Shown here in pieces: positions 1 through 64,000 of a stretch of 64,000 bases of DNA (position 1 is the first letter of the stretch; each line of letters begins with the position of its first letter). The notes beneath the pieces were generated by a model that saw only the letters and a list, made by a program, of their open reading frames with translations, ran no database searches and had not been told where the DNA came from. Source of the stretch: Eledone cirrhosa (Eukaryota); assembly GCA_964016885.1 (NCBI GenBank), contig OZ024754.1, positions 24,118,001 to 24,182,000 on the forward strand, read 5' to 3'. The position numbers and the translations under genes were made by a program.

Positions 1-574
1 AACACTGAACGACAGCGGCGACGGCGTGCAGCCAGGAATGAAGAAGAACGGGCCGAACAGCGCCATCGGAACGCCGAACTTCAGAGGCGAAGACGTGCCG
101 CCATGAATGGAGAGGAGCTGGCTGAACAACGCCAACGAAACACTGGAGCCAAGCAGCGACGGCGTGCTGCGATGGTTGAAGACGAACTGGCTGAGCATCA
201 TCTTTTATATTAATTATCTATATCTATATCTACATATAACATAAAAGATTGGAACATCCATCATCCTTTTCAGAAACGTGGAACAACCACGTCTATGCAA
301 TGATACACGTTTTACAGTCAGGCAGAAGATGAACCATCTTCTAGAAGTGACTATTCTAGGTGGGGGCACCTACAATTGTTCATATACTATGCACAAACGG
401 TACAACGAAGAATGTGGTATATCTGGAAGAATTTTTTACTGTTTTCTGTATCACACAGACACCACGGACTCGCCTCATACTGTAACCAGACAAACATCCA
501 ATACAGTCATTCTCTCTTTTACCTGTCTTCTCTTATCATCTGTTTACCCGGGCGAAGCTGGGTACGTCAGCTAG
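1..574 (+). mobile_element. Internally deleted Helitron, 3' end
   Basis: 1-200 reads as 23-aa Arg-rich repeats (ERQRRRRAARNEEERAEQRHRNA). 240-365 is a PIF1 helicase remnant (KIGTSIILFRNVEQPRLCNDTRF), followed by NVVY. Subterminal hairpin tacccgg/ctgggta at 545-564 and terminal CTAG at 571-574 followed by T. Confidence 0.8.
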
Positions 575-620
<46 letters not shown>

Positions 621-709
621 ATATATATAATATATATATATCCAAACTGAAATTGAACCGATAAGGTCTGGTTTCTTGGGTATGTCATCATTTATAAAAC
701 AAATTTTGT

Positions 710-768
710 ATTTTATCTGATGAGTGCGTACCAAAATTTTGGTGCCCTTGAAATATATATAATGAAAT
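710..768 (+). ncRNA. Type I hammerhead ribozyme-like motif
   Basis: attttat-CTGATGA-stem II (gtaccaaa/tttggtgc)-GAAA-tatata-TA-atgaaat. Stem I pairs and stem III is palindromic. Confidence 0.75.
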
Positions 769-907
769 AAATATGGTTTTATAAATATGGTTTCCATTTA
801 TTAAAATCATTGATATTATACTCCAGAAAATCTGTAGAGAGCTTCGAATCTGTTATAAATAAATTTGTTGAATAACCAACAAATTAAATATCTCTTTGCT
901 TATACAC

Positions 908-964
<57 letters not shown>

Positions 965-1031
965 TATATACAGGTTGGATGTGGATGTATGGAGGTAAAC
1001 GTATGTGTGTGTGTGTAAGTAGGCGTGTGTT

Positions 1032-1079
<48 letters not shown>

Positions 1080-1104
1080 TCTAATAAACAACATAAGATA
1101 ATTA

Positions 1105-1164
1105 TTTCATTTACCAGTGATTTCTTGGAAGCAAACAAATCTGCTTTCAGTCATCAGAATGAAA
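1105..1164 (-). ncRNA. Type I hammerhead ribozyme-like motif in an imperfect inverted repeat (about 1074-1246)
   Basis: Minus strand: tttcatt-CTGATGA-ctgaaagcaga tttg tttgcttccaa-GAAA-tcactgg-TA-aatgaaa. The mirror arm at about 1192-1216 has most of the motif deleted. Confidence 0.7.
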
Positions 1165-1308
1165 AAATCCTGGTGTTTTTTTTTTTCATTTTTTCATTCT
1201 GATGACTGAAAGAAATAATTATCTTATGTTGTTTATTACATAACTATTAAGCTCTGTAACCTACATAGAGCACTCTTTTTTCCTGGACCTTTCCGACGGA
1301 ATTACTTC

Positions 1309-1398
<90 letters not shown>

Positions 1399-1530
1399 GT
1401 GAGGTTTTTTTTACAAAATGAAAAATAACCGAGGTGTCCTACACGAGTGAAAGTATAAAGAAAAAGAGATGAAATCGAAAATGCAACTGGAGTCTTATTT
1501 TTTTTTTTAAATATATATATTTATTTGGTT

Positions 1531-1568
1531 CCTTTACCGGTTTCGCAGTTCTTCTGCTTTTCAAAAGG
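1531..1568 (-). ncRNA. Minimal hammerhead-like motif, U3-A8 variant (mirror copy)
   Basis: Reverse complement of 1605-1642. Confidence 0.75.
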
Positions 1569-1604
1569 TGAGTTGAGATGGAGGGTCTCCTCCATCTCAA
1601 CTCA

Positions 1605-1642
1605 CCTTTTGAAAAGCAGAAGAACTGCGAAACCGGTAAAGG
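1605..1642 (+). ncRNA. Minimal hammerhead-like motif, U3-A8 variant
   Basis: cctt-TTGAAAA-gcag aagaa ctgc-GAAA-ccgg-TA-aagg. The C3-G8 pair is replaced by U3-A8 and stem III (ccgg) is palindromic. Confidence 0.75.
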
Positions 1643-1712
1643 AACCAAATAAATATATATATTTAAAAAAAAAAATAAGACTCCAGTTGCATTTTCGATT
1701 TCATCTCTTTTT

Positions 1713-1753
<41 letters not shown>

Positions 1754-2428
1754 TAACAGATTAAAGTTTAAGCAAAGAATCGCTGCTTTCACCCTTAACG
1801 GGATCTTCTGAAACTAACAAAGTCCATCTGTAAACGCAGAACTGGATATTTCAAAAAACGTTGCAACCGGAGGAAGACAGGAAGACGATACTTTGGTTCG
1901 TGGAAACGTTCCCTGGCAAAGAACGGGAAAAAAACGAATAAGATACGTCATTAATAGGAGCGGTGAAAGACAATTACGCGCAAAGACAGAACCACGTTTA
2001 TGGTATAAAAGAGGTCGTAGACTAATGTTCACTTAGGTGGTTCATAGAGACGTTCTCTGGCAATGAACGAAAAAAAACGAAGATAATACGTCATATGTGG
2101 AGCGTGGAGAACAATAGCACGCAAAGACAAAACCACGTAAATGGTATAGCAGAAGTCGTAGACAAAAATTCTAACTTGGAGACCGAATGAATCTCCGCTA
2201 CAGAGTTAAGAACAAAGTAAATAAATACAATCCAGAAGTAATATAAATAAATAAATACATATGTTCTTTGTAGAAATATTCAGATGTTGTTTCTGCATAA
2301 TGAATATAAGTCAGTAGAGTGCACAACCGAGGGAGCCAAATAGTAATAATAATAAATTTCAAGACTAAAATCCAAAGAGGGTTCGATAAGGATAAATATA
2401 TATCAAATATATAAGAACCGTAGAGCAA

Positions 2429-4557
2429 ATGCAGAAACAACATCTGAATATTTCTACAAAGAACATACCCGTACCAAGCAGGAAAACATACATAAAACTC
2501 CTGATACAGAAAACAGACGCGTTCATTAAAAGGTTGCGTTGGCGTGCCGTTTATTTCGATAACCCGCGAAAAGCAGACAACAAACAGGATAAATTTGGAT
2601 TTAAAACCTATAATAACCCCCCGTGTAACCCAGCATTGCTACCCTTCGAAAATGATGTCTTGGAACTCATTCGGAGTATCAAATTTCGGAATAGGAGCAA
2701 TTTCTTCCAGCAAGACCTGAAGAATAGATTCGTTCTATTAAGGATTCTAATGCCGTGCACGTCCATTCCGACAAAACTGGCAACCTATATCAAGTGGAGC
2801 GCAGTACTTACCATCAACTACTACATAATGCTGTAACTAAGGATTACCGTAAAACTAATCGGTGCGTCATCAATGAAATCAACGATGCTGGGTTTAAAAT
2901 CACATCTGATCTCAACATCCTGGACCGGACCGAACCTCTGGACCCTATTTCTCCCCACTTTACCCTGAAGGATCACAAATCCAATTTTCCGAACAACCCT
3001 TCTATTCGGCTTATTAACCCTACGAAGTCAGATTTAGGTAGACTTAGTAAAACGATTCTTGATAGAATTATACCTGAAATTAGAAGTTTGGCCCCTCTTG
3101 CACTGTGGAACAATTCTTTTGCGGTGATTGATTGGTTCAACGGCATATGTAACAAGGAACATTGCCGTTTTATCCAATTCGACATCAACAATTACTACTC
3201 CTCCATCACTTTACCACTTCTCCTTAGAGCTATCAATTTCGCTAAAACACTCACAGTGGTTAAGGATTTCGAAGTTGATGTCATCCTCAATGCCCGTAAG
3301 TCGGTGATTAATTTCGACGACTCTATTTGGATTAAAAAATCCAATAGTACCCCATTCGACGTGAGCATGGGCGCCAGTGATTCTGCGGAGGTTACTGATC
3401 TTATCGGCCTTTTCCTTCTTTTCTCTATCAAGGACGAATTCCCCAACTCGGGCGGTGGTTTGTACCGTGACGATGGTCTTTTGACCATGACTAAGTGCGG
3501 ACCTCGTGCTTGCGACAGGTTCAGAAAAGAACTCACAACCTTCTTTAAAGGCTTCAACCTCTGTATACAGGTTGAGGCCAATCTCTCGGTCGTTAATTAC
3601 CTTGACGTTATCCTCAGTTTATTGAATGGGTTGTATTACCCGTATAGAAAGCCGAATGATACGCTTAATTACATAAGTAAGCATTCCAACCATCCTGCCA
3701 GCATAACCAAGAACCTGGTAAGAAACGTTTCGTTGAGGCTTTCCCGTCTTTCCACCAACGAGCGTATTTTCAACGACCATTCCACTTATTACAATGAAGC
3801 TCTTGCTCGAAGTGGATTTGTCGATAAGGTAGCATATACAGAGTACGAAAATAGACCTAGAAGAAATAGATCCCGTCGCATTTGTTGGTATAACCCACCA
3901 TATAATATGGAGGTGGCCACACCATTAGCTAAGATCTTTCTTTCCCTTATTACGAAACATTTTCCCCCTACACATAAATATAGTAAAATTTTTAATAGAA
4001 ATACTATTAAAATTTCTTACTCTACTACTCCTAACCTTGCACATAACATCACAGCTTCAAATTTAGCTAAACTACCTAGCCGTAGGAACACATGCAACCC
4101 TGTACTTAGTACTAACTGTAATTGTAGGAATCGGGTTGATTGCCCCCTATCCGGGAAATGCCTCTCTAGTAACATTGTCTACAAATGTAAGGTTGTAACA
4201 CCCACGTCCCGTAGGGCCTACATAGGGTTAACCGCCAATAGATTCAAGCAGCGTCTTTACACGCATACCCATTCTTTTCGTTACCCTCTAAGAAGGAATA
4301 TGACGTCACTTTCAGCTTATATCTGGAGTCTAAAAGACAACCACACCCAATATAAGTTACACTGGGAGATCCTAGCTAGGGCTAGATCGTATAACGGAAA
4401 TAAAAGACCATGTGACCTCTGCTCCGCTGAGGCCCTGGAAATACTCTACGCCACAGACCACATCTTAAACAAAAAATCTGAGTCAATTTCGGCTTGTAAA
4501 CATAAATTGCACAAAACTTTCCTGTATTACAGCCCCACGTTATACCCTAATGGATAG
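2429..4557 (+). pseudogene. PLE family 1 polyprotein (RT + GIY-YIG), near full length, one frameshift
   Basis: ORFs 2429-2836 and 2755-4557 join by restoring one A near 2728 that the minus copy retains. Motifs: FDINNYYSS, MGASDS, YRDD, CNCR..CPL.GKC, IVY..YIG, CDLC. Confidence 0.9.
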
Positions 4558-5487
4558 TACGATCTATACGTGGATATTTTACGTCTTGATGTGGGAGCTA
4601 AGTATATGTTTTGTTTATACCATTACTTATTTGCATAGGTAAGTATATATTACCCGTATGTTTTGTGAAGGTACGTATACCTTCTCGTACGTATATTTGA
4701 TTGTTTATGTTATGGCGTAACATTTTTTGTGTTTTTTATTCTGGTACATATGGTTTGGCTATGTGTATACGGGAGTTTTGCGTCTGTGTGAGTATGCAGG
4801 TTCGTACGTATATAGGGTGTGTGTATATGGGTACTTCATGTTTTGGTTGACTTACGTCTCCGAACATTCGTGTATTTACATGTAGGTATGTGTGTGCGCT
4901 TGTTATATACGTATTTATTTATTTATATACGTTTATATAATTATTTATTTATTTATTTGTATACACGCATATACACACACATATTTATATGTGCGTGGTT
5001 TTGTATACCTATGGTAAGTGTTTTGCGTATGCTTGTGTATGTACGTATTTTTTTGCGTGTATGTATTTATTTATTTCTATTACTTCTGTATTGTATTTAT
5101 TTACTTTGTTCTTAACTCTGTAGCGGAGATTCATTCGGTCTCCTAGTTAGAATTTTAGTCTGCGACTTCTGCTATACCATTTACGTGGTTTTGTCTTTGC
5201 GTGCTATTGCTCTCTACGCTCCACATATGACGTATTATCTTCGTTTTTTTCGTTCATTGCCAGAGAACGTCTCTATGAACCACCTAAGAGAACATTAGTC
5301 TACGACCTCTTTTATACCATAAACGTGGTTCTGTCTTTGGCGTAATTGCTTTTCACCGCTCCTATTAATGACGTATCTTATTCGTTTTTTTCCCGTTCTT
5401 TGACAGCGAACGTTTCCACGAACCAAAGTATCGTCTTCCTGTCTTCCTCCGGTTGCAACGTTTTTTGAAATATCCACTTCTGCGTTT

Positions 5488-5563
5488 ACAGATTGACTTT
5501 GTTAGTTTCAGAAGATCCCGTTAAGGGTGAAAGCAGCTATTCTTTGCTTAAACTTTAATCTGT
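5488..5563 (+). ncRNA. Variant hammerhead-like fold in PLE family 1 terminal repeat (core CAGAAGA)
   Basis: acagatt..agttt-CAGAAGA-tccc gttaa gggt-GAAA-gcag..ttgc-TT-aaact..aatctgt. Other copies at 1765-1815(-), 8800-8850(+), 16534-16584(-), 20133-20183(+). Confidence 0.6.
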
Positions 5564-6571
5564 TATTTTAATAAATATTTTCTCTACGGTTCTTATATGT
5601 TTGATATATAGTTATCCTTATCGAGCCCGGGATCTTCTGAAACTAACAAAGTCCATCTGTAAACGCAGAAGTGGATATTTCAAAAAACGTTGCAACCGGA
5701 GGAAGACAGGAAGACGATACTTTGGTTCGTGGAAACGTTGCCTGGCAAAGAACGGGAAAAAACGAATAAGATACGTCATTAATAGGAGCGGTGAAAGACA
5801 ATTACGCGCAAAGACAGAACCACGTTTATAGTATAAAAGAGGTCGTAGACTAATGTTCTCTTAGGTGGTTCATAGAGACGTTCTCTGGCAATGAACGAAA
5901 AAAACGAAGATAATACGTCATATGTGGAGCGTAGAGAACAATTGCACGCAAAGACAAAACCACGTAAATGGTATAGCAGAAGTCGTAGACTAAAATTCTA
6001 ACTAGGAGACCGAATGAATCTCCGCTTCAGAGTTAAGAATAAAGTAAATATATACAATACAGAGGTAATAGAAATTAAATAAATACATACACGCATACAA
6101 ATACGTACATACACAAGCATACGCGAAACCACTTACCATCGGTATACAAAACCACGCACATATAAATATGTGTGTGTGTGCGCGTATACAAATAAATAAA
6201 TAATTAAATAAACGTATATAAATAAATAAATACGTATATAACAAGCGCACACACATACCTACATGTAAATACACAAATGTTCGGAGACGTAAGTCAACCA
6301 AAACATGAAGTACACATATACACACACCCTACATACGTACGAACCTGCATACCCACACAGTCGCAAAACTCCCTTATACACATAACCAAACCATATGTAC
6401 CAGAATATATAAAATTATACGCCATAACATAAACAATCAAATATACGTACGAGAAAGTATACGTACCTTCACAAAACATACAGGTAATATATACTTACCT
6501 ATGCAAATAAGTAATGGTATAAACAAAACATATACCACATCAAGACGTAAAATATCCACGTATAGATCGTA

Positions 6572-8650
6572 CTATCCTTTAGGGTATAACGTGGAGCTGT
6601 AATACAGGAAAGTTTTGTGCAATTTATGTTTACAAGCCGAAATTGCCTAATATTCTTTGTTTAAGGTGTGGTCTGTGGCGTAGAGTATTTCCAGGGCCTC
6701 AGCGGCGCAGAGGTCACATGGTCTTTTATTTCCGTTATACGATCTAGCCCTAGCTAGGATCTCCCAGTGTAACTTATATTGGGTGTGGTTGTCTTTTAGA
6801 CTCCAGATATAAGCTGAAAGTGACGTCATATTCCTTCTTAGAGGGTAACGAAAAGAATGGGTAAGCATGTAAAGACGCTGCTTGAATCTATTGTTAACCC
6901 TATGTAGGCCCTACGGGACGTGGGTGTTTCAACCTTACATTTGTAGACAATGTTACTAGAGAGGCATTTCCCGGATAGGGGGCAATCAACCTGATTCCTA
7001 CAATTACAGTTAGTACTAACTACAGGGTTGCACATGTTCCTACGGCTAGGTAGTTTAGCTAAATTTGAAGCTGTGATGTTATGTGCAAGGTTAGGAGTCG
7101 AGAGTAAGAAATTTTAATAGTATTTCTATTAAAAATTTTACTATATTTATGTGTAGGGGGAAAATGCTTCGTAATAAGGGAAAGAAAGATCTTAGCTAAT
7201 GGTCTATTTTCCTAACTAATAGGTCTATTTTCGTACTCTGTATATGCTACCTTATCGACAAATCCACTCTGAGCAAGAGCTTCATTGTAATAAGTGGAAT
7301 GGTCGTTGAAAATATGCTCGTTAGTAGATAGACGGGAAAGCCTCAACGAAACGTTTCTTACCAGGTTCTTGGTTATGCTGGCAGGATGGTTGGAATGCTT
7401 ACTTATGTAATTAAGCGTATCATTCGGCTTTCTATACGGGTAATACAACTTATTCGATAAATTGAGGGTAACGTCGAGGTAATTAACGACCGAGAGATTG
7501 GCCTCAACCTGCATAGAGAGGTTGAAGCCTTTAAAGAAGGCTGTGAGTTCTTTTCTAAACCTGTCGCAAGCACGAGGTCCGCACTTAGTCATGGTCAAAA
7601 GACCATCATCACGGTACAAACCATCGCCCGCGTTGGGGAATTCGTCCTTGGTAGAGAAAAGAAGGAAAAGGCCGATAAGATTAGTAACTTCCGCAGAATC
7701 GCTGGCGCCCATACTCACGTCGAATGGGGTACTATTGGATTTTTTAATCCGAATACAGTCGTCGAAATTAATCACCGACTTACGGGCATTGAGGATGACA
7801 TCAACTTCGAAATCCTTAACCACTGTGAGTGTTTTAGCGAAATTGATAGCTCTAAGGAGAAGTGGTAAAGTGATGGAGGAGTAGTAATTGTTGATGTCGA
7901 ATTGGATAAAACGGCAATGTTCCTTGTTACATATGCCGTTGAACCAATCAATCACCGCAAAAGAATTGTTCCACAGTGCAAGAGGGGCCAAACTTCTAAT
8001 TTCAGGTATAATTCTATCAAGAATCGTTTTACTAAGTCTACCTAAATCGGACTTCGTAGGATTAATAAGCCGAATAGAGGGGTTGTTCGGAAAATTGGAT
8101 TTGTGATCCTTCAGGGTAAAGTGGGGAGAAATAGGGTCCAGAGGTTCGGTCCGGTCCAGGATGTTGAGATCAGATGTGATTTTAAACCCAGCATCGTTGA
8201 TTTCATTGACGACGCACCGATTAGTTTTACGGTAATCCTTAGTTACAGCATTATGTAGTAGTTGATGGTAAGTACTGCGCTCCACTTGATATAGGTTGCC
8301 AGTTTTGTCGGAATGGACGTGCACGGCATTAGAATCCTTAATAGAACGAATTCTATTCTTCAGGTCCTGCTGGAAGGAATTGCTCCTATTCCGAAATTTG
8401 ATACTCCGTATGAGTTCCAAGACATCATTTTCGAAGGGTAGCAATGCTGGGTTACACGGGGGGTTATTATAGGTTTTAAATCCAAATTTATCCTGTTTGT
8501 TGTCTGCTTTTCGCTCATTATCGAAATAAAAGGCACGCCAACGCAACCTTTTAATGAACGCGTCTGTTTTCTGTATCAGGAGTTTTATGTATGTTTTCCT
8601 GCTTGGTACGGGTATTTCTTTGTAGAAATATTCAGATGTTGTTTCTGCAT
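6572..8650 (-). pseudogene. PLE family 1 second copy, disrupted
   Basis: Very similar to 2429-4557. It has a 1-bp deletion near 8617, an internal deletion near 7200-7225, and further frameshifts in the endonuclease part. Confidence 0.9.
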
Positions 8651-8951
8651 GATGAATATAAGTCAATAGAGTGCTCAACTGTTCTTCCCCGTTCTTTGCC
8701 AGGGAACGTTTCAACGAACCAAAGTATCGTCTTCCTGTCTTCCTCCGGTTGCAACGTTTTTTGAAATATCCACTTCTGCGTTTACAGATTGACTTTGTTA
8801 GTTTCAGAAGATCCCGTTAAGGGTGAAAGCAGCGATTCTTTGCTTAAACTTTAATCTGTTATTTTAATAAATATTTGCTCTACGGTTCTTATATATATGA
8901 TATATATTTATCCTTATCGAGACCTCTTTGGATTTTAGTCTTCAAATTTAT

Positions 8952-9017
<66 letters not shown>

Positions 9018-9185
9018 ATATATATAGTGTATGTGTGTGTGTATGTACTTCTGTTTATAATCTTTCCTCAACCGCACCTAAAAATAACGCCGCAGACCCA
9101 TGCTGCTAAAGATTTTTAAAAAACGGAGACATCCACAAAACTCGGTTACTAAAATAACCTATGATAAGCAGACACTACTCTAAAG

Positions 9186-9516
9186 CAGCGTTTCTCAACC
9201 GGTGTTCCCCGGAACCCTAGGATTCCGCAAGAGGTCGCTAGGGGTTCCGCGAGAACCCGTGATAAATAAACTAATGTATTTCTTAAAAGTAATTTTTGTT
9301 TAATTTTATATTCGTAATTTTACTATGCATTTACGGCATATTGTCGGAAAATCCTTGTTTATTTTAAGAAAGTCTTCAACCTCTTATATTATTTAAAACT
9401 AGGTCAATATAAGAGATAGATATTAATAATGGTATATAATAATTTTTATGTAGGGGTTCCTGAGACATGAACCTATTTCAAGGGTTCCACAAGGGTAAAA
9501 AGGTTGAGAAACGCTG
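9186..9516. mobile_element. Non-autonomous hAT-type MITE
   Basis: 15-bp TIR cagcgtttctcaacc/ggttgagaaacgctg. 8-bp TSD ctctaaag at 9178-9185 and 9517-9524. Confidence 0.92.
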
Positions 9517-10128
9517 CTCTAAAGTGTAATCTTAATTTAAACTTCATTACATAAGAGAAAATAAATCCATTCAACCACAATACTGATTCACTACAAGAAT
9601 AGTGGATTATTTCAGTAGCCACACAATAACCTAATTCACAAATCTATCACTGTTATAAATTGCAGCTTTTTCTAGGAATTTAAATATACATATATAAATG
9701 GACGTAGTTTGACCGAATGGTTAAGTTCGCTTGACAATCATTAGATTCCCGGTTCGGTCCCACAGTATATCTTGGACATTGGTCATTTACCATAGTCTTG
9801 TGTCGATACAAACGTTGTTATTGGAATCTTTTACCTTTACTGTATTTTACATAGTGGTTGCTACGTGCGTAGCACAAGCACGTAGCATTGCCATCTTTAT
9901 GTGCAGATATTTCTTCACAAGTCCTACGACGGTTGTGGAGTGCAACGTGCGCAGACTCGACCTACATAGTCACAAATCTACATATGGGCGGCTCAAATCT
10001 TTTAATCCAATGTAATCCTCACTTTGTTTGTAATTCATCCATCAATGTCTTATTATTTATTGCTACTACTTCTCTATTGCTAGGGTATTAGAGGTCGCTG
10101 TAGTGAAACTCTTAATTGAACCATAACT

Positions 10129-10310
10129 GGTGGATTGGCAGAATCGGTAGAGCATTTTCACCATACTTCGTAGTATAGTTACGTCCCTTTATGTTGTGAG
10201 TCCAAATCCCGCCGAGATTAGTTTTGCCTTTCCTCCTTACGGGGTCGATAAAATCGAATTTCCCCATCCCCAAAATTGCTGGCCTTGTGCCTAAATCAGA
10301 AACCATTAAT
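10129..10310 (+). mobile_element. tRNA-derived SINE (major family of this window)
   Basis: A/B-box-like head, core gcctttc(a/c)tccttacggggtcgataaaat, tail tgctggccttgtgcc. Many copies in the window. Confidence 0.8.
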
Positions 10311-11344
10311 TGAACTGTAACTGGTGACTAGAAGTTTGAGCAAACAAGGTCAATGTGATAAGCTCATTGTTAGTGTCTCACCTAATACATATCTATATAC
10401 CTTATCTACATACATAGATACCTACCTATATACACACATACATACCCTCCTACATAATACATATATACCAACCTACATACCTATCTATATACATAAACAC
10501 ACGCTTACTTACACACACATACGTTTACCTCCATACATCCACACCTAACAACCCTCCAACCTACATATACGCTACCTACCCTATAGACCTCCACCATCGT
10601 CACCCCTTCCCTCACTCTAATTATTTATTAATTGAACACTAGTGCAGTCACGTGACCATATTCATCTACCATAGTGCATTGTATTTAAGTTTATTGATTT
10701 CACTGACTTGTTACGTTGTAATACAAAAGTCAGTCATAAATAACATTTACATGTTCTCTGATTTATATGTTGATGGATCTCCATCGGTTTCAAAGTCCGG
10801 TGCTCTTTTTGTTTTGTCAATGGGTCAGCCTACTAGCACAAGTGTTTAGTATTCTATACAAACTTGTGTCAACGTAATTCTCTTAACCTGTAATGTCCTG
10901 AAAATTACAGGTATAATAAATATTTCTGGTTTAAAGACATCTGTACGTCATTAACATCAATTCAATAAGAGAAGATTGGGCATTTAGAAAATAATTTAAG
11001 ACGGCTTAAAAGCCATTGATAATTACATAATTATGAAAAAGAAAGATAAAAGCATAATTAAGTAATGAGTAAAAAGGGAAGGGGTGAAGAAGGGCAGATG
11101 TGGTTGTATGGGAAAGTGGAAGAACGGACTATAAATGCCATAAATTGTAATTGAACTTTGAAGTCGAGCGTTGGCGATAAAACCTTAAAGTAACATCAAC
11201 AGAGATAGAGATCTCATCAATAAATGATTTCATTTTTTGAAGATTAATTTGAAATATTAAGTACGTGTGAGCTTATGTAGAAAACGCAAATTAAGTGGTT
11301 TAGGCTTCATAAAGAGGTTAAGTTAAGTTTTAAAGAGTCAAAAA

Positions 11345-11600
11345 TCTGTCTCGAACCCAGATGCTCATCCGACTGGTACTTGCCTCGGTTTCCGTGGCGT
11401 GAAGCGACTGAGGGTACAAGACTCCCCGCCTCCTGGACAGGACGCCAGTTAAACCCCCTCCTCCAGCTATTGCTGGTACTCATTTTCAGCTGAGTATACT
11501 GGAGCAACGCGAAATGGAGTGTTTAGCTTAAAAACACAACACACAACCCAGCCCAGGAATCGAACTCATGACATTATGGTCGTAAGTCAGTTCAAACTTA
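11345..11600 (-). mobile_element. tRNA-derived SINE, second family
   Basis: B-box gagttcgattcct on the minus strand and core ccagtatactcagctgaaaatgagtacc. A related + copy lies at about 41570-41830. Confidence 0.6.
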
Positions 11601-12500
11601 AAACAAATCAAACACGGTATAGTTTAACACAGAAATATATTTATGTTTATCAAAAGGTTTTCATAAATGGAAATCATTAAAAAACTAATTATTGATTTCT
11701 AATTTTGGCACAAATCCAGCAAATTTGGGAGGAAGGCTAACGTTGGCTAAACCAGCCCCAGTATTTGACGAGTTCTTTATTTTATCGACCCCAGAAGAAT
11801 GAAAGTTAAAGTTGATTTCGGTGGTGTAAAGACCCAGAACACCACAATGAATGGTGCTCTAACGATTGCCAATCAACCACCCTCTTCAAGCTAAATAATT
11901 GTTAGCACAACTTTAGCGATTTGGGGGAAGGGAAAATCGATTATATCGATCCAGTACATGACTTACTTTATTTTATTGATCTCTGAAGGATAAAAGGCAA
12001 AATTAACGTAGGCGGGATTTAAAATCACCCACGCTTAACACCATACGACCCCCTCCATTGCTTTGAATATTTCTACAACGTTGTTACGTAGCAAAGATGT
12101 TCATTGATATATTTATTTAACACAAGAAATATAATTTAGTTATATAAATTTGTAATATTCAGTAAGGCGCCACTATGAAGTCAGTTCCCTGCAGCTATTT
12201 GTACATCAATTTCACGACAAAGCTGTTTTGTAGGTCAAATAGCTGGGACACTGGATGTCGCAACCAACCATGGTATGTTGTTAGGGAGATTAAAAATAAA
12301 GCTATATGCAGGGTTTGATTTAGACCTTGGGGGGGCCCAAGGCACTTCAGGTTTGGGTCCCCACACTCTCATATATAAACAAATTTATATATCAAAGTTA
12401 ACTTGCCGCAAATTGAAAGGTTATACATACGGGTATTAAATTCAAAAATTCAAACCATCCTAAAACTAAACAAAAGCTAGCCAAGAGCACAAGTAAATTC

Positions 12501-13024
12501 CTCCCTTTTCCCACCTCCCATCAAATGCAGACGTGGCTATATGAGAAACCATGAAAGGTGAATAAAAACGTGTAACCTGTGTGACACCAGTTCATATTGT
12601 TTAAATGGCTGACAGCTGTCACCTCAGTATGTTTTGTTTGACGTTTAAATGCCAAAAGAGAGAGGAGATAAACAAATTATAACTTTTTTTTTCTTTAATA
12701 AAATATAATACCAATCTATTGCTTAGAAAATTAATTGCACTATTACGGGGTCGATAAAATAAAGTACCAGTAATGCACTGGGTAATTGCTGGCCTTGTGC
12801 CTAAAGTAGAAACAATTATTAATAAGGGCAGTAGATTGGCGGTATCGGTGGAACGACAGACACCATGTTTCGCAGTATAGTTATGGCCCTTTAAGTTCTG
12901 AGATCAAATCCCGCCTACGTTAACTTAGCCTTTCATCCTGACTGGGTCGATAAAATAACGCACCAGTAATGCACTGGGGTAATAGCTGGACTTGCGTCAA
13001 AAGTAGAAAGGTTATAGTTAGTCT

Positions 13025-13029
<5 letters not shown>
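12501..13029 (+). repeat. About 500-bp direct duplication, copy 1 (includes SINE from 12826)
   Basis: Matches 24917-25392. Both end in gttagtctcctt followed by an (AT)-rich tract. Confidence 0.9.
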
Positions 13030-13094
<65 letters not shown>

Positions 13095-13103
<9 letters not shown>

Positions 13104-13745
13104 AAATTAAGTGTGTGTGTGTGTCTGTGTGTCTGTGTATTACCTATAGGAGCCTACATCTTCAGACCGATTTTCAGGAAACTTTACAGGCTCGTAGATT
13201 AGTCATCGGGAGTGTTTTCTATATATCAGCGTATCGTTTTTTTTTTATTCCGGGGTCATTCTGCAGCTAAAAATCGATAGGGGTCACCTTTTTTTAGGTA
13301 TCGAAAAATAAGATATTTGGCTCTAGCTCCCACATTTTGCCACCGATTTCGTTCAAATTTTAAAGCAAAATAGAATATATCATTGCACATCCTGTAATGG
13401 CTTTATATTTTGCATTTGCTGTTCAGGGACGGCGTGGCATCCGCTTAAATATTCAAAAATACCACTTTTAGACTCAAATTTCGGCTCTAGCTCCCACATT
13501 AATCAACCTACTTTGTTCAAATTTTACACTACGCTAGATCTGATTATTTCACGTCTTACAGTGGCTTTACATTTTAGATTTTTTGTTCAAGAACGGCGTG
13601 GCAACCGCTTAAATATTCGAAAATACCACCTTTTCGCTCAAATTTCCGCCTTTTCGGCTCTAGCTTCCACATTTTTCAACTGATTTCGTTCAAATTCGAA
13701 ACTTCGGCTCCACCTCACACATAAATCAATTTATTTGGTTCAACT
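13095..13745 (+). mobile_element. Helitron-like non-autonomous element 5' part with about 170-bp internal tandem repeats
   Basis: tataaaatt plus (GT/GTCT)n start, accgatttt motif, and repeat units starting ggctctagct at about 13319, 13484 and 13656. Confidence 0.5.
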
Positions 13746-13996
13746 TTTATGTGCATGTATGTATGTACATACATACTACTGTACGTTTGTATACATATAT
13801 GTATGTACGTATACATACTTATATTGAAGTATCAGCTGTACTAAGAGTGAGAAATGAAATTTCATTTTTTCCATTTATCATTTTCGGTACGCCCGGCCGA
13901 CTAACTCACTCGATGTGCAAATTGGGTTGCTCAGCCGTTAATATGCATACGGAAAGTATATACTTTGAAACGTTCAATCGATTGACAGGAAGGTAT

Positions 13997-14037
13997 ACGG
14001 TGCTGATGACAGCTAATAAGCTTGAAACTAGTACATC
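13997..14037 (+). ncRNA. Minimal hammerhead-like motif (family A)
   Basis: ggtg-CTGATGA-c agct aata agct t-GAAA-ctag-TA-catc. Confidence 0.8.
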
Positions 14038-14385
14038 ATTCCTTTGTCAGTGTTGAACAAAAGGGCAACGATGGTTGCCTAACACTGTACGGCTTAATTC
14101 GGGCTGTTTGTTTACAGGCATTATAATATTGTTTACAGACATTATAATAAATGTTCGGTAAACCCATACGTAAATATATATATGTGTGCATGTATGTATA
14201 TACATATACTGTACGTCTGTATACATATATGTATGTACGTATATTAATATATATAGAAAAAAACACAGTAAATTCTGCGTCTAAAATTACGAGGGTAGAT
14301 TATACCACAAATGTTTTATATATTTAAACTGAAGCATACAGTAAGATACAAGATTTCCTATACATACCGTATCAATAACGATTTC

Positions 14386-14478
14386 ATCTCTCGGACAGAC
14401 TAAAGATTTAATCTGTTTCGCCCTGAAAATTGTGTTTTTTTATACAGATAATCCTTAGGCATTTCAACAGCGAGAGAT
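14386..14478 (-). ncRNA. Hammerhead-like motif with long stem III, core CUGUUGA (family B)
   Basis: atctctcg-CTGTTGA-aat-gcct..agggc-GAAA-cagattaaa tc tttagtctg-TC-cgagagat. Stem I is 8 bp. Confidence 0.7.
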
Positions 14479-15064
14479 TAGATTAAATGAAACAAAACAC
14501 ATGTAACAAGAACTCACGAAAGTAAATAATGTACCTCGTGGGTTGAAAGCTATACGTGGTATGAGTGGTTATGCTAGAAATAATAGCCTAATTACACTCA
14601 TCTTATAAGCTCACCTAGATAGCGAGCGGAAATATAAATAAAATATAGAGTTATTAACTCATATTGAAACCCTACAATTAACAAGCTCAAAGTATAAATA
14701 CTGAGCATTGTGGATTGGCAGTATCAGTAGAGGGTCGGACGCCATGCTTTGACGCATAGAGTTACGGCCTTGCCATTCTGAGTTCAAATCCCACCGAGGT
14801 TAACTTTGCCTTTCATCCTTAAGGGGTCGATAAAATAAAGTACCAGTAATGCACTGGGTAATTGCTGGCCTGTGCCAAAAGTAGAAACAGTTATAATATT
14901 AATATATGTAGAAATAAACACAGTAAATTCTGCGTCTAAAATTACGAGGGTAGATTATACCACAAATGTTTTATATATTTAAACTGAAGCATACAGTAAG
15001 ATACAGAATTTCCTATACATACCGTATCAATAACGATTTCATCTCTCGGTCAGACTAAAGATTT

Positions 15065-15109
15065 AACGATGCTGACGATAGCTAATAAGCTTGAAACTAG
15101 TACATCGTT
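15065..15109 (+). ncRNA. Minimal hammerhead-like motif (family A, copy 2)
   Basis: aacgatg-CTGACGA-t agct aata agct t-GAAA-ctag-TA-catcgtt. Stem I is 7 bp. Confidence 0.85.
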
Positions 15110-15699
15110 CCTGTGTCAGTGTTGAACAAAAAGGTGACGATGGTTGCCTGAACACTGTACGGCGTAATTCGGGCTGTTTGTTTACAAACAAACCAAGCAT
15201 TATAATAAATGTTCGGTAAACCCATACGTACATATATATATGTGTGCATGTATGTGTATATATACCTACTACTGTACGTCTGTATACATATATGTATGTA
15301 CGTATACATACATACTTACATTTAAGTACCAGCCGTACTAAGAGTGAGAAATGAAATTTCGTTTCATTCTTTTCCATTTATATATATATACATATACATA
15401 TATACATATATACATATATATATATATATACATATACATATATCCATATATACATATACATATTTACATACATATATATATCCCTTGGTCCGATTTGACG
15501 AAAGTCGATCGTTCCTAAAAAATATATCCATATATATATATACATATATTTACATATATACATTTATATACATATATATATACATATATACATTTATATA
15601 CATGTATACATTCATATACATATATACATATATACACATATATATATATACATATATACATACATATAAATATATACATACATATGTATATATACATAC

Positions 15700-15774
<75 letters not shown>

Positions 15775-15779
<5 letters not shown>

Positions 15780-16415
15780 ATACTTGGGGAGGGTCATATT
15801 TGCGTAATATTGCCAGAATTAATAACAGAACACACTCACTGTTTGGTTGGTTTTCGCTTCTCGCTGTCTTTTATTATATCTGCGATCTAACTTACTCGGT
15901 CCTCAATGTTGCCATTGACTGACCGGCGGTCAAAAATAATACAGATACAATATAGACACAAACACATATATATATATATAGTTTACATAATTTACATAAA
16001 TCTTTCGTTGCACATCTGCAACATCGTCAGTGGTGTTATATTCATTGTTCCTCCTGTTGTGTTGTATGTCTACGCCATTTTTTATTCAGTCTGTCTATAT
16101 ATTTATTTATTTATTTGCTTGTTTGTTTATCTTATTTTATTTTGTCTTCTTTGCGCATGCGTTTGCGTGTGTGTATAGTGTTATGTGTGACTAGTGTGTA
16201 TAGTGTTGTGTCTGCTGGGTGACTAGTGTGTGTTTATGTGCTTGTTGTTATTGTGCTTGTGTATGTATTTATTTATCTTATTTAATTTAATTTTATTTAC
16301 TTATTTATACTTCTCTTAGGTCAGTGTTGTTTGTTTGGGTGTTGTTGTTGTTCCACTCATTCTTTCTGTTTAGCTTTGGTAAAGCTAAACAGAAAGAATG
16401 AGTGGAACAACAACA
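15775..16415 (-). mobile_element. PLE family 2 3' fragment with terminal foldback hairpin
   Basis: Reverse complement of about 23176-23738 (ORF end, 3' UTR, pLTR with hammerhead at about 15994-16034). Hairpin 16343-16415 has 35-bp arms and loop ggt. Confidence 0.9.
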
Positions 16416-16421
16416 TATATA

Positions 16422-19400
16422 TAGTAATAATAATAAATTTGAAGACTAAAATCCAAAGAGGGCTCGATAAGGATAAATATATATAAAATATATAAGAACC
16501 GTAGAGCAAATATTTATTAAAATAACAGATTAAAGTTTAAGCAAAGAATCGCTGCTTTCACCCTTAACGGGATCTTCTGAAACTAACAAAGTCAATCTGT
16601 AAACGATCTTTCTTTCCCTTATTACGAAGCATTTTCCCCCGACACATAAATATAGTAAAATGTTTAATAGTGTAGTGACCTACATTCCGCGGGCTCACAT
16701 ACATTCTCTATGCGTGATTTGGCTCAGTTCAGCCAATCAGCGCTAGTAGAAGAGGATGTATCCCTACGCGCCCGGAGGAAGAAATTCCCCGCGAAGATTT
16801 GAAGAATCTCTCTCTTGTACCAGAAACTTCGAGCCAGCAACACGCATAATGTAACGGTGAGATATTGCACCCTAGCCTCGCCGGCTTTCCGGCGCAATGG
16901 CACATTCCCTTTTGTAACCTCTTTTTATCTGTAACTTCAACCATATAAGTTAACAAACATTGTTTGTGCTACATCAAAAATAAACATACATTTCATCTCT
17001 AATTTCTGCTGTTGAAATCATTATTATGTTACTCGTGTCTCAATAACATCTATAATCCATGCTGCTGGAATTGGCGACCTGACGAAAGGGATATTGTAAA
17101 TACTAAGATGGTAAATAGATCGAGGGACCTTCCCTCACGTCTATGTCGACAAGATAATCCAACGAGGATACTATCACTTACGACACTGGCAACTAACGAC
17201 CATCATCCTACTACACTGTTAAAGTGGCGACTATTCAACTTTCATACAGCTAAAGTGGTGACCGACGTAAGAATTTAACGCAGCCCTTCTTTTTTATTCA
17301 GTTGAACTTTTATTGCCACGTTGCCAACCTTTTTCGCAACTTGCGAAAATAAAAAATATTCCTTTTAAGATTTTTGAAAAATTAGCAGTATTTCAAAAAC
17401 TTTTCGCCACGAAGAAATTTCAAAATGGCTACCGACAGGTTCTGTCTACGATCAACAACGACAGCAGCAGCAGCGACAACATTGTTTAGCCACTGACCAA
17501 AACAGGGAATAGTGAGTGGCAGCTTCATAGCCTTACCGACGCAAACCACCACACATCGGAAATTTCAAAACGGCTTGTAACTTTACCGACGCAACCACCA
17601 TACCTTCTGTCTCGTTACCACAGGGACTCGAGAAATTGAGACAGTAGTTTTCTCACCATTATGGCGTCAGACGTGGCTGCCATGTTTGGTGACTGCTACT
17701 CTACAGAAGATTCTTTGACTTTGCTAAGGTGGCAGGACGGTAGAATGGCCACGAAAACTCACAAAAACACCATACATCTAACCCCTAACGGCATTAACAA
17801 ACTTCTTTTTCAGTTTTCAGATAGAACTAGTGTCTGTACACTGGTGATGTGTGAACTATTTGACTTTGAGAAACTGAACTTATTGAGCAATTTCTCTGCT
17901 CCCTTAGATTGACTTTGAATTATCAGTTTGTTACATTCACATATTTCTTTGTAGAATGCATTTACTTGTTTTGTGCTCTTTTGCCATTTGCTTGCTCATG
18001 GTTTTTGTTCATTCACATTCTTTGCTGTTTTACATGCCTGCATATGCACACATTTTTTTTTATCACACACCAACATGTTGTTCTTGGTATATGTTCTTCA
18101 AACGTAATATTCTGCGAGTCCCTTTCCACCTGGTTGAGGTGCTGTCACATGCTAGCAGCTCACAGAGCTTAATCCACTGGATTCAAACAGGCACCGCAAC
18201 ACGAGAATACTAATTGCAGCTGAACTCAAACAGCTTCGCATCTCGTCCATGACGGCCATCCATCTTGTTGTTTTTGCCCGACTCGCTGGGAAAGCAACAC
18301 ATTGAACTGGACTTGTCAGCATTTCGGCCACTTCTATGGATTCGCCCGAATTATGGAATTTACACTGCAACCCACCTACAGATTAAACTTGCTTTTTTTT
18401 TCTTTTCAAAGCAACCAGCCATTTTTTCCTGGCTCCCTAGCACATTCGGCAATACATCTGGGAGGCCAACATTTTCTCGCCTACCCATCATCTTCTTGCC
18501 AGCACTGCCATAATAGCTTCGTCCACAGCTACTGGTGCAGCACTTGCCATTGACATATAATGCAAGAACAGCAACTTCGCCCATGTCAGACTTTATCCGT
18601 TTTTTGTTAGACCTTTGGCGGTCACGTATAAACAACAAAACAACTGGTCATTTGACACAGCGGCTCAACACGGCCCGTAGCGCCTCATTTTTTTCCTTGC
18701 ATGCAGCCTTCTGCTCAATTATTTTGTCACTGATGTGCTCTTTCGGCATTTGTTCTTACTGATTTAATAATCTGTATCGACTACCGTCTAGAAAGGGGGT
18801 ATTGTAGTGACCTACATTCCGCGGGCTCACATACATTCTCTATGCGTGATTTGGCTCAGTTCAGCCAATCAGCGCCAGTAGAAGAGGATGTATCCCTACG
18901 CGCCCGGTGGAAGAAATTCCCCGCGAAGATTTGAAGAATCTCTCTCTTGTACCAGAAACTTCGAGCAAGCAACACGCATAATGTAACGGTGAGATATTGC
19001 ACCCTAGCCTCGCCGGCTTTCCGGCGCAATGGCACATTCCCTTTTGTAACCTCTTTTTATCTGTAACTTCAACCATATAAGTTAACAAACATTGTTTGTG
19101 CTACATCAAAAATAAACATACATTTCATCTCTAATTTCTGCCGTTGAAATCATTATTATGTTACTCGTGTCTCAATAACATCTATAATCCATGCTGCTGG
19201 AATTGGCGACCCGACGAAAGGGATATTGTAAATACTAAGATGGTAAATAGATCGAGGGACCTTCCCTCACGTCTATGTCGACAAGATAATCCAACGAGGA
19301 TACTATCACTTACGACACTGGCAACTAACGACCATCATCCTACTACACTGTTAAAGTGGCGACTTCACAACATTCATACATCCCTACTAAAATAGAAATA

Positions 19401-20194
19401 CTATTAAAATTTCTTACTCTACGACTCCTAACCTTGCACATAACATCACAGCTTCAAATTTAGCTAAACTACCTAGCCGTAGGAACACGTGCAACCCTGT
19501 AGTTAGTACTAACTGTAATTGTAGGAATCGGGTTGATTGCCCCCTATCCGGGAAATGCCTCGCTAGTAACATTGTCTACAAATGTAAGGTTGTAACACCC
19601 ACGTCCCGTAGGGCCTACATAGGGTTAACCGCCAATAGATTCAAGCAGCGTCTTTACACGCATACCCATTCTTTTCGTTACCCTCTAAGAAGGAATATGA
19701 CGTCATTTTCAGCTTATATCTGGAGTCTAAAAGACAACCACACCCAATATAAGTTACACTGGGAGATCCTAGCTAGGGCTAGATCGTATAACGGAAATAA
19801 AAGACCATGTGACCTCTGCGCCGCTGAGGCCCTGGAAATACTCTACGCCACTGACCACATATTAAACAAAAAATCTGAGGCAATTTCGGCTTGTAAACAT
19901 AAATTGCACAAAACTTTCCTGTATTACAGCCCCACGTTATACCCTAATGGATAGTACGATCTATACGTAGATATTTTACGTCTTGATGTGGGAGCTAAGT
20001 ATATGTTTTGTTTATACCATTACTTATTTGCATAGCAAACGTTTCCACGAACCAAAGTATCGTCTTCCTGTCTTCCTCCGGTTGCAACGTTTTTTGAAAT
20101 ATCCACTTCTGCGTTTACAGATTGACTTTGTTAGTTTCAGAAGATCCCGTTAAGGGTGAAAGCAGCGATTCTTTGCTTAAACTTTAATCTGTTA

Positions 20195-20200
<6 letters not shown>
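16422..20200 (+). mobile_element. PLE family 1 third copy, 5'-truncated, interrupted by an LTR element
   Basis: Inverted pLTR at 16422-16604. Body 16605-16670 and 19392-20035 matches 3933-4640, then pLTR 20036-20200 and (AT)n. Confidence 0.9.
16671..19391 (+). mobile_element. Non-autonomous LTR retroelement (TRIM/LARD-like)
   Basis: About 580-bp direct repeats starting tgtagtgacc at 16671 and 18803, with about 5 differences over the first 560 bp. PBS-like tggtgacc near 17256, PPT agaaaggggg at 18790-18799, TSD atag (or aatag). No gag/pol ORF. Confidence 0.88.
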
Positions 20201-20276
<76 letters not shown>

Positions 20277-21075
20277 TATATAGATATATATATATATATA
20301 TAGCGGCGATGAATTAGTTTTGCGAGGTTTTTTATATGAAATCGTGTGTCGAAACAAATATTGTTATACTTGGGGAGGGTCATATTTGTGTAATATTGCC
20401 AGAATTAATAACAGAACACACTCACTCTTTGGTTGGTTTTCGCTTCTCGCTGTCTTTTATATCGGTAATCTAACTTACTCGGTCCTCAATGTTGCCATTG
20501 ACTGACCGACGATCAAAAATAATACAGATACAATATAGACACAAACACATATATATAGTTTATCATAAATCTTTCGTTGCACATCTGCAACATCGTCAGT
20601 GGTGTTATATTTCCCTCCTGTTGTGTTGTATGGCGTATAACCATTGAAAGGAAGTAGGAGATCCTGTAGTTACTAGCTATATTAGCTCCGCATACGGGTC
20701 TTGTTGGTGGTCCTGTTGTCGGGTCGTCGACTGTCTTGTGGTCTTTGCGGAGCCCATACAAGGGTGGTATGCCATTGTTAGACGCCTGGAAGTTGTTGGC
20801 AGTGCGTCTGCTTGGCTTTAGGATGTCAGTCCACATCATCATGTGAGCGTTGAGGATTTTCTCTCTCCCATCGTGTGTTTGTTGTGCAATTTCGCTCGTG
20901 TTGGTGATGTGGGGTTGCATAGCCTTGATATAGTTCGGCATGCTGTCTATTGACATCCTACCAGACTTATCCGTGGGTAGACATACTACCTCACCATCCC
21001 TTGTGCGCTGCTTGAGGCTAACCAAGCCTTCTACAGGTTTCCTCCCAAGTTGTTGGGCCTCTGGTCTGCTCTGTC

Positions 21076-23250
21076 TTGGTTAGCCTCAAGCAGCGCACAA
21101 GGGATGGTGAGGTAGTGTGTCTACCCACGGATAAGTCTGGTAGGATGTCAATAGATAGTATGCCGAACTACATCGAGGCTATGCAATCCCACATCACCAA
21201 CACGAGCGAAATTGCACAACAAACACACGATGGGAGAGAAAAAATCCTCAACGCTCACATGATGATGTGGACTGACATCCTAAAGCCAAGCAGACGCACT
21301 GCCAACAACTTCCAGGCGTCTAACAATGGCATACCACCCTTGTATGGGCTCCGCAAAGACCACAAGACAGTCGACGACCCGACAACAGGACCACCAACAA
21401 GACCCGTATGCGGAGCTAATATAGCTAGCAACTACAGGATCTCCTACTTCCTTTCAATGGTTATACGCCCCATAATCAAGATGTCCCCAGATGTATGTGA
21501 CAGTACAGAGGACCTCCTCAGCAGAATCAGTGAGTGCAACAAAAACAGGAGCCTATCCAACTGCATAATAGGCAGCATGGATGTGGTGTCACTGTACCCA
21601 TCCATTAACATTGATTTTGCTGTGAAAAGATGTGTGGAGATGATCATTGAGAGTGAGGTGGAGTTCTGCGAAGTCGACACAGACGAACTGGGCCTCCTAC
21701 TTAGACTTACCTACGACACTGACTACCTAGACAGCCATGACCTTAGATGTTTCTGCCCTAGTAGACCTATAAGAGGTAGACCCCCCACCATAACCTCAAT
21801 GGCAAAAAAGACTCCCATGGGAAGGTGGATTGAGTGGACCAAAGCTATACGTACCCCCCGAAACAGTGATCAGGTAAGAAAAATGGTCGCACATGCAATA
21901 GGGGCTAGTATCAAAACTACCCTAAAGGGCCACATATTTAAGTTCAACGAGAAAATCTACACCCAAAATGAGGGAGCAGCCATCGGCGTCAGCATAGCTG
22001 GTGATGTTGCCAACCTTTTCATGGTATGGTGGGAAAGGAGACTTAAAGATCTCCTTAATGAAAGCTCCATAGACCTCATCATGTACTCTCGTTATGTAGA
22101 CGATATCAATATAGTTATAAGAACACCCCCACTAGAGAGCACTAACAAGTTTGATTTAGAACGTAGCACGATGGAAAACATCCAGCAGATAGCTAATTCC
22201 ATACACCAGAGTATAACTGTAACTATCGACTTCCCTTCCAAACACCCTAACAATAGACTACCTGTATTAGACACAGAACTTTGGATTAACACTATAGACG
22301 AGAGAGCCCAAATTCTCCACTCACACTATGCTAAACCCATGGCCTCCAAATACCTGATACTCAAAAACTTAGCAATGTCCAGTAGTGCTAAGTTTAATAT
22401 TCTGATCGCAGATTTGGTACGAGTGATGAAGAATGTGTCCCGCATGTGCGACCCAACAGAAATGGAAAGACACATCCAACACTTCATCAACCGCATGCAG
22501 TTCTCTGGCTACAACCAAAGAGACAGAGTCAGAGTATACGAAGGAGCCATGGAAAAGTATAAGACCCTCATAGAACTGGACATGAAAGGAATTTGCCCAT
22601 TATACAGGAGCAAATCATGGAATAGCTTAGATAGGGCTAGACATAAGATAGGGAAAGCCACCTCATGGTACGACAACCAGAGATACCAGAGTGTCATGTT
22701 TGTGGACGCCACCCCTGGAGGGAAATTAGCTAACCAGTGTAGAAAGGCCCTGAGAAAGGCCCACTTAAAAATAAAGGTGGTAGAAAAGCCAGGAACCACC
22801 ATAAAATCCCTGATCAGCAAAACCTACCATTTTAAGAAAACCCACTGTACCAATAGGAAATGTATCATATGTAAGGTGAACCCCCGGATAAACTGTAAAA
22901 CTAGAAACGTAGTCTATAGCATAAGATGTATAGAGGGTACTTGCAGAAACATGACAACAACATACATAGGTGAGACAGCTCGAAGCATAGGTGAAAGGAT
23001 AGACCAACACTGGGGGGAACTAAAAGGACGAAAAAACGGGTCAGTACTATACGAACATGCTAGACAACAACATGACGGTAACATAGACAACATAGAAATT
23101 AGAATAATATCTAAACATAGAAATGACCCAGCAGATAGGCAAATCAGAGAGGCCAGTGAAATAGAAATTAGAAGACCAAAGCTAAACAGAAAGAATGAAT
23201 GGAATAACAACAACACCCAAACAAACAACACTGACCTAAGAGAAGTATAA
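21076..23250 (+). CDS. PLE family 2 RT + GIY-YIG endonuclease, open frame, 5'-truncated
   Basis: 724-aa uninterrupted frame with TDKSGR, LYGLRKDHK, PTRPV, SMDVVSLYPS, GAAIG, YVDD, C..C..C linker, NVVY..YIGET..R..H. No native start codon. Confidence 0.9.
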   Translation: MVSLKQRTRDGEVVCLPTDKSGRMSIDSMPNYIEAMQSHITNTSEIAQQTHDGREKILNAHMMMWTDILKPSRRTANNFQASNNGIPPLYGLRKDHKTVDDPTTGPPTRPVCGANIASNYRISYFLSMVIRPIIKMSPDVCDSTEDLLSRISECNKNRSLSNCIIGSMDVVSLYPSINIDFAVKRCVEMIIESEVEFCEVDTDELGLLLRLTYDTDYLDSHDLRCFCPSRPIRGRPPTITSMAKKTPMGRWIEWTKAIRTPRNSDQVRKMVAHAIGASIKTTLKGHIFKFNEKIYTQNEGAAIGVSIAGDVANLFMVWWERRLKDLLNESSIDLIMYSRYVDDINIVIRTPPLESTNKFDLERSTMENIQQIANSIHQSITVTIDFPSKHPNNRLPVLDTELWINTIDERAQILHSHYAKPMASKYLILKNLAMSSSAKFNILIADLVRVMKNVSRMCDPTEMERHIQHFINRMQFSGYNQRDRVRVYEGAMEKYKTLIELDMKGICPLYRSKSWNSLDRARHKIGKATSWYDNQRYQSVMFVDATPGGKLANQCRKALRKAHLKIKVVEKPGTTIKSLISKTYHFKKTHCTNRKCIICKVNPRINCKTRNVVYSIRCIEGTCRNMTTTYIGETARSIGERIDQHWGELKGRKNGSVLYEHARQQHDGNIDNIEIRIISKHRNDPADRQIREASEIEIRRPKLNRKNEWNNNNTQTNNTDLREV

Positions 23251-23489
23251 ATAAATAAATAAAATAAGATAAATAAATAAATAAATACATACACAAGCAC
23301 AATAACAACAAGCACATAAACACACACTAGTCACCCATCACACAGCAAACATAACACTATACACACACGCAAAAGCATGCGCAAAGAAGACGAAATAAAA
23401 TAAACAAACAAGCAAATAAATAAATAAATATATAGACAGACTGAATAAAAAATGGCGTAGACATACAACACAACAGGAGGAAAATATAA

Positions 23490-23532
23490 CACCACTGATG
23501 ATGTTGCAGATGTGCAACGAAAGATTTATGAT
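23490..23532 (+). ncRNA. Minimal hammerhead-like motif in PLE family 2 pLTR
   Basis: acca-CTGATGA-t gttgca gatg tgcaac-GAAA-gatt-TA-tgat. Copies with CTGACGA at 20562-20603(-) and 15994-16034(-). Stem I is weak. Confidence 0.7.
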
Positions 23533-24105
23533 AAACTATATATATGTGTTTGTGTCTATATTGTATCTGTATTATTTTTGACCGTCGGTCAGTCAATGGC
23601 AACATTGAGGACCGAGTAAGTTAGATTACCGATATAAAAGACACAGAAGCGAGAAACGAAAACCAACCAAAGAGTGAGTGTGTTCTGTTATTAATTCTGG
23701 CAATATTACACAAATATGACCCTCCCCAAGTATAACAATATATATATATATATATATATATTGGAAAGTGTGTGAGATCCTTGGTACAGTTAGGTATATT
23801 TGAAAAAAGGAAAAGAATGACTTCACTTGTAGTAAACATTTTTTTGATTTAATGTTATATGATGATATTATATTATGAGTTGGTAGATGTAGTAAGATCT
23901 TTGATTAACTTCGGTGGGAAGAATGTTAGAGATTCCTGGTTAACTCGGGTTGGAGACCTTTCTCGCATTCGTCTGTCTGTGGCGATTGTCAAACTGAGAT
24001 CAGGTTATGTTGAAATGTGTGACTATATATAAGAGAGATTGAATGTGTCTGGGGTGTGGCATATATACATACATATATACATATATAAATATATATATAC
24101 ATACA

Positions 24106-24153
<48 letters not shown>

Positions 24154-24284
24154 TATATACATATATATATATATACATATATATATATATGCATATATAC
24201 ATATATATATATACATATATATATATGCATATATATATATATATATATATATATGCATATATATATATGCATATATATATATGC

Positions 24285-24324
<40 letters not shown>

Positions 24325-24335
24325 GCATATATATA

Positions 24336-24397
<62 letters not shown>

Positions 24398-24403
24398 AGT
24401 GTG

Positions 24404-24438
<35 letters not shown>

Positions 24439-24530
24439 ATGTATGTAAATGTAAACAGAAATAACAACACAATCGGTACAGTATATGGAAAGTATATAAT
24501 AGGTTAACGCTTGATATAGCAGGAAGAGGG

Positions 24531-24566
24531 TCTTAACGTTTCGAACGCTCGTCCTTCACCAGAAGA
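24531..24566 (-). ncRNA. Minimal hammerhead-like motif, core CUGGUGA
   Basis: tctt-CTGGTGA-a ggac gagc gttc-GAAA-cg-TT-aaga, with palindrome aacgtt. Confidence 0.55.
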
Positions 24567-24728
24567 AAGAATGAGAAATAAAATAGATTAAGAGGACGGA
24601 CGGGATGGAATTGGAAAAAATGTCTTTAGATAAAAATAATAGGTCCATTCATGTTGACATATATACATATATATAGAGATATCACGGAAAAAAAGAGAAT
24701 CAGTGTTGCGACGAAAGGAATTTATTGG

Positions 24729-24821
24729 ACACATTACAATTGTTTCTCGGGCGACGAGCTCGAGGCACGATCGATGTGGTGATCAAACCTAACTCTGAAA
24801 TCGCGCGGTCCTCGGATACGT
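24729..24821 (-). ncRNA. Hammerhead-like motif, core CCGAGGA, extended stem II
   Basis: acgtat-CCGAGGA-62-nt hairpin-GAAA-caattg-TA-atgtgt, then AATAAA. Confidence 0.7.
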
Positions 24822-24916
24822 CTCGATTCTACGAAGCAGATTTTCTTATTGTCCTTTAACATCGAATTCTTTCGTTTGTTGATTTAAATCCTGTTGTTGT
24901 CATTCCATGACAATTG

Positions 24917-25392
24917 CTCCCTTTTCCCACCTCCCATCAAATCCGGACGTGGCTATATGAGAAACCATGAAAGGTGAATAAAAACGTGTAACCTGTGTGA
25001 CATCAGTTCATATTGTTTAAATGGTTGACAGCTGTCACCTCAGTATGTTTTGTTTGACGTTTAAATGCCAAAAGAGAGAGGAGATAAACAAATTATAACT
25101 TTTTTTTTCTTTAATAAAATATAATACCAATCTGTCGCTTAGAAAATTAATTGCATTATTAATAAGGGCGGTAGAAACAATTATTAATAAGGGGGGTAGA
25201 TTGGCGGTATCGGTGGAACGTCAGACACCATGTTTCGCAGTATAGTTATGGCCCTTTAACTTCTGAGTTCAAATCACGCCAAGGGTAAATAGCCTTTCAT
25301 CCTTATGGGGTCGATAAAATAAAGCACCAGTAATGCACTGGGGTAATAGCTGAACTTGCGTCAAAAGCAGAAAAATTATAGTTAGTCTCCTT
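24917..25392 (+). repeat. About 500-bp direct duplication, copy 2 (includes SINE from 25191)
   Basis: Matches 12501-13029. Confidence 0.9.
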
Positions 25393-25436
25393 CATATGCA
25401 TATATATATATATATATATGTGTGTGTGCGTGTGTA

Positions 25437-25481
<45 letters not shown>

Positions 25482-25525
25482 TATATATATATTTGTGTGT
25501 ATATATATATATATATTTGTATATA

Positions 25526-25598
<73 letters not shown>

Positions 25599-25707
25599 GC
25601 ATATGTATAAATACATATATATACATATACATATATATATGTGTGTATATATGTATATGTATATATATGTATATATATGTATATATATATATATATGTAT
25701 ATATATA

Positions 25708-27006
25708 CGAGGGGGATCAAAAAGTTCGCGGAATTTTTCAGAAAATATTCTAATTTTCAAAAAATATGATTTACCTTCAATTTATTTTTCTACATAGTTG
25801 CCATCCAGGTCAATACACTTCACAAAGCGATGATTCCAACTCCGTCAGCCGCCTCTAAAGAAAGTTGAAGGCCTTGTTTGAAGCCATGTGTTGGCAGTGT
25901 TTTTAGCACCACTAAAACGGGTTCCTTTTAGCATTTCTTTGAGTTTTGGAAAGAGGAAAAAGTCTGATGGGGCTAAATCTGGACTATAAGGCGGGTGAGG
26001 AAGCACTTCCTATCGAAATTCTCGAAGAACTTCTTTTGCAACCCGCGCAGAATGCGCTGGTGCAGTCATGTTCAAACAAGATCCCACCATGAAGTTTCCC
26101 TTTTCGTTTCTTGACTAATGCCTCTTTCAGTTTCCTTAAAACATTTGCATAGTAAGCTCCTCTCACAGTTCTTTGACCTTCAAGATAATCTATTAGTATC
26201 ACCCCATCTGAATCCCAGAAAATGGTGGCCATCACTTTTTTATCCGACTTTTGAGATTTGAACTTGATTGGCCCTGATGATCCACGTGGAAGCCACTGTT
26301 TTGACTGCTGTTTGGATTCAGGATCATACTGGTAGATCCAGGTTTCATCTCCGGTGATGATTCTGGTTAGGAAATGCTCTTCATCAACTTCAATTTTGTT
26401 TAATATCGCCAAAGACAGATCACTTCGAAGAATCAGCTGATCAGGGCGCAACGCTTTTGGGACCCATCGCACTGAAAGCTTGCTTAGTCCCAAATTATCG
26501 TGCAGAATTGAATTTGCCGAACCATATGAAATGTCTAGGGACTTAGCTAACTGATTAACTGTTATTCTTCGATCTTCTTCAATTAAAGTCTGAGCAGCCT
26601 CAACGTTTGGTCATTTTTTGATGTTCCTAGTCTTCCACTGCGATGGTTGTCTTCAAGGTCGTCTCTCCCTTGTTTGAATCGATGAATCCACTTGTAGACA
26701 GCAGTTTTCTTTGGAGCAGTAGTACCGTAAACTTTAACTAAAGCCTCCATAATCTGTGTCCCTTTCCATTTGAGTTTCACCAGAAACTTGATATTCGATC
26801 TTATCTCAAAATAACTATTTTCCATTGTTCCAAAAAGAGTTTTTTTTAAAGAGTGTCAGTACTGAACAATAGTCCACGCATGACTGATTGCAAGTAACTA
26901 ATAGCAAGGTAAACACCCAATGACAATGTTGTGACATGTTTAATATTGTTTTAACCTATTTTTTTCTTACTACGATAAAATTCGCGAACTTTTTGATCCC
27001 CCCTCG
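25708..27006 (-). mobile_element. Mariner-type DNA transposon, full length, transposase disrupted (25782-26825)
   Basis: TIR cgagggggatcaaaaagttcgcg at both ends and TA TSD. Motifs WVPKAL, ITGDETW, YSPDLAPSDFFLF occur in broken frames. Confidence 0.95.
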
Positions 27007-28441
27007 TATACTTTATCTTATTTCATTGTATTGCATTTAACCATATGTAAGCCTGTATTTTGTATATCATGCCGCATACATAACCCACACCAAAAATCAC
27101 ACTAACCATGACACACCATATTAATAACCACATATACCCCGTCTCAACATCGCCCACCTCAATGAACTTATTGTATTGTACTCCATGTAACCATTTCTAA
27201 GCCCGCATTTGTATATCATGCCGCACGCATCACCATCACCACCACCAAAATTCACATCAACATACACACCTCATCGTTGCAACATCGTATTAGATCGGTA
27301 TCCTATGATACGTTCTACCTTGCAATCCACAATGACAAGGGACCTTGTAAATACAATGTCGATCATATCACACCATCGCCACCACCACCACACCACACAT
27401 CGTCATATGCCTACCATAAACACCTACAACCTCATCCCCCCATATTCCCGCTGTCTACCCTAACCTACAACCCCACGCTAAATTCGACCTTGTAATTGTA
27501 CTGTCGCACGCACACACAACCACAGCCACCACTAGATACATCCAAATACCTCAACAATCATTATCATTAACATCATCAACACATATCACCCTCACTCCCA
27601 GATCGACTGTATTATAGACCCCCCAACCCCCGTCTGCCTTACCCTATAACACACCGTAACCTCTGATCATGTAATCATCTTGTCGAACACATCATCCCAG
27701 CACACCACCATCACCATGTCCACAACACACATCGCCGTACGTTCATAAACACCTTCTAACCGGTATTCGATCCTGTATATATATTTTTGTCCCTCACAAC
27801 TCCACCACCACCACCACCACCACAAAACACAACTCCATACTTCACCAACACCAACAACGCACCCCCACCCCACTCCCAACCAACAATAGCGTGTGTGTCG
27901 GTGTGTAAATATTCTTACACAGACGGACGTATGAGTGTGCGTGCGTGTACGCATAGTTATTGTATGTGTGTGTGTGTATGTGAGCGCAGGTGCATACATG
28001 TGTGTATGTGAGGGTACGTATCTGTATATATATATATATATATATGTGTATGTGTATGCGTATGTGTATGTGTGTGTGTCTATATGTATGTGTATGTATG
28101 TGTGTATATGTGCACGTCTACATATAGGTATATGGGTGAATCTGACTATATGTGTAGGTGAGCTCATGTGCGTGCATGTATGTGTATATGTGCGTGTATA
28201 TCTGTGTGTTGTCTGTACATGTGTGTGTGTGTATATCTATGTATATATATATACATAGAGAGAGAGAGAATTAGTACATCTACCAACATATGTGTACAGA
28301 TGTACACTCATGCTAGCAAATATATAAGTTATGTCTTAGTACCTATGTGGTTCTATGCAGGTGAATGCAGAACAATTATATGAAAGACGTAAAATAAGAA
28401 AATTTTAAAAATTAAAAATCAACTTACTTACTAAAATTTTC

Positions 28442-28527
28442 ACTCCAACTAATTAGTTTCTGTAATGGGATAAATATAGTTACATAATATATATAACTAT
28501 AGAGAATTCATTACGTCATCAGGGAGT
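28442..28527 (-). ncRNA. Hammerhead-like motif, extended stem II (mirror copy)
   Basis: Reverse complement of 28792-28877 with few differences. Confidence 0.8.
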
Positions 28528-28791
28528 CTATTCTCAGCTAAGTTCCCAGGCAATGCGCGGACACTAGGAACCCATATAAAAATAATAATTCAGTAGATGG
28601 AAAGAAGCTAGCGTGGACTAAATTCCGGAGCACTGAAAAAATTTCACGAAAGAATCAATCACGTGACACCGAGGTTAATCAGTTAGTGCTCCGGAATTTA
28701 GTCCACGCTAGCTTCTTTCCATCTACTGAATTATTATTTTTATATGAGTTCCTAGTGTCCGCGCATTGCCTGGGAACTTAGCTGAGAATAG

Positions 28792-28877
28792 ACTCCCTGA
28801 TGACGTAATGAATTTTCTATAGTTATATATATTAGGTAACTATATTTATCCCATTACAGAAACTAATTAGTTGGAGT
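28792..28877 (+). ncRNA. Hammerhead-like motif, extended stem II
   Basis: actcc-CTGATGA-c gtaatg..cattac a-GAAA-ctaattag-TT-ggagt. Confidence 0.82.
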
Positions 28878-28933
28878 GAAAATTTTAGTAAGTAAGTCAA
28901 TTTTTAATTTTTAAAATTTTCTTATTTTACGTC

Positions 28934-28977
<44 letters not shown>

Positions 28978-29795
28978 GTATGTGTGTGCGTATATATATG
29001 TGTGTGTATATATGTGCTTGAGTATACGTGAGTGTGAGTCCAGGTGCCCATACCCATATGTATGTATGGGTATATATATGTGTACGTATGTATGTAAAAC
29101 ACCTTCTACATTGCCTCTCCCCTTCCCCTACTCCGTCGTTCGCCACCCCCAACGATACTCCCCCACTCTCCATATTCGCACGCGCACACGCACATACATG
29201 TGTGTACATATACATATGGCCGTGTGTGAGCGTGTGTCGATATGTGTGGGCATGGATGTGCGAATGTGTTGTGTGGCAAGTGTGTTTATACAACAATATG
29301 TGTGCACATATATACCTATATGTGTGTGTGCGTATAGGTATATACAAAGCATCTGCCAGACGATGAGCGACTAGCTATGTATCTAGGTAATGACCTTGAC
29401 GCCACCAATACATCCGCCACACCACCACAAACGCCGCTACCATAGACAGCGGCACCAATACCACACCCCCACACACACGCCAACCCGTCTACTGACAACC
29501 CACTAACCTCATACCACAGCCCATCCCACTAAGCAACCATAACCACCACCATATCATGACATCCACACCCACACATACTCTACACGCCAAGGCCAATCAA
29601 CCACCACCACACTACAGCCCATCTCATCCACCCATCGTCACCAACATCTCACCATCACACCCACCCCCATATACACTACAGGCCAGTACATCGCCTTGAC
29701 CCTTCCCACCAATCAAAACAACTCATTTTGTCAAACTCTTGAATATCTGACTTTATCACATAGCATGTATTTCATTTTCTTATAGCATTTTGGGA

Positions 29796-29882
29796 AGGTC
29801 CGTCGAGCTGCGGATTATTGAGTCGGGTAGGATCGATATAGTTCGAGCCTCGAGCTGATCAGTGGCGAAACGCGCGTCACCT
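29796..29882 (+). ncRNA. Hammerhead-like motif, core CCGUCGA, extended stem II
   Basis: aggt-CCGTCGA-gctgc..gtggc-GAAA-cgcgcg-TC-acct, then AATAAA. Lies downstream of a C/A-rich tract. Confidence 0.65.
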
Positions 29883-30035
29883 ATCAATAAATGCAATGAA
29901 GGAATAATCAATCGTCCTTTTTATCCTTTCTATATATTACACTCTGTATAGCTCTACACATCATCACAGAAGTGAACCTAAACATCGAGTGCTCACCCGG
30001 GTGAACCTGCAGTAACTCCTAGTTACACCCCCTGG

Positions 30036-30212
<177 letters not shown>

Positions 30213-30258
30213 TATACATATACATATTTATACATATACACATATATACATATATACA

Positions 30259-30314
<56 letters not shown>

Positions 30315-30329
30315 CATAGATATATATAC

Positions 30330-30374
<45 letters not shown>

Positions 30375-30449
30375 CATATATAGGAGTAAGTAAGACCCCG
30401 ACGGCTGAGTTCAAGCCGTTTCGACGGCTAATTCTGTACTGAATGAAAA

Positions 30450-30593
<144 letters not shown>

Positions 30594-30859
30594 ATTAGAA
30601 TTGGCGCTCTGAAATAGCTATATATATATGAATGTATTTATAGTGTATTTTGCAATACACTATGCTTTATTAAAAGCATTTCGAAGACCATATGCTATTG
30701 TATTAGAGTAGTGACAGTCTCACTTACTTTAAATTTTCAGCAAACAGGGGAGATAAAGCTGACAGAGCTATGTAAGATCTTCATAAGGTCCACAGAATCA
30801 AAGGCCTTCCTAAAGTCAATGAAAACCAAAATATCTGGTAGAGAATTTTCAGAAGCCGC

Positions 30860-31411
30860 TAGAATTGGTTGAGGACTTTCTGTATTTGGGAGCAAAGATT
30901 TGGAATACGGAAGATGATGTGGTTGAGAGGAAGAGCAAAGCCTGGGCGGCGTGCCACAGCTTGAGACCGGTGTGGAAGTCGGACCTTCATAAAGACCTGA
31001 AAATCCGCCTCTTCGTTGCTGTAGTGGACACTGACCAAGAAACTCACTCAGATGGTGGATGGGTGCTATACGAGAATGGTGAGGATGGCTCTGAACATTA
31101 ATCAGTATACACTGAGGATGAAAAACTCAGAGCTGTATGGGAGCCTCCCAAAAGTCAGCTCAAAGGTGACACAGAGAAGATTGAGGTTATCTGGACATGC
31201 TCACCGACATCCAGAGTTGACATTGCACTCAGTGCTCTTGTGGGAGCCCCTACATGGACACACTGGAAGAGGAAGACCAAGGTTAACGTATGTTGATGCC
31301 CTAAGGACAGACACTGGTCTGTTGGAGACGAAGGACATGGCAGCGATAATGAGGCACAGAGACCGCTGGAAAGAACTCGTCCATGGATCTCGGGAATTTT
31401 ACCCGCCCTAG
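30860..31411 (+). pseudogene. RTE-like LINE 3' fragment
   Basis: VEDFLYLG, AWAA..L..VW, DGCYTRM.RMALN, RRLRLSGH, GRPRLTY in two frames. Confidence 0.8.
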
Positions 31412-31458
31412 GAAAATATATATATATGTATATATATGTACATATATATATATGTATA

Positions 31459-31860
31459 TGTATTTTGCAATACACTTTATGCTTAATTAAAAGCATTTTG
31501 AAGACAGTATGCTATTGTTTTAGAGTAGTGACAAATTCACTTACTTTAATCTCAACAAACAGGGGAGATAAGCCGACAAGGCCTTGTTTCGCTTTTGTTG
31601 AAGCTTATCAAGGCTAACTACTCCCTCCTGTCTACCGAGATTACTGATGTTTGATTATACAGAGCGGTTGTTGGTCAGGCAGAAATTAAAAATTAGAATT
31701 GGAGCTCTGAAATAGCAATATATAATGTATTTTGCAATACACTTTATGCTTAATTAAAAGCATTTTGAAGACCGTATGCTATTGTTTTAGAGTAGTGACA
31801 AATTCACTTACTTTAATCTCAGCAAACAGGGGAGATAAGCTGACAGGGCCTTGTTTCGCT
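31459..31860 (-). mobile_element. 1.5 tandem copies of a 267-bp ORF-less hammerhead monomer (retrozyme-like)
   Basis: The unit start tgtattttgcaatacac occurs at 31459 and 31726. A diverged partial copy lies at about 30593-30770. (AT)n flanks. Confidence 0.8.
31571..31615 (-). ncRNA. Hammerhead-like motif, U3-A8 variant
   Basis: agcc-TTGATAA-gctt caacaa aagc-GAAA-caaggccttg-TC-ggct. Stem III is a 10-nt palindrome. Confidence 0.8.
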
Positions 31861-31872
31861 TATATATATATG

Positions 31873-31903
<31 letters not shown>

Positions 31904-31916
31904 GTATATATATATG

Positions 31917-32053
<137 letters not shown>

Positions 32054-32054
32054 G

Positions 32055-32127
<73 letters not shown>

Positions 32128-32128
32128 G

Positions 32129-32229
<101 letters not shown>

Positions 32230-32237
32230 CTATATAT

Positions 32238-33930
32238 TAAAAGATGGTTTAAAAAGTTCCATATATTTTATTATGCGCATTTCAAAAACAAATATCATCC
32301 TGGGACGATAGTCGCGTTCTCATCAGATAAAATGAGGTAACATGATATGATGCCTAAAAAAACACTTGTGAACAAGAAAGTGTCCAGTCAACATATGATA
32401 AAAATATAAAAGGAGAGAGAAGATTGGAAAAAAAGAAGGAAGAGGGAAAAGGAAAAAGAAGGAGAAGATAACGGAGGAAAAGTTTAAGAAGGAAGGAGGA
32501 AAGAGAAAGAGAAAGGAGAGAGATAGAGACTTTTAAACGGGAAACGCTGTCAAAATTGAAAAACAGCTGTGAATAACGACTGAAAAAATATATACGGCTA
32601 CGAAATAAATAAATTAATAAATTGATGAGGTTTATGATTACAGATATAGAAACTAGGTATATTATTTATTTAGGGTTTATATACTAAAAAAAATTATTAA
32701 GAGGTGTGAAAATGTATTACTAAAATAAAATAAAATAAAATAAAATAAAATAAAATTAAATGATTTATAAGCGTAGAAGACAATATAATGCCATGTGTGA
32801 AGAGATATTTATGTGAAAATATATATATATGTGTAGAAGAAAATAAATAAGAGTAGTCAAACTATGTCAAAAATTAAGTTTACTATTAAAAATTATAGGT
32901 TATATATAAAAAAAATTATAGATTATATATAAAAGAAATTATATATGTGGGAAAACTATTTAAATATTTAAATATTAATTTAATCCACAAGTAAATAGAA
33001 GAAAATGTTATAATTATTTAAACGTAGAAAAAGCGAAGAAAAAAACGAAGAAGACATATGACGTCATAATTTGTTTACAAAATCTACGAAGGTTTAAATT
33101 GAAAAAATAGGATGTGATAAAGGAGGAAAAGTGAGCGGCTTAAAAATAGTGAGAAGAAAGAAAATAAAGAAACATTAAATATGATCTATTTAAATAATAT
33201 TTTGTATCACCAAGTAGATAAAGGAACTTGCTAGAGTGATTTAAAGCGTAGAAGAACATATAACTTCATAGTATGTTTAAAACTTTGTAGAGTGTTATGC
33301 GAGAAAAAGTGTAAAAAGATATTTGTGTAAAAGAAATATATATATATGTAAATAATGTTTAACCTTTATTCGTGGAATAAGATATAGGGTATTAGCTGTA
33401 TACTTTGTGAAATGACCTAAGAGATTTATGGATGCAGAGAACAAATAAATCGGTGAGTCTATTTATTATAGAGTTGAAATTCGAGATAATGGTACATTTT
33501 TCAGCTAGACATAAATTACAAGCCCTAGATATAGAAGCATTAGAATATGGAGAAGCATTGCATATTTTACGCCAAGAAATTTTGTAATTAATGTTTTTGT
33601 CTCTTAAGGACCAGATGAGTTCTGAGAGTGCAGTGTTTGTTCTTTTAAGTTGATATTTAAATAAGGAATAATGGTTATATAGTATTGCCTTAAAGGAAGT
33701 AGAAGTAGAGCCAATGTAGGTATAAGAATTGGTACTAGTTAGCACCTTATATTCGTATACTAGATTTTTATCGAGACAGAAATTAAGAGGACATTTAGTT
33801 CTATTAGGGCAGTTGCATTTACGATTAATGTTATTAACAGAGTTATTTGCAAGTGGCCCAGGATTAATTATAATAGGAATTGTAGTGGTGGAATTAGTTA
33901 AAGGAGGTGCTAATGTTTCAAATAGTAATT
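32238..33930 (-). mobile_element. PLE family 3, 5'-truncated (GIY-YIG remnant about 33392-33830 plus about 1.1-kb 3' region)
   Basis: CNCPNRTKCPL, NLVY..YIGST, ALSELIWSL, CNLCLAEK resemble the family 1 endonuclease. It ends at a hammerhead and (AT)n. Confidence 0.85.
32265..32333 (-). ncRNA. Hammerhead-like motif at the 3' end of PLE family 3
   Basis: attttat-CTGATGA-stem II (tatcgtc/gatgata)-GAAA-tgcgca-TA-ataaaat. Confidence 0.82.
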
Positions 33931-34852
33931 TGAAGCATTCATCAAAGTTACGTTTGACGTCGTATTTATATTTAAGTTATATTGTCTAGAGTTTACATTG
34001 ACGTCGGGCCTTAGTGTTATTATTATGACGCTCAGGGTTGGATGCATATGAGTTATTACTACTAAAATGGTGAACATTACATGCTGCTATACTAATAAGA
34101 TAATACACCATCATCTTATGTTATAAACTGCTTCACTTGTGACTTCTTTGATACATAATACACAAATATTAACACTAACAGTCACACACATATCTATATC
34201 TTCATTTAATACTATCTTCTAAATCTCGATAGCAGATAAGCCGTAGAAGAACAATTGACGAAATGTAGAACATGGTTTGTCGATATCTGTTCTATTCCTT
34301 CTAACAGAATTATGGAAGGAATATAGCAGGAGTTAACCTGTAATAAGTCTTTTCGTCTTCCCTGTCTGGTTCATCTCTGTGTTCTCGTCTGCAGTGGTTT
34401 TCACGAGGTGACAATGTATTCATACGGGACTTACCATTGGTCTGTTTAACCGAATTGCATATGGAATGTTGCTATTGCGAGGGATGACGTAGTTCCACTA
34501 CATACGTTACATGTGTATCTATATTGCCGGTTTGTCACTCTCTTCAAACAACCTGACTTTAAGGGAATATTATTAAGTGACGATAGTAGTAAAACTGGTA
34601 TGTTAAAAGGGTTTACAAACAAATATTAATAACAATATATCGTAATCACTCACTTTCTGTGATGAAACGTGTTGTGTTCAGTCATCACTTACTCTCTGTG
34701 ACGAAACGTGTTGTGTTCAGACAGCAACATAGGCTTCCTCCTTAATCTCTGAAAGCCATGGTCTTAACCAGTTCAAACCTGGACCTGCTGGCGTTAGGAG
34801 TGATCCGCTACTTCAGAAGATCCTACTTAAAATATTTAGCACAACCGTTATT

Positions 34853-36000
34853 ATGGCAACTTCAAGCAGAAGATACTCTTACACAATCCGCTACAAGTGA
34901 TTGAATATGCAAAACAGCATGGCAACAGGGCTGTAGAGAGGCATTTTGGAGCACCACCAACTGAGAAAATGATCCGCTACTGGAGGAAACAAGAGGACCT
35001 GTTGAAGCCTGCATCAAGACTTAAATGTAAGAGATGGAGGAGTGGATAGTTGCAGAAAGAAATTCGGGTCTTGCAGTATCAATAAAAATGATTATTAATG
35101 AATCAAAAGGGAAGGCAGCAGCATGAGGTCTGGATGATTTTCGTGGCACCTCAAGCTGGTGTTACAGATTTATAAAGAGGCACGGACTGGTAATGAGAAT
35201 GAAAACAAGAATAGCACAACAAATACCTGAAGATTATGATAACAAAATAATCGAATTTCACAGGTTCATAACCAGTGCAAAAAAAGAGACTGACTACGAA
35301 CTGGGTCAGATCGGAAACATGGATGAGGTGTCACTAACGTTTGATTAGAGCAGTGGATGTTAAAAAGTCCAAAACTGTAAGTGTAAAGATATCTGGACAT
35401 GAGAAAACCCATTATACTGCGGTACTATCGTGTTGTGCTGGTGGAACAAAACTGCCACCGCTGCTTATTTTCAAGAGGAAAACTTTACCAAAAGACAAAA
35501 TTCCACGCGGAATTTTTGTTCATGTCCACCCAAAGGGGTGGATGGATGAAGAGGGAGTGAAGTTATGGCTAGATAAGGTCTGTGTGGGACCAGTTTCGTG
35601 CCCATAAAACAAAGGCTATTAAAGAAAGGGTGCAGAAATTGAAAACGAAAATGGCAGTGATCCCTGGTGGTTTAACAAGCCAATTACAACCACTGGACGT
35701 ATCAATCAACAAGAAGTTTAAGGCATTTATGAAAGAAGAGAGGAATCAGTGGATGAGAGCCAAGGACCATGACCTAACACCAATAATTGCTGAGGTGTGC
35801 GAGTGGGTCCTGAAATCATGGAAGGCTGTGAAAATTGAAGTAGTAGTAAAATCTTTTTTAAAATGTGACATCTGTAATGCATTAGATGGCACAGAAGATG
35901 ACATTCTGTTTGAAGATAGTGACACTTCGGATAGTATTGATGACCCTGATGATTTTTCTGGTTTGGGGGTTGGGGTGACTGCAGTCAGTTTTCAGGATTT
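34853..36000 (+). pseudogene. pogo/Tigger-type transposase remnant (Brinker-like DBD, CENP-B HTH, DDE)
   Basis: VIEYAKQHGNRA.ERHF, IGNMDEV, GHEKTHYT.VL.C.A.GTKLPP, GWMD, IPGGLTSQLQPLDV. A TIR-like end lies near 37270-37333. Confidence 0.88.
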
Positions 36001-37334
36001 GAAGAGTGAAATATTTTCCTTATACTCGTACGTTTAATATCTGCACACTTTTTAATCTTTTTCCATTGTAATTTAATTGTAACGTTTGTTTTGGCATGTC
36101 ACGTTATTACAAATGGTAATAAAGTGAAATATTTTCAAGATTTGAAGATTAAAATATGTTCTCTTATTTGTAATATTTCAACTGTGCAGATTTTAATCTC
36201 TGTTCTGTTTATATTTTATTCTATTTGGGATGTCATGTTTGTGTGGTACTTCTATAAATAGAAGCAATAAGCAAAATATTTTCAGGATTTTATGATTGAA
36301 ATGTTTTTTTATTGTGTAGATTTTACTGTAATCTTTATTTTATTTTTATTGTTCTATTTGGGATGTCATGTTCATGTGGTATTTTTACAAAGTGTAACCG
36401 TGCAATAAAAGGTTATTCCGTATTTCTCACAATAATTTTCCTATTGTAGAATTTAGTTTTTCCTTTGTCTGGGACAAAATAAAAGTACTGTATAAGTCTA
36501 CATCTAATACTACCAACATCTTAAAATACTGCACCAGCTGTAGCCCCGTCCACTTGCATGAACTGAGACACTATTGGCTCTACCTTCCTGACGAAACACA
36601 TGAAGATAAAAATCACTGCTGGGCCGAAGAGTGAATAGTCGAACTGGAGTATCGTAGTGCAGGAGTGGATCCAGAGATTTCTGGTGGGGGTGGGTCTGAG
36701 GTCTGATTCATTGCAATTGATCAATGAAATGACTAATGTGTTCAGAGATACTGAAAAATTTAATCTTTATACTGAGCCCTTCAAGGGTTGTTTGTTGCTG
36801 GTACAAAAATATGCTTTTCATCATACATATTTAAACAAAAGTCAAATTTGAAAAATCTCTTGGTTAGTGTGGGATGCATCCCCCTACCCCCTCTGAATCC
36901 AACCCTGTCGTAGTGTAGTTGCAGTATAACAGTGGGTACATAACGGTAGGTGTAAACTTTGAGAGTAAACTTACCTTACCATGTCTCTGTACTGACGGTC
37001 TCATAAAACAAATTGGTAAGGTAGGTGAACGCTGCCTTTTGTTAGTTTTACAGACGCGAGTGTGGGGTCACAACGGGAGACAGTGACGGTTAGCCAACGT
37101 AAGGGATAGCGCAATTAAGGGTTAGACGAACAGCCAAAAATAAATGCTAGGAACATTTTAAGTGGTGTGCTGGAGGTTACAGTGATTTATTTTTTCATTG
37201 CATCTGTAAAGGTAACAAGACATGAAGTGCCGGGACCTTATTTTATGGGGGGGGGGGGGGGGGGTCAAATTTTTCGTTGTCAAAATTAGGGTGCGTCTTC
37301 GAGGACGAAGCGTCTTCGGCGCCCGGAAATACGA

Positions 37335-37366
<32 letters not shown>

Positions 37367-38576
37367 CATAACCAAACTTCTGTTAATGGGATGAATTTCG
37401 CTGGGTTGGCTGAGAGAGAGAAAGAGAGAGAGACAGAGACCAAAAGGGGTCGGTGTGTGAGACAGTTGACCACTACATCTTTCCTTATTAGTTTTATACC
37501 TGTCTCCGAGACGGGTGTATTAAGGATTTATACTTTAGGTACAAGGTTTGCAATTTGAGAGCAAGAGGAAAGTCAATTAAAACCACCCCAGTAATTGATT
37601 AATACTTTATTTTATCGACCCCGGAAGGATGAAAGACAAAGTTAACCCTAGCAAGGTTTTGACTAAGAAGCAGAGGTGTAACAAGGGAAAATAGCTCCTA
37701 TGGCAAACATTGAAATTGTGTCCCCAGCAAGCTATATAGTAGTTGTTAGACAATGGGATTGATAGCACAGTTTAAATAAATGAGGGTTTAGGGCATTAAA
37801 CTGAATTTTTATTTGTTCTACAAGTATCATTTACGTTTACGTAAAGTATTGGCAAATGTTTTAATGTATTTAAAGGGAGTGATCTGTGTAATACTGATCT
37901 TTGACAAATATTAAAACCCTATTAAAATATTTGACAAGTCATACTATGAGGTATGCTTCTGTGATCATGTAGTTCCCAGCACTGTATTTTTACCTGTAGG
38001 CCTAATAATTTATATAAGTAGTTTAATGATCCAGCCACTATAGTGTTTCTCACTCATGATAATCAAAGACAGATCATACATCTGAAGAAGTTTCTTTTTT
38101 CACTCTCTGACGATAGCTTATCTGACTTTAATAGAAAGTGTTCCTAGTCCAGATGCGCCCCCTTTTAAGTGGCACCCATGGCAGGTGACATGCTTGCCAC
38201 GCCTCAGCAACCGAGTAGACCACAGATTTTAATTTTGATACAAGCACCACAAGATATTGGCTCCTACTCTCTAACATTTCCGTTAATCCACTAAGCCGTT
38301 AATTTTATCGATCCCGATAGGATGAAAGGCAAATTTGACATCGATGCAGATCGTCGAAATCTAACCACTACTGTCTCGGCCAATTCGTCGCCAATTTAAA
38401 ACAAAGCCTGGGGTCTTTATTTTTAATTACAGACTAAAATAAGGTTTAAAACTTAGTCGAAAGGAGGCTTATAAATACTACGATTCAAAGATTCTAACAT
38501 TGAAATAAACTATAACAACACGCCACGTGTGTTTGTATATTTATACATATATATATATATATATATATATGTGTAT

Positions 38577-38832
38577 ATGCTTCAGAAAGCTCCTTGGCAT
38601 CACCTATAGATACCGCATCTCCAATGAAGAGATGCGAAACAGAATTTGGCAAGCCATCGGGCCATACGAAGACCTACTGACCATTGTAAAAAAATGCAAA
38701 TTGAGATGGTACAGGCACGTGACAAGATCTTCAAGGCTTGCTAAGGCTGTCCTGCAGGGAACAGTACAAGGAGGAAGGAAGAGAGACAGACAGAGAAAGG
38801 GATAGGAGGACAACATCTCGGAATGGACAGGC
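38577..38832 (+). pseudogene. RTE LINE 3' fragment (related minus copy about 39878-40180)
   Basis: CFRKLLGITY..RISNEE, KLRWY.HV.R, LQGTVQGGR.R.RQRK. Confidence 0.8.
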
Positions 38833-41800
38833 ATGTTGCTTATTCCTGGCTCAGATATTTGAATATCAGCTGTTGAACGGCCTCTTTTTCTTAACTGTAA
38901 CTTTGTCATGGAGAGAAAACTGTGAAAACTTAAGCTGTTGAAGTTTAGAACTGTCACAGAACTTATTTCTTGTGGATGCAAGGAGGTGATGGTTAAATTA
39001 TTTGAATTTCCTATACAATAAAACAACCAAGAAAAAAAAACCCAAAGACTATGAATTAGAATAGCTGGAAGCATGATAATCAGTTTATCACATTCAAGAA
39101 TATGGCACACAGTTTTTAAGCACAACACACGCTGAGTAAAATATAAACAATATCTTACATTGGACAACATGGTCGGCACTGCGTGAGCGACAGTGTTCTC
39201 TCTAACCAATGTACAGCTTCTTTCCTCGGACATGTGCGCATCCGCACAACAGCGAAACACCGCCAAATAACGTATACTCACGGGTCTTGCCCTCCAGCCC
39301 GTTTATTAATTTTTCAGATTTTTTCCACCACCACCTCACTCTTATTCCAGCCACGCCACCTTCGCTTATTAAATTTTGCCAATCTATCTCAGGCGAAATT
39401 TTATTTTAAGTAGTAGCATTCCTGCGACAATTAGTTTTCTTTATACATTAAAAAATATTATACATGATGGTTTGGGTTGGGTTCTCAATTTGTAAACTAA
39501 ACGACTAATTCTGTTTGTTTGTTTTTTTAAATCAACGGAGACAACCTCGAAAAATTACCGATTTCCTCTCCCCTTATTATTTGGGACCTGAGTGTACCTT
39601 AAAATTTACAAATATTTCAAACTGAAAAATACATTGAATTCAAAGAATTTTTTAAAAACATTCCTTCTATTTAAGATTATTTAAGCAATAAAAATAAACA
39701 AGACATATTTATAACCCGAATAAAACTCTCAAATTCAGAAGAAAATAAAAATAGTAATATGCTGTACCACATACTGACTCTCACAAATGTAAAAATATGA
39801 CCCAAATTATAACAAACTTCCAATATCCTTGGATAAATATTTGGAGTGAATATTTTTTTATAATATTTCTTATCTCATGTCTTGTAGTCTGGTGGATCGT
39901 TGGGGCGCCACAGATGACCTGACAAACAGGACCTTCCATTCCGCTCGCCTTTCCACCCAGCCTCATGCCTTTTACAATGGTCAACAGGTTTTCGTATGGC
40001 CCGATGGCTTGCCAAATTCTGTTTCACACCTCCTCATTGGCGATGCTGTCTCTGCCAAGGAGCTTTCTGAAGCATCTCATCTCCATAGCCTGTATCCTTA
40101 TTTCCAGATCTGCTGTTTTTGTCCAAGACTCACAGGGATGCAAGAATATGGTCATGGCCAAAGAGCACATCAGTCTGATCTTATAATATTTACATGAAAC
40201 ATGAGACTGTTTCAACCCATTCTCTTCTCATAGTCAAAGATCAGATTCTACTAACCATTAACAGATTCTCATAACTTCGCAGCACTATCTCAGGAATTGT
40301 TTACATGAATGACAAAGTTAACAGACTCCTTAAAATATTCATAGCGAGACTTACTGGATTGGCAGTATTGGTAGAGCGTCAGACACCATGCTTTGGAGCA
40401 TAGAGTTATGGCCTTTTACGTTCTGAGTTCAAATCCTGCCAAGGGTAACTTTGCCTTTCATCCTTACGGGTTGGTAAAATAAAGCACTAGTAATACACTG
40501 GGGTAATTGTTGGCAAAAGTGTAAACAATTATACATAAGCATATTGTATATACCTTCATAGAAAACCAAGCCCCAAATGGATTGTATGAAACACACATCT
40601 TCCTTCACTCTACAGAGTTTACTGGGTGCATTTTATCATGCACCAGCACTAGATAGGTTGTCATATCTTTGACATAACCGAAGTCATTTCGACCATTTGT
40701 TTCGTAAGTTCTCTATGGCTGGATGCCCTTCTTATCACCAACCACTTATCAGAGTGTGGTGAGTATGTTCACCTAACTACAGAGCTTGTGGTGCCTTTGA
40801 CATGGTAGAATAGAAATTATATTTTAAGAGCTAATGAGATAAAATAATTCAATGCTTTCATAATTGTCATAACATATGAATAATATTCTCAACATTTATC
40901 TCATTCAATGTGAATTCTCATAAGTTTTCATTAAAATAAAATTAATTCTTAAATATGGAAGTCATTTAAAAATTTCTTGGGAAGAAAGCATGAGAAATAG
41001 ATGTTAAATGGAGATGATGATGATGATGATGATGAATAGAGAGCTATTAATGTTAGAGTGAACAGAATTGCAAAACCCAGCATTTCTTTTGGTAGAGTTG
41101 ACAAGAACATCAAACTAGGAAATATCTCAACCTTCATGCAGTGTTAAAGTTCTACAGAATCATTGCTTTACCAACTTTGCTGTAACCTCCATATAATGTC
41201 GAAGCTCCACAGAATCATTGCTTTGACAACTTTGCTGTATACCAGGGAAACATGGAATATTTATTTACAGTAGATACCATCATCAATTTTATGTTCCCTT
41301 TTCCATGTTTGCCTGGGTCAGATTGGACATCTCCAATACAACTATCCTCCACTTGTCACATTTTGTTGTCATCTCCTCTGTAAAGATCAGTTCTTACAAC
41401 TTCTGCCCATATTTTCCTAGGACTAACCTTTTTTACAGCTTTCTTCCACTCCCCACCCCATTCCAATCATTATCATCCACCTGAACTTATTGGCAGAACA
41501 AAATCCCAGCTATGAGACTCTTAACCATACTCTGTTGTCCGGCATTCATGTTCTCCAATGCAGAGCCCAGGTGTATGGCTTAGTGGTTAGAGTGTTAGGC
41601 TTATGATAGCAAGGTTTTGAGTTCAATTCCTGGTAGTGAGTCAGACACCTTATTTTGTATTGCACCAGTCCACTCAGCTGGAAAAACGAGTTGTACCTGT
41701 AATTCAAAGGGCCAGCTTTGTCATACACAGTGTCACATTGAATAAAAGCTACACATATCTATGGAATACTTAGTCACATGCACATTAATTTCACAAAGAG

Positions 41801-42053
41801 AATGTCTGTTGATTATATAATTGCAGCATTTGTCACTAGAACTAATATAGCTCTAACACACATGTAGAACACATCCATGCTACTCCTATAACATTGTTGA
41901 AATGGATGACAAAAGATTTCAAAATTGCCTTTTCAACAGTGAGTTGGTGGGGGAGAAATGTTCTGTAACTGGATAATACAATATCTTCGATGAACAAACA
42001 AGTTGTCTAAATAAAAGATGGTGATAATGACTGCAACATCTTTGATCATATAT

Positions 42054-42384
42054 CAAAGGTTCTCAAAGTGGGCGTTACAGTCCCCTGGAGGGGGCGGGGT
42101 TCGTTAAGAAGGTTCAAGGGGGCACTGGGGCCTAGGAATAGAGATGATATAATAGTATATTAAATATTCAAATGATACATATTATATATAAATATATTAA
42201 AATAAAAAATATATTTATTTATTTATACGTAGTATATATTAAATTATATATTATATATAAATTAACGATTTTATTTATATATTATTTGCAATTTGCTTGT
42301 AAGCAAGTCTCCCTGGAAATAGGGATGGGGCACTGAGTGTAATACGTGGCCGTGAATGTTGGCAAAAAAGTTTGAGAACCTCTG
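42054..42384. mobile_element. hAT-type MITE
   Basis: TIR caaaggttctcaaa/tttgagaacctctg. The TSD is imperfect. Confidence 0.65.
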
Positions 42385-42419
42385 TTATATCTGTTTGAGG
42401 AAGGCTGACTTGAGGTTAA

Positions 42420-42803
42420 ATAATTGATTCTACTTTTGGCACAAGGCCAGCAATTAACCCAGTGCATTACTGGTACTTTATTTTATCGACGCCGTAAGGA
42501 TGAAAGGCAAAGTTAACCTCGGCGGGATTTGAACTCAGACCATGAAGGGCCATAACTCGATGCTACAATGCATGGCGTCCGACCCTCCGCCAATCAACCA
42601 CCCTTGAGGTTAAATAATTGTTTCTACTTTTGGCACAAGGCCAGCAATTACCCAGTGCATTACTGGTACTTTATTTTATCGATCCCGTAAGGATGAAAGG
42701 CAAAGTCAACCTCGGCGGGATTTGAACTCAGATCGTTAAGGGACGTAACTATGCTGGAAAACATGGTGTCCGACCCTCTACCGATACTGCCAATCCACCG
42801 CCT
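42420..42803 (-). mobile_element. Two tandem copies of the major SINE
   Basis: Units at about 42420-42603 and 42614-42803. Further copies at about 40354-40531(+), 45055-45455(-), 45698-45890(+), 49998-50188(-). Confidence 0.85.
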
Positions 42804-43150
42804 TCTTGAGGTTAAATAATGACAACAGCAACGACATGTATGTACAGCACAAGATTAAGAAAAGACAAAATACTATAAAGAAAAATGAGAAACACAATAT
42901 TGGATAAGGACATTAGAAATTTATTACAAGGTTAAGTAGACAGATCAATGTGATTGTAGGGTACAGATCTAGACAGATCAATGTGATTATAGGGTATAGA
43001 TCTTATAGGGTATAGATCTCGACAGATCAATGTGACTGCAGGGTATAGATCTCACTCAGTGCTGCAGATGTTAATACAATGATCTGAAGAGTGAGAGAAT
43101 TAAATACAGGAGTGGGGTGAGTGTGTGAGGGGAACACTGCAGAGGAAAGC

Positions 43151-43374
43151 CTCATTTAAGTTCAGCAAGAACGCCAGCTTCACTCAAGTTCAGCAAGAAA
43201 GTCAGCCTCATTCGAGTTTAGCAAAGGTGTTGGCCTCACTCGAGTTCAGCAAAGGCGTTGGCCTCACTCGAGTTCAGCAAAGGCGTTGGCCTCACTCGAG
43301 TTCAGCAAAGGCGTCGGCCTCACTCGAGTTCAGCAAGGGCGTCGGACTCACTGGAGCTCTACAAGAATGTCAGC
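43151..43374 (-). repeat. 28-bp minisatellite overlapping the PCCA stop codon
   Basis: Eight units with period 28 (43151, 43179, 43207, 43235, 43263, 43291, 43319, 43347). Confidence 0.9.
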
Positions 43375-43416
43375 TTCATTGACTGTGGCACCAGCTTTGA
43401 AATGAACTTTCTTCAC
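43348..43416 (-). CDS. PCCA: Propionyl-CoA carboxylase alpha, last exon
   Basis: AG acceptor, then VKKVHFKAGATVNEADILVELQ-stop. Confidence 0.92.
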   Translation of the reverse strand: MKKVHFKAGATVNEADILVELQ

Positions 43417-43747
43417 CTATAAAAATAGAGGAAAATCGTGTACACATTAAATAGCTTTGTTGTTCATTCATAGGGATAGATAGATACACAGCCACAAAAA
43501 TACATATATAAAAGCAAATACACACATAAACATATACACAAACACTCATATATATATACAGAAACATATACACAAACACATAAATACATGCAGATACATA
43601 CACATAAACATATATACAAACACACATATACATTAAGATACATACACAAACACATATATATATATATACATATATGTATAGAAATTTCGTATTTCTAAAG
43701 AAATATAGTCTTAGGAAGCCGTAGCTATGCAGAAGCAGGGGGGGGGG

Positions 43748-43797
43748 ACAATCCTCTATGCATTTCAGGCTTGACTGGCCTTCGTCAGGTCGGTCCC
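43748..43797 (-). ncRNA. Hammerhead-like core in the last PCCA intron, weak stem I
   Basis: gggac cgac-CTGACGA-aggc cagtcaa gcct-GAAA-tgca-TA-gagg att gtccc. Confidence 0.5.
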
Positions 43798-44498
43798 TCC
43801 CACCACTTGCGACTGCTGAACTTGAAAACAGTCGAGAATTTATAGTTTTCTCATCTGCATATGAACCTGCATAAGTTGGCTCAACTTATAATAGAAAAGA
43901 AATAAGATTTTGCTTCAAGCATAGCTTTATACAATACATTAAGACACTAACAAAACATATACACCAACACACATGAATAAATAAATATATACATGCAGAC
44001 AAGCATAAAAATATTGGAAAAAAATTGTGAACTCGTCCATGAAGACTGATGCCAGAAACAAACTATCAAGTGTTTCACAGGATTAGAATCAAGCATAAAG
44101 TCTGCCTTAACCCTTTACTTACCAAACCAAAACCAGTTCTGGTTCTATGAAATAATACCACCCATTTTAAAGGTTTCCAATTTAAATAAAAATCTTCCAA
44201 AATGATTTTATATAAGTTACTATCTTGATAATGAAATGATTAATAATTTTAGTAAATCCTTCAAAATTCTTCATTAATTTTATTAGAAATGCAGTCTTGA
44301 AAGGGTTAACAAAACAGACCCGATCACACCTCCTTCAAGACAATGCAACAGTCAACAACTGGATCAAGAACAAAAACAACAATAGATTTGACAGCAACAA
44401 CAACAATAACAGGATCAAAGTCAACAAAAAAACAACTATAGAATCAACAACAACATCAGAATTGAGGGCAAGAGCAGACAACAACAACATGAGCTTAC

Positions 44499-44576
44499 CT
44501 TTCCTGTTTTACCTGCAACTAAACTGTTTTGCATTTTCATGGCTTCTAGAACACAGAGTTCTTGACCTTCAGAAAC
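44499..44576 (-). CDS. PCCA: PCCA exon with biotin-attachment motif
   Basis: [30 protein letters not shown] bounded, 78 bp. Confidence 0.96.
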
Positions 44577-44749
44577 CTGGAAATATAAAATTTATGTGAT
44601 TAAATTTAAAAAAAAAAAAAAGTCTGCAACACACTCTTCCCTCTCCCTCTCTCTTCATCTCCTTCTCTCTGGAAGAATTTGGCTGTGTTCAGATCTGGAG
44701 AGAGAGGCAGAGAGAGAATTATAAATGTTCTATGAAGAGCAAAACTTAC

Positions 44750-44890
44750 CATGTCACCATCAGCAACAGCAATAGACTTGAGAATACCAGGCATTGGTGC
44801 CACAAGCATAGAACTTTGGTCAACCTCAGGTTTGACAGGCATGTACTGCGTTAGATCAGCTGACAACTCATCCAAAACATTAATTTTGAA
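44750..44890 (-). CDS. PCCA: PCCA exon
   Basis: FKINVLDELSADLTQYMPVKPEVDQSSMLVAPMPGILKSIAVADGDM, AG/GT bounded, 141 bp. Confidence 0.95.
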
Positions 44891-46748
44891 CTGTTAAAAA
44901 AGAAATAGTTGAGACAATTTGACATCCCACACAGTCTCATTTAGACATTCTAACATTAACAACAAAAAGGGTTGAGGAACTAACAAAGGATTACTGCCAG
45001 AAATATGACAAGTCAAGTGAAACCCTTATTCTTCATTGATATAGCAGTAATAATAATTGTTTCTACTTTTGGCACAAAGCCAGCAATTACCCCAGTGCAT
45101 TACTGGTACTTTATTTTATCAAACCCGTAAGGATGAAAGGAAAAGTTAACCTTGGCGGGATTTGAACTCAGGATGGAAAGGGCCATAACTCTATGCTGCA
45201 AAGCATGGTGTCTGACGCTCTACCGATTGCTAATAATGGTTTCTAATTTTAGCACAAAGCCAGTAATCTGGAGAAGAGGGAGGGGTGGAACTTGATAATA
45301 TCAACCCTGTGCTTTACTGGTATTTTATTTTATCAACCCTGGAAAGATGAGAGGTGAAGTTGCCCTCAGCAGGATTTGAATGCAGAATGTTTTGATGAAA
45401 TACTGCCAAACCTTTTTGTATGACACTCTACCGACTCTACCAATCTACCGGCCTTTATAATAATACTTATTTCTACTTATTGGCAGGAAGTATTTCTACT
45501 TATTGAAGGGAAGTGGAAAGTTGATTAATTTAACCCCAGTGGTACTTTATTGTATTGACCTAATAAATGTGAAAACATGAAAACATGGACAAACAGACAT
45601 AAAACAATAACTGATAAACATTGGTAGAACTGACAGCAGATTTTCTCCATCTGACTTTCTAAGATGAAGAATCATCATTATTATACACTCATATAAAGGG
45701 CAGTGGATTGGCAGTACCAGTAGAGCATCTGACACCATGCTTTGCAACTTAGAGTTACGGCCCTTTACGTTCTGAGTTCAAATCCTGCCGAAGTTAACTT
45801 TGCCTTTCATCCTTACGGGGTCGATAAAATAAAGTACCAATAATGCACTGGGATAATTGCTGGCCTTGTACCAAAAGTAGAAGCAATTATAATACAATTC
45901 ACAATCATGAGGTTGTGAGTTTGATTCCCAGACCAGGTGATGCATTTTGTCCTAGAACAAGACATTTTATTTCATGTTGCTCTTTCTGTTAGGAGTTGCA
46001 ACTGGTAGATAAATAATATCAGCAATGGAAAGACCAATGGAAATATTGTTTCAAGTGCAGGATCTTGTTAATTGATTCGATTCGATATTTGTACTAGTGT
46101 TTTCACCTTAATTGTTATATTCCCAACACTTCAGCCATTATACCCTCCATCATTCTTCAAATGCCTGCCATATTTAGTCAAGTTTAAAGCTCTGAATTAT
46201 CAATTATGCTCAACTGTTCGCGGCTGTGAATTGGCGGAGTCATTAAGGCATTGGATTAAAAATGAGCAAATTTTTTTTCAATCGCTGAGGTAAAAACAAA
46301 CAAATGCTCATTTTGTTTTGGTCGATCTCGTTATAAACATTTTTCATTACAACAAATTTTTTTATACTCCGTGAATTTCGATATAAGGGAAATTTCACTG
46401 TATTAATATTAATTTTTTGTTTTTCACAACTACTGTACTCATGGCAGAAGTACCAGGAAATGTCAGTAGATAGAAACTGCAGTAGAGGTAGACCAAGAAA
46501 GACCTGAGCAGAGGTGGTGAGAGCTGACCTCAAATTGCTGCTGAAAAGGCCAAGTCCAACCCATGCAAGCTTGAAAAAAAACCGGACGTAAAACAATTAT
46601 ATAAATGGTAACCAATGGTAATGGTAGAGAGAACTACACTACCAAGATATAGTAACCAATGGTAACTGGTAGAAATAGCAGTTCTACCAAAACATAACAT
46701 AAACAATATTCACTAACTGGCAGAAATATGAAGAAGACCCAAACTTAC

Positions 46749-46802
46749 CACAGTTCCAAATAATTGTATTTTCATCATTCCGGAAGGTTCTCGTGAAATC
46801 AA
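46749..46802 (-). CDS. PCCA: PCCA exon
   Basis: LISREPSGMMKIQLFGTV, AG/GT bounded, 54 bp, in phase. Confidence 0.9.
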
Positions 46803-46907
46803 CTGGAAAAGATGTAAAGAAGAATACACTAATAATGACAATGATGATGATGATGGCTTTTCATTTTGGCACAAGGCCAGCAATTTAGAGAGGAGGAGAA
46901 AGTCAAT

Positions 46908-47082
46908 TATATCAACCCCAGTACTTAACTGGTACTATATTATATCAACCCTAGTACTTAACTGGTACTATATTATATCAACCCCAGTATTTAACTGGTA
47001 CTATATTATATCAACCCCAATACTTAACTGTTACTATATTATATCAACCCCAGTACTTAACTATTACTATATTATATCAACC
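46908..47082. repeat. 31-bp tandem repeat expanded inside a SINE
   Basis: ttatatcaaccccagtacttaactggtacta repeated about 5.5 times. Confidence 0.85.
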
Positions 47083-48319
47083 TTGGAAAGATGAAAGGCA
47101 AAGTTGATATTAGCGAGATTCAGAACAAATATCTGACAAACTAAAGACTGTGCCAATGAGAGAGAGAGGGAAGGTAGAGGGGGAGAGAGAGGAGGTAGAG
47201 AAGGGGGAGAAAGGTCAAGAAAAGGTCATTAAAGGTTATCATAGAGAAGTAAAAAGATAATATTATATGCTAAGGGAAATATCAAAAGAAGATAATTATT
47301 CAGATAATCATTTTAGTATCCCTTTCATTACCATATTTCTAATAAAAGACACAACCTATGGGTTTCTAATAATTTTGAAAATAATCAAGAATTTGGAGGG
47401 ATTTAGTAATGTAACTAATTTTCTGGTTAAGTTGGTGATTAGAACATAGAAAATGTTCTTACACAAAAATATAATGGAAAGTTTTTTGATAAACACACTT
47501 TTTATAAATACTTTAAGCCTTTAGCATTTACATTACTCTCATCATCACCATTTTTAAACACACTTTTTATAAATACTTTAAGCCTTTAGCATTTACATTA
47601 CTCTCATCATCACCATTTTATGTCCATTCTTCCATGCTAAAACGGTGATGATGATGACGATGAGAGTAAGGCTTAAAGTATTTATAAAAAGTGTGTTTAT
47701 CAAAAAACTTTCCTTTATACTCTATATTTACTATTGTATTTTCACAGTAAACACTTTATCTTACATAATTATTCCACATAATATTGAATCTATGAGATTT
47801 TGAACTTATTTATTTTGAGAATACCTTAGCAGCAGGTTACAGCTGGTTTGAACAGAAAGATATGAAAGGATTCTGGCCGGATATGGTTGGTTTAAATACT
47901 AAAGGGTTAAGACTTTTATTACCATATTTCTAATGAAATACTCAGTCTATCATTACAAATCATTTTCTTCCTGAGAGAGTCATGGGGGTAGTCCTCAAAC
48001 ACTCCTTCCAACAGGTCGTCAGAAGCAACTGCTTCCAACTGATCCAGCTGGATCCCCAAGCAAGACAAGCCAAGCTCATGGATGTTATCGAACCATCTTG
48101 CTCAGGGTCTACCCTTGGGTCTCCTGCTGCCTGTCAAATATGACCAGCGATTCTTTCCTGAGACATTCTAACCACATGCCCATTGTATCGGAACTGTGAT
48201 CTCTCAATTCGGAGAAGCAGCGGCTCTACCTGTAGTGAGTCTCTGATCTCCAAGGTGAGAGAATTCTGACCAGATATGGCCAGTTTAAATGCTAAAGAGT
48301 TAAAGGTAACATTTTATAC

Positions 48320-48418
48320 CTGTATAATGTGTTTCTTGCCATTAATGTTCACTGTGATCCTAGGCTGAGAAAGAGTAAATTGATCAGGAATGGTAGCTGT
48401 ATGATTATTTATGGTCAC
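48320..48418 (-). CDS. PCCA: PCCA exon
   Basis: VTINNHTATIPDQFTLSQPRITVNINGKKHIIQ, AG/GT bounded, 99 bp. Confidence 0.88.
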
Positions 48419-49010
48419 CTACAATGAAAAATGAAAGTAAAGATAAACATAAGCATTGAAAAAAAATAGAGCTGATCATCAGATTAAACTAAAGAAACAA
48501 TGTTTCCCCTTGTCCTTTCCATTACTGGTAGAAGGGGGCAGGATATGGAACCAAAGTGCACAGAACAGGATGATGGTGATCATCATCATTTAACATCGTT
48601 TAACATCCATTTTTCCATGCTAGGATGGGTTAGATGAGTTGTCCTGCTGAGACTAGACAAATCAGATGACTGTGTCTTGCTCATATAGAACTGATTCTGG
48701 TTTGGTTTCTATGGCTGGATGGCCTTCCTAACGCCAACCACATTTACAATGAGTCCTTGATACTTTTTGTTGTGACACCTACATGACCACTTTACAGTGT
48801 GTACTGGGTACCTTTTGTCTCCTACACAATACTTTATAGTGCTTGTTCTGACAGGTACTGTAAATCATCCAGCCTGACTCTAATAATTCTACATATCTAC
48901 CACTCCAGGACTGGTACTTTATCAATCGTGAAAGGATGAAAGGCGAAATTAACCACAACAGGATTTGAATTCAGAGCAGAGTGGATTAGAAAAAATACCA
49001 AAGCATTTAA

Positions 49011-50253
49011 CCTTTTAGTGTTCAAACCGCCCGAAACCTGCCGAAATTATTTCCCCTTCATTTGTTCAAACCGCCCAAAGCCGGCCAATAACACCCACAC
49101 TAAAATATCGTTCTAAAAATAAACAAACAATCATCAAACTCTCATCAATTCGATAATTACTGTGAGATTAGGCCCTTACTATGAAAATTAACACTTAATA
49201 TAGTGAAACAACATGTGTTTTTTTAACATTGAAAGTAGAACAGATTTTTTGTTTATCAACATGGCTTGTGAAAGTAGCGATACCGACTTTTAAGGTTTTA
49301 CACACTACGACATTCAGAATGAATAAGAAACAAAAGATAATATTAGTGATTTATCTTCAAATGAATCAGATGTTTACATTTCTGAAATTTCATCCAACAA
49401 TGATTGTTGTTTTGAAAGCGAAAACAAAGGAGATCTCCAGGACGCCATTGAAAATATTACAGCAACGTGGTTGAAAAATACCACACCAATATATGTTCCC
49501 GATTTTATTCAAAATACTGGTCCACAACACACATTAGCTCCCGATGCTAAAGCACTGGATTATTTCTTTTTGTTTTTACCACTTTCTTCGAAGTTGTGGC
49601 TGAAGAAATTAATTGATATGCCCAACAACAGATTTCAAATCGAGGAAAACCTGATATGTTTGGCGACCAACATGCTGTGGAAATGTAAGCATTTTTTACC
49701 GTTCGGTATAAAACAATTTCCAAGACTGGAATTACTGGAGCACTGATATAAGGTTTAGTGATCCTTATATATCAAGTATTATGCCGAAAACAACGTATTT
49801 AAAATTAAACCAGTATTTGCACCTGGTTGATACTTCAAATGCCCATAAAAGTCAAATTTAACCAAAAAAAAAAAGGTAAAATTATATAATTGTAAATTAT
49901 TGATATTTAAACATCTACTGGCAAAATTTCAAGCCTGCACATAGAAAATTACAAACAAATAAATTTGATAACCCTCTTGAGTATGATTAACTCAAAATAA
50001 TTGTTTCTACTTTTGGCACAAGGCCAGCAATTATCCCAGTGCATTACTGGTACTTTATTTTATCGACCCCGTAAGGATGAAAGGCAAAGTTAACCTCGGC
50101 GGGATTTGAACTCAGAATGGCAAAGGACGCAACTCTATGCATCAAAGCATGGTGTCCGACCCTCTACCAATACTGCCAATCCACCGCCATTACTGCCAAA
50201 ATAATGCGAACAGATAAGCATGACATTTGAAAATTAATGCGAATGCTAAAGGG
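49011..50253 (+). mobile_element. Deleted piggyBac-type element with nested SINE
   Basis: TTAA flanks and cc(c/t)tttag..ctaaaggg ends. Transposase remnant PDFIQNTGP..LDYFFLF. Related short TTAA-ccctt MITEs occur elsewhere (about 44108-44309, 52945-53133). Confidence 0.75.
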
Positions 50254-50332
50254 TTAATCCAATAACCTAACAATTCTGCCAATTCACTGCCATAAAAATA
50301 GTTAAGATGTTATAATTAATGTAATTCTTTAC

Positions 50333-50435
50333 CTGGTACTGTCCCAACAGTGGAAGGTGAGTAACGTGTGCCTTTAAATCAACTTCTCCTAACTGGACAA
50401 CAAGCGTCCATTTGGAAGGTGTCTGTTCCACCGAG
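50333..50435 (-). CDS. PCCA: PCCA exon
   Basis: SVEQTPSKWTLVVQLGEVDLKAHVTHLPLLGQYQ, AG/GT bounded, 103 bp, phase consistent. Confidence 0.85.
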
Positions 50436-50842
50436 CTACAAAATGAGAGAACCAAATTATCAAACAAGTCAAGAAATTATCATTATCGTTTAACCCAGCT
50501 GTAATCGGCCAGAATTCTCTCACCTCTTTCTGTTTAAACTGACTGAAACCAGCTGCTTATACTTATGTTAAGGTATTGTTCTTAAAATAAATAATATCAA
50601 AATCTCATAGATTTGATATTAAGTGGGTTATTTTATAAGATAAAGCCTTTACCACAAAAATACAATAGTAAATATAGAGTAATGTAAAAGCTAAAGGGTA
50701 AATGTCCATTTTCCAAGTGAGTATGTCTTGCCTCTACACTCTGTTTTGGGCTTGGTTTCTACAGCTGGATGCCCTTCCTAATCATGCCAAAAACTTTACA
50801 GCATGTACTGGGAGTATGTTATCATTCCTTCAGCACAACCAG

Positions 50843-51255
50843 TTTACAGGGTACACTGGGTACTTTTTTCATGGTACCAACACTACAACTTTATATGATG
50901 CACTGAGTACTTTTTTCATGGTACCAACACTACCATTTTACAGGGTGCACTGGGTACTTTTTTCATGGTACCAATACTACCACTTTACAGTGACCACTGG
51001 GTACTTTTTTCATGGTACCAACACTACCATTTTACAGAGTGCACTGGGTACTTTTTTCATGGTACCAACACAACCACTTTACAGTGTCCACTGGGTACTT
51101 TTTTCATTGTACCAACACAACCACCTTACAGTGTCCACTGGGTACTTTTTTCATTGTACCAACACTACCACTTTACAGGGTGCACTGGGTTTTTTTTTCA
51201 TGGTACCAGCATGGTACTACTTTGCAGAGCATACTGGGTGCACTTTTTCATGGCA
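50843..51255. repeat. About 45-bp minisatellite within an RTE/SINE 3' tail (related array about 53820-54170)
   Basis: Unit like tttacagggtgcactgggtacttttttcatggtaccaacactacca, about 9 copies. Confidence 0.85.
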
Positions 51256-52466
51256 CGAGCACAAGAGAAGTGGTTCTTTTGAGCTCAATAGGATCTCTTA
51301 ACTCTACCATCATTATCACTGATTAACGTCCATTTGCCATGCTTGCATGGTTTAGATGTGTCGTCCATTTCGAGAGACAAGTCTGGCCAGAATTGACTAT
51401 ACAGTACCTTGCTCCAACAGTTGTGTAAATTTATCCATCTATGACGATGTTTTATTTGTCACAAGTGTTTGAATGTTATAGATATAAAAAGAAATGACTT
51501 GACTTTGACCTAATTATTTTTACCTGTTGTAGTCAGATAAATTGCAAAACAGTAAGGGAAGAGTGGGAAGAGGTAACAAGTTATGTAAGGTAGCAACTGT
51601 CAGAGAGAGAGAGGAGAAATAACAATTAGAATTTCTAGGTTAGAGTTTATTATACAGTAACTAACAAATACATTACCTTAAATCACGGCAACTGTAGCGT
51701 TGCAGGTGAACTCAAAATGTACCTCACATATGTTCCCACCCTATGTCAATTGTTCAAATGGGCCGAGAGCCCACAACTTGCTTACATATGTTTTTTGAAC
51801 CTCACTTAAATACGTTCCTGCATTCATCATCATCATCATTGTTTAACGTCCATTTTCCATGCTAGTATGAGTGAGTTAGATGTATTGTCCCATTAGAGGC
51901 AAATCAGGTGAGGTGACCGTGTCTTGTTCATATAGAACTGCTTCTGGCTAGGTTTCTACAGCTGGATGCCCTTCCTAACACCAACCACATTTACTGTGTG
52001 CTGGGAGCTTTTTGTCATGTCACTTACACAACCATTTTACAGTGTGAGCTGGGACCTTTTTGTTGTGATACCCACATGACCACTTTACAGTGTGGGCTGA
52101 ATGCTTTTTTGCTGTGTTATCAACATAACTTTACAGTGTAAGGGTGGTGTGGACAGAAGTGGGTGGTTGGATGTTGGGATACGGATGTGTATGGAGGGGG
52201 TATAGTGGTTAAGAGGTGCCTACACGATGTATGTTTGAGTCCGCGTACATGGGAAGGCATGTCGTCGGTATTACTGCCAATGATCTCAATCCTGTGTATT
52301 TGTCATTGAGAGGTGCAATTGTGAAAGGTTAGCTTTTATCACCTAACAATTATTCCAATGGTCCAGGGGTCTGCACCTTACTGACATATACAACAAACCA
52401 TTTAATCCACTGCAGTACCAATTTTTGAAAAAAATGATATTAATTACAGTAAATGTTTTTACTTAC

Positions 52467-52569
52467 ACATCTTGATTGTATATAGCCCAAGATTTTAGTT
52501 CAGCTTTGGCATAAAAAACACTGGCTATGGAAGCAAGCTCAGACACTTCATTAGTTGACAGGTGTTTAC
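52467..52569 (-). CDS. PCCA: PCCA exon
   Basis: (G)KHLSTNEVSELASIASVFYAKAELKSWAIYNQD, AG/GT bounded, 103 bp. Confidence 0.88.
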
Positions 52570-53538
52570 CTACAAATGACAGGTAAAAATGTTAGTATGC
52601 ATAAATAATGAAGCACAGGTAAGTTGAAAGAAAAAACTGGAATCAGATGCAGTATGCAAGAGAGAAGATTGCACTGGTACAGACACATGATTTCTTATGG
52701 AGGAAGAAGTGTCAGAATGTCAAAGTAGAAAAAATCAGCAGATAAGAAAGGCTAAGGAAGCTGGTTGGACCTCAGAAGGAAGATGACAAAAGAAAGAAAC
52801 AAGTGGAAGAAAGCTGTGTGAGGGAATACTCATTCAACCTAGGCAAGAATGAAAAGAGAGGCATAAAAATGATGACAATAATAAAATACCATTGATGAAA
52901 GAACCAGAACTGGGAGAAATAGAATAAATTAGGAGTGAGGTAGTTTAACCCTTTAGCATTTAAACCGGCTGTATCCATACAGAACTCTCTCACCTCTTTC
53001 TGCTCAAACCGGTTGTAACTGGCCACTCATAATGATGTTAAGGTATTGTTCTCAAAATAAATAATATCAAAATCTCATAGATTCAATATTACTTTGAAAA
53101 TACAATAGAGTAATGGAAATACTAAATGGTTATGAGATTTTTTGTTTGGGCTTACAGAAATTACTTGTACAGATAAATGTACTTTGTATTGTTAACTATA
53201 CTACAATGAAGCAGAAACATTAACAGATCATATACTACCCACACAATCAAACAGCAAAACTCAAATAAGCCAATGAAAGAACCTCTACATGGTCTTTCAA
53301 ACTACTAGGAATAACAGCCAAACCTCCCACAAATCATACCTCACTCCATTAAATAAAAACATGTATTTTCAAGTCATTTTTCCTTGCTAAAGTATGAGTT
53401 AGACTTGCAAGCCATATGATAGTCTTCACACATCACAGGGTCACTTTTGAGGGACTGTTTTACAGGTAAATGTGTCTGACACCCAAAATGATTGTATAAC
53501 AATTTATAAAAAAAAACATTTTCTTAAAAGATCCTTAC

Positions 53539-53649
53539 CCAGGAACCCTTCTGGATAAGTTTGCATTAAATAATCAGTTGTTAGGTCACCGGCCATAAAT
53601 TTAGGCTCAGTCAGAATATCCCTGAGAAGTGGTATATTGTGGGCCACAC
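53539..53649 (-). CDS. PCCA: PCCA exon
   Basis: (G)VAHNIPLLRDILTEPKFMAGDLTTDYLMQTYPEGFL, AG/GT bounded, 111 bp. Confidence 0.95.
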
Positions 53650-54295
53650 CTGAAATCAAAAAACAAATTTAAGTTTCTTAAATAAAAAAAAAAACTTAAT
53701 GGAAAAGTCTACAACCCCAGTGTTTTAAGGCCATTTTCCACTGTTAAAACAAGGGTTAGCCTCACAGACCCTATAGCAAGTTTCTCCATTTTACCCACAC
53801 CAACCCAGAGGAACCAGCAGTACCACTTTACAGGGGGTACACTAGGTGCATTTTATCTTAGCACCAGCATTACCACTTTACAATGTAGATTAGGTACATT
53901 TTATCTTGCATCAACACTACCACTTTACAATGTGGACTGGGTGCATTACCACTTTAAAATGAGGACTGGGTGCATTTAATTGTGGCATCAACACTACCAC
54001 TTTACAATGTGGACTGGGTGCATTTTATCATGGCACCAGCACCACCACTTTACACTGTAGACTGAGTGCATTTTATTGACACCAGCATTACCACTTTATA
54101 CTGTGGACTAGGTGCATCTTATTGTGGCACCAGCACTATAGAGTGTACAGGGTGCATTTTATTGTGGCATATATTGCTGAATATTTAAGATGAAACAACT
54201 AATTAATCATAATTTAACCCTTTTGATGCCAAAGCACATAAACCACCCCTGGTTCTATGATACAAAACTGTTTTAAAGTGTTTATATTTAAACTA

Positions 54296-55990
54296 GACGA
54301 ACTTGGAAACAGAAGGCAACCTGGAGAAGAAAGATCTGGAAGCTGAAAGCCCCCTCAGCCAGTAACAGATTTAAAGGTATCTTACTTGATGCCTATGACA
54401 ATAAAGAAGAACAGATAGAGACTTTCAATGTAGAAGAGCACTGGGAATTCCAAAAAAATAACTTACTAAAGGCGATGGACGAGATCTGTGGTTGGAGCAA
54501 GACCACAGGCAGGAGGAGAGTGACTTGGTGGTGGAACAATAAGGTAGATGAGGCAATTAAGGCTAAGAGACAGGCATGGAAAGAATGGAAGGGGGAAGCA
54601 GGGTACATTACATAGAGACTAGGAGACACGTATACTTAGCTAGAAGGGAAGCGGAGGATAGAAATTCAAGCATGTTTTGCAACGTGAGGACCAGAAACAG
54701 GAGGTGTTCAGGATTGCGAGGCAGTGTGTTAGAGAGAATTTTGATGTCATTGGAGAGAAGTGTGTCCGGAATGATAAAAGTGAGCTTGCCCTCAGAAGTG
54801 CTGAGAAGAAAGATGTGTGGAAGAGCCATTATGAAAGATTACTAAATGAGGAGAATGCATGGGAGAAAGAGACTCTACCCTAAGTGGACCCTATAGAGGG
54901 CCCAGCAGTACAAGTCAGCAGCAGCGTAGTAAGTAAGGCAACCGGTTCATCGGGTATAGCTGCTGAGTTGCTGAAAGCATCTGGATCGGTAGGTCACATC
55001 ATAACCACACGTATTGTTAACCAGGTAATAGAGGGTGTTATACCAAAGGATTGGTGCGGCAGCATCATTGTCAACTGCTACAAGGGTAAAGGAGATGCAC
55101 TAAATAGAAGAAGCTATAGAGGTGGATGGACCAGGTCATGAAAGTAACGGAAAAAGTTATTGCACAGTTGATTAGGGACCGGGTGAAACTAGATGAGATG
55201 CAGTTTGGGTTTGTGCCAAGAAAAGGCACCACTGACGTTCTCTTCCTTGTGAAGCAGTTACAGGAAAAGTACCTAGCTAAAAGTAAGCCGCTCTACCTGG
55301 CATTTGTCGATCTGGAAAAGCAGACTGTATGATGCGTGCATACGAACAGCAATGCTACATGTGTGTAGAAGACTTGCGCAGATTAGAAAGAAACGAAGCT
55401 TGCATGCTCCGATGGGTGTGTAATAGTAATATACGAGAACGGCAAAACATAAACGAACAGAGAGAGAGACTGAGCATAAGAGGTATCAAATGCTGTGTGC
55501 AGGAGAGGAGATTGCGTTGGTATGGACATGTGATGCGTATGAAGGATGACAGCTGCATAAAAAGGTGCAGAACACTAGAAGTCAATGGAAGCCGTGGAGA
55601 CTCAAGAAGACATGGGATGAGGTGATAAAAGTTGACCTACTCAATTGCACCTCTCAAAGGCGATGACACATGACCGTGACCTTTGGAGTCACGCAGTAAT
55701 ACAGAAGACCCGACTTCCCACGGGTACAAGCCGAAGCTGAAGCATATAGACAATGTCCCCCCTCCCCTCCACTGCAAAAAAGCACCCAGCCCACACTGTA
55801 AAGTGGACGTGCAAGTGCCATAGAATAAAGGCACCTAGCACTCACTGTAAATGAGGTTGGTGTTAGGAAGGGTATCCAGCTGTAGAAATCAGTTCCAGAA
55901 TCAGTTCCAGTATGAGGTCAGCCGACCGGACACTGCCCACAACAGGACAACCCGTCTAACCCATGCTAGCATAGAAGAACTGATGTTTTA
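54296..55990 (+). pseudogene. Degenerate RTE LINE copy in PCCA intron
   Basis: Fragments match the 61595-64000 protein (TWWWN, CYKGKGDAL, MQFGF, AFVDLEK, RRLRWYGHV). The central RT is deleted. Confidence 0.88.
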
Positions 55991-56380
55991 AACACAAGCT
56001 CAAAAATGAGAGTTAGCTAAATCCTTCGAAATTCTTGATTATTTTCAAAATTGCTTGAAAATAATAGGCCATGTCTTTCATTAGAAATATGGTAACAAAA
56101 GGGTTAAGGGGAAGATGTTAGTATTAAAATAAATTTATACAGTATATCACTTAAAACAGATTCATAGGTGTTAAAAATAACATTAAAATGTTTCAGTATT
56201 TTAGATAACTTAGAATATCATCAGTCAATAAACAACATTATCATCAATGTTTAACATCCATTTTTCCATGCTAGCAGGAATTAGATGAGTAGTCCCGTTG
56301 TGAGACAAGCCAGGTCAGATAATCATGTCTTGCTCATACAGAACTGTTTCTGGCTTGGTTTCTAATATTAATAGACGTAC

Positions 56381-56456
56381 CTTTAATGACATAGGCATCT
56401 AAAGCCTGGATCATCTGCTCTCGTGCTTCTTCTCGGGAGCAACCATAGGTTACCAG
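56381..56456 (-). CDS. PCCA: PCCA exon
   Basis: LVTYGCSREEAREQMIQALDAYVIK(G), AG/GT bounded, 76 bp. Confidence 0.94.
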
Positions 56457-57775
56457 CTTGAAAACAAAACATTCACAATTGAATGGCCATGTTTAACCAT
56501 GATATAAGAAACTCTATAGATAAACATACAGGCAAATATATTATATATACATGAAATCATAAGAGAATCACATACACAAATACATATACCACTCATATAT
56601 TATATACACAGTAATATATTACATAATCACTCATATATTATATATACATTCATGTATTATATATATATAGGGTATCCCCGAAAATATACTCACATCTTCA
56701 AAAAAAGATCAGGTTAAATTTTAAAGAACTTCTATATGCTTTGATTCATGTATATATTTTGGGGCAACACTGAGCATATATACATGTATGTATGCATACA
56801 TACATATACGCACGCGCACACACATATGCACACAGAATATACTCCTAAGTCAAGTCACACCTCTATTATATATACAACATTCTCAGCTCAATACTAAACT
56901 GACATATATATAGCAGAATGTGTTTATCAATACTGATATATGCTTGGATGAAATCGCGATCATAACACTCATGGACATGTTTACAAAATCAGAAAACAAT
57001 ACAACTCCCATGACTTTCGGAAGCTCAGTGTTGCTGAAGCATGGAACAAACTACCTGCATCAGTTGTTAGTTGTCGGGACAACTATTCCGATCTTAGTTC
57101 TGGGTCTCCTGACAGTTGGTTTTGTCCATAAAATCTGTCCAGTGATTCTTTCCTGAGACATTCTAACCACATGTCTGTAATATCGGAGCTGAGCTCTCAA
57201 ATCTGTCCAGTGATCCTGTCCTGAGACATTCTAACCACACACCCGAAATATCGGAGCTGTGATGTCTCAAGTCAGAGAATGTTATTAATATCTTACACAT
57301 ACAATAAACAAAATATAAGTAACACACTAGCTACTATGGAATGGCACACAAAATTTCCTCTGTATTTTAAATATATCAAATACATTTTCTGGTGTAAAAC
57401 ACACCTTATCAAGAGAATGAAATTACATATCAACCATATATAGACAACAGTTGTCTGCTCTTTATATAGGTAATATATACTGCAATATATACAGGTATTT
57501 ATTCAATTTAAACATCCATATAGAGCTAGTAACCCATGACAGACTACGGGAAGTATTGAGTACTCCTTACAGTTTGTAATCAAAAAGAGCTAGTGAGACA
57601 AGTAATTAAAAAAAAATTAATTAAAAAGTCAACTCAGTCTTAATTATTTTCAAAATTATTTAAAAACCATAGGCAGGATCTTTCATTAAAAATATAAGAA
57701 AAGGGTTAACTACATCTATGTTTACCAGACTTGTGATTATGAGAAGGTTGTGAAATGTAAATAAACTGTTATCAC

Positions 57776-57844
57776 CTTACAGATCATAGGGTCATAATAA
57801 ATACTGATTTCACTGCCTTCCATAATGCCACTGTCACATCGGAC
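57776..57844 (-). CDS. PCCA: PCCA exon
   Basis: [23 protein letters not shown] (biotin carboxylase motif), AG/GT bounded, 69 bp. Confidence 0.96.
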
Positions 57845-58307
57845 CTGAAATATATGAAATATAGACAATAACAACAACATATAGTTTCACAAGCAGCTAT
57901 GAATGGCTGTGAAGCAATGACAAAGAGGCTCAAGACACAGCTTTCTACACTCAGTCGAACCACTGAGCTTCTAGTCAGCGCCTGTCCCTGTGGAGCAGCC
58001 ACCTTAACAACATGGAACACAGGTTCTCTTTCAACCCGACAAAATCCCTCTCCCCTAGCTCCAGTGATGCCTAGCCCTTCAGGTCCTGCCTGAATCTCCT
58101 CCAAGCAGTTGTTGGTCGCTGTAGACCCAACCTTCAGAAATGGGGATATGCCACCGATGATGATTCCAACTGCCAATGCGGGCAATTACAAACTATGGAG
58201 CACCTTCTAATATATGGAAAGGCTGCTGAAAATAAAATAACAATGACTATTTATATTTCATTTAAAGAATTATAAAGGATCATGACAGGAAAATATATTA
58301 AACTTAC

Positions 58308-58382
58308 TTGAGGTATATGAAGAGGTTCAATGTACTTGGAAAGTCGGCCAATTGAAGGCATTCCAAAGTTTTTAAAAGGGTC
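58308..58382 (-). CDS. PCCA: PCCA exon (most 5' one found in the window)
   Basis: [29 protein letters not shown] bounded, 75 bp. Confidence 0.95.
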
Positions 58383-59349
58383 CTAAACAGAAACACAGAT
58401 AAAATGTTGAAATAAAACATTCAAAGTAAATAAATAAAACATTTTTCAATATAAAATATGTTTCTTTTGTTCCTTTACATCCAAATCAAGACAGAAAGAC
58501 CTAATGTAAGTGAGATGCAGAACCAAACTTCCTCACTGGTCTGTCTGGGAGGTCATTAGCTCTGATTCATAACTGACTTGGTCTATGTAGACCCGTCCAA
58601 CTCTTGCTCGCAGGGAAAACGGATGTTAAACGATGATGAGGACACTATCTCAATTGTATCTATAAACCTGTAATTTGTAATCGAGTCATAGGGGTGCCAT
58701 AGTGACATATGGCATGTCTTGGGACTTTCTTAAACCTAGCAGAGCTCATACTCTCTCTAGAGCTGAAACTTTGAGCACTCTGCATCTTTTTATACAGCTG
58801 TTGTCCTTCATAGCTGTATAAAAAGGTAGCCATTGAATGAGCAGGTCTAGGAAGACTTGCAATGAGTTAATAAAAGCTGACTTTGCACAATTACACCTCG
58901 TTAAGGCGATGACACATGATCTCTGGCGCTATGTAGTCTTGTAGAAGACCCCTCCCTGTTATATGTGAGATGGGTCAGGCTCTTCGTATACATACACACA
59001 CATATACCTACTCACAATCATACATACAAAGACATACATACACACATATACATACACACATACATACATCACACACAAACATAAATACATACACACATAC
59101 ACACACAAACGTTTTGACTCATAAAACAAGAATTAAACATTTGAAATAGAATAAAAATAATTTAACCTACTTTCTCAACTAGTATTTATAGTGAGCAACT
59201 GGAATTAGGATACATATTTCAAATACACACACAGTTTCAACATTTTATTTATGGAATATATCGGGTAAATACAGTTTAACAGAAAGTTATAGATATATGT
59301 ATATATATCAACAATGTATGTATGTGTGTGAGTATATATATATAATTAT

Positions 59350-60445
59350 ATCACCATCATCATCGATTAACGTCTATCTTCCACGCTAGCATGGGTTAGA
59401 CGTATTTGTCCCATTTAGAGGCAAGCTGGGTAGGGTGATCGTGTCTCGCACATATAGGAGAGTTTCTGGCTGGTTTTCTATAGCTGGATGCTCTTCCTAA
59501 CGTCAATCCCATTGACAGTGTGTGTTGGGTGCCTTTTGCTGTGTCTTTTACATGTCCACTTTAGAGTGTGGGCTGGTTTTCTATGGCCGGATGCCTTTCT
59601 TGTTGCCAACCACATTTACAGTGTGTGCTGGGTGCTTTTTGGTGTCTCTTTTACACATCCACTTTACAGTGTGGGCTGGGTGTTTTGTGGTACCATTATA
59701 ATAAACATATATATATATATATATATATACACAGGCACATATCATGATAATGATATACATATATATATTTGTATGCATATACATATTCCATATACGTAAT
59801 ATACATACACATATCATACATATACATACACACTTCATATATATACACATAAATATATCATCAATATTTACAGTGTGGACTGGGCACCTTTATCATGTCA
59901 CCGACACGACCAGTTTACAATGGGGCCAGGGCACTTTTGTATTGGGACTAAGGAGGAGGGAGGAAGCTTGGGGAAAAATGTGGACAGGGTAGTAGGAGAG
60001 GTATGGTTACCGCTGAGGGAGGTGAATGAGAAGGGAGAAGGTTGAGGAAGGTGTTGCCTACTAGGTATAAGCCTCATCCTGAGAATAATAGAGGGTGAGT
60101 CTTCCGTAAAACTGCATAGTTCCAGAGATCACAGTCTTGAGTCATTGCCTTTGAGAGGTGTAATTGTGCAAGGTCAGCTTTTATTACCTCATCCCAAGTC
60201 TTCCTAGGCCTGCCCACACCACAGCTACCATCGACTTTGAGCACTCTGCACCTTATTATACAGCTGTCATCCTTCATACACATCACATGTCCATACTAAC
60301 GCAATCTCCTCTTCTGCATGCAACAACTGATCCCTCTTATGCCTAATTTCTCGTGCAGTATATTCATACTTTCCCATTCACGTATATTGCTATTGCACAT
60401 CCAGCAAAGCATGGAGGCTTCATTTCTTTCCAATCTCCGCAGGTC
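59350..60445 (-). mobile_element. 5'-truncated RTE LINE
   Basis: RRLERNEASML, GRPRKTWDE, plus a 3' UTR ending in (GAT)n. Confidence 0.8.
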
Positions 60446-60478
60446 TCACTGCTGTGCAGCTATATATATATATATATA

Positions 60479-61217
60479 TAAAGAATTAGTATATCTACCA
60501 ACATATATATACAGATGCATACCTATCCTAGCAAATATATAGGTTTTGTCTTAGTAACTTTGTGGTTCAATGCAAGGGGATGCAGAACGTAAAATAAGAA
60601 AATTATAAAAATTCACTTACTTACTAAAATTTCACTCCAACTAATTAGTTTCTGAAAGGGAATAAACATGGTTTCCGATTGTTATAATTGTTCTGCATCC
60701 CCTTGCATTGAACCACAAAGTTACTAAGACAAAACCTATATATTTGCTAGCATAGGTATGCATCTGTATATATATGTTGGTAGATATACTAATTCTTTAT
60801 AATTATCTCCAAATTATTTTGTTGAGCAAAAATTTGTCAAAACTACTGCTATGCTTCATAGTAATAGCCAGGCTACTGTCTTATTAGCACCCCCACTCCT
60901 CACTGATTGACCTCGATGTCACGTGATTGATTCTTTTGAATTCGCCACCGACTAAGTAGGCAGTGATTTTTTCAATGTCCTGGAATTTAGTCCTCGCTTG
61001 CTTTTTTCCATCCACTGAATTATTTTTGTATAAGTTCCCTGTGTCCACGCATTGCCTGGGAACTTAGCTGAGAACAGATCTCCCTGATGACGAAAGGATA
61101 TTTCTCCATGTTGTTCCAATCGGAAACCATGTTTATTCCCTTTCAGAAACTAATTAGTTGGAGTGAAATTTTAGTAAGTAAGTGAATTTTTATAATTTTC
61201 TTATTTTACGTCTTTTA
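60479..61217 (+). mobile_element. ORF-less hammerhead element: complete monomer of about 535 bp (60683-61217) preceded by inverted fragments
   Basis: 60479-60587 mirrors 60689-60798 and 60588-60680 mirrors the monomer 3' end. Homologous to 28268-28940. (AT)n flanks. Confidence 0.85.
61080..61163 (+). ncRNA. Hammerhead-like motif, extended stem II
   Basis: ctcc-CTGATGA-c gaaagg..cctttc a-GAAA-ctaattag-TT-ggag. Stem II covaries with 28792-28877. Confidence 0.85.
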
Positions 61218-61238
61218 TATATATATATATATATATAT

Positions 61239-64000
61239 CATCATCATCATCATCATCATCAACGTTTAACGTCCGTGTTCCACGCTTGCATGGGTTTGGA
61301 CGGGGGTAGTCCCACTTGAGGCAAGAGTGATTGTCTTGCTCGCATAGGACTGTCTGGCAGGTTTTCTACAGTTGGATGCCCTTCCTAACACCAACCACAT
61401 TTACAGTGTGGGTCTGGGAGGTTTTTACCGTGTTGCCTACACGGCCACATTACAGCGTGGACTGTGTGTTTTTTTGTCGTGACACCTACACGATCTCATT
61501 TGTTTCGGCCTGGATGGCGCGGCACCAACATAACTTTACATAGGACGGGGTGGTGTGGATGGGTGGGGGTGGTGGCGGGACGGGGTGTATTTTGTTAGAG
61601 ATGCCTACTGGCAAGGCGGGTCTTCTCTGTTACTGAGTACCGCCAAAGGTCTCGGTCCAGTGACATTGTCTTGGAGAGGTGTAAGTGTGTGAGGTCGGAG
61701 TTTATCAGCTCGTCCCAGGTTTTTCTAGGTCTGCCTATTCCGTGGCTACCGTCTATCTTTATTGCCCTGCACTTTGTTATACAGCTATCGTCTTTCATGC
61801 GCATCACGTGTCCATACCAACGTAGCCTTCTCTCGAGTAAACAACATCTGATCCCTCTTATCTCTAATTTTTTCCTTAGTTCGTTTATGCTTTGCCGTTC
61901 ACGTATATTACTGTTACACATCCAGTGGAGCATGCAAGCTTCGTTCCTCTCTAGTCTGCGTATATCCTCTGCACACAATGCCCAGGTCTCACTGCCATGC
62001 AACATTGCTGTTCGTATGCAGGCATCGTACAACCTGCCTTTCATTTTTAGGGAGAACCCTTCAGCAGCTAATAGTGGTATAAGTTCTCTGAACTTTTTCC
62101 AACCAGTTCTGACTCTAGCTACAGTACTTTCAGAGCACCCTCCCCCACTGCTGATTTTATCGCCCAGGTAACGGAAGCTGTCCACTATTTCTATAGAACC
62201 CTCTGCGCAATTGAAAGAGCTAGTATTTTGTGGGCACTTGCTGCTACTTATTGCACCAGAACACCGGCCACATGTAAAATCTATGTTCTTAGTTAGCTTA
62301 CCTGTGATCCCACTACATCTTTTATGCACCCATACTTTGCATTTAGGACATAAAATGGAGTTTCTACCTACGCCTTTCCTACACACCGAGCACGACCATT
62401 TCCCAGAAGGGACCGCCGCCTTGTTTTCTTTCCTACAAACTAGAACTTTGGTCTTAGCCAGGTTAATTTTAAGTCCTTTTGACTCTAGGCTGTGCTTCCA
62501 TGTTTGGAATTTCTTCTCTAGCTCGGCCATTGATTCCGCTATGAGTGTCAGGTCGTCTGCGTATAGGAGTTCCCATGGGCAGCCTGTCTTGAACTCCTCT
62601 GTTATAGCCTGAAGGGCAATAATAAATAGTAGGGGGCTGAGAACAGAGCCCTGATGGACGCCAACTTTTACGCTAAACTCTTCACTATATTCGTTGTTAA
62701 TTCTAACCTTGCTGACTGTTTCTTTATACATGGCTTGTATGGCCCTCACAAGCCATTCGTCAATGCCTAGTTTTCTAAGAGCCCACCAGATAATGGAGCG
62801 GGGGACTCTGTCGAAGGCTTTCTCCAGGTCGACAAAAGCTAAGTAGAGGGGTTTACCTTTAGCTAGGAACTTCTCCTGTAGTTGTCGTACTATGAAAAGA
62901 GCGTCTGTGGTACTTTTGCCTGACACAAACCCGAACTGCATTTCATCTAGGTCAATTCTCTCTCTGATTAGTTGCGCTATTACTTTTTCCGTGACCTTCA
63001 TGACCTGGTCGATTAATTTAATGCCTCTATAGTTACTCCTAACTAGGGCGTCTCCTTTACCCTTATAACAGTTAACGATGATGCTGCTATGCCAGTCCTT
63101 CGGAACAACCCCATTCTGTACGACTTGGTTAACTATGCGGGTGACCATGGTGTGTCCCACCGTGCCAGATGCCTTCAGCATCTCAGCAACTATTTCCGAA
63201 GGCCCAGCCGCCTTACCTGTCTTCATATCCTTGATTGCCTTACTTATTATACTCCCCTCGACTAACACTGCTGGTCCCTCTATTGGGTCGACATGGGGGA
63301 GACTGTCTTTCTCCCATTTATTCTCCTCATTTAGTAGCCTTTCATAGTGACACTTCCAAGCTACCTTCTTATCAGTGTCGGTGATGGCAAGTATGCCATC
63401 ATCGTTAAGTACACACTTCTCCCCGACAATATCACGGTTTTCCTTGACGCATTGCCTAGCAATCCTGAACACCTCACGTTTTTGGTCATCGCGTTGTAGG
63501 ACATGCTTGAACTTTCTTTCCTCAGCTTCCCTTCTTGCTAAGTACACTTCTCTCCTAGCTTCCCTCCTGGCCACTTGATAGTCTACTCTACTTCCCCCAT
63601 CCCGCCATACTTTCCAAGCCTGCTTTTTGGCCTTAATTGACCCCTCCACCTTACTGTTCCACCACCATGTTACTCTCCTCCTGCCTACAGGCCTGCTCCA
63701 GCCACAGACTTCGTCTGTCGCCAACAGCAGGTTTGCTTTCAGAAATTCCCACTGTCCCTCTATATTGTCCGACTCTAAATGTTCTTCCTTACTGTCGAAA
63801 GCATCAAGTAATATGTTTTGAAATTTATTTTTGGCTGTGGGGTCCTTTAGCTTTCATATTTTTCTCCTGAGGATAGTCCTCTTCTGCTGTCGAGTACGTC
63901 TCGTCCTGACTATGAGGTCGCTAATTATCAGTCTATGTTGGGAGGTGCATTCTTCATGGGGGAGGGATTTAGTGTTTACAACAGACACTCTGTCACGTCT
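61239..64000 (-). mobile_element. RTE-clade LINE, nearly intact, running off the window
   Basis: APE C-terminus (SQHRLI), RT (FVDLEKAFD, QGSVLSP, YADD) in ORF 61595-63724. The frame continues to 64000 with one TGA at 63854-63856. 3' UTR ends in a (GAT)n tail. Confidence 0.95.

Follow-up and report, generated by a model that had tools for sequence, protein, structure and literature searches.

A type I hammerhead motif with A4 in a Hydra-clade Penelope-like element

We analyzed a 64-kb stretch (here, the window) of the 3.0-Gb genome of Eledone cirrhosa. It contains a Penelope-like element (PLE) with a frame for a reverse transcriptase (RT) and a C-terminal endonuclease and, about 950 nt downstream of that frame, a predicted hammerhead motif in which the U at position 4 (U4) is replaced by A (A4) (Table 1). 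We refer to the element's family as the A4 family. Where copies of the element stand in tandem, the motif precedes the start codon, and the tail that follows it (L039 and L048) leads to the start codon about 150 nt past the predicted scissile bond; the tandem unit measures about 3.26 kb (L061). An intact copy (L065) encodes 709 amino acids, with RLRWR at residue 35, DKT at 115, CxCX5C at 564, YIG at 598, CxxC at 662, and CxH at 690. The A4 family also shows insertion into (TA)n as well as terminal and inverted repeats. A Pfam search gave no RT or GIY-YIG domain match in the element's protein. With an RWK-type motif, DKT, a CxCX5C linker, and, at the C terminus, an endonuclease flanked by CxxC and CxH, the element belongs to the Hydra clade of PLEs; the marks of this clade, including the protein motifs and the (TA)n insertion, are those given in section 11 of Craig et al. 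2021 (PMC8557442). A reading made earlier from the sequence alone (the sequence-only reading) had proposed a PLE terminal-repeat hammerhead, which proved right. It had also called the family recently mobile, and indeed many genomic copies carry 713-codon frames that are still open, which indicates a young family. Corals were the source of the named members in the protein clusters of the element's relatives, and no relatives were found in viral contigs. Hydra PLE sequences also occurred inside bacterial assemblies from animal-associated samples (L169 to L182), where they are probably host contamination.

Table 1. Features of the A4-family element and copies of its hammerhead motif in the window
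Feature	Position	Strand	Remark
RT and C-terminal endonuclease frame, Hydra-clade	2429..4557	+	split over two frames near 2730-2840
3' UTR upstream of hammerhead	4558..5487	+	internal repeats of ~137 bp near 5149-5425
Type I hammerhead motif with A4 (copy 1)	5488..5563	+	predicted; A4 = 5510
Copy 1, outer stem I	5488-5494/5557-5563	+	7 bp
Copy 1, inner stem I	5504-5508/5550-5554	+	5 bp
Copy 1, core CAGAAGA	5509-5515	+	C3 = 5509
Copy 1, U10.1 and U11.1	5516; 5528	+	unpaired
Copy 1, stem II	5517-5519/5525-5527	+	3 bp
Copy 1, G12-A14	5529-5531	+	
Copy 1, stem III	5532-5535/5545-5548	+	4 bp, 9-nt loop
Copy 1, U17	5549	+	predicted scissile bond 5549/5550
Optional tail/5' UTR start	5564..5628	+	
Inverted second unit, A4-family element	5628..8650	-	ORF start to hammerhead
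5'-truncated endonuclease-end fragment, A4 family	19391..20035	+	upstream of third copy
Full copy 2	8784..8859	+	C3 8805; then long tail, (TA)n
Full copy 3	20117..20192	+	C3 20138; then short end, (TA)n
Full copy 4	16525..16600	-	C3 16579
Full copy 5	1756..1831	-	C3 1810; inside inverted upstream repeat
Copy 6, truncated	5623..5660	-	C3 5639; stops in loop II, inversion junction

With a descriptor search we recovered the core CAGAAGA in five full copies, three on the plus strand and two on the minus strand, as the sequence-only reading had it. In all five, unpaired U10.1 and U11.1 flank a 3-bp stem II; the inner stem I has 5 bp, stem III has 4 bp and a loop of 9 nt, and both G12-A13-A14 and C16.2-U16.1-U17 are present. 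The A in place of U4, the U-U closing stem II, the CUU site, and the bulged stem I named in that reading thus recur in every full copy. Its copy positions hold for core identity, but 1765 and 16534 are the low ends of minus-strand copies with C3 at 1810 and 16579. Beyond the core, the five copies vary slightly, by one base in loop III (5538) and, in the copy at 1810, by one change in outer stem I.

The hammerhead positions kept are C3, G5, A6, G8, A9, G12, A13, A14, A15.1-U16.1, and H17 (here, U17). Those absent are U4 of the CUGA turn, with A instead, and the G10.1-C11.1 pair, with U-U instead. Because U4 of the CUGA turn is missing, we regard the motif as a variant or derivative and not as a canonical type I member. 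In the predicted fold, three helices surround a junction that is open at stem I; this pairing is possible and conserved and is not the minimum-energy fold. We built a covariance model on 37 U4 hammerheads from relatives, leaving out the A4 family itself; with it, the five copies scored 16.4 bits (joint 7th of 30 window matches; rough E value, 0.067) and a natural U4 copy of the A4 family (L056) scored 23.4 bits. The rows of this model were chosen by our own descriptor, so that their 99% pairing is partly by construction. Rfam gave no hammerhead match at the A4 site and none for the natural U4 copy either.

A4 is fixed in the family and its older subfamilies

Five copies in one window are insufficient to define a family trait, so we relied on genome-wide counts and on older subfamilies. 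Among 21,233 copies with exact flanks, position 4 was A in 21,005 and another base in 228 (about 99% A); in the first 100 rows, the non-A bases were C, G, and T in nearly equal numbers, as expected of decay. A pattern enriched for older subfamilies had A4 in 71 of 76 matches, with variation at position 7 (A, U, or G) and in the sequence and length of loop II. Flanks and frame fragments at the older-subfamily loci were mostly 74 to 89% identical to the young family, decay included. When 30 endonuclease-anchored loci were chosen regardless of the core, all 14 in which the motif was found had A4, and in rows anchored on the tail whose 5' flank was intact, position 4 was mostly A. A4 is fixed across the A4 family and its older subfamilies, and the counts uphold the earlier claim that it is a trait of the family and not the decay of one copy.

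Raw DNA reads from one run, compared at 80% likeness, showed at least 19 variant places in the 150 nt upstream of the motif and, among the best 40 of 186 rows, none from inner stem I through the 3' side of stem I; with four DNA runs, too, no variant was seen in the motif among those rows. Contig starts at the scissile bond in two DNA runs were discounted, as they fit assembly-graph breaks.

Several candidate families were rejected. Matches that suggested a U4 subfamily of the A4 family proved, on inspection (L193 to L196 and L199 to L201), to be fold-back junctions read on the opposite strand. A seemingly large second A4 family, which predominated among the first 100 of 9,585 rows, was set aside on one locus, L191, where it is the antisense flank of a canonical hammerhead, with no stem I, and where the covariance model gives it no score. 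Other A4 matches (220, against 40 in the control) were largely rare mutants of family B, a U4 family, and A4 combined with G10.1-C11.1 showed no excess over the control (804 versus 922). Among the latter matches, an A4-reading hairpin motif with a 6-bp stem II recurred (e.g., G000:C1:53491511), which may be either another small A4 family or infrequent mutants of a U4 family; L050 holds a U4 copy of a similar motif. Within the A4 family, about 16 of the first 100 5'-end rows shared a 2-nt deletion at the border of stem III and loop III (e.g., G000:C1:30491253), possibly a propagated sublineage.

A4 is derived from U4

We surveyed 92 loci of relatives with a descriptor that left position 4 free. 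It found 70 motifs in 57 loci and none in the other 35; position 4 was U in 68 motifs and C in one, and the remaining one was a low-scoring A-containing match. Three reversed or shuffled controls gave 1 match. U4 was likewise present in 26 of 26 Hydra rows in File S2 of Craig et al. 2021. The same pattern held inside the host genome: family B had U4 in 99 of the first 100 of 5,448 matches, and family D, which carries the CUU site, U-U, U17, and G15.2-C16.2, combined them with U4 in 99 of the first 100 of 6,211 matches. The sister Hydra family F (L339 and L347), at about 44% to the A4 family at the amino acid level, also has U4. Families F and B are the nearest relatives compared at the DNA level, and P0001 is the closest protein, with P0012 also among the closer relatives. 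In a FastTree phylogeny of 66 proteins, which left out 33 rows without a detected motif, segments of <250 amino acids, and the named Hydra reference families, the A4 family nested among U4 elements. Because U4 occupies 68 of the 70 motifs of relatives and is present in two sister families in the same genome, we conclude from these comparisons that A4 is derived and arose on the branch of the A4 family.

The sequence-only reading had proposed aligning related families at the core; among the relatives surveyed here, U4 is near-universal. The list of atypical features in that reading stands for A4 but not for the U-U mismatch or the CUU site with its U17: U-U at 10.1/11.1 occurs in 14 and U17 in 9 of the 26 published Hydra rows, and the CUU site occurs in family D. 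The oddity of the motif is therefore a single base. Covariation of A4 with G15.2-C16.2 was ruled out, since family D has the same pair with U4. As a separate observation, family F comprises 657 candidates whose copies are 96 to 98% identical, with a canonical hammerhead that has a long stem II (L339:235-294).

Stems and core remain constrained

For a test of constraint, we used the flanks of 149 copies to sort them into three classes, namely, 96 young, 42 middle, and 11 old copies; the old class was picked in part by a pattern that fixes the core and stem II. The majority base differed among classes in 0 of 51 paired or core columns compared with 13 of 47 loop or flank columns (P = 3e-5 [by Fisher's test]), which argues that the fold is still constrained. 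For the 10 core columns alone, zero change is weakly significant (about 0.04 at the loop rate, by our estimate), and the non-A counts at 5510 in the column table are inflated, as L031 to L060 were selected as non-A. These 149 copies revealed no compensatory changes in base pairs within the lineage; support for the fold therefore comes from conservation and from homology within the clade.

The thermodynamic fold of the motif was no better than that of shuffled sequences (z = -0.63). In the 76-nt window copies, the full three-way junction was predicted to lie 3.4 to 4.0 kcal/mol above the ensemble; the same measure gave 5.0 to 6.6 for the canonical families B and D as monomers. Folding predictions point to two traps. 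One is that A14 may pair with U17. The other, pairing of the core with G12-A14, had a predicted probability of 0.13 to 0.40 in the 76-nt A4 copies versus 0.02 in the natural U4 copy, a gap that vanishes with longer flanks, so that A4 favors this trap in short constructs only.

Fold-back junctions mark the 5' edge of the core

Genome-wide, we counted 669 perfect fold-back junctions centered on position 4, in the odd palindrome TTC-A-GAA (e.g., L193, L194, and L199). Control palindromes 5 nt away and 50 nt upstream had 22 and 4 junctions, respectively, although these controls are even palindromes and not fully matched. Since the junctions concentrate there, reverse transcription appears to stop frequently at the core's 5' edge. 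Family B, which is canonical, has 46 fold-back junctions at the 5' edge of its own core, against 5,448 matches, so that folding back at this place needs no loss of catalysis. The junctions read as a U4 core on the opposite strand and can mislead motif searches. Inversion of the TTC-A-GAA palindrome would turn U4 into A4 and is a possible origin of A4.

No sharp peak of 5' ends was found at the predicted scissile bond in the first 100 rows, nor was there one in family B. By hand tally of the first 100 rows in each family, about 26 of 68 true junctions in the A4 family and about 22 of 100 junctions in family B lay within 2 nt of the bond. We attribute the A4-family ends near the bond to A/T microhomology.

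Comparison with known hammerheads

The closest published motifs are the Hydra PLE hammerheads of Craig et al. 2021 (PMC8557442; including Hydra-1_oBim), which are also of type I, lie near the 3' end of a C-terminal-endonuclease PLE in (TA)n, and have A7 in some rows. They differ in that all 26 rows combine U4 with C15.2, whereas in the A4 family A4 goes with G15.2-C16.2 and stem-loop III is longer. The length given for Hydra PLEs, "generally <3 kb," is also below that of the A4-family tandem unit. The minimal PLE hammerheads of Cervera and De la Peña 2014 (PMC4209133) share the terminal-repeat location and a core variant fixed in a family, but their U3-A8 is a compensated pair, while A4 is without a known partner. 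Moreover, as described there, those motifs have no stable stem III and work in dimeric form, whereas the A4 motif can form a monomeric stem III. Natural core variants compiled by Perreault et al. 2011 (PMC3088659) include U4C, A6C, U15.1-A16.1, and U10.1-U11.1. They offer a precedent for a position 4 change with reduced activity and for a U-U closing mismatch, but the change in the text of that paper is viroid U4C, a pyrimidine, and not U4A. The Anolis Poseidon hammerhead (Frangieh et al. 2024, PMC11167929) is likewise in a PLE terminal repeat and comes with a model of protein assistance. It belongs to another PLE clade, and it overlaps the start codon, unlike the A4 motif; no position 4 change is described in the portions of that paper compared here.

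No hammerhead with U4A fixed turned up in the literature searched, of which several sources were covered in part, or in File S2 of Craig et al. 2021. U4A was also not found in 12 of the 56 alignment rows and a term search of the supplement of Cervera and De la Peña 2014, and the string "U4A" is absent from the text of PMC11014351 and PMC4176186. This search excludes Figures 5, S6, and S7 of Perreault et al. 2011, Lunse 2017, and Nelson and Uhlenbeck 2008, which may bear on the matter.

Function of the A4 motif

Homology to hammerheads, the fixation of A4, its derived state, and the constraint on stems and core are the firm part of our account. Position 4 is part of the CUGA turn. According to Perreault et al. 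2011 (PMC3088659), U4 is contacted by the A6-N7 phosphate. Roberts 2023 (PMC9901934) assayed all pairwise mutants of one type III hammerhead, in which single and double changes in the CUGA turn left little activity, with the exception of the C-G swap. In vitro, the U4C viroid variant reacts far more slowly, but in vivo it suffices (PMC3088659). PLE hammerheads in general are weak in vitro (Cervera and De la Peña 2014, PMC4209133), and the Poseidon hammerhead of Frangieh et al. 2024 (PMC11167929) cleaved only with its protein; insertion in vitro did not depend on cleavage.

The explanation we favor, to which we give slightly less than an even chance, is a weakened ribozyme that would cleave after U17 slowly or only when the RT-endonuclease of the element folds the motif. 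Position 4 became A on the branch of the A4 family and was then fixed while the fold was retained. Published mutagenesis of other hammerheads suggests that A4 lowers catalysis, and the case of one Poseidon element suggests that the element's own protein may assist folding. Residual cleavage would then trim tandem or read-through transcripts; if it was not limiting for insertion, amplification to >21,000 copies would have been possible. A related claim is that the purine-4 hammerhead still self-cleaves because the retroelement protein or a new tertiary contact rebuilds the U-turn. We consider this less likely than not; if true, a core mutation would have been rescued by its host element and amplified >21,000 times.

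The main competitor is a catalytically dead motif kept as a structural signal, either a binding site of the RT-endonuclease or a boundary for reverse transcription, and we rate its chances at roughly a third. Position 4 is otherwise near-invariant, and the low activity of CUGA-turn mutants fits a dead core, as does Poseidon insertion in vitro without cleavage. Naiads, moreover, lack canonical hammerheads and have spread nonetheless (Craig et al. 2021, PMC8557442), and the pile-up of fold-back junctions at the 5' edge of the core would fit a boundary, but canonical family B folds back at that edge too. We nevertheless favor the weakened, protein-assisted ribozyme, because the remaining catalytic bases do not change between subfamilies even as N7 and the loops drift, as expected if the chemistry still matters. 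If, conversely, the motif were a natural variant with full activity, A4 would have to be offset by the bulged stem I and by a stem III that is longer and monomeric. Its 4-bp stem III with 9-nt loop and conserved 7-bp outer stem I do set it apart from most relatives, in which stem III is short and often palindromic, and tertiary contacts can offset core variants (Perreault et al. 2011). We hold this to be improbable, as G15.2-C16.2 is not tied to A4 (family D pairs it with U4) and no second mutation rescued CUGA-turn mutants in the type III hammerhead scanned (PMC9901934). Slightly less probable still is that the motif is a neutral relic or that A4 is kept for another reason, such as a splice acceptor in the core. 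A4 does create CAG after a U-rich tract, and an intron of Drosophila Penelope extends to the 5' side of helix I (Cervera and De la Peña 2014). Changes avoid the stems and core, however, unlike under drift alone, and no recurring spliced junction appeared in the first 100 of 1,717 copies starting near A6, a null result weakened by the fact that PLEs usually keep introns.

The function of PLE hammerheads has been called unclear (Craig et al. 2021, PMC8557442). In the A4 family, which is large and young, a putatively crippling core change has persisted over several waves of subfamilies, in a genome that also contains canonical U4 families and natural U4 copies of the A4 family itself. The family is thus a natural test of whether PLEs require self-cleavage. 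If the A4 motif is active, the hammerhead consensus extends to a purine at position 4; if it is inactive, the fold has a noncatalytic role. The standard hammerhead descriptor fixes CUGA, so families of the A4 type would be missed and scored as lacking a hammerhead.

Other repeats in the window

Several hammerhead-bearing repeat families are present in the 64-kb window. Canonical minimal hammerheads of another repeat family, with U4 and a palindromic stem III, lie at 13996-14040 and 15065-15109 (both +). An inverted hammerhead pair at 1528-1571 (-) and 1602-1645 (+) has the U3-A8 core variant known from Cervera and De la Peña 2014. The custom covariance model pointed to further hammerhead-like motifs at 710-768 (+), 32265-32333 (-), 31568-31618 (-), 28440-28529 (-), 28790-28879 (+), and 61077-61166 (+). 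A second, distant PLE-like RT frame of 742 amino acids occupies 21022-23250 (+), with inverted or terminal repeats of its element at 15638-16380, 20200-20632, and 23175-23761; neither descriptor nor model gave a convincing hammerhead for this element (best score, 10.4 bits). Tandem arrays, an RT frame, and a transposase fragment make up the features at 50784-51253, 43149-43400, 61595-63853 (-), and 25984-26610 (-), among them 47-bp and 28-bp tandem arrays, a LINE-like RT and PHD-finger frame, and a mariner-type transposase fragment.
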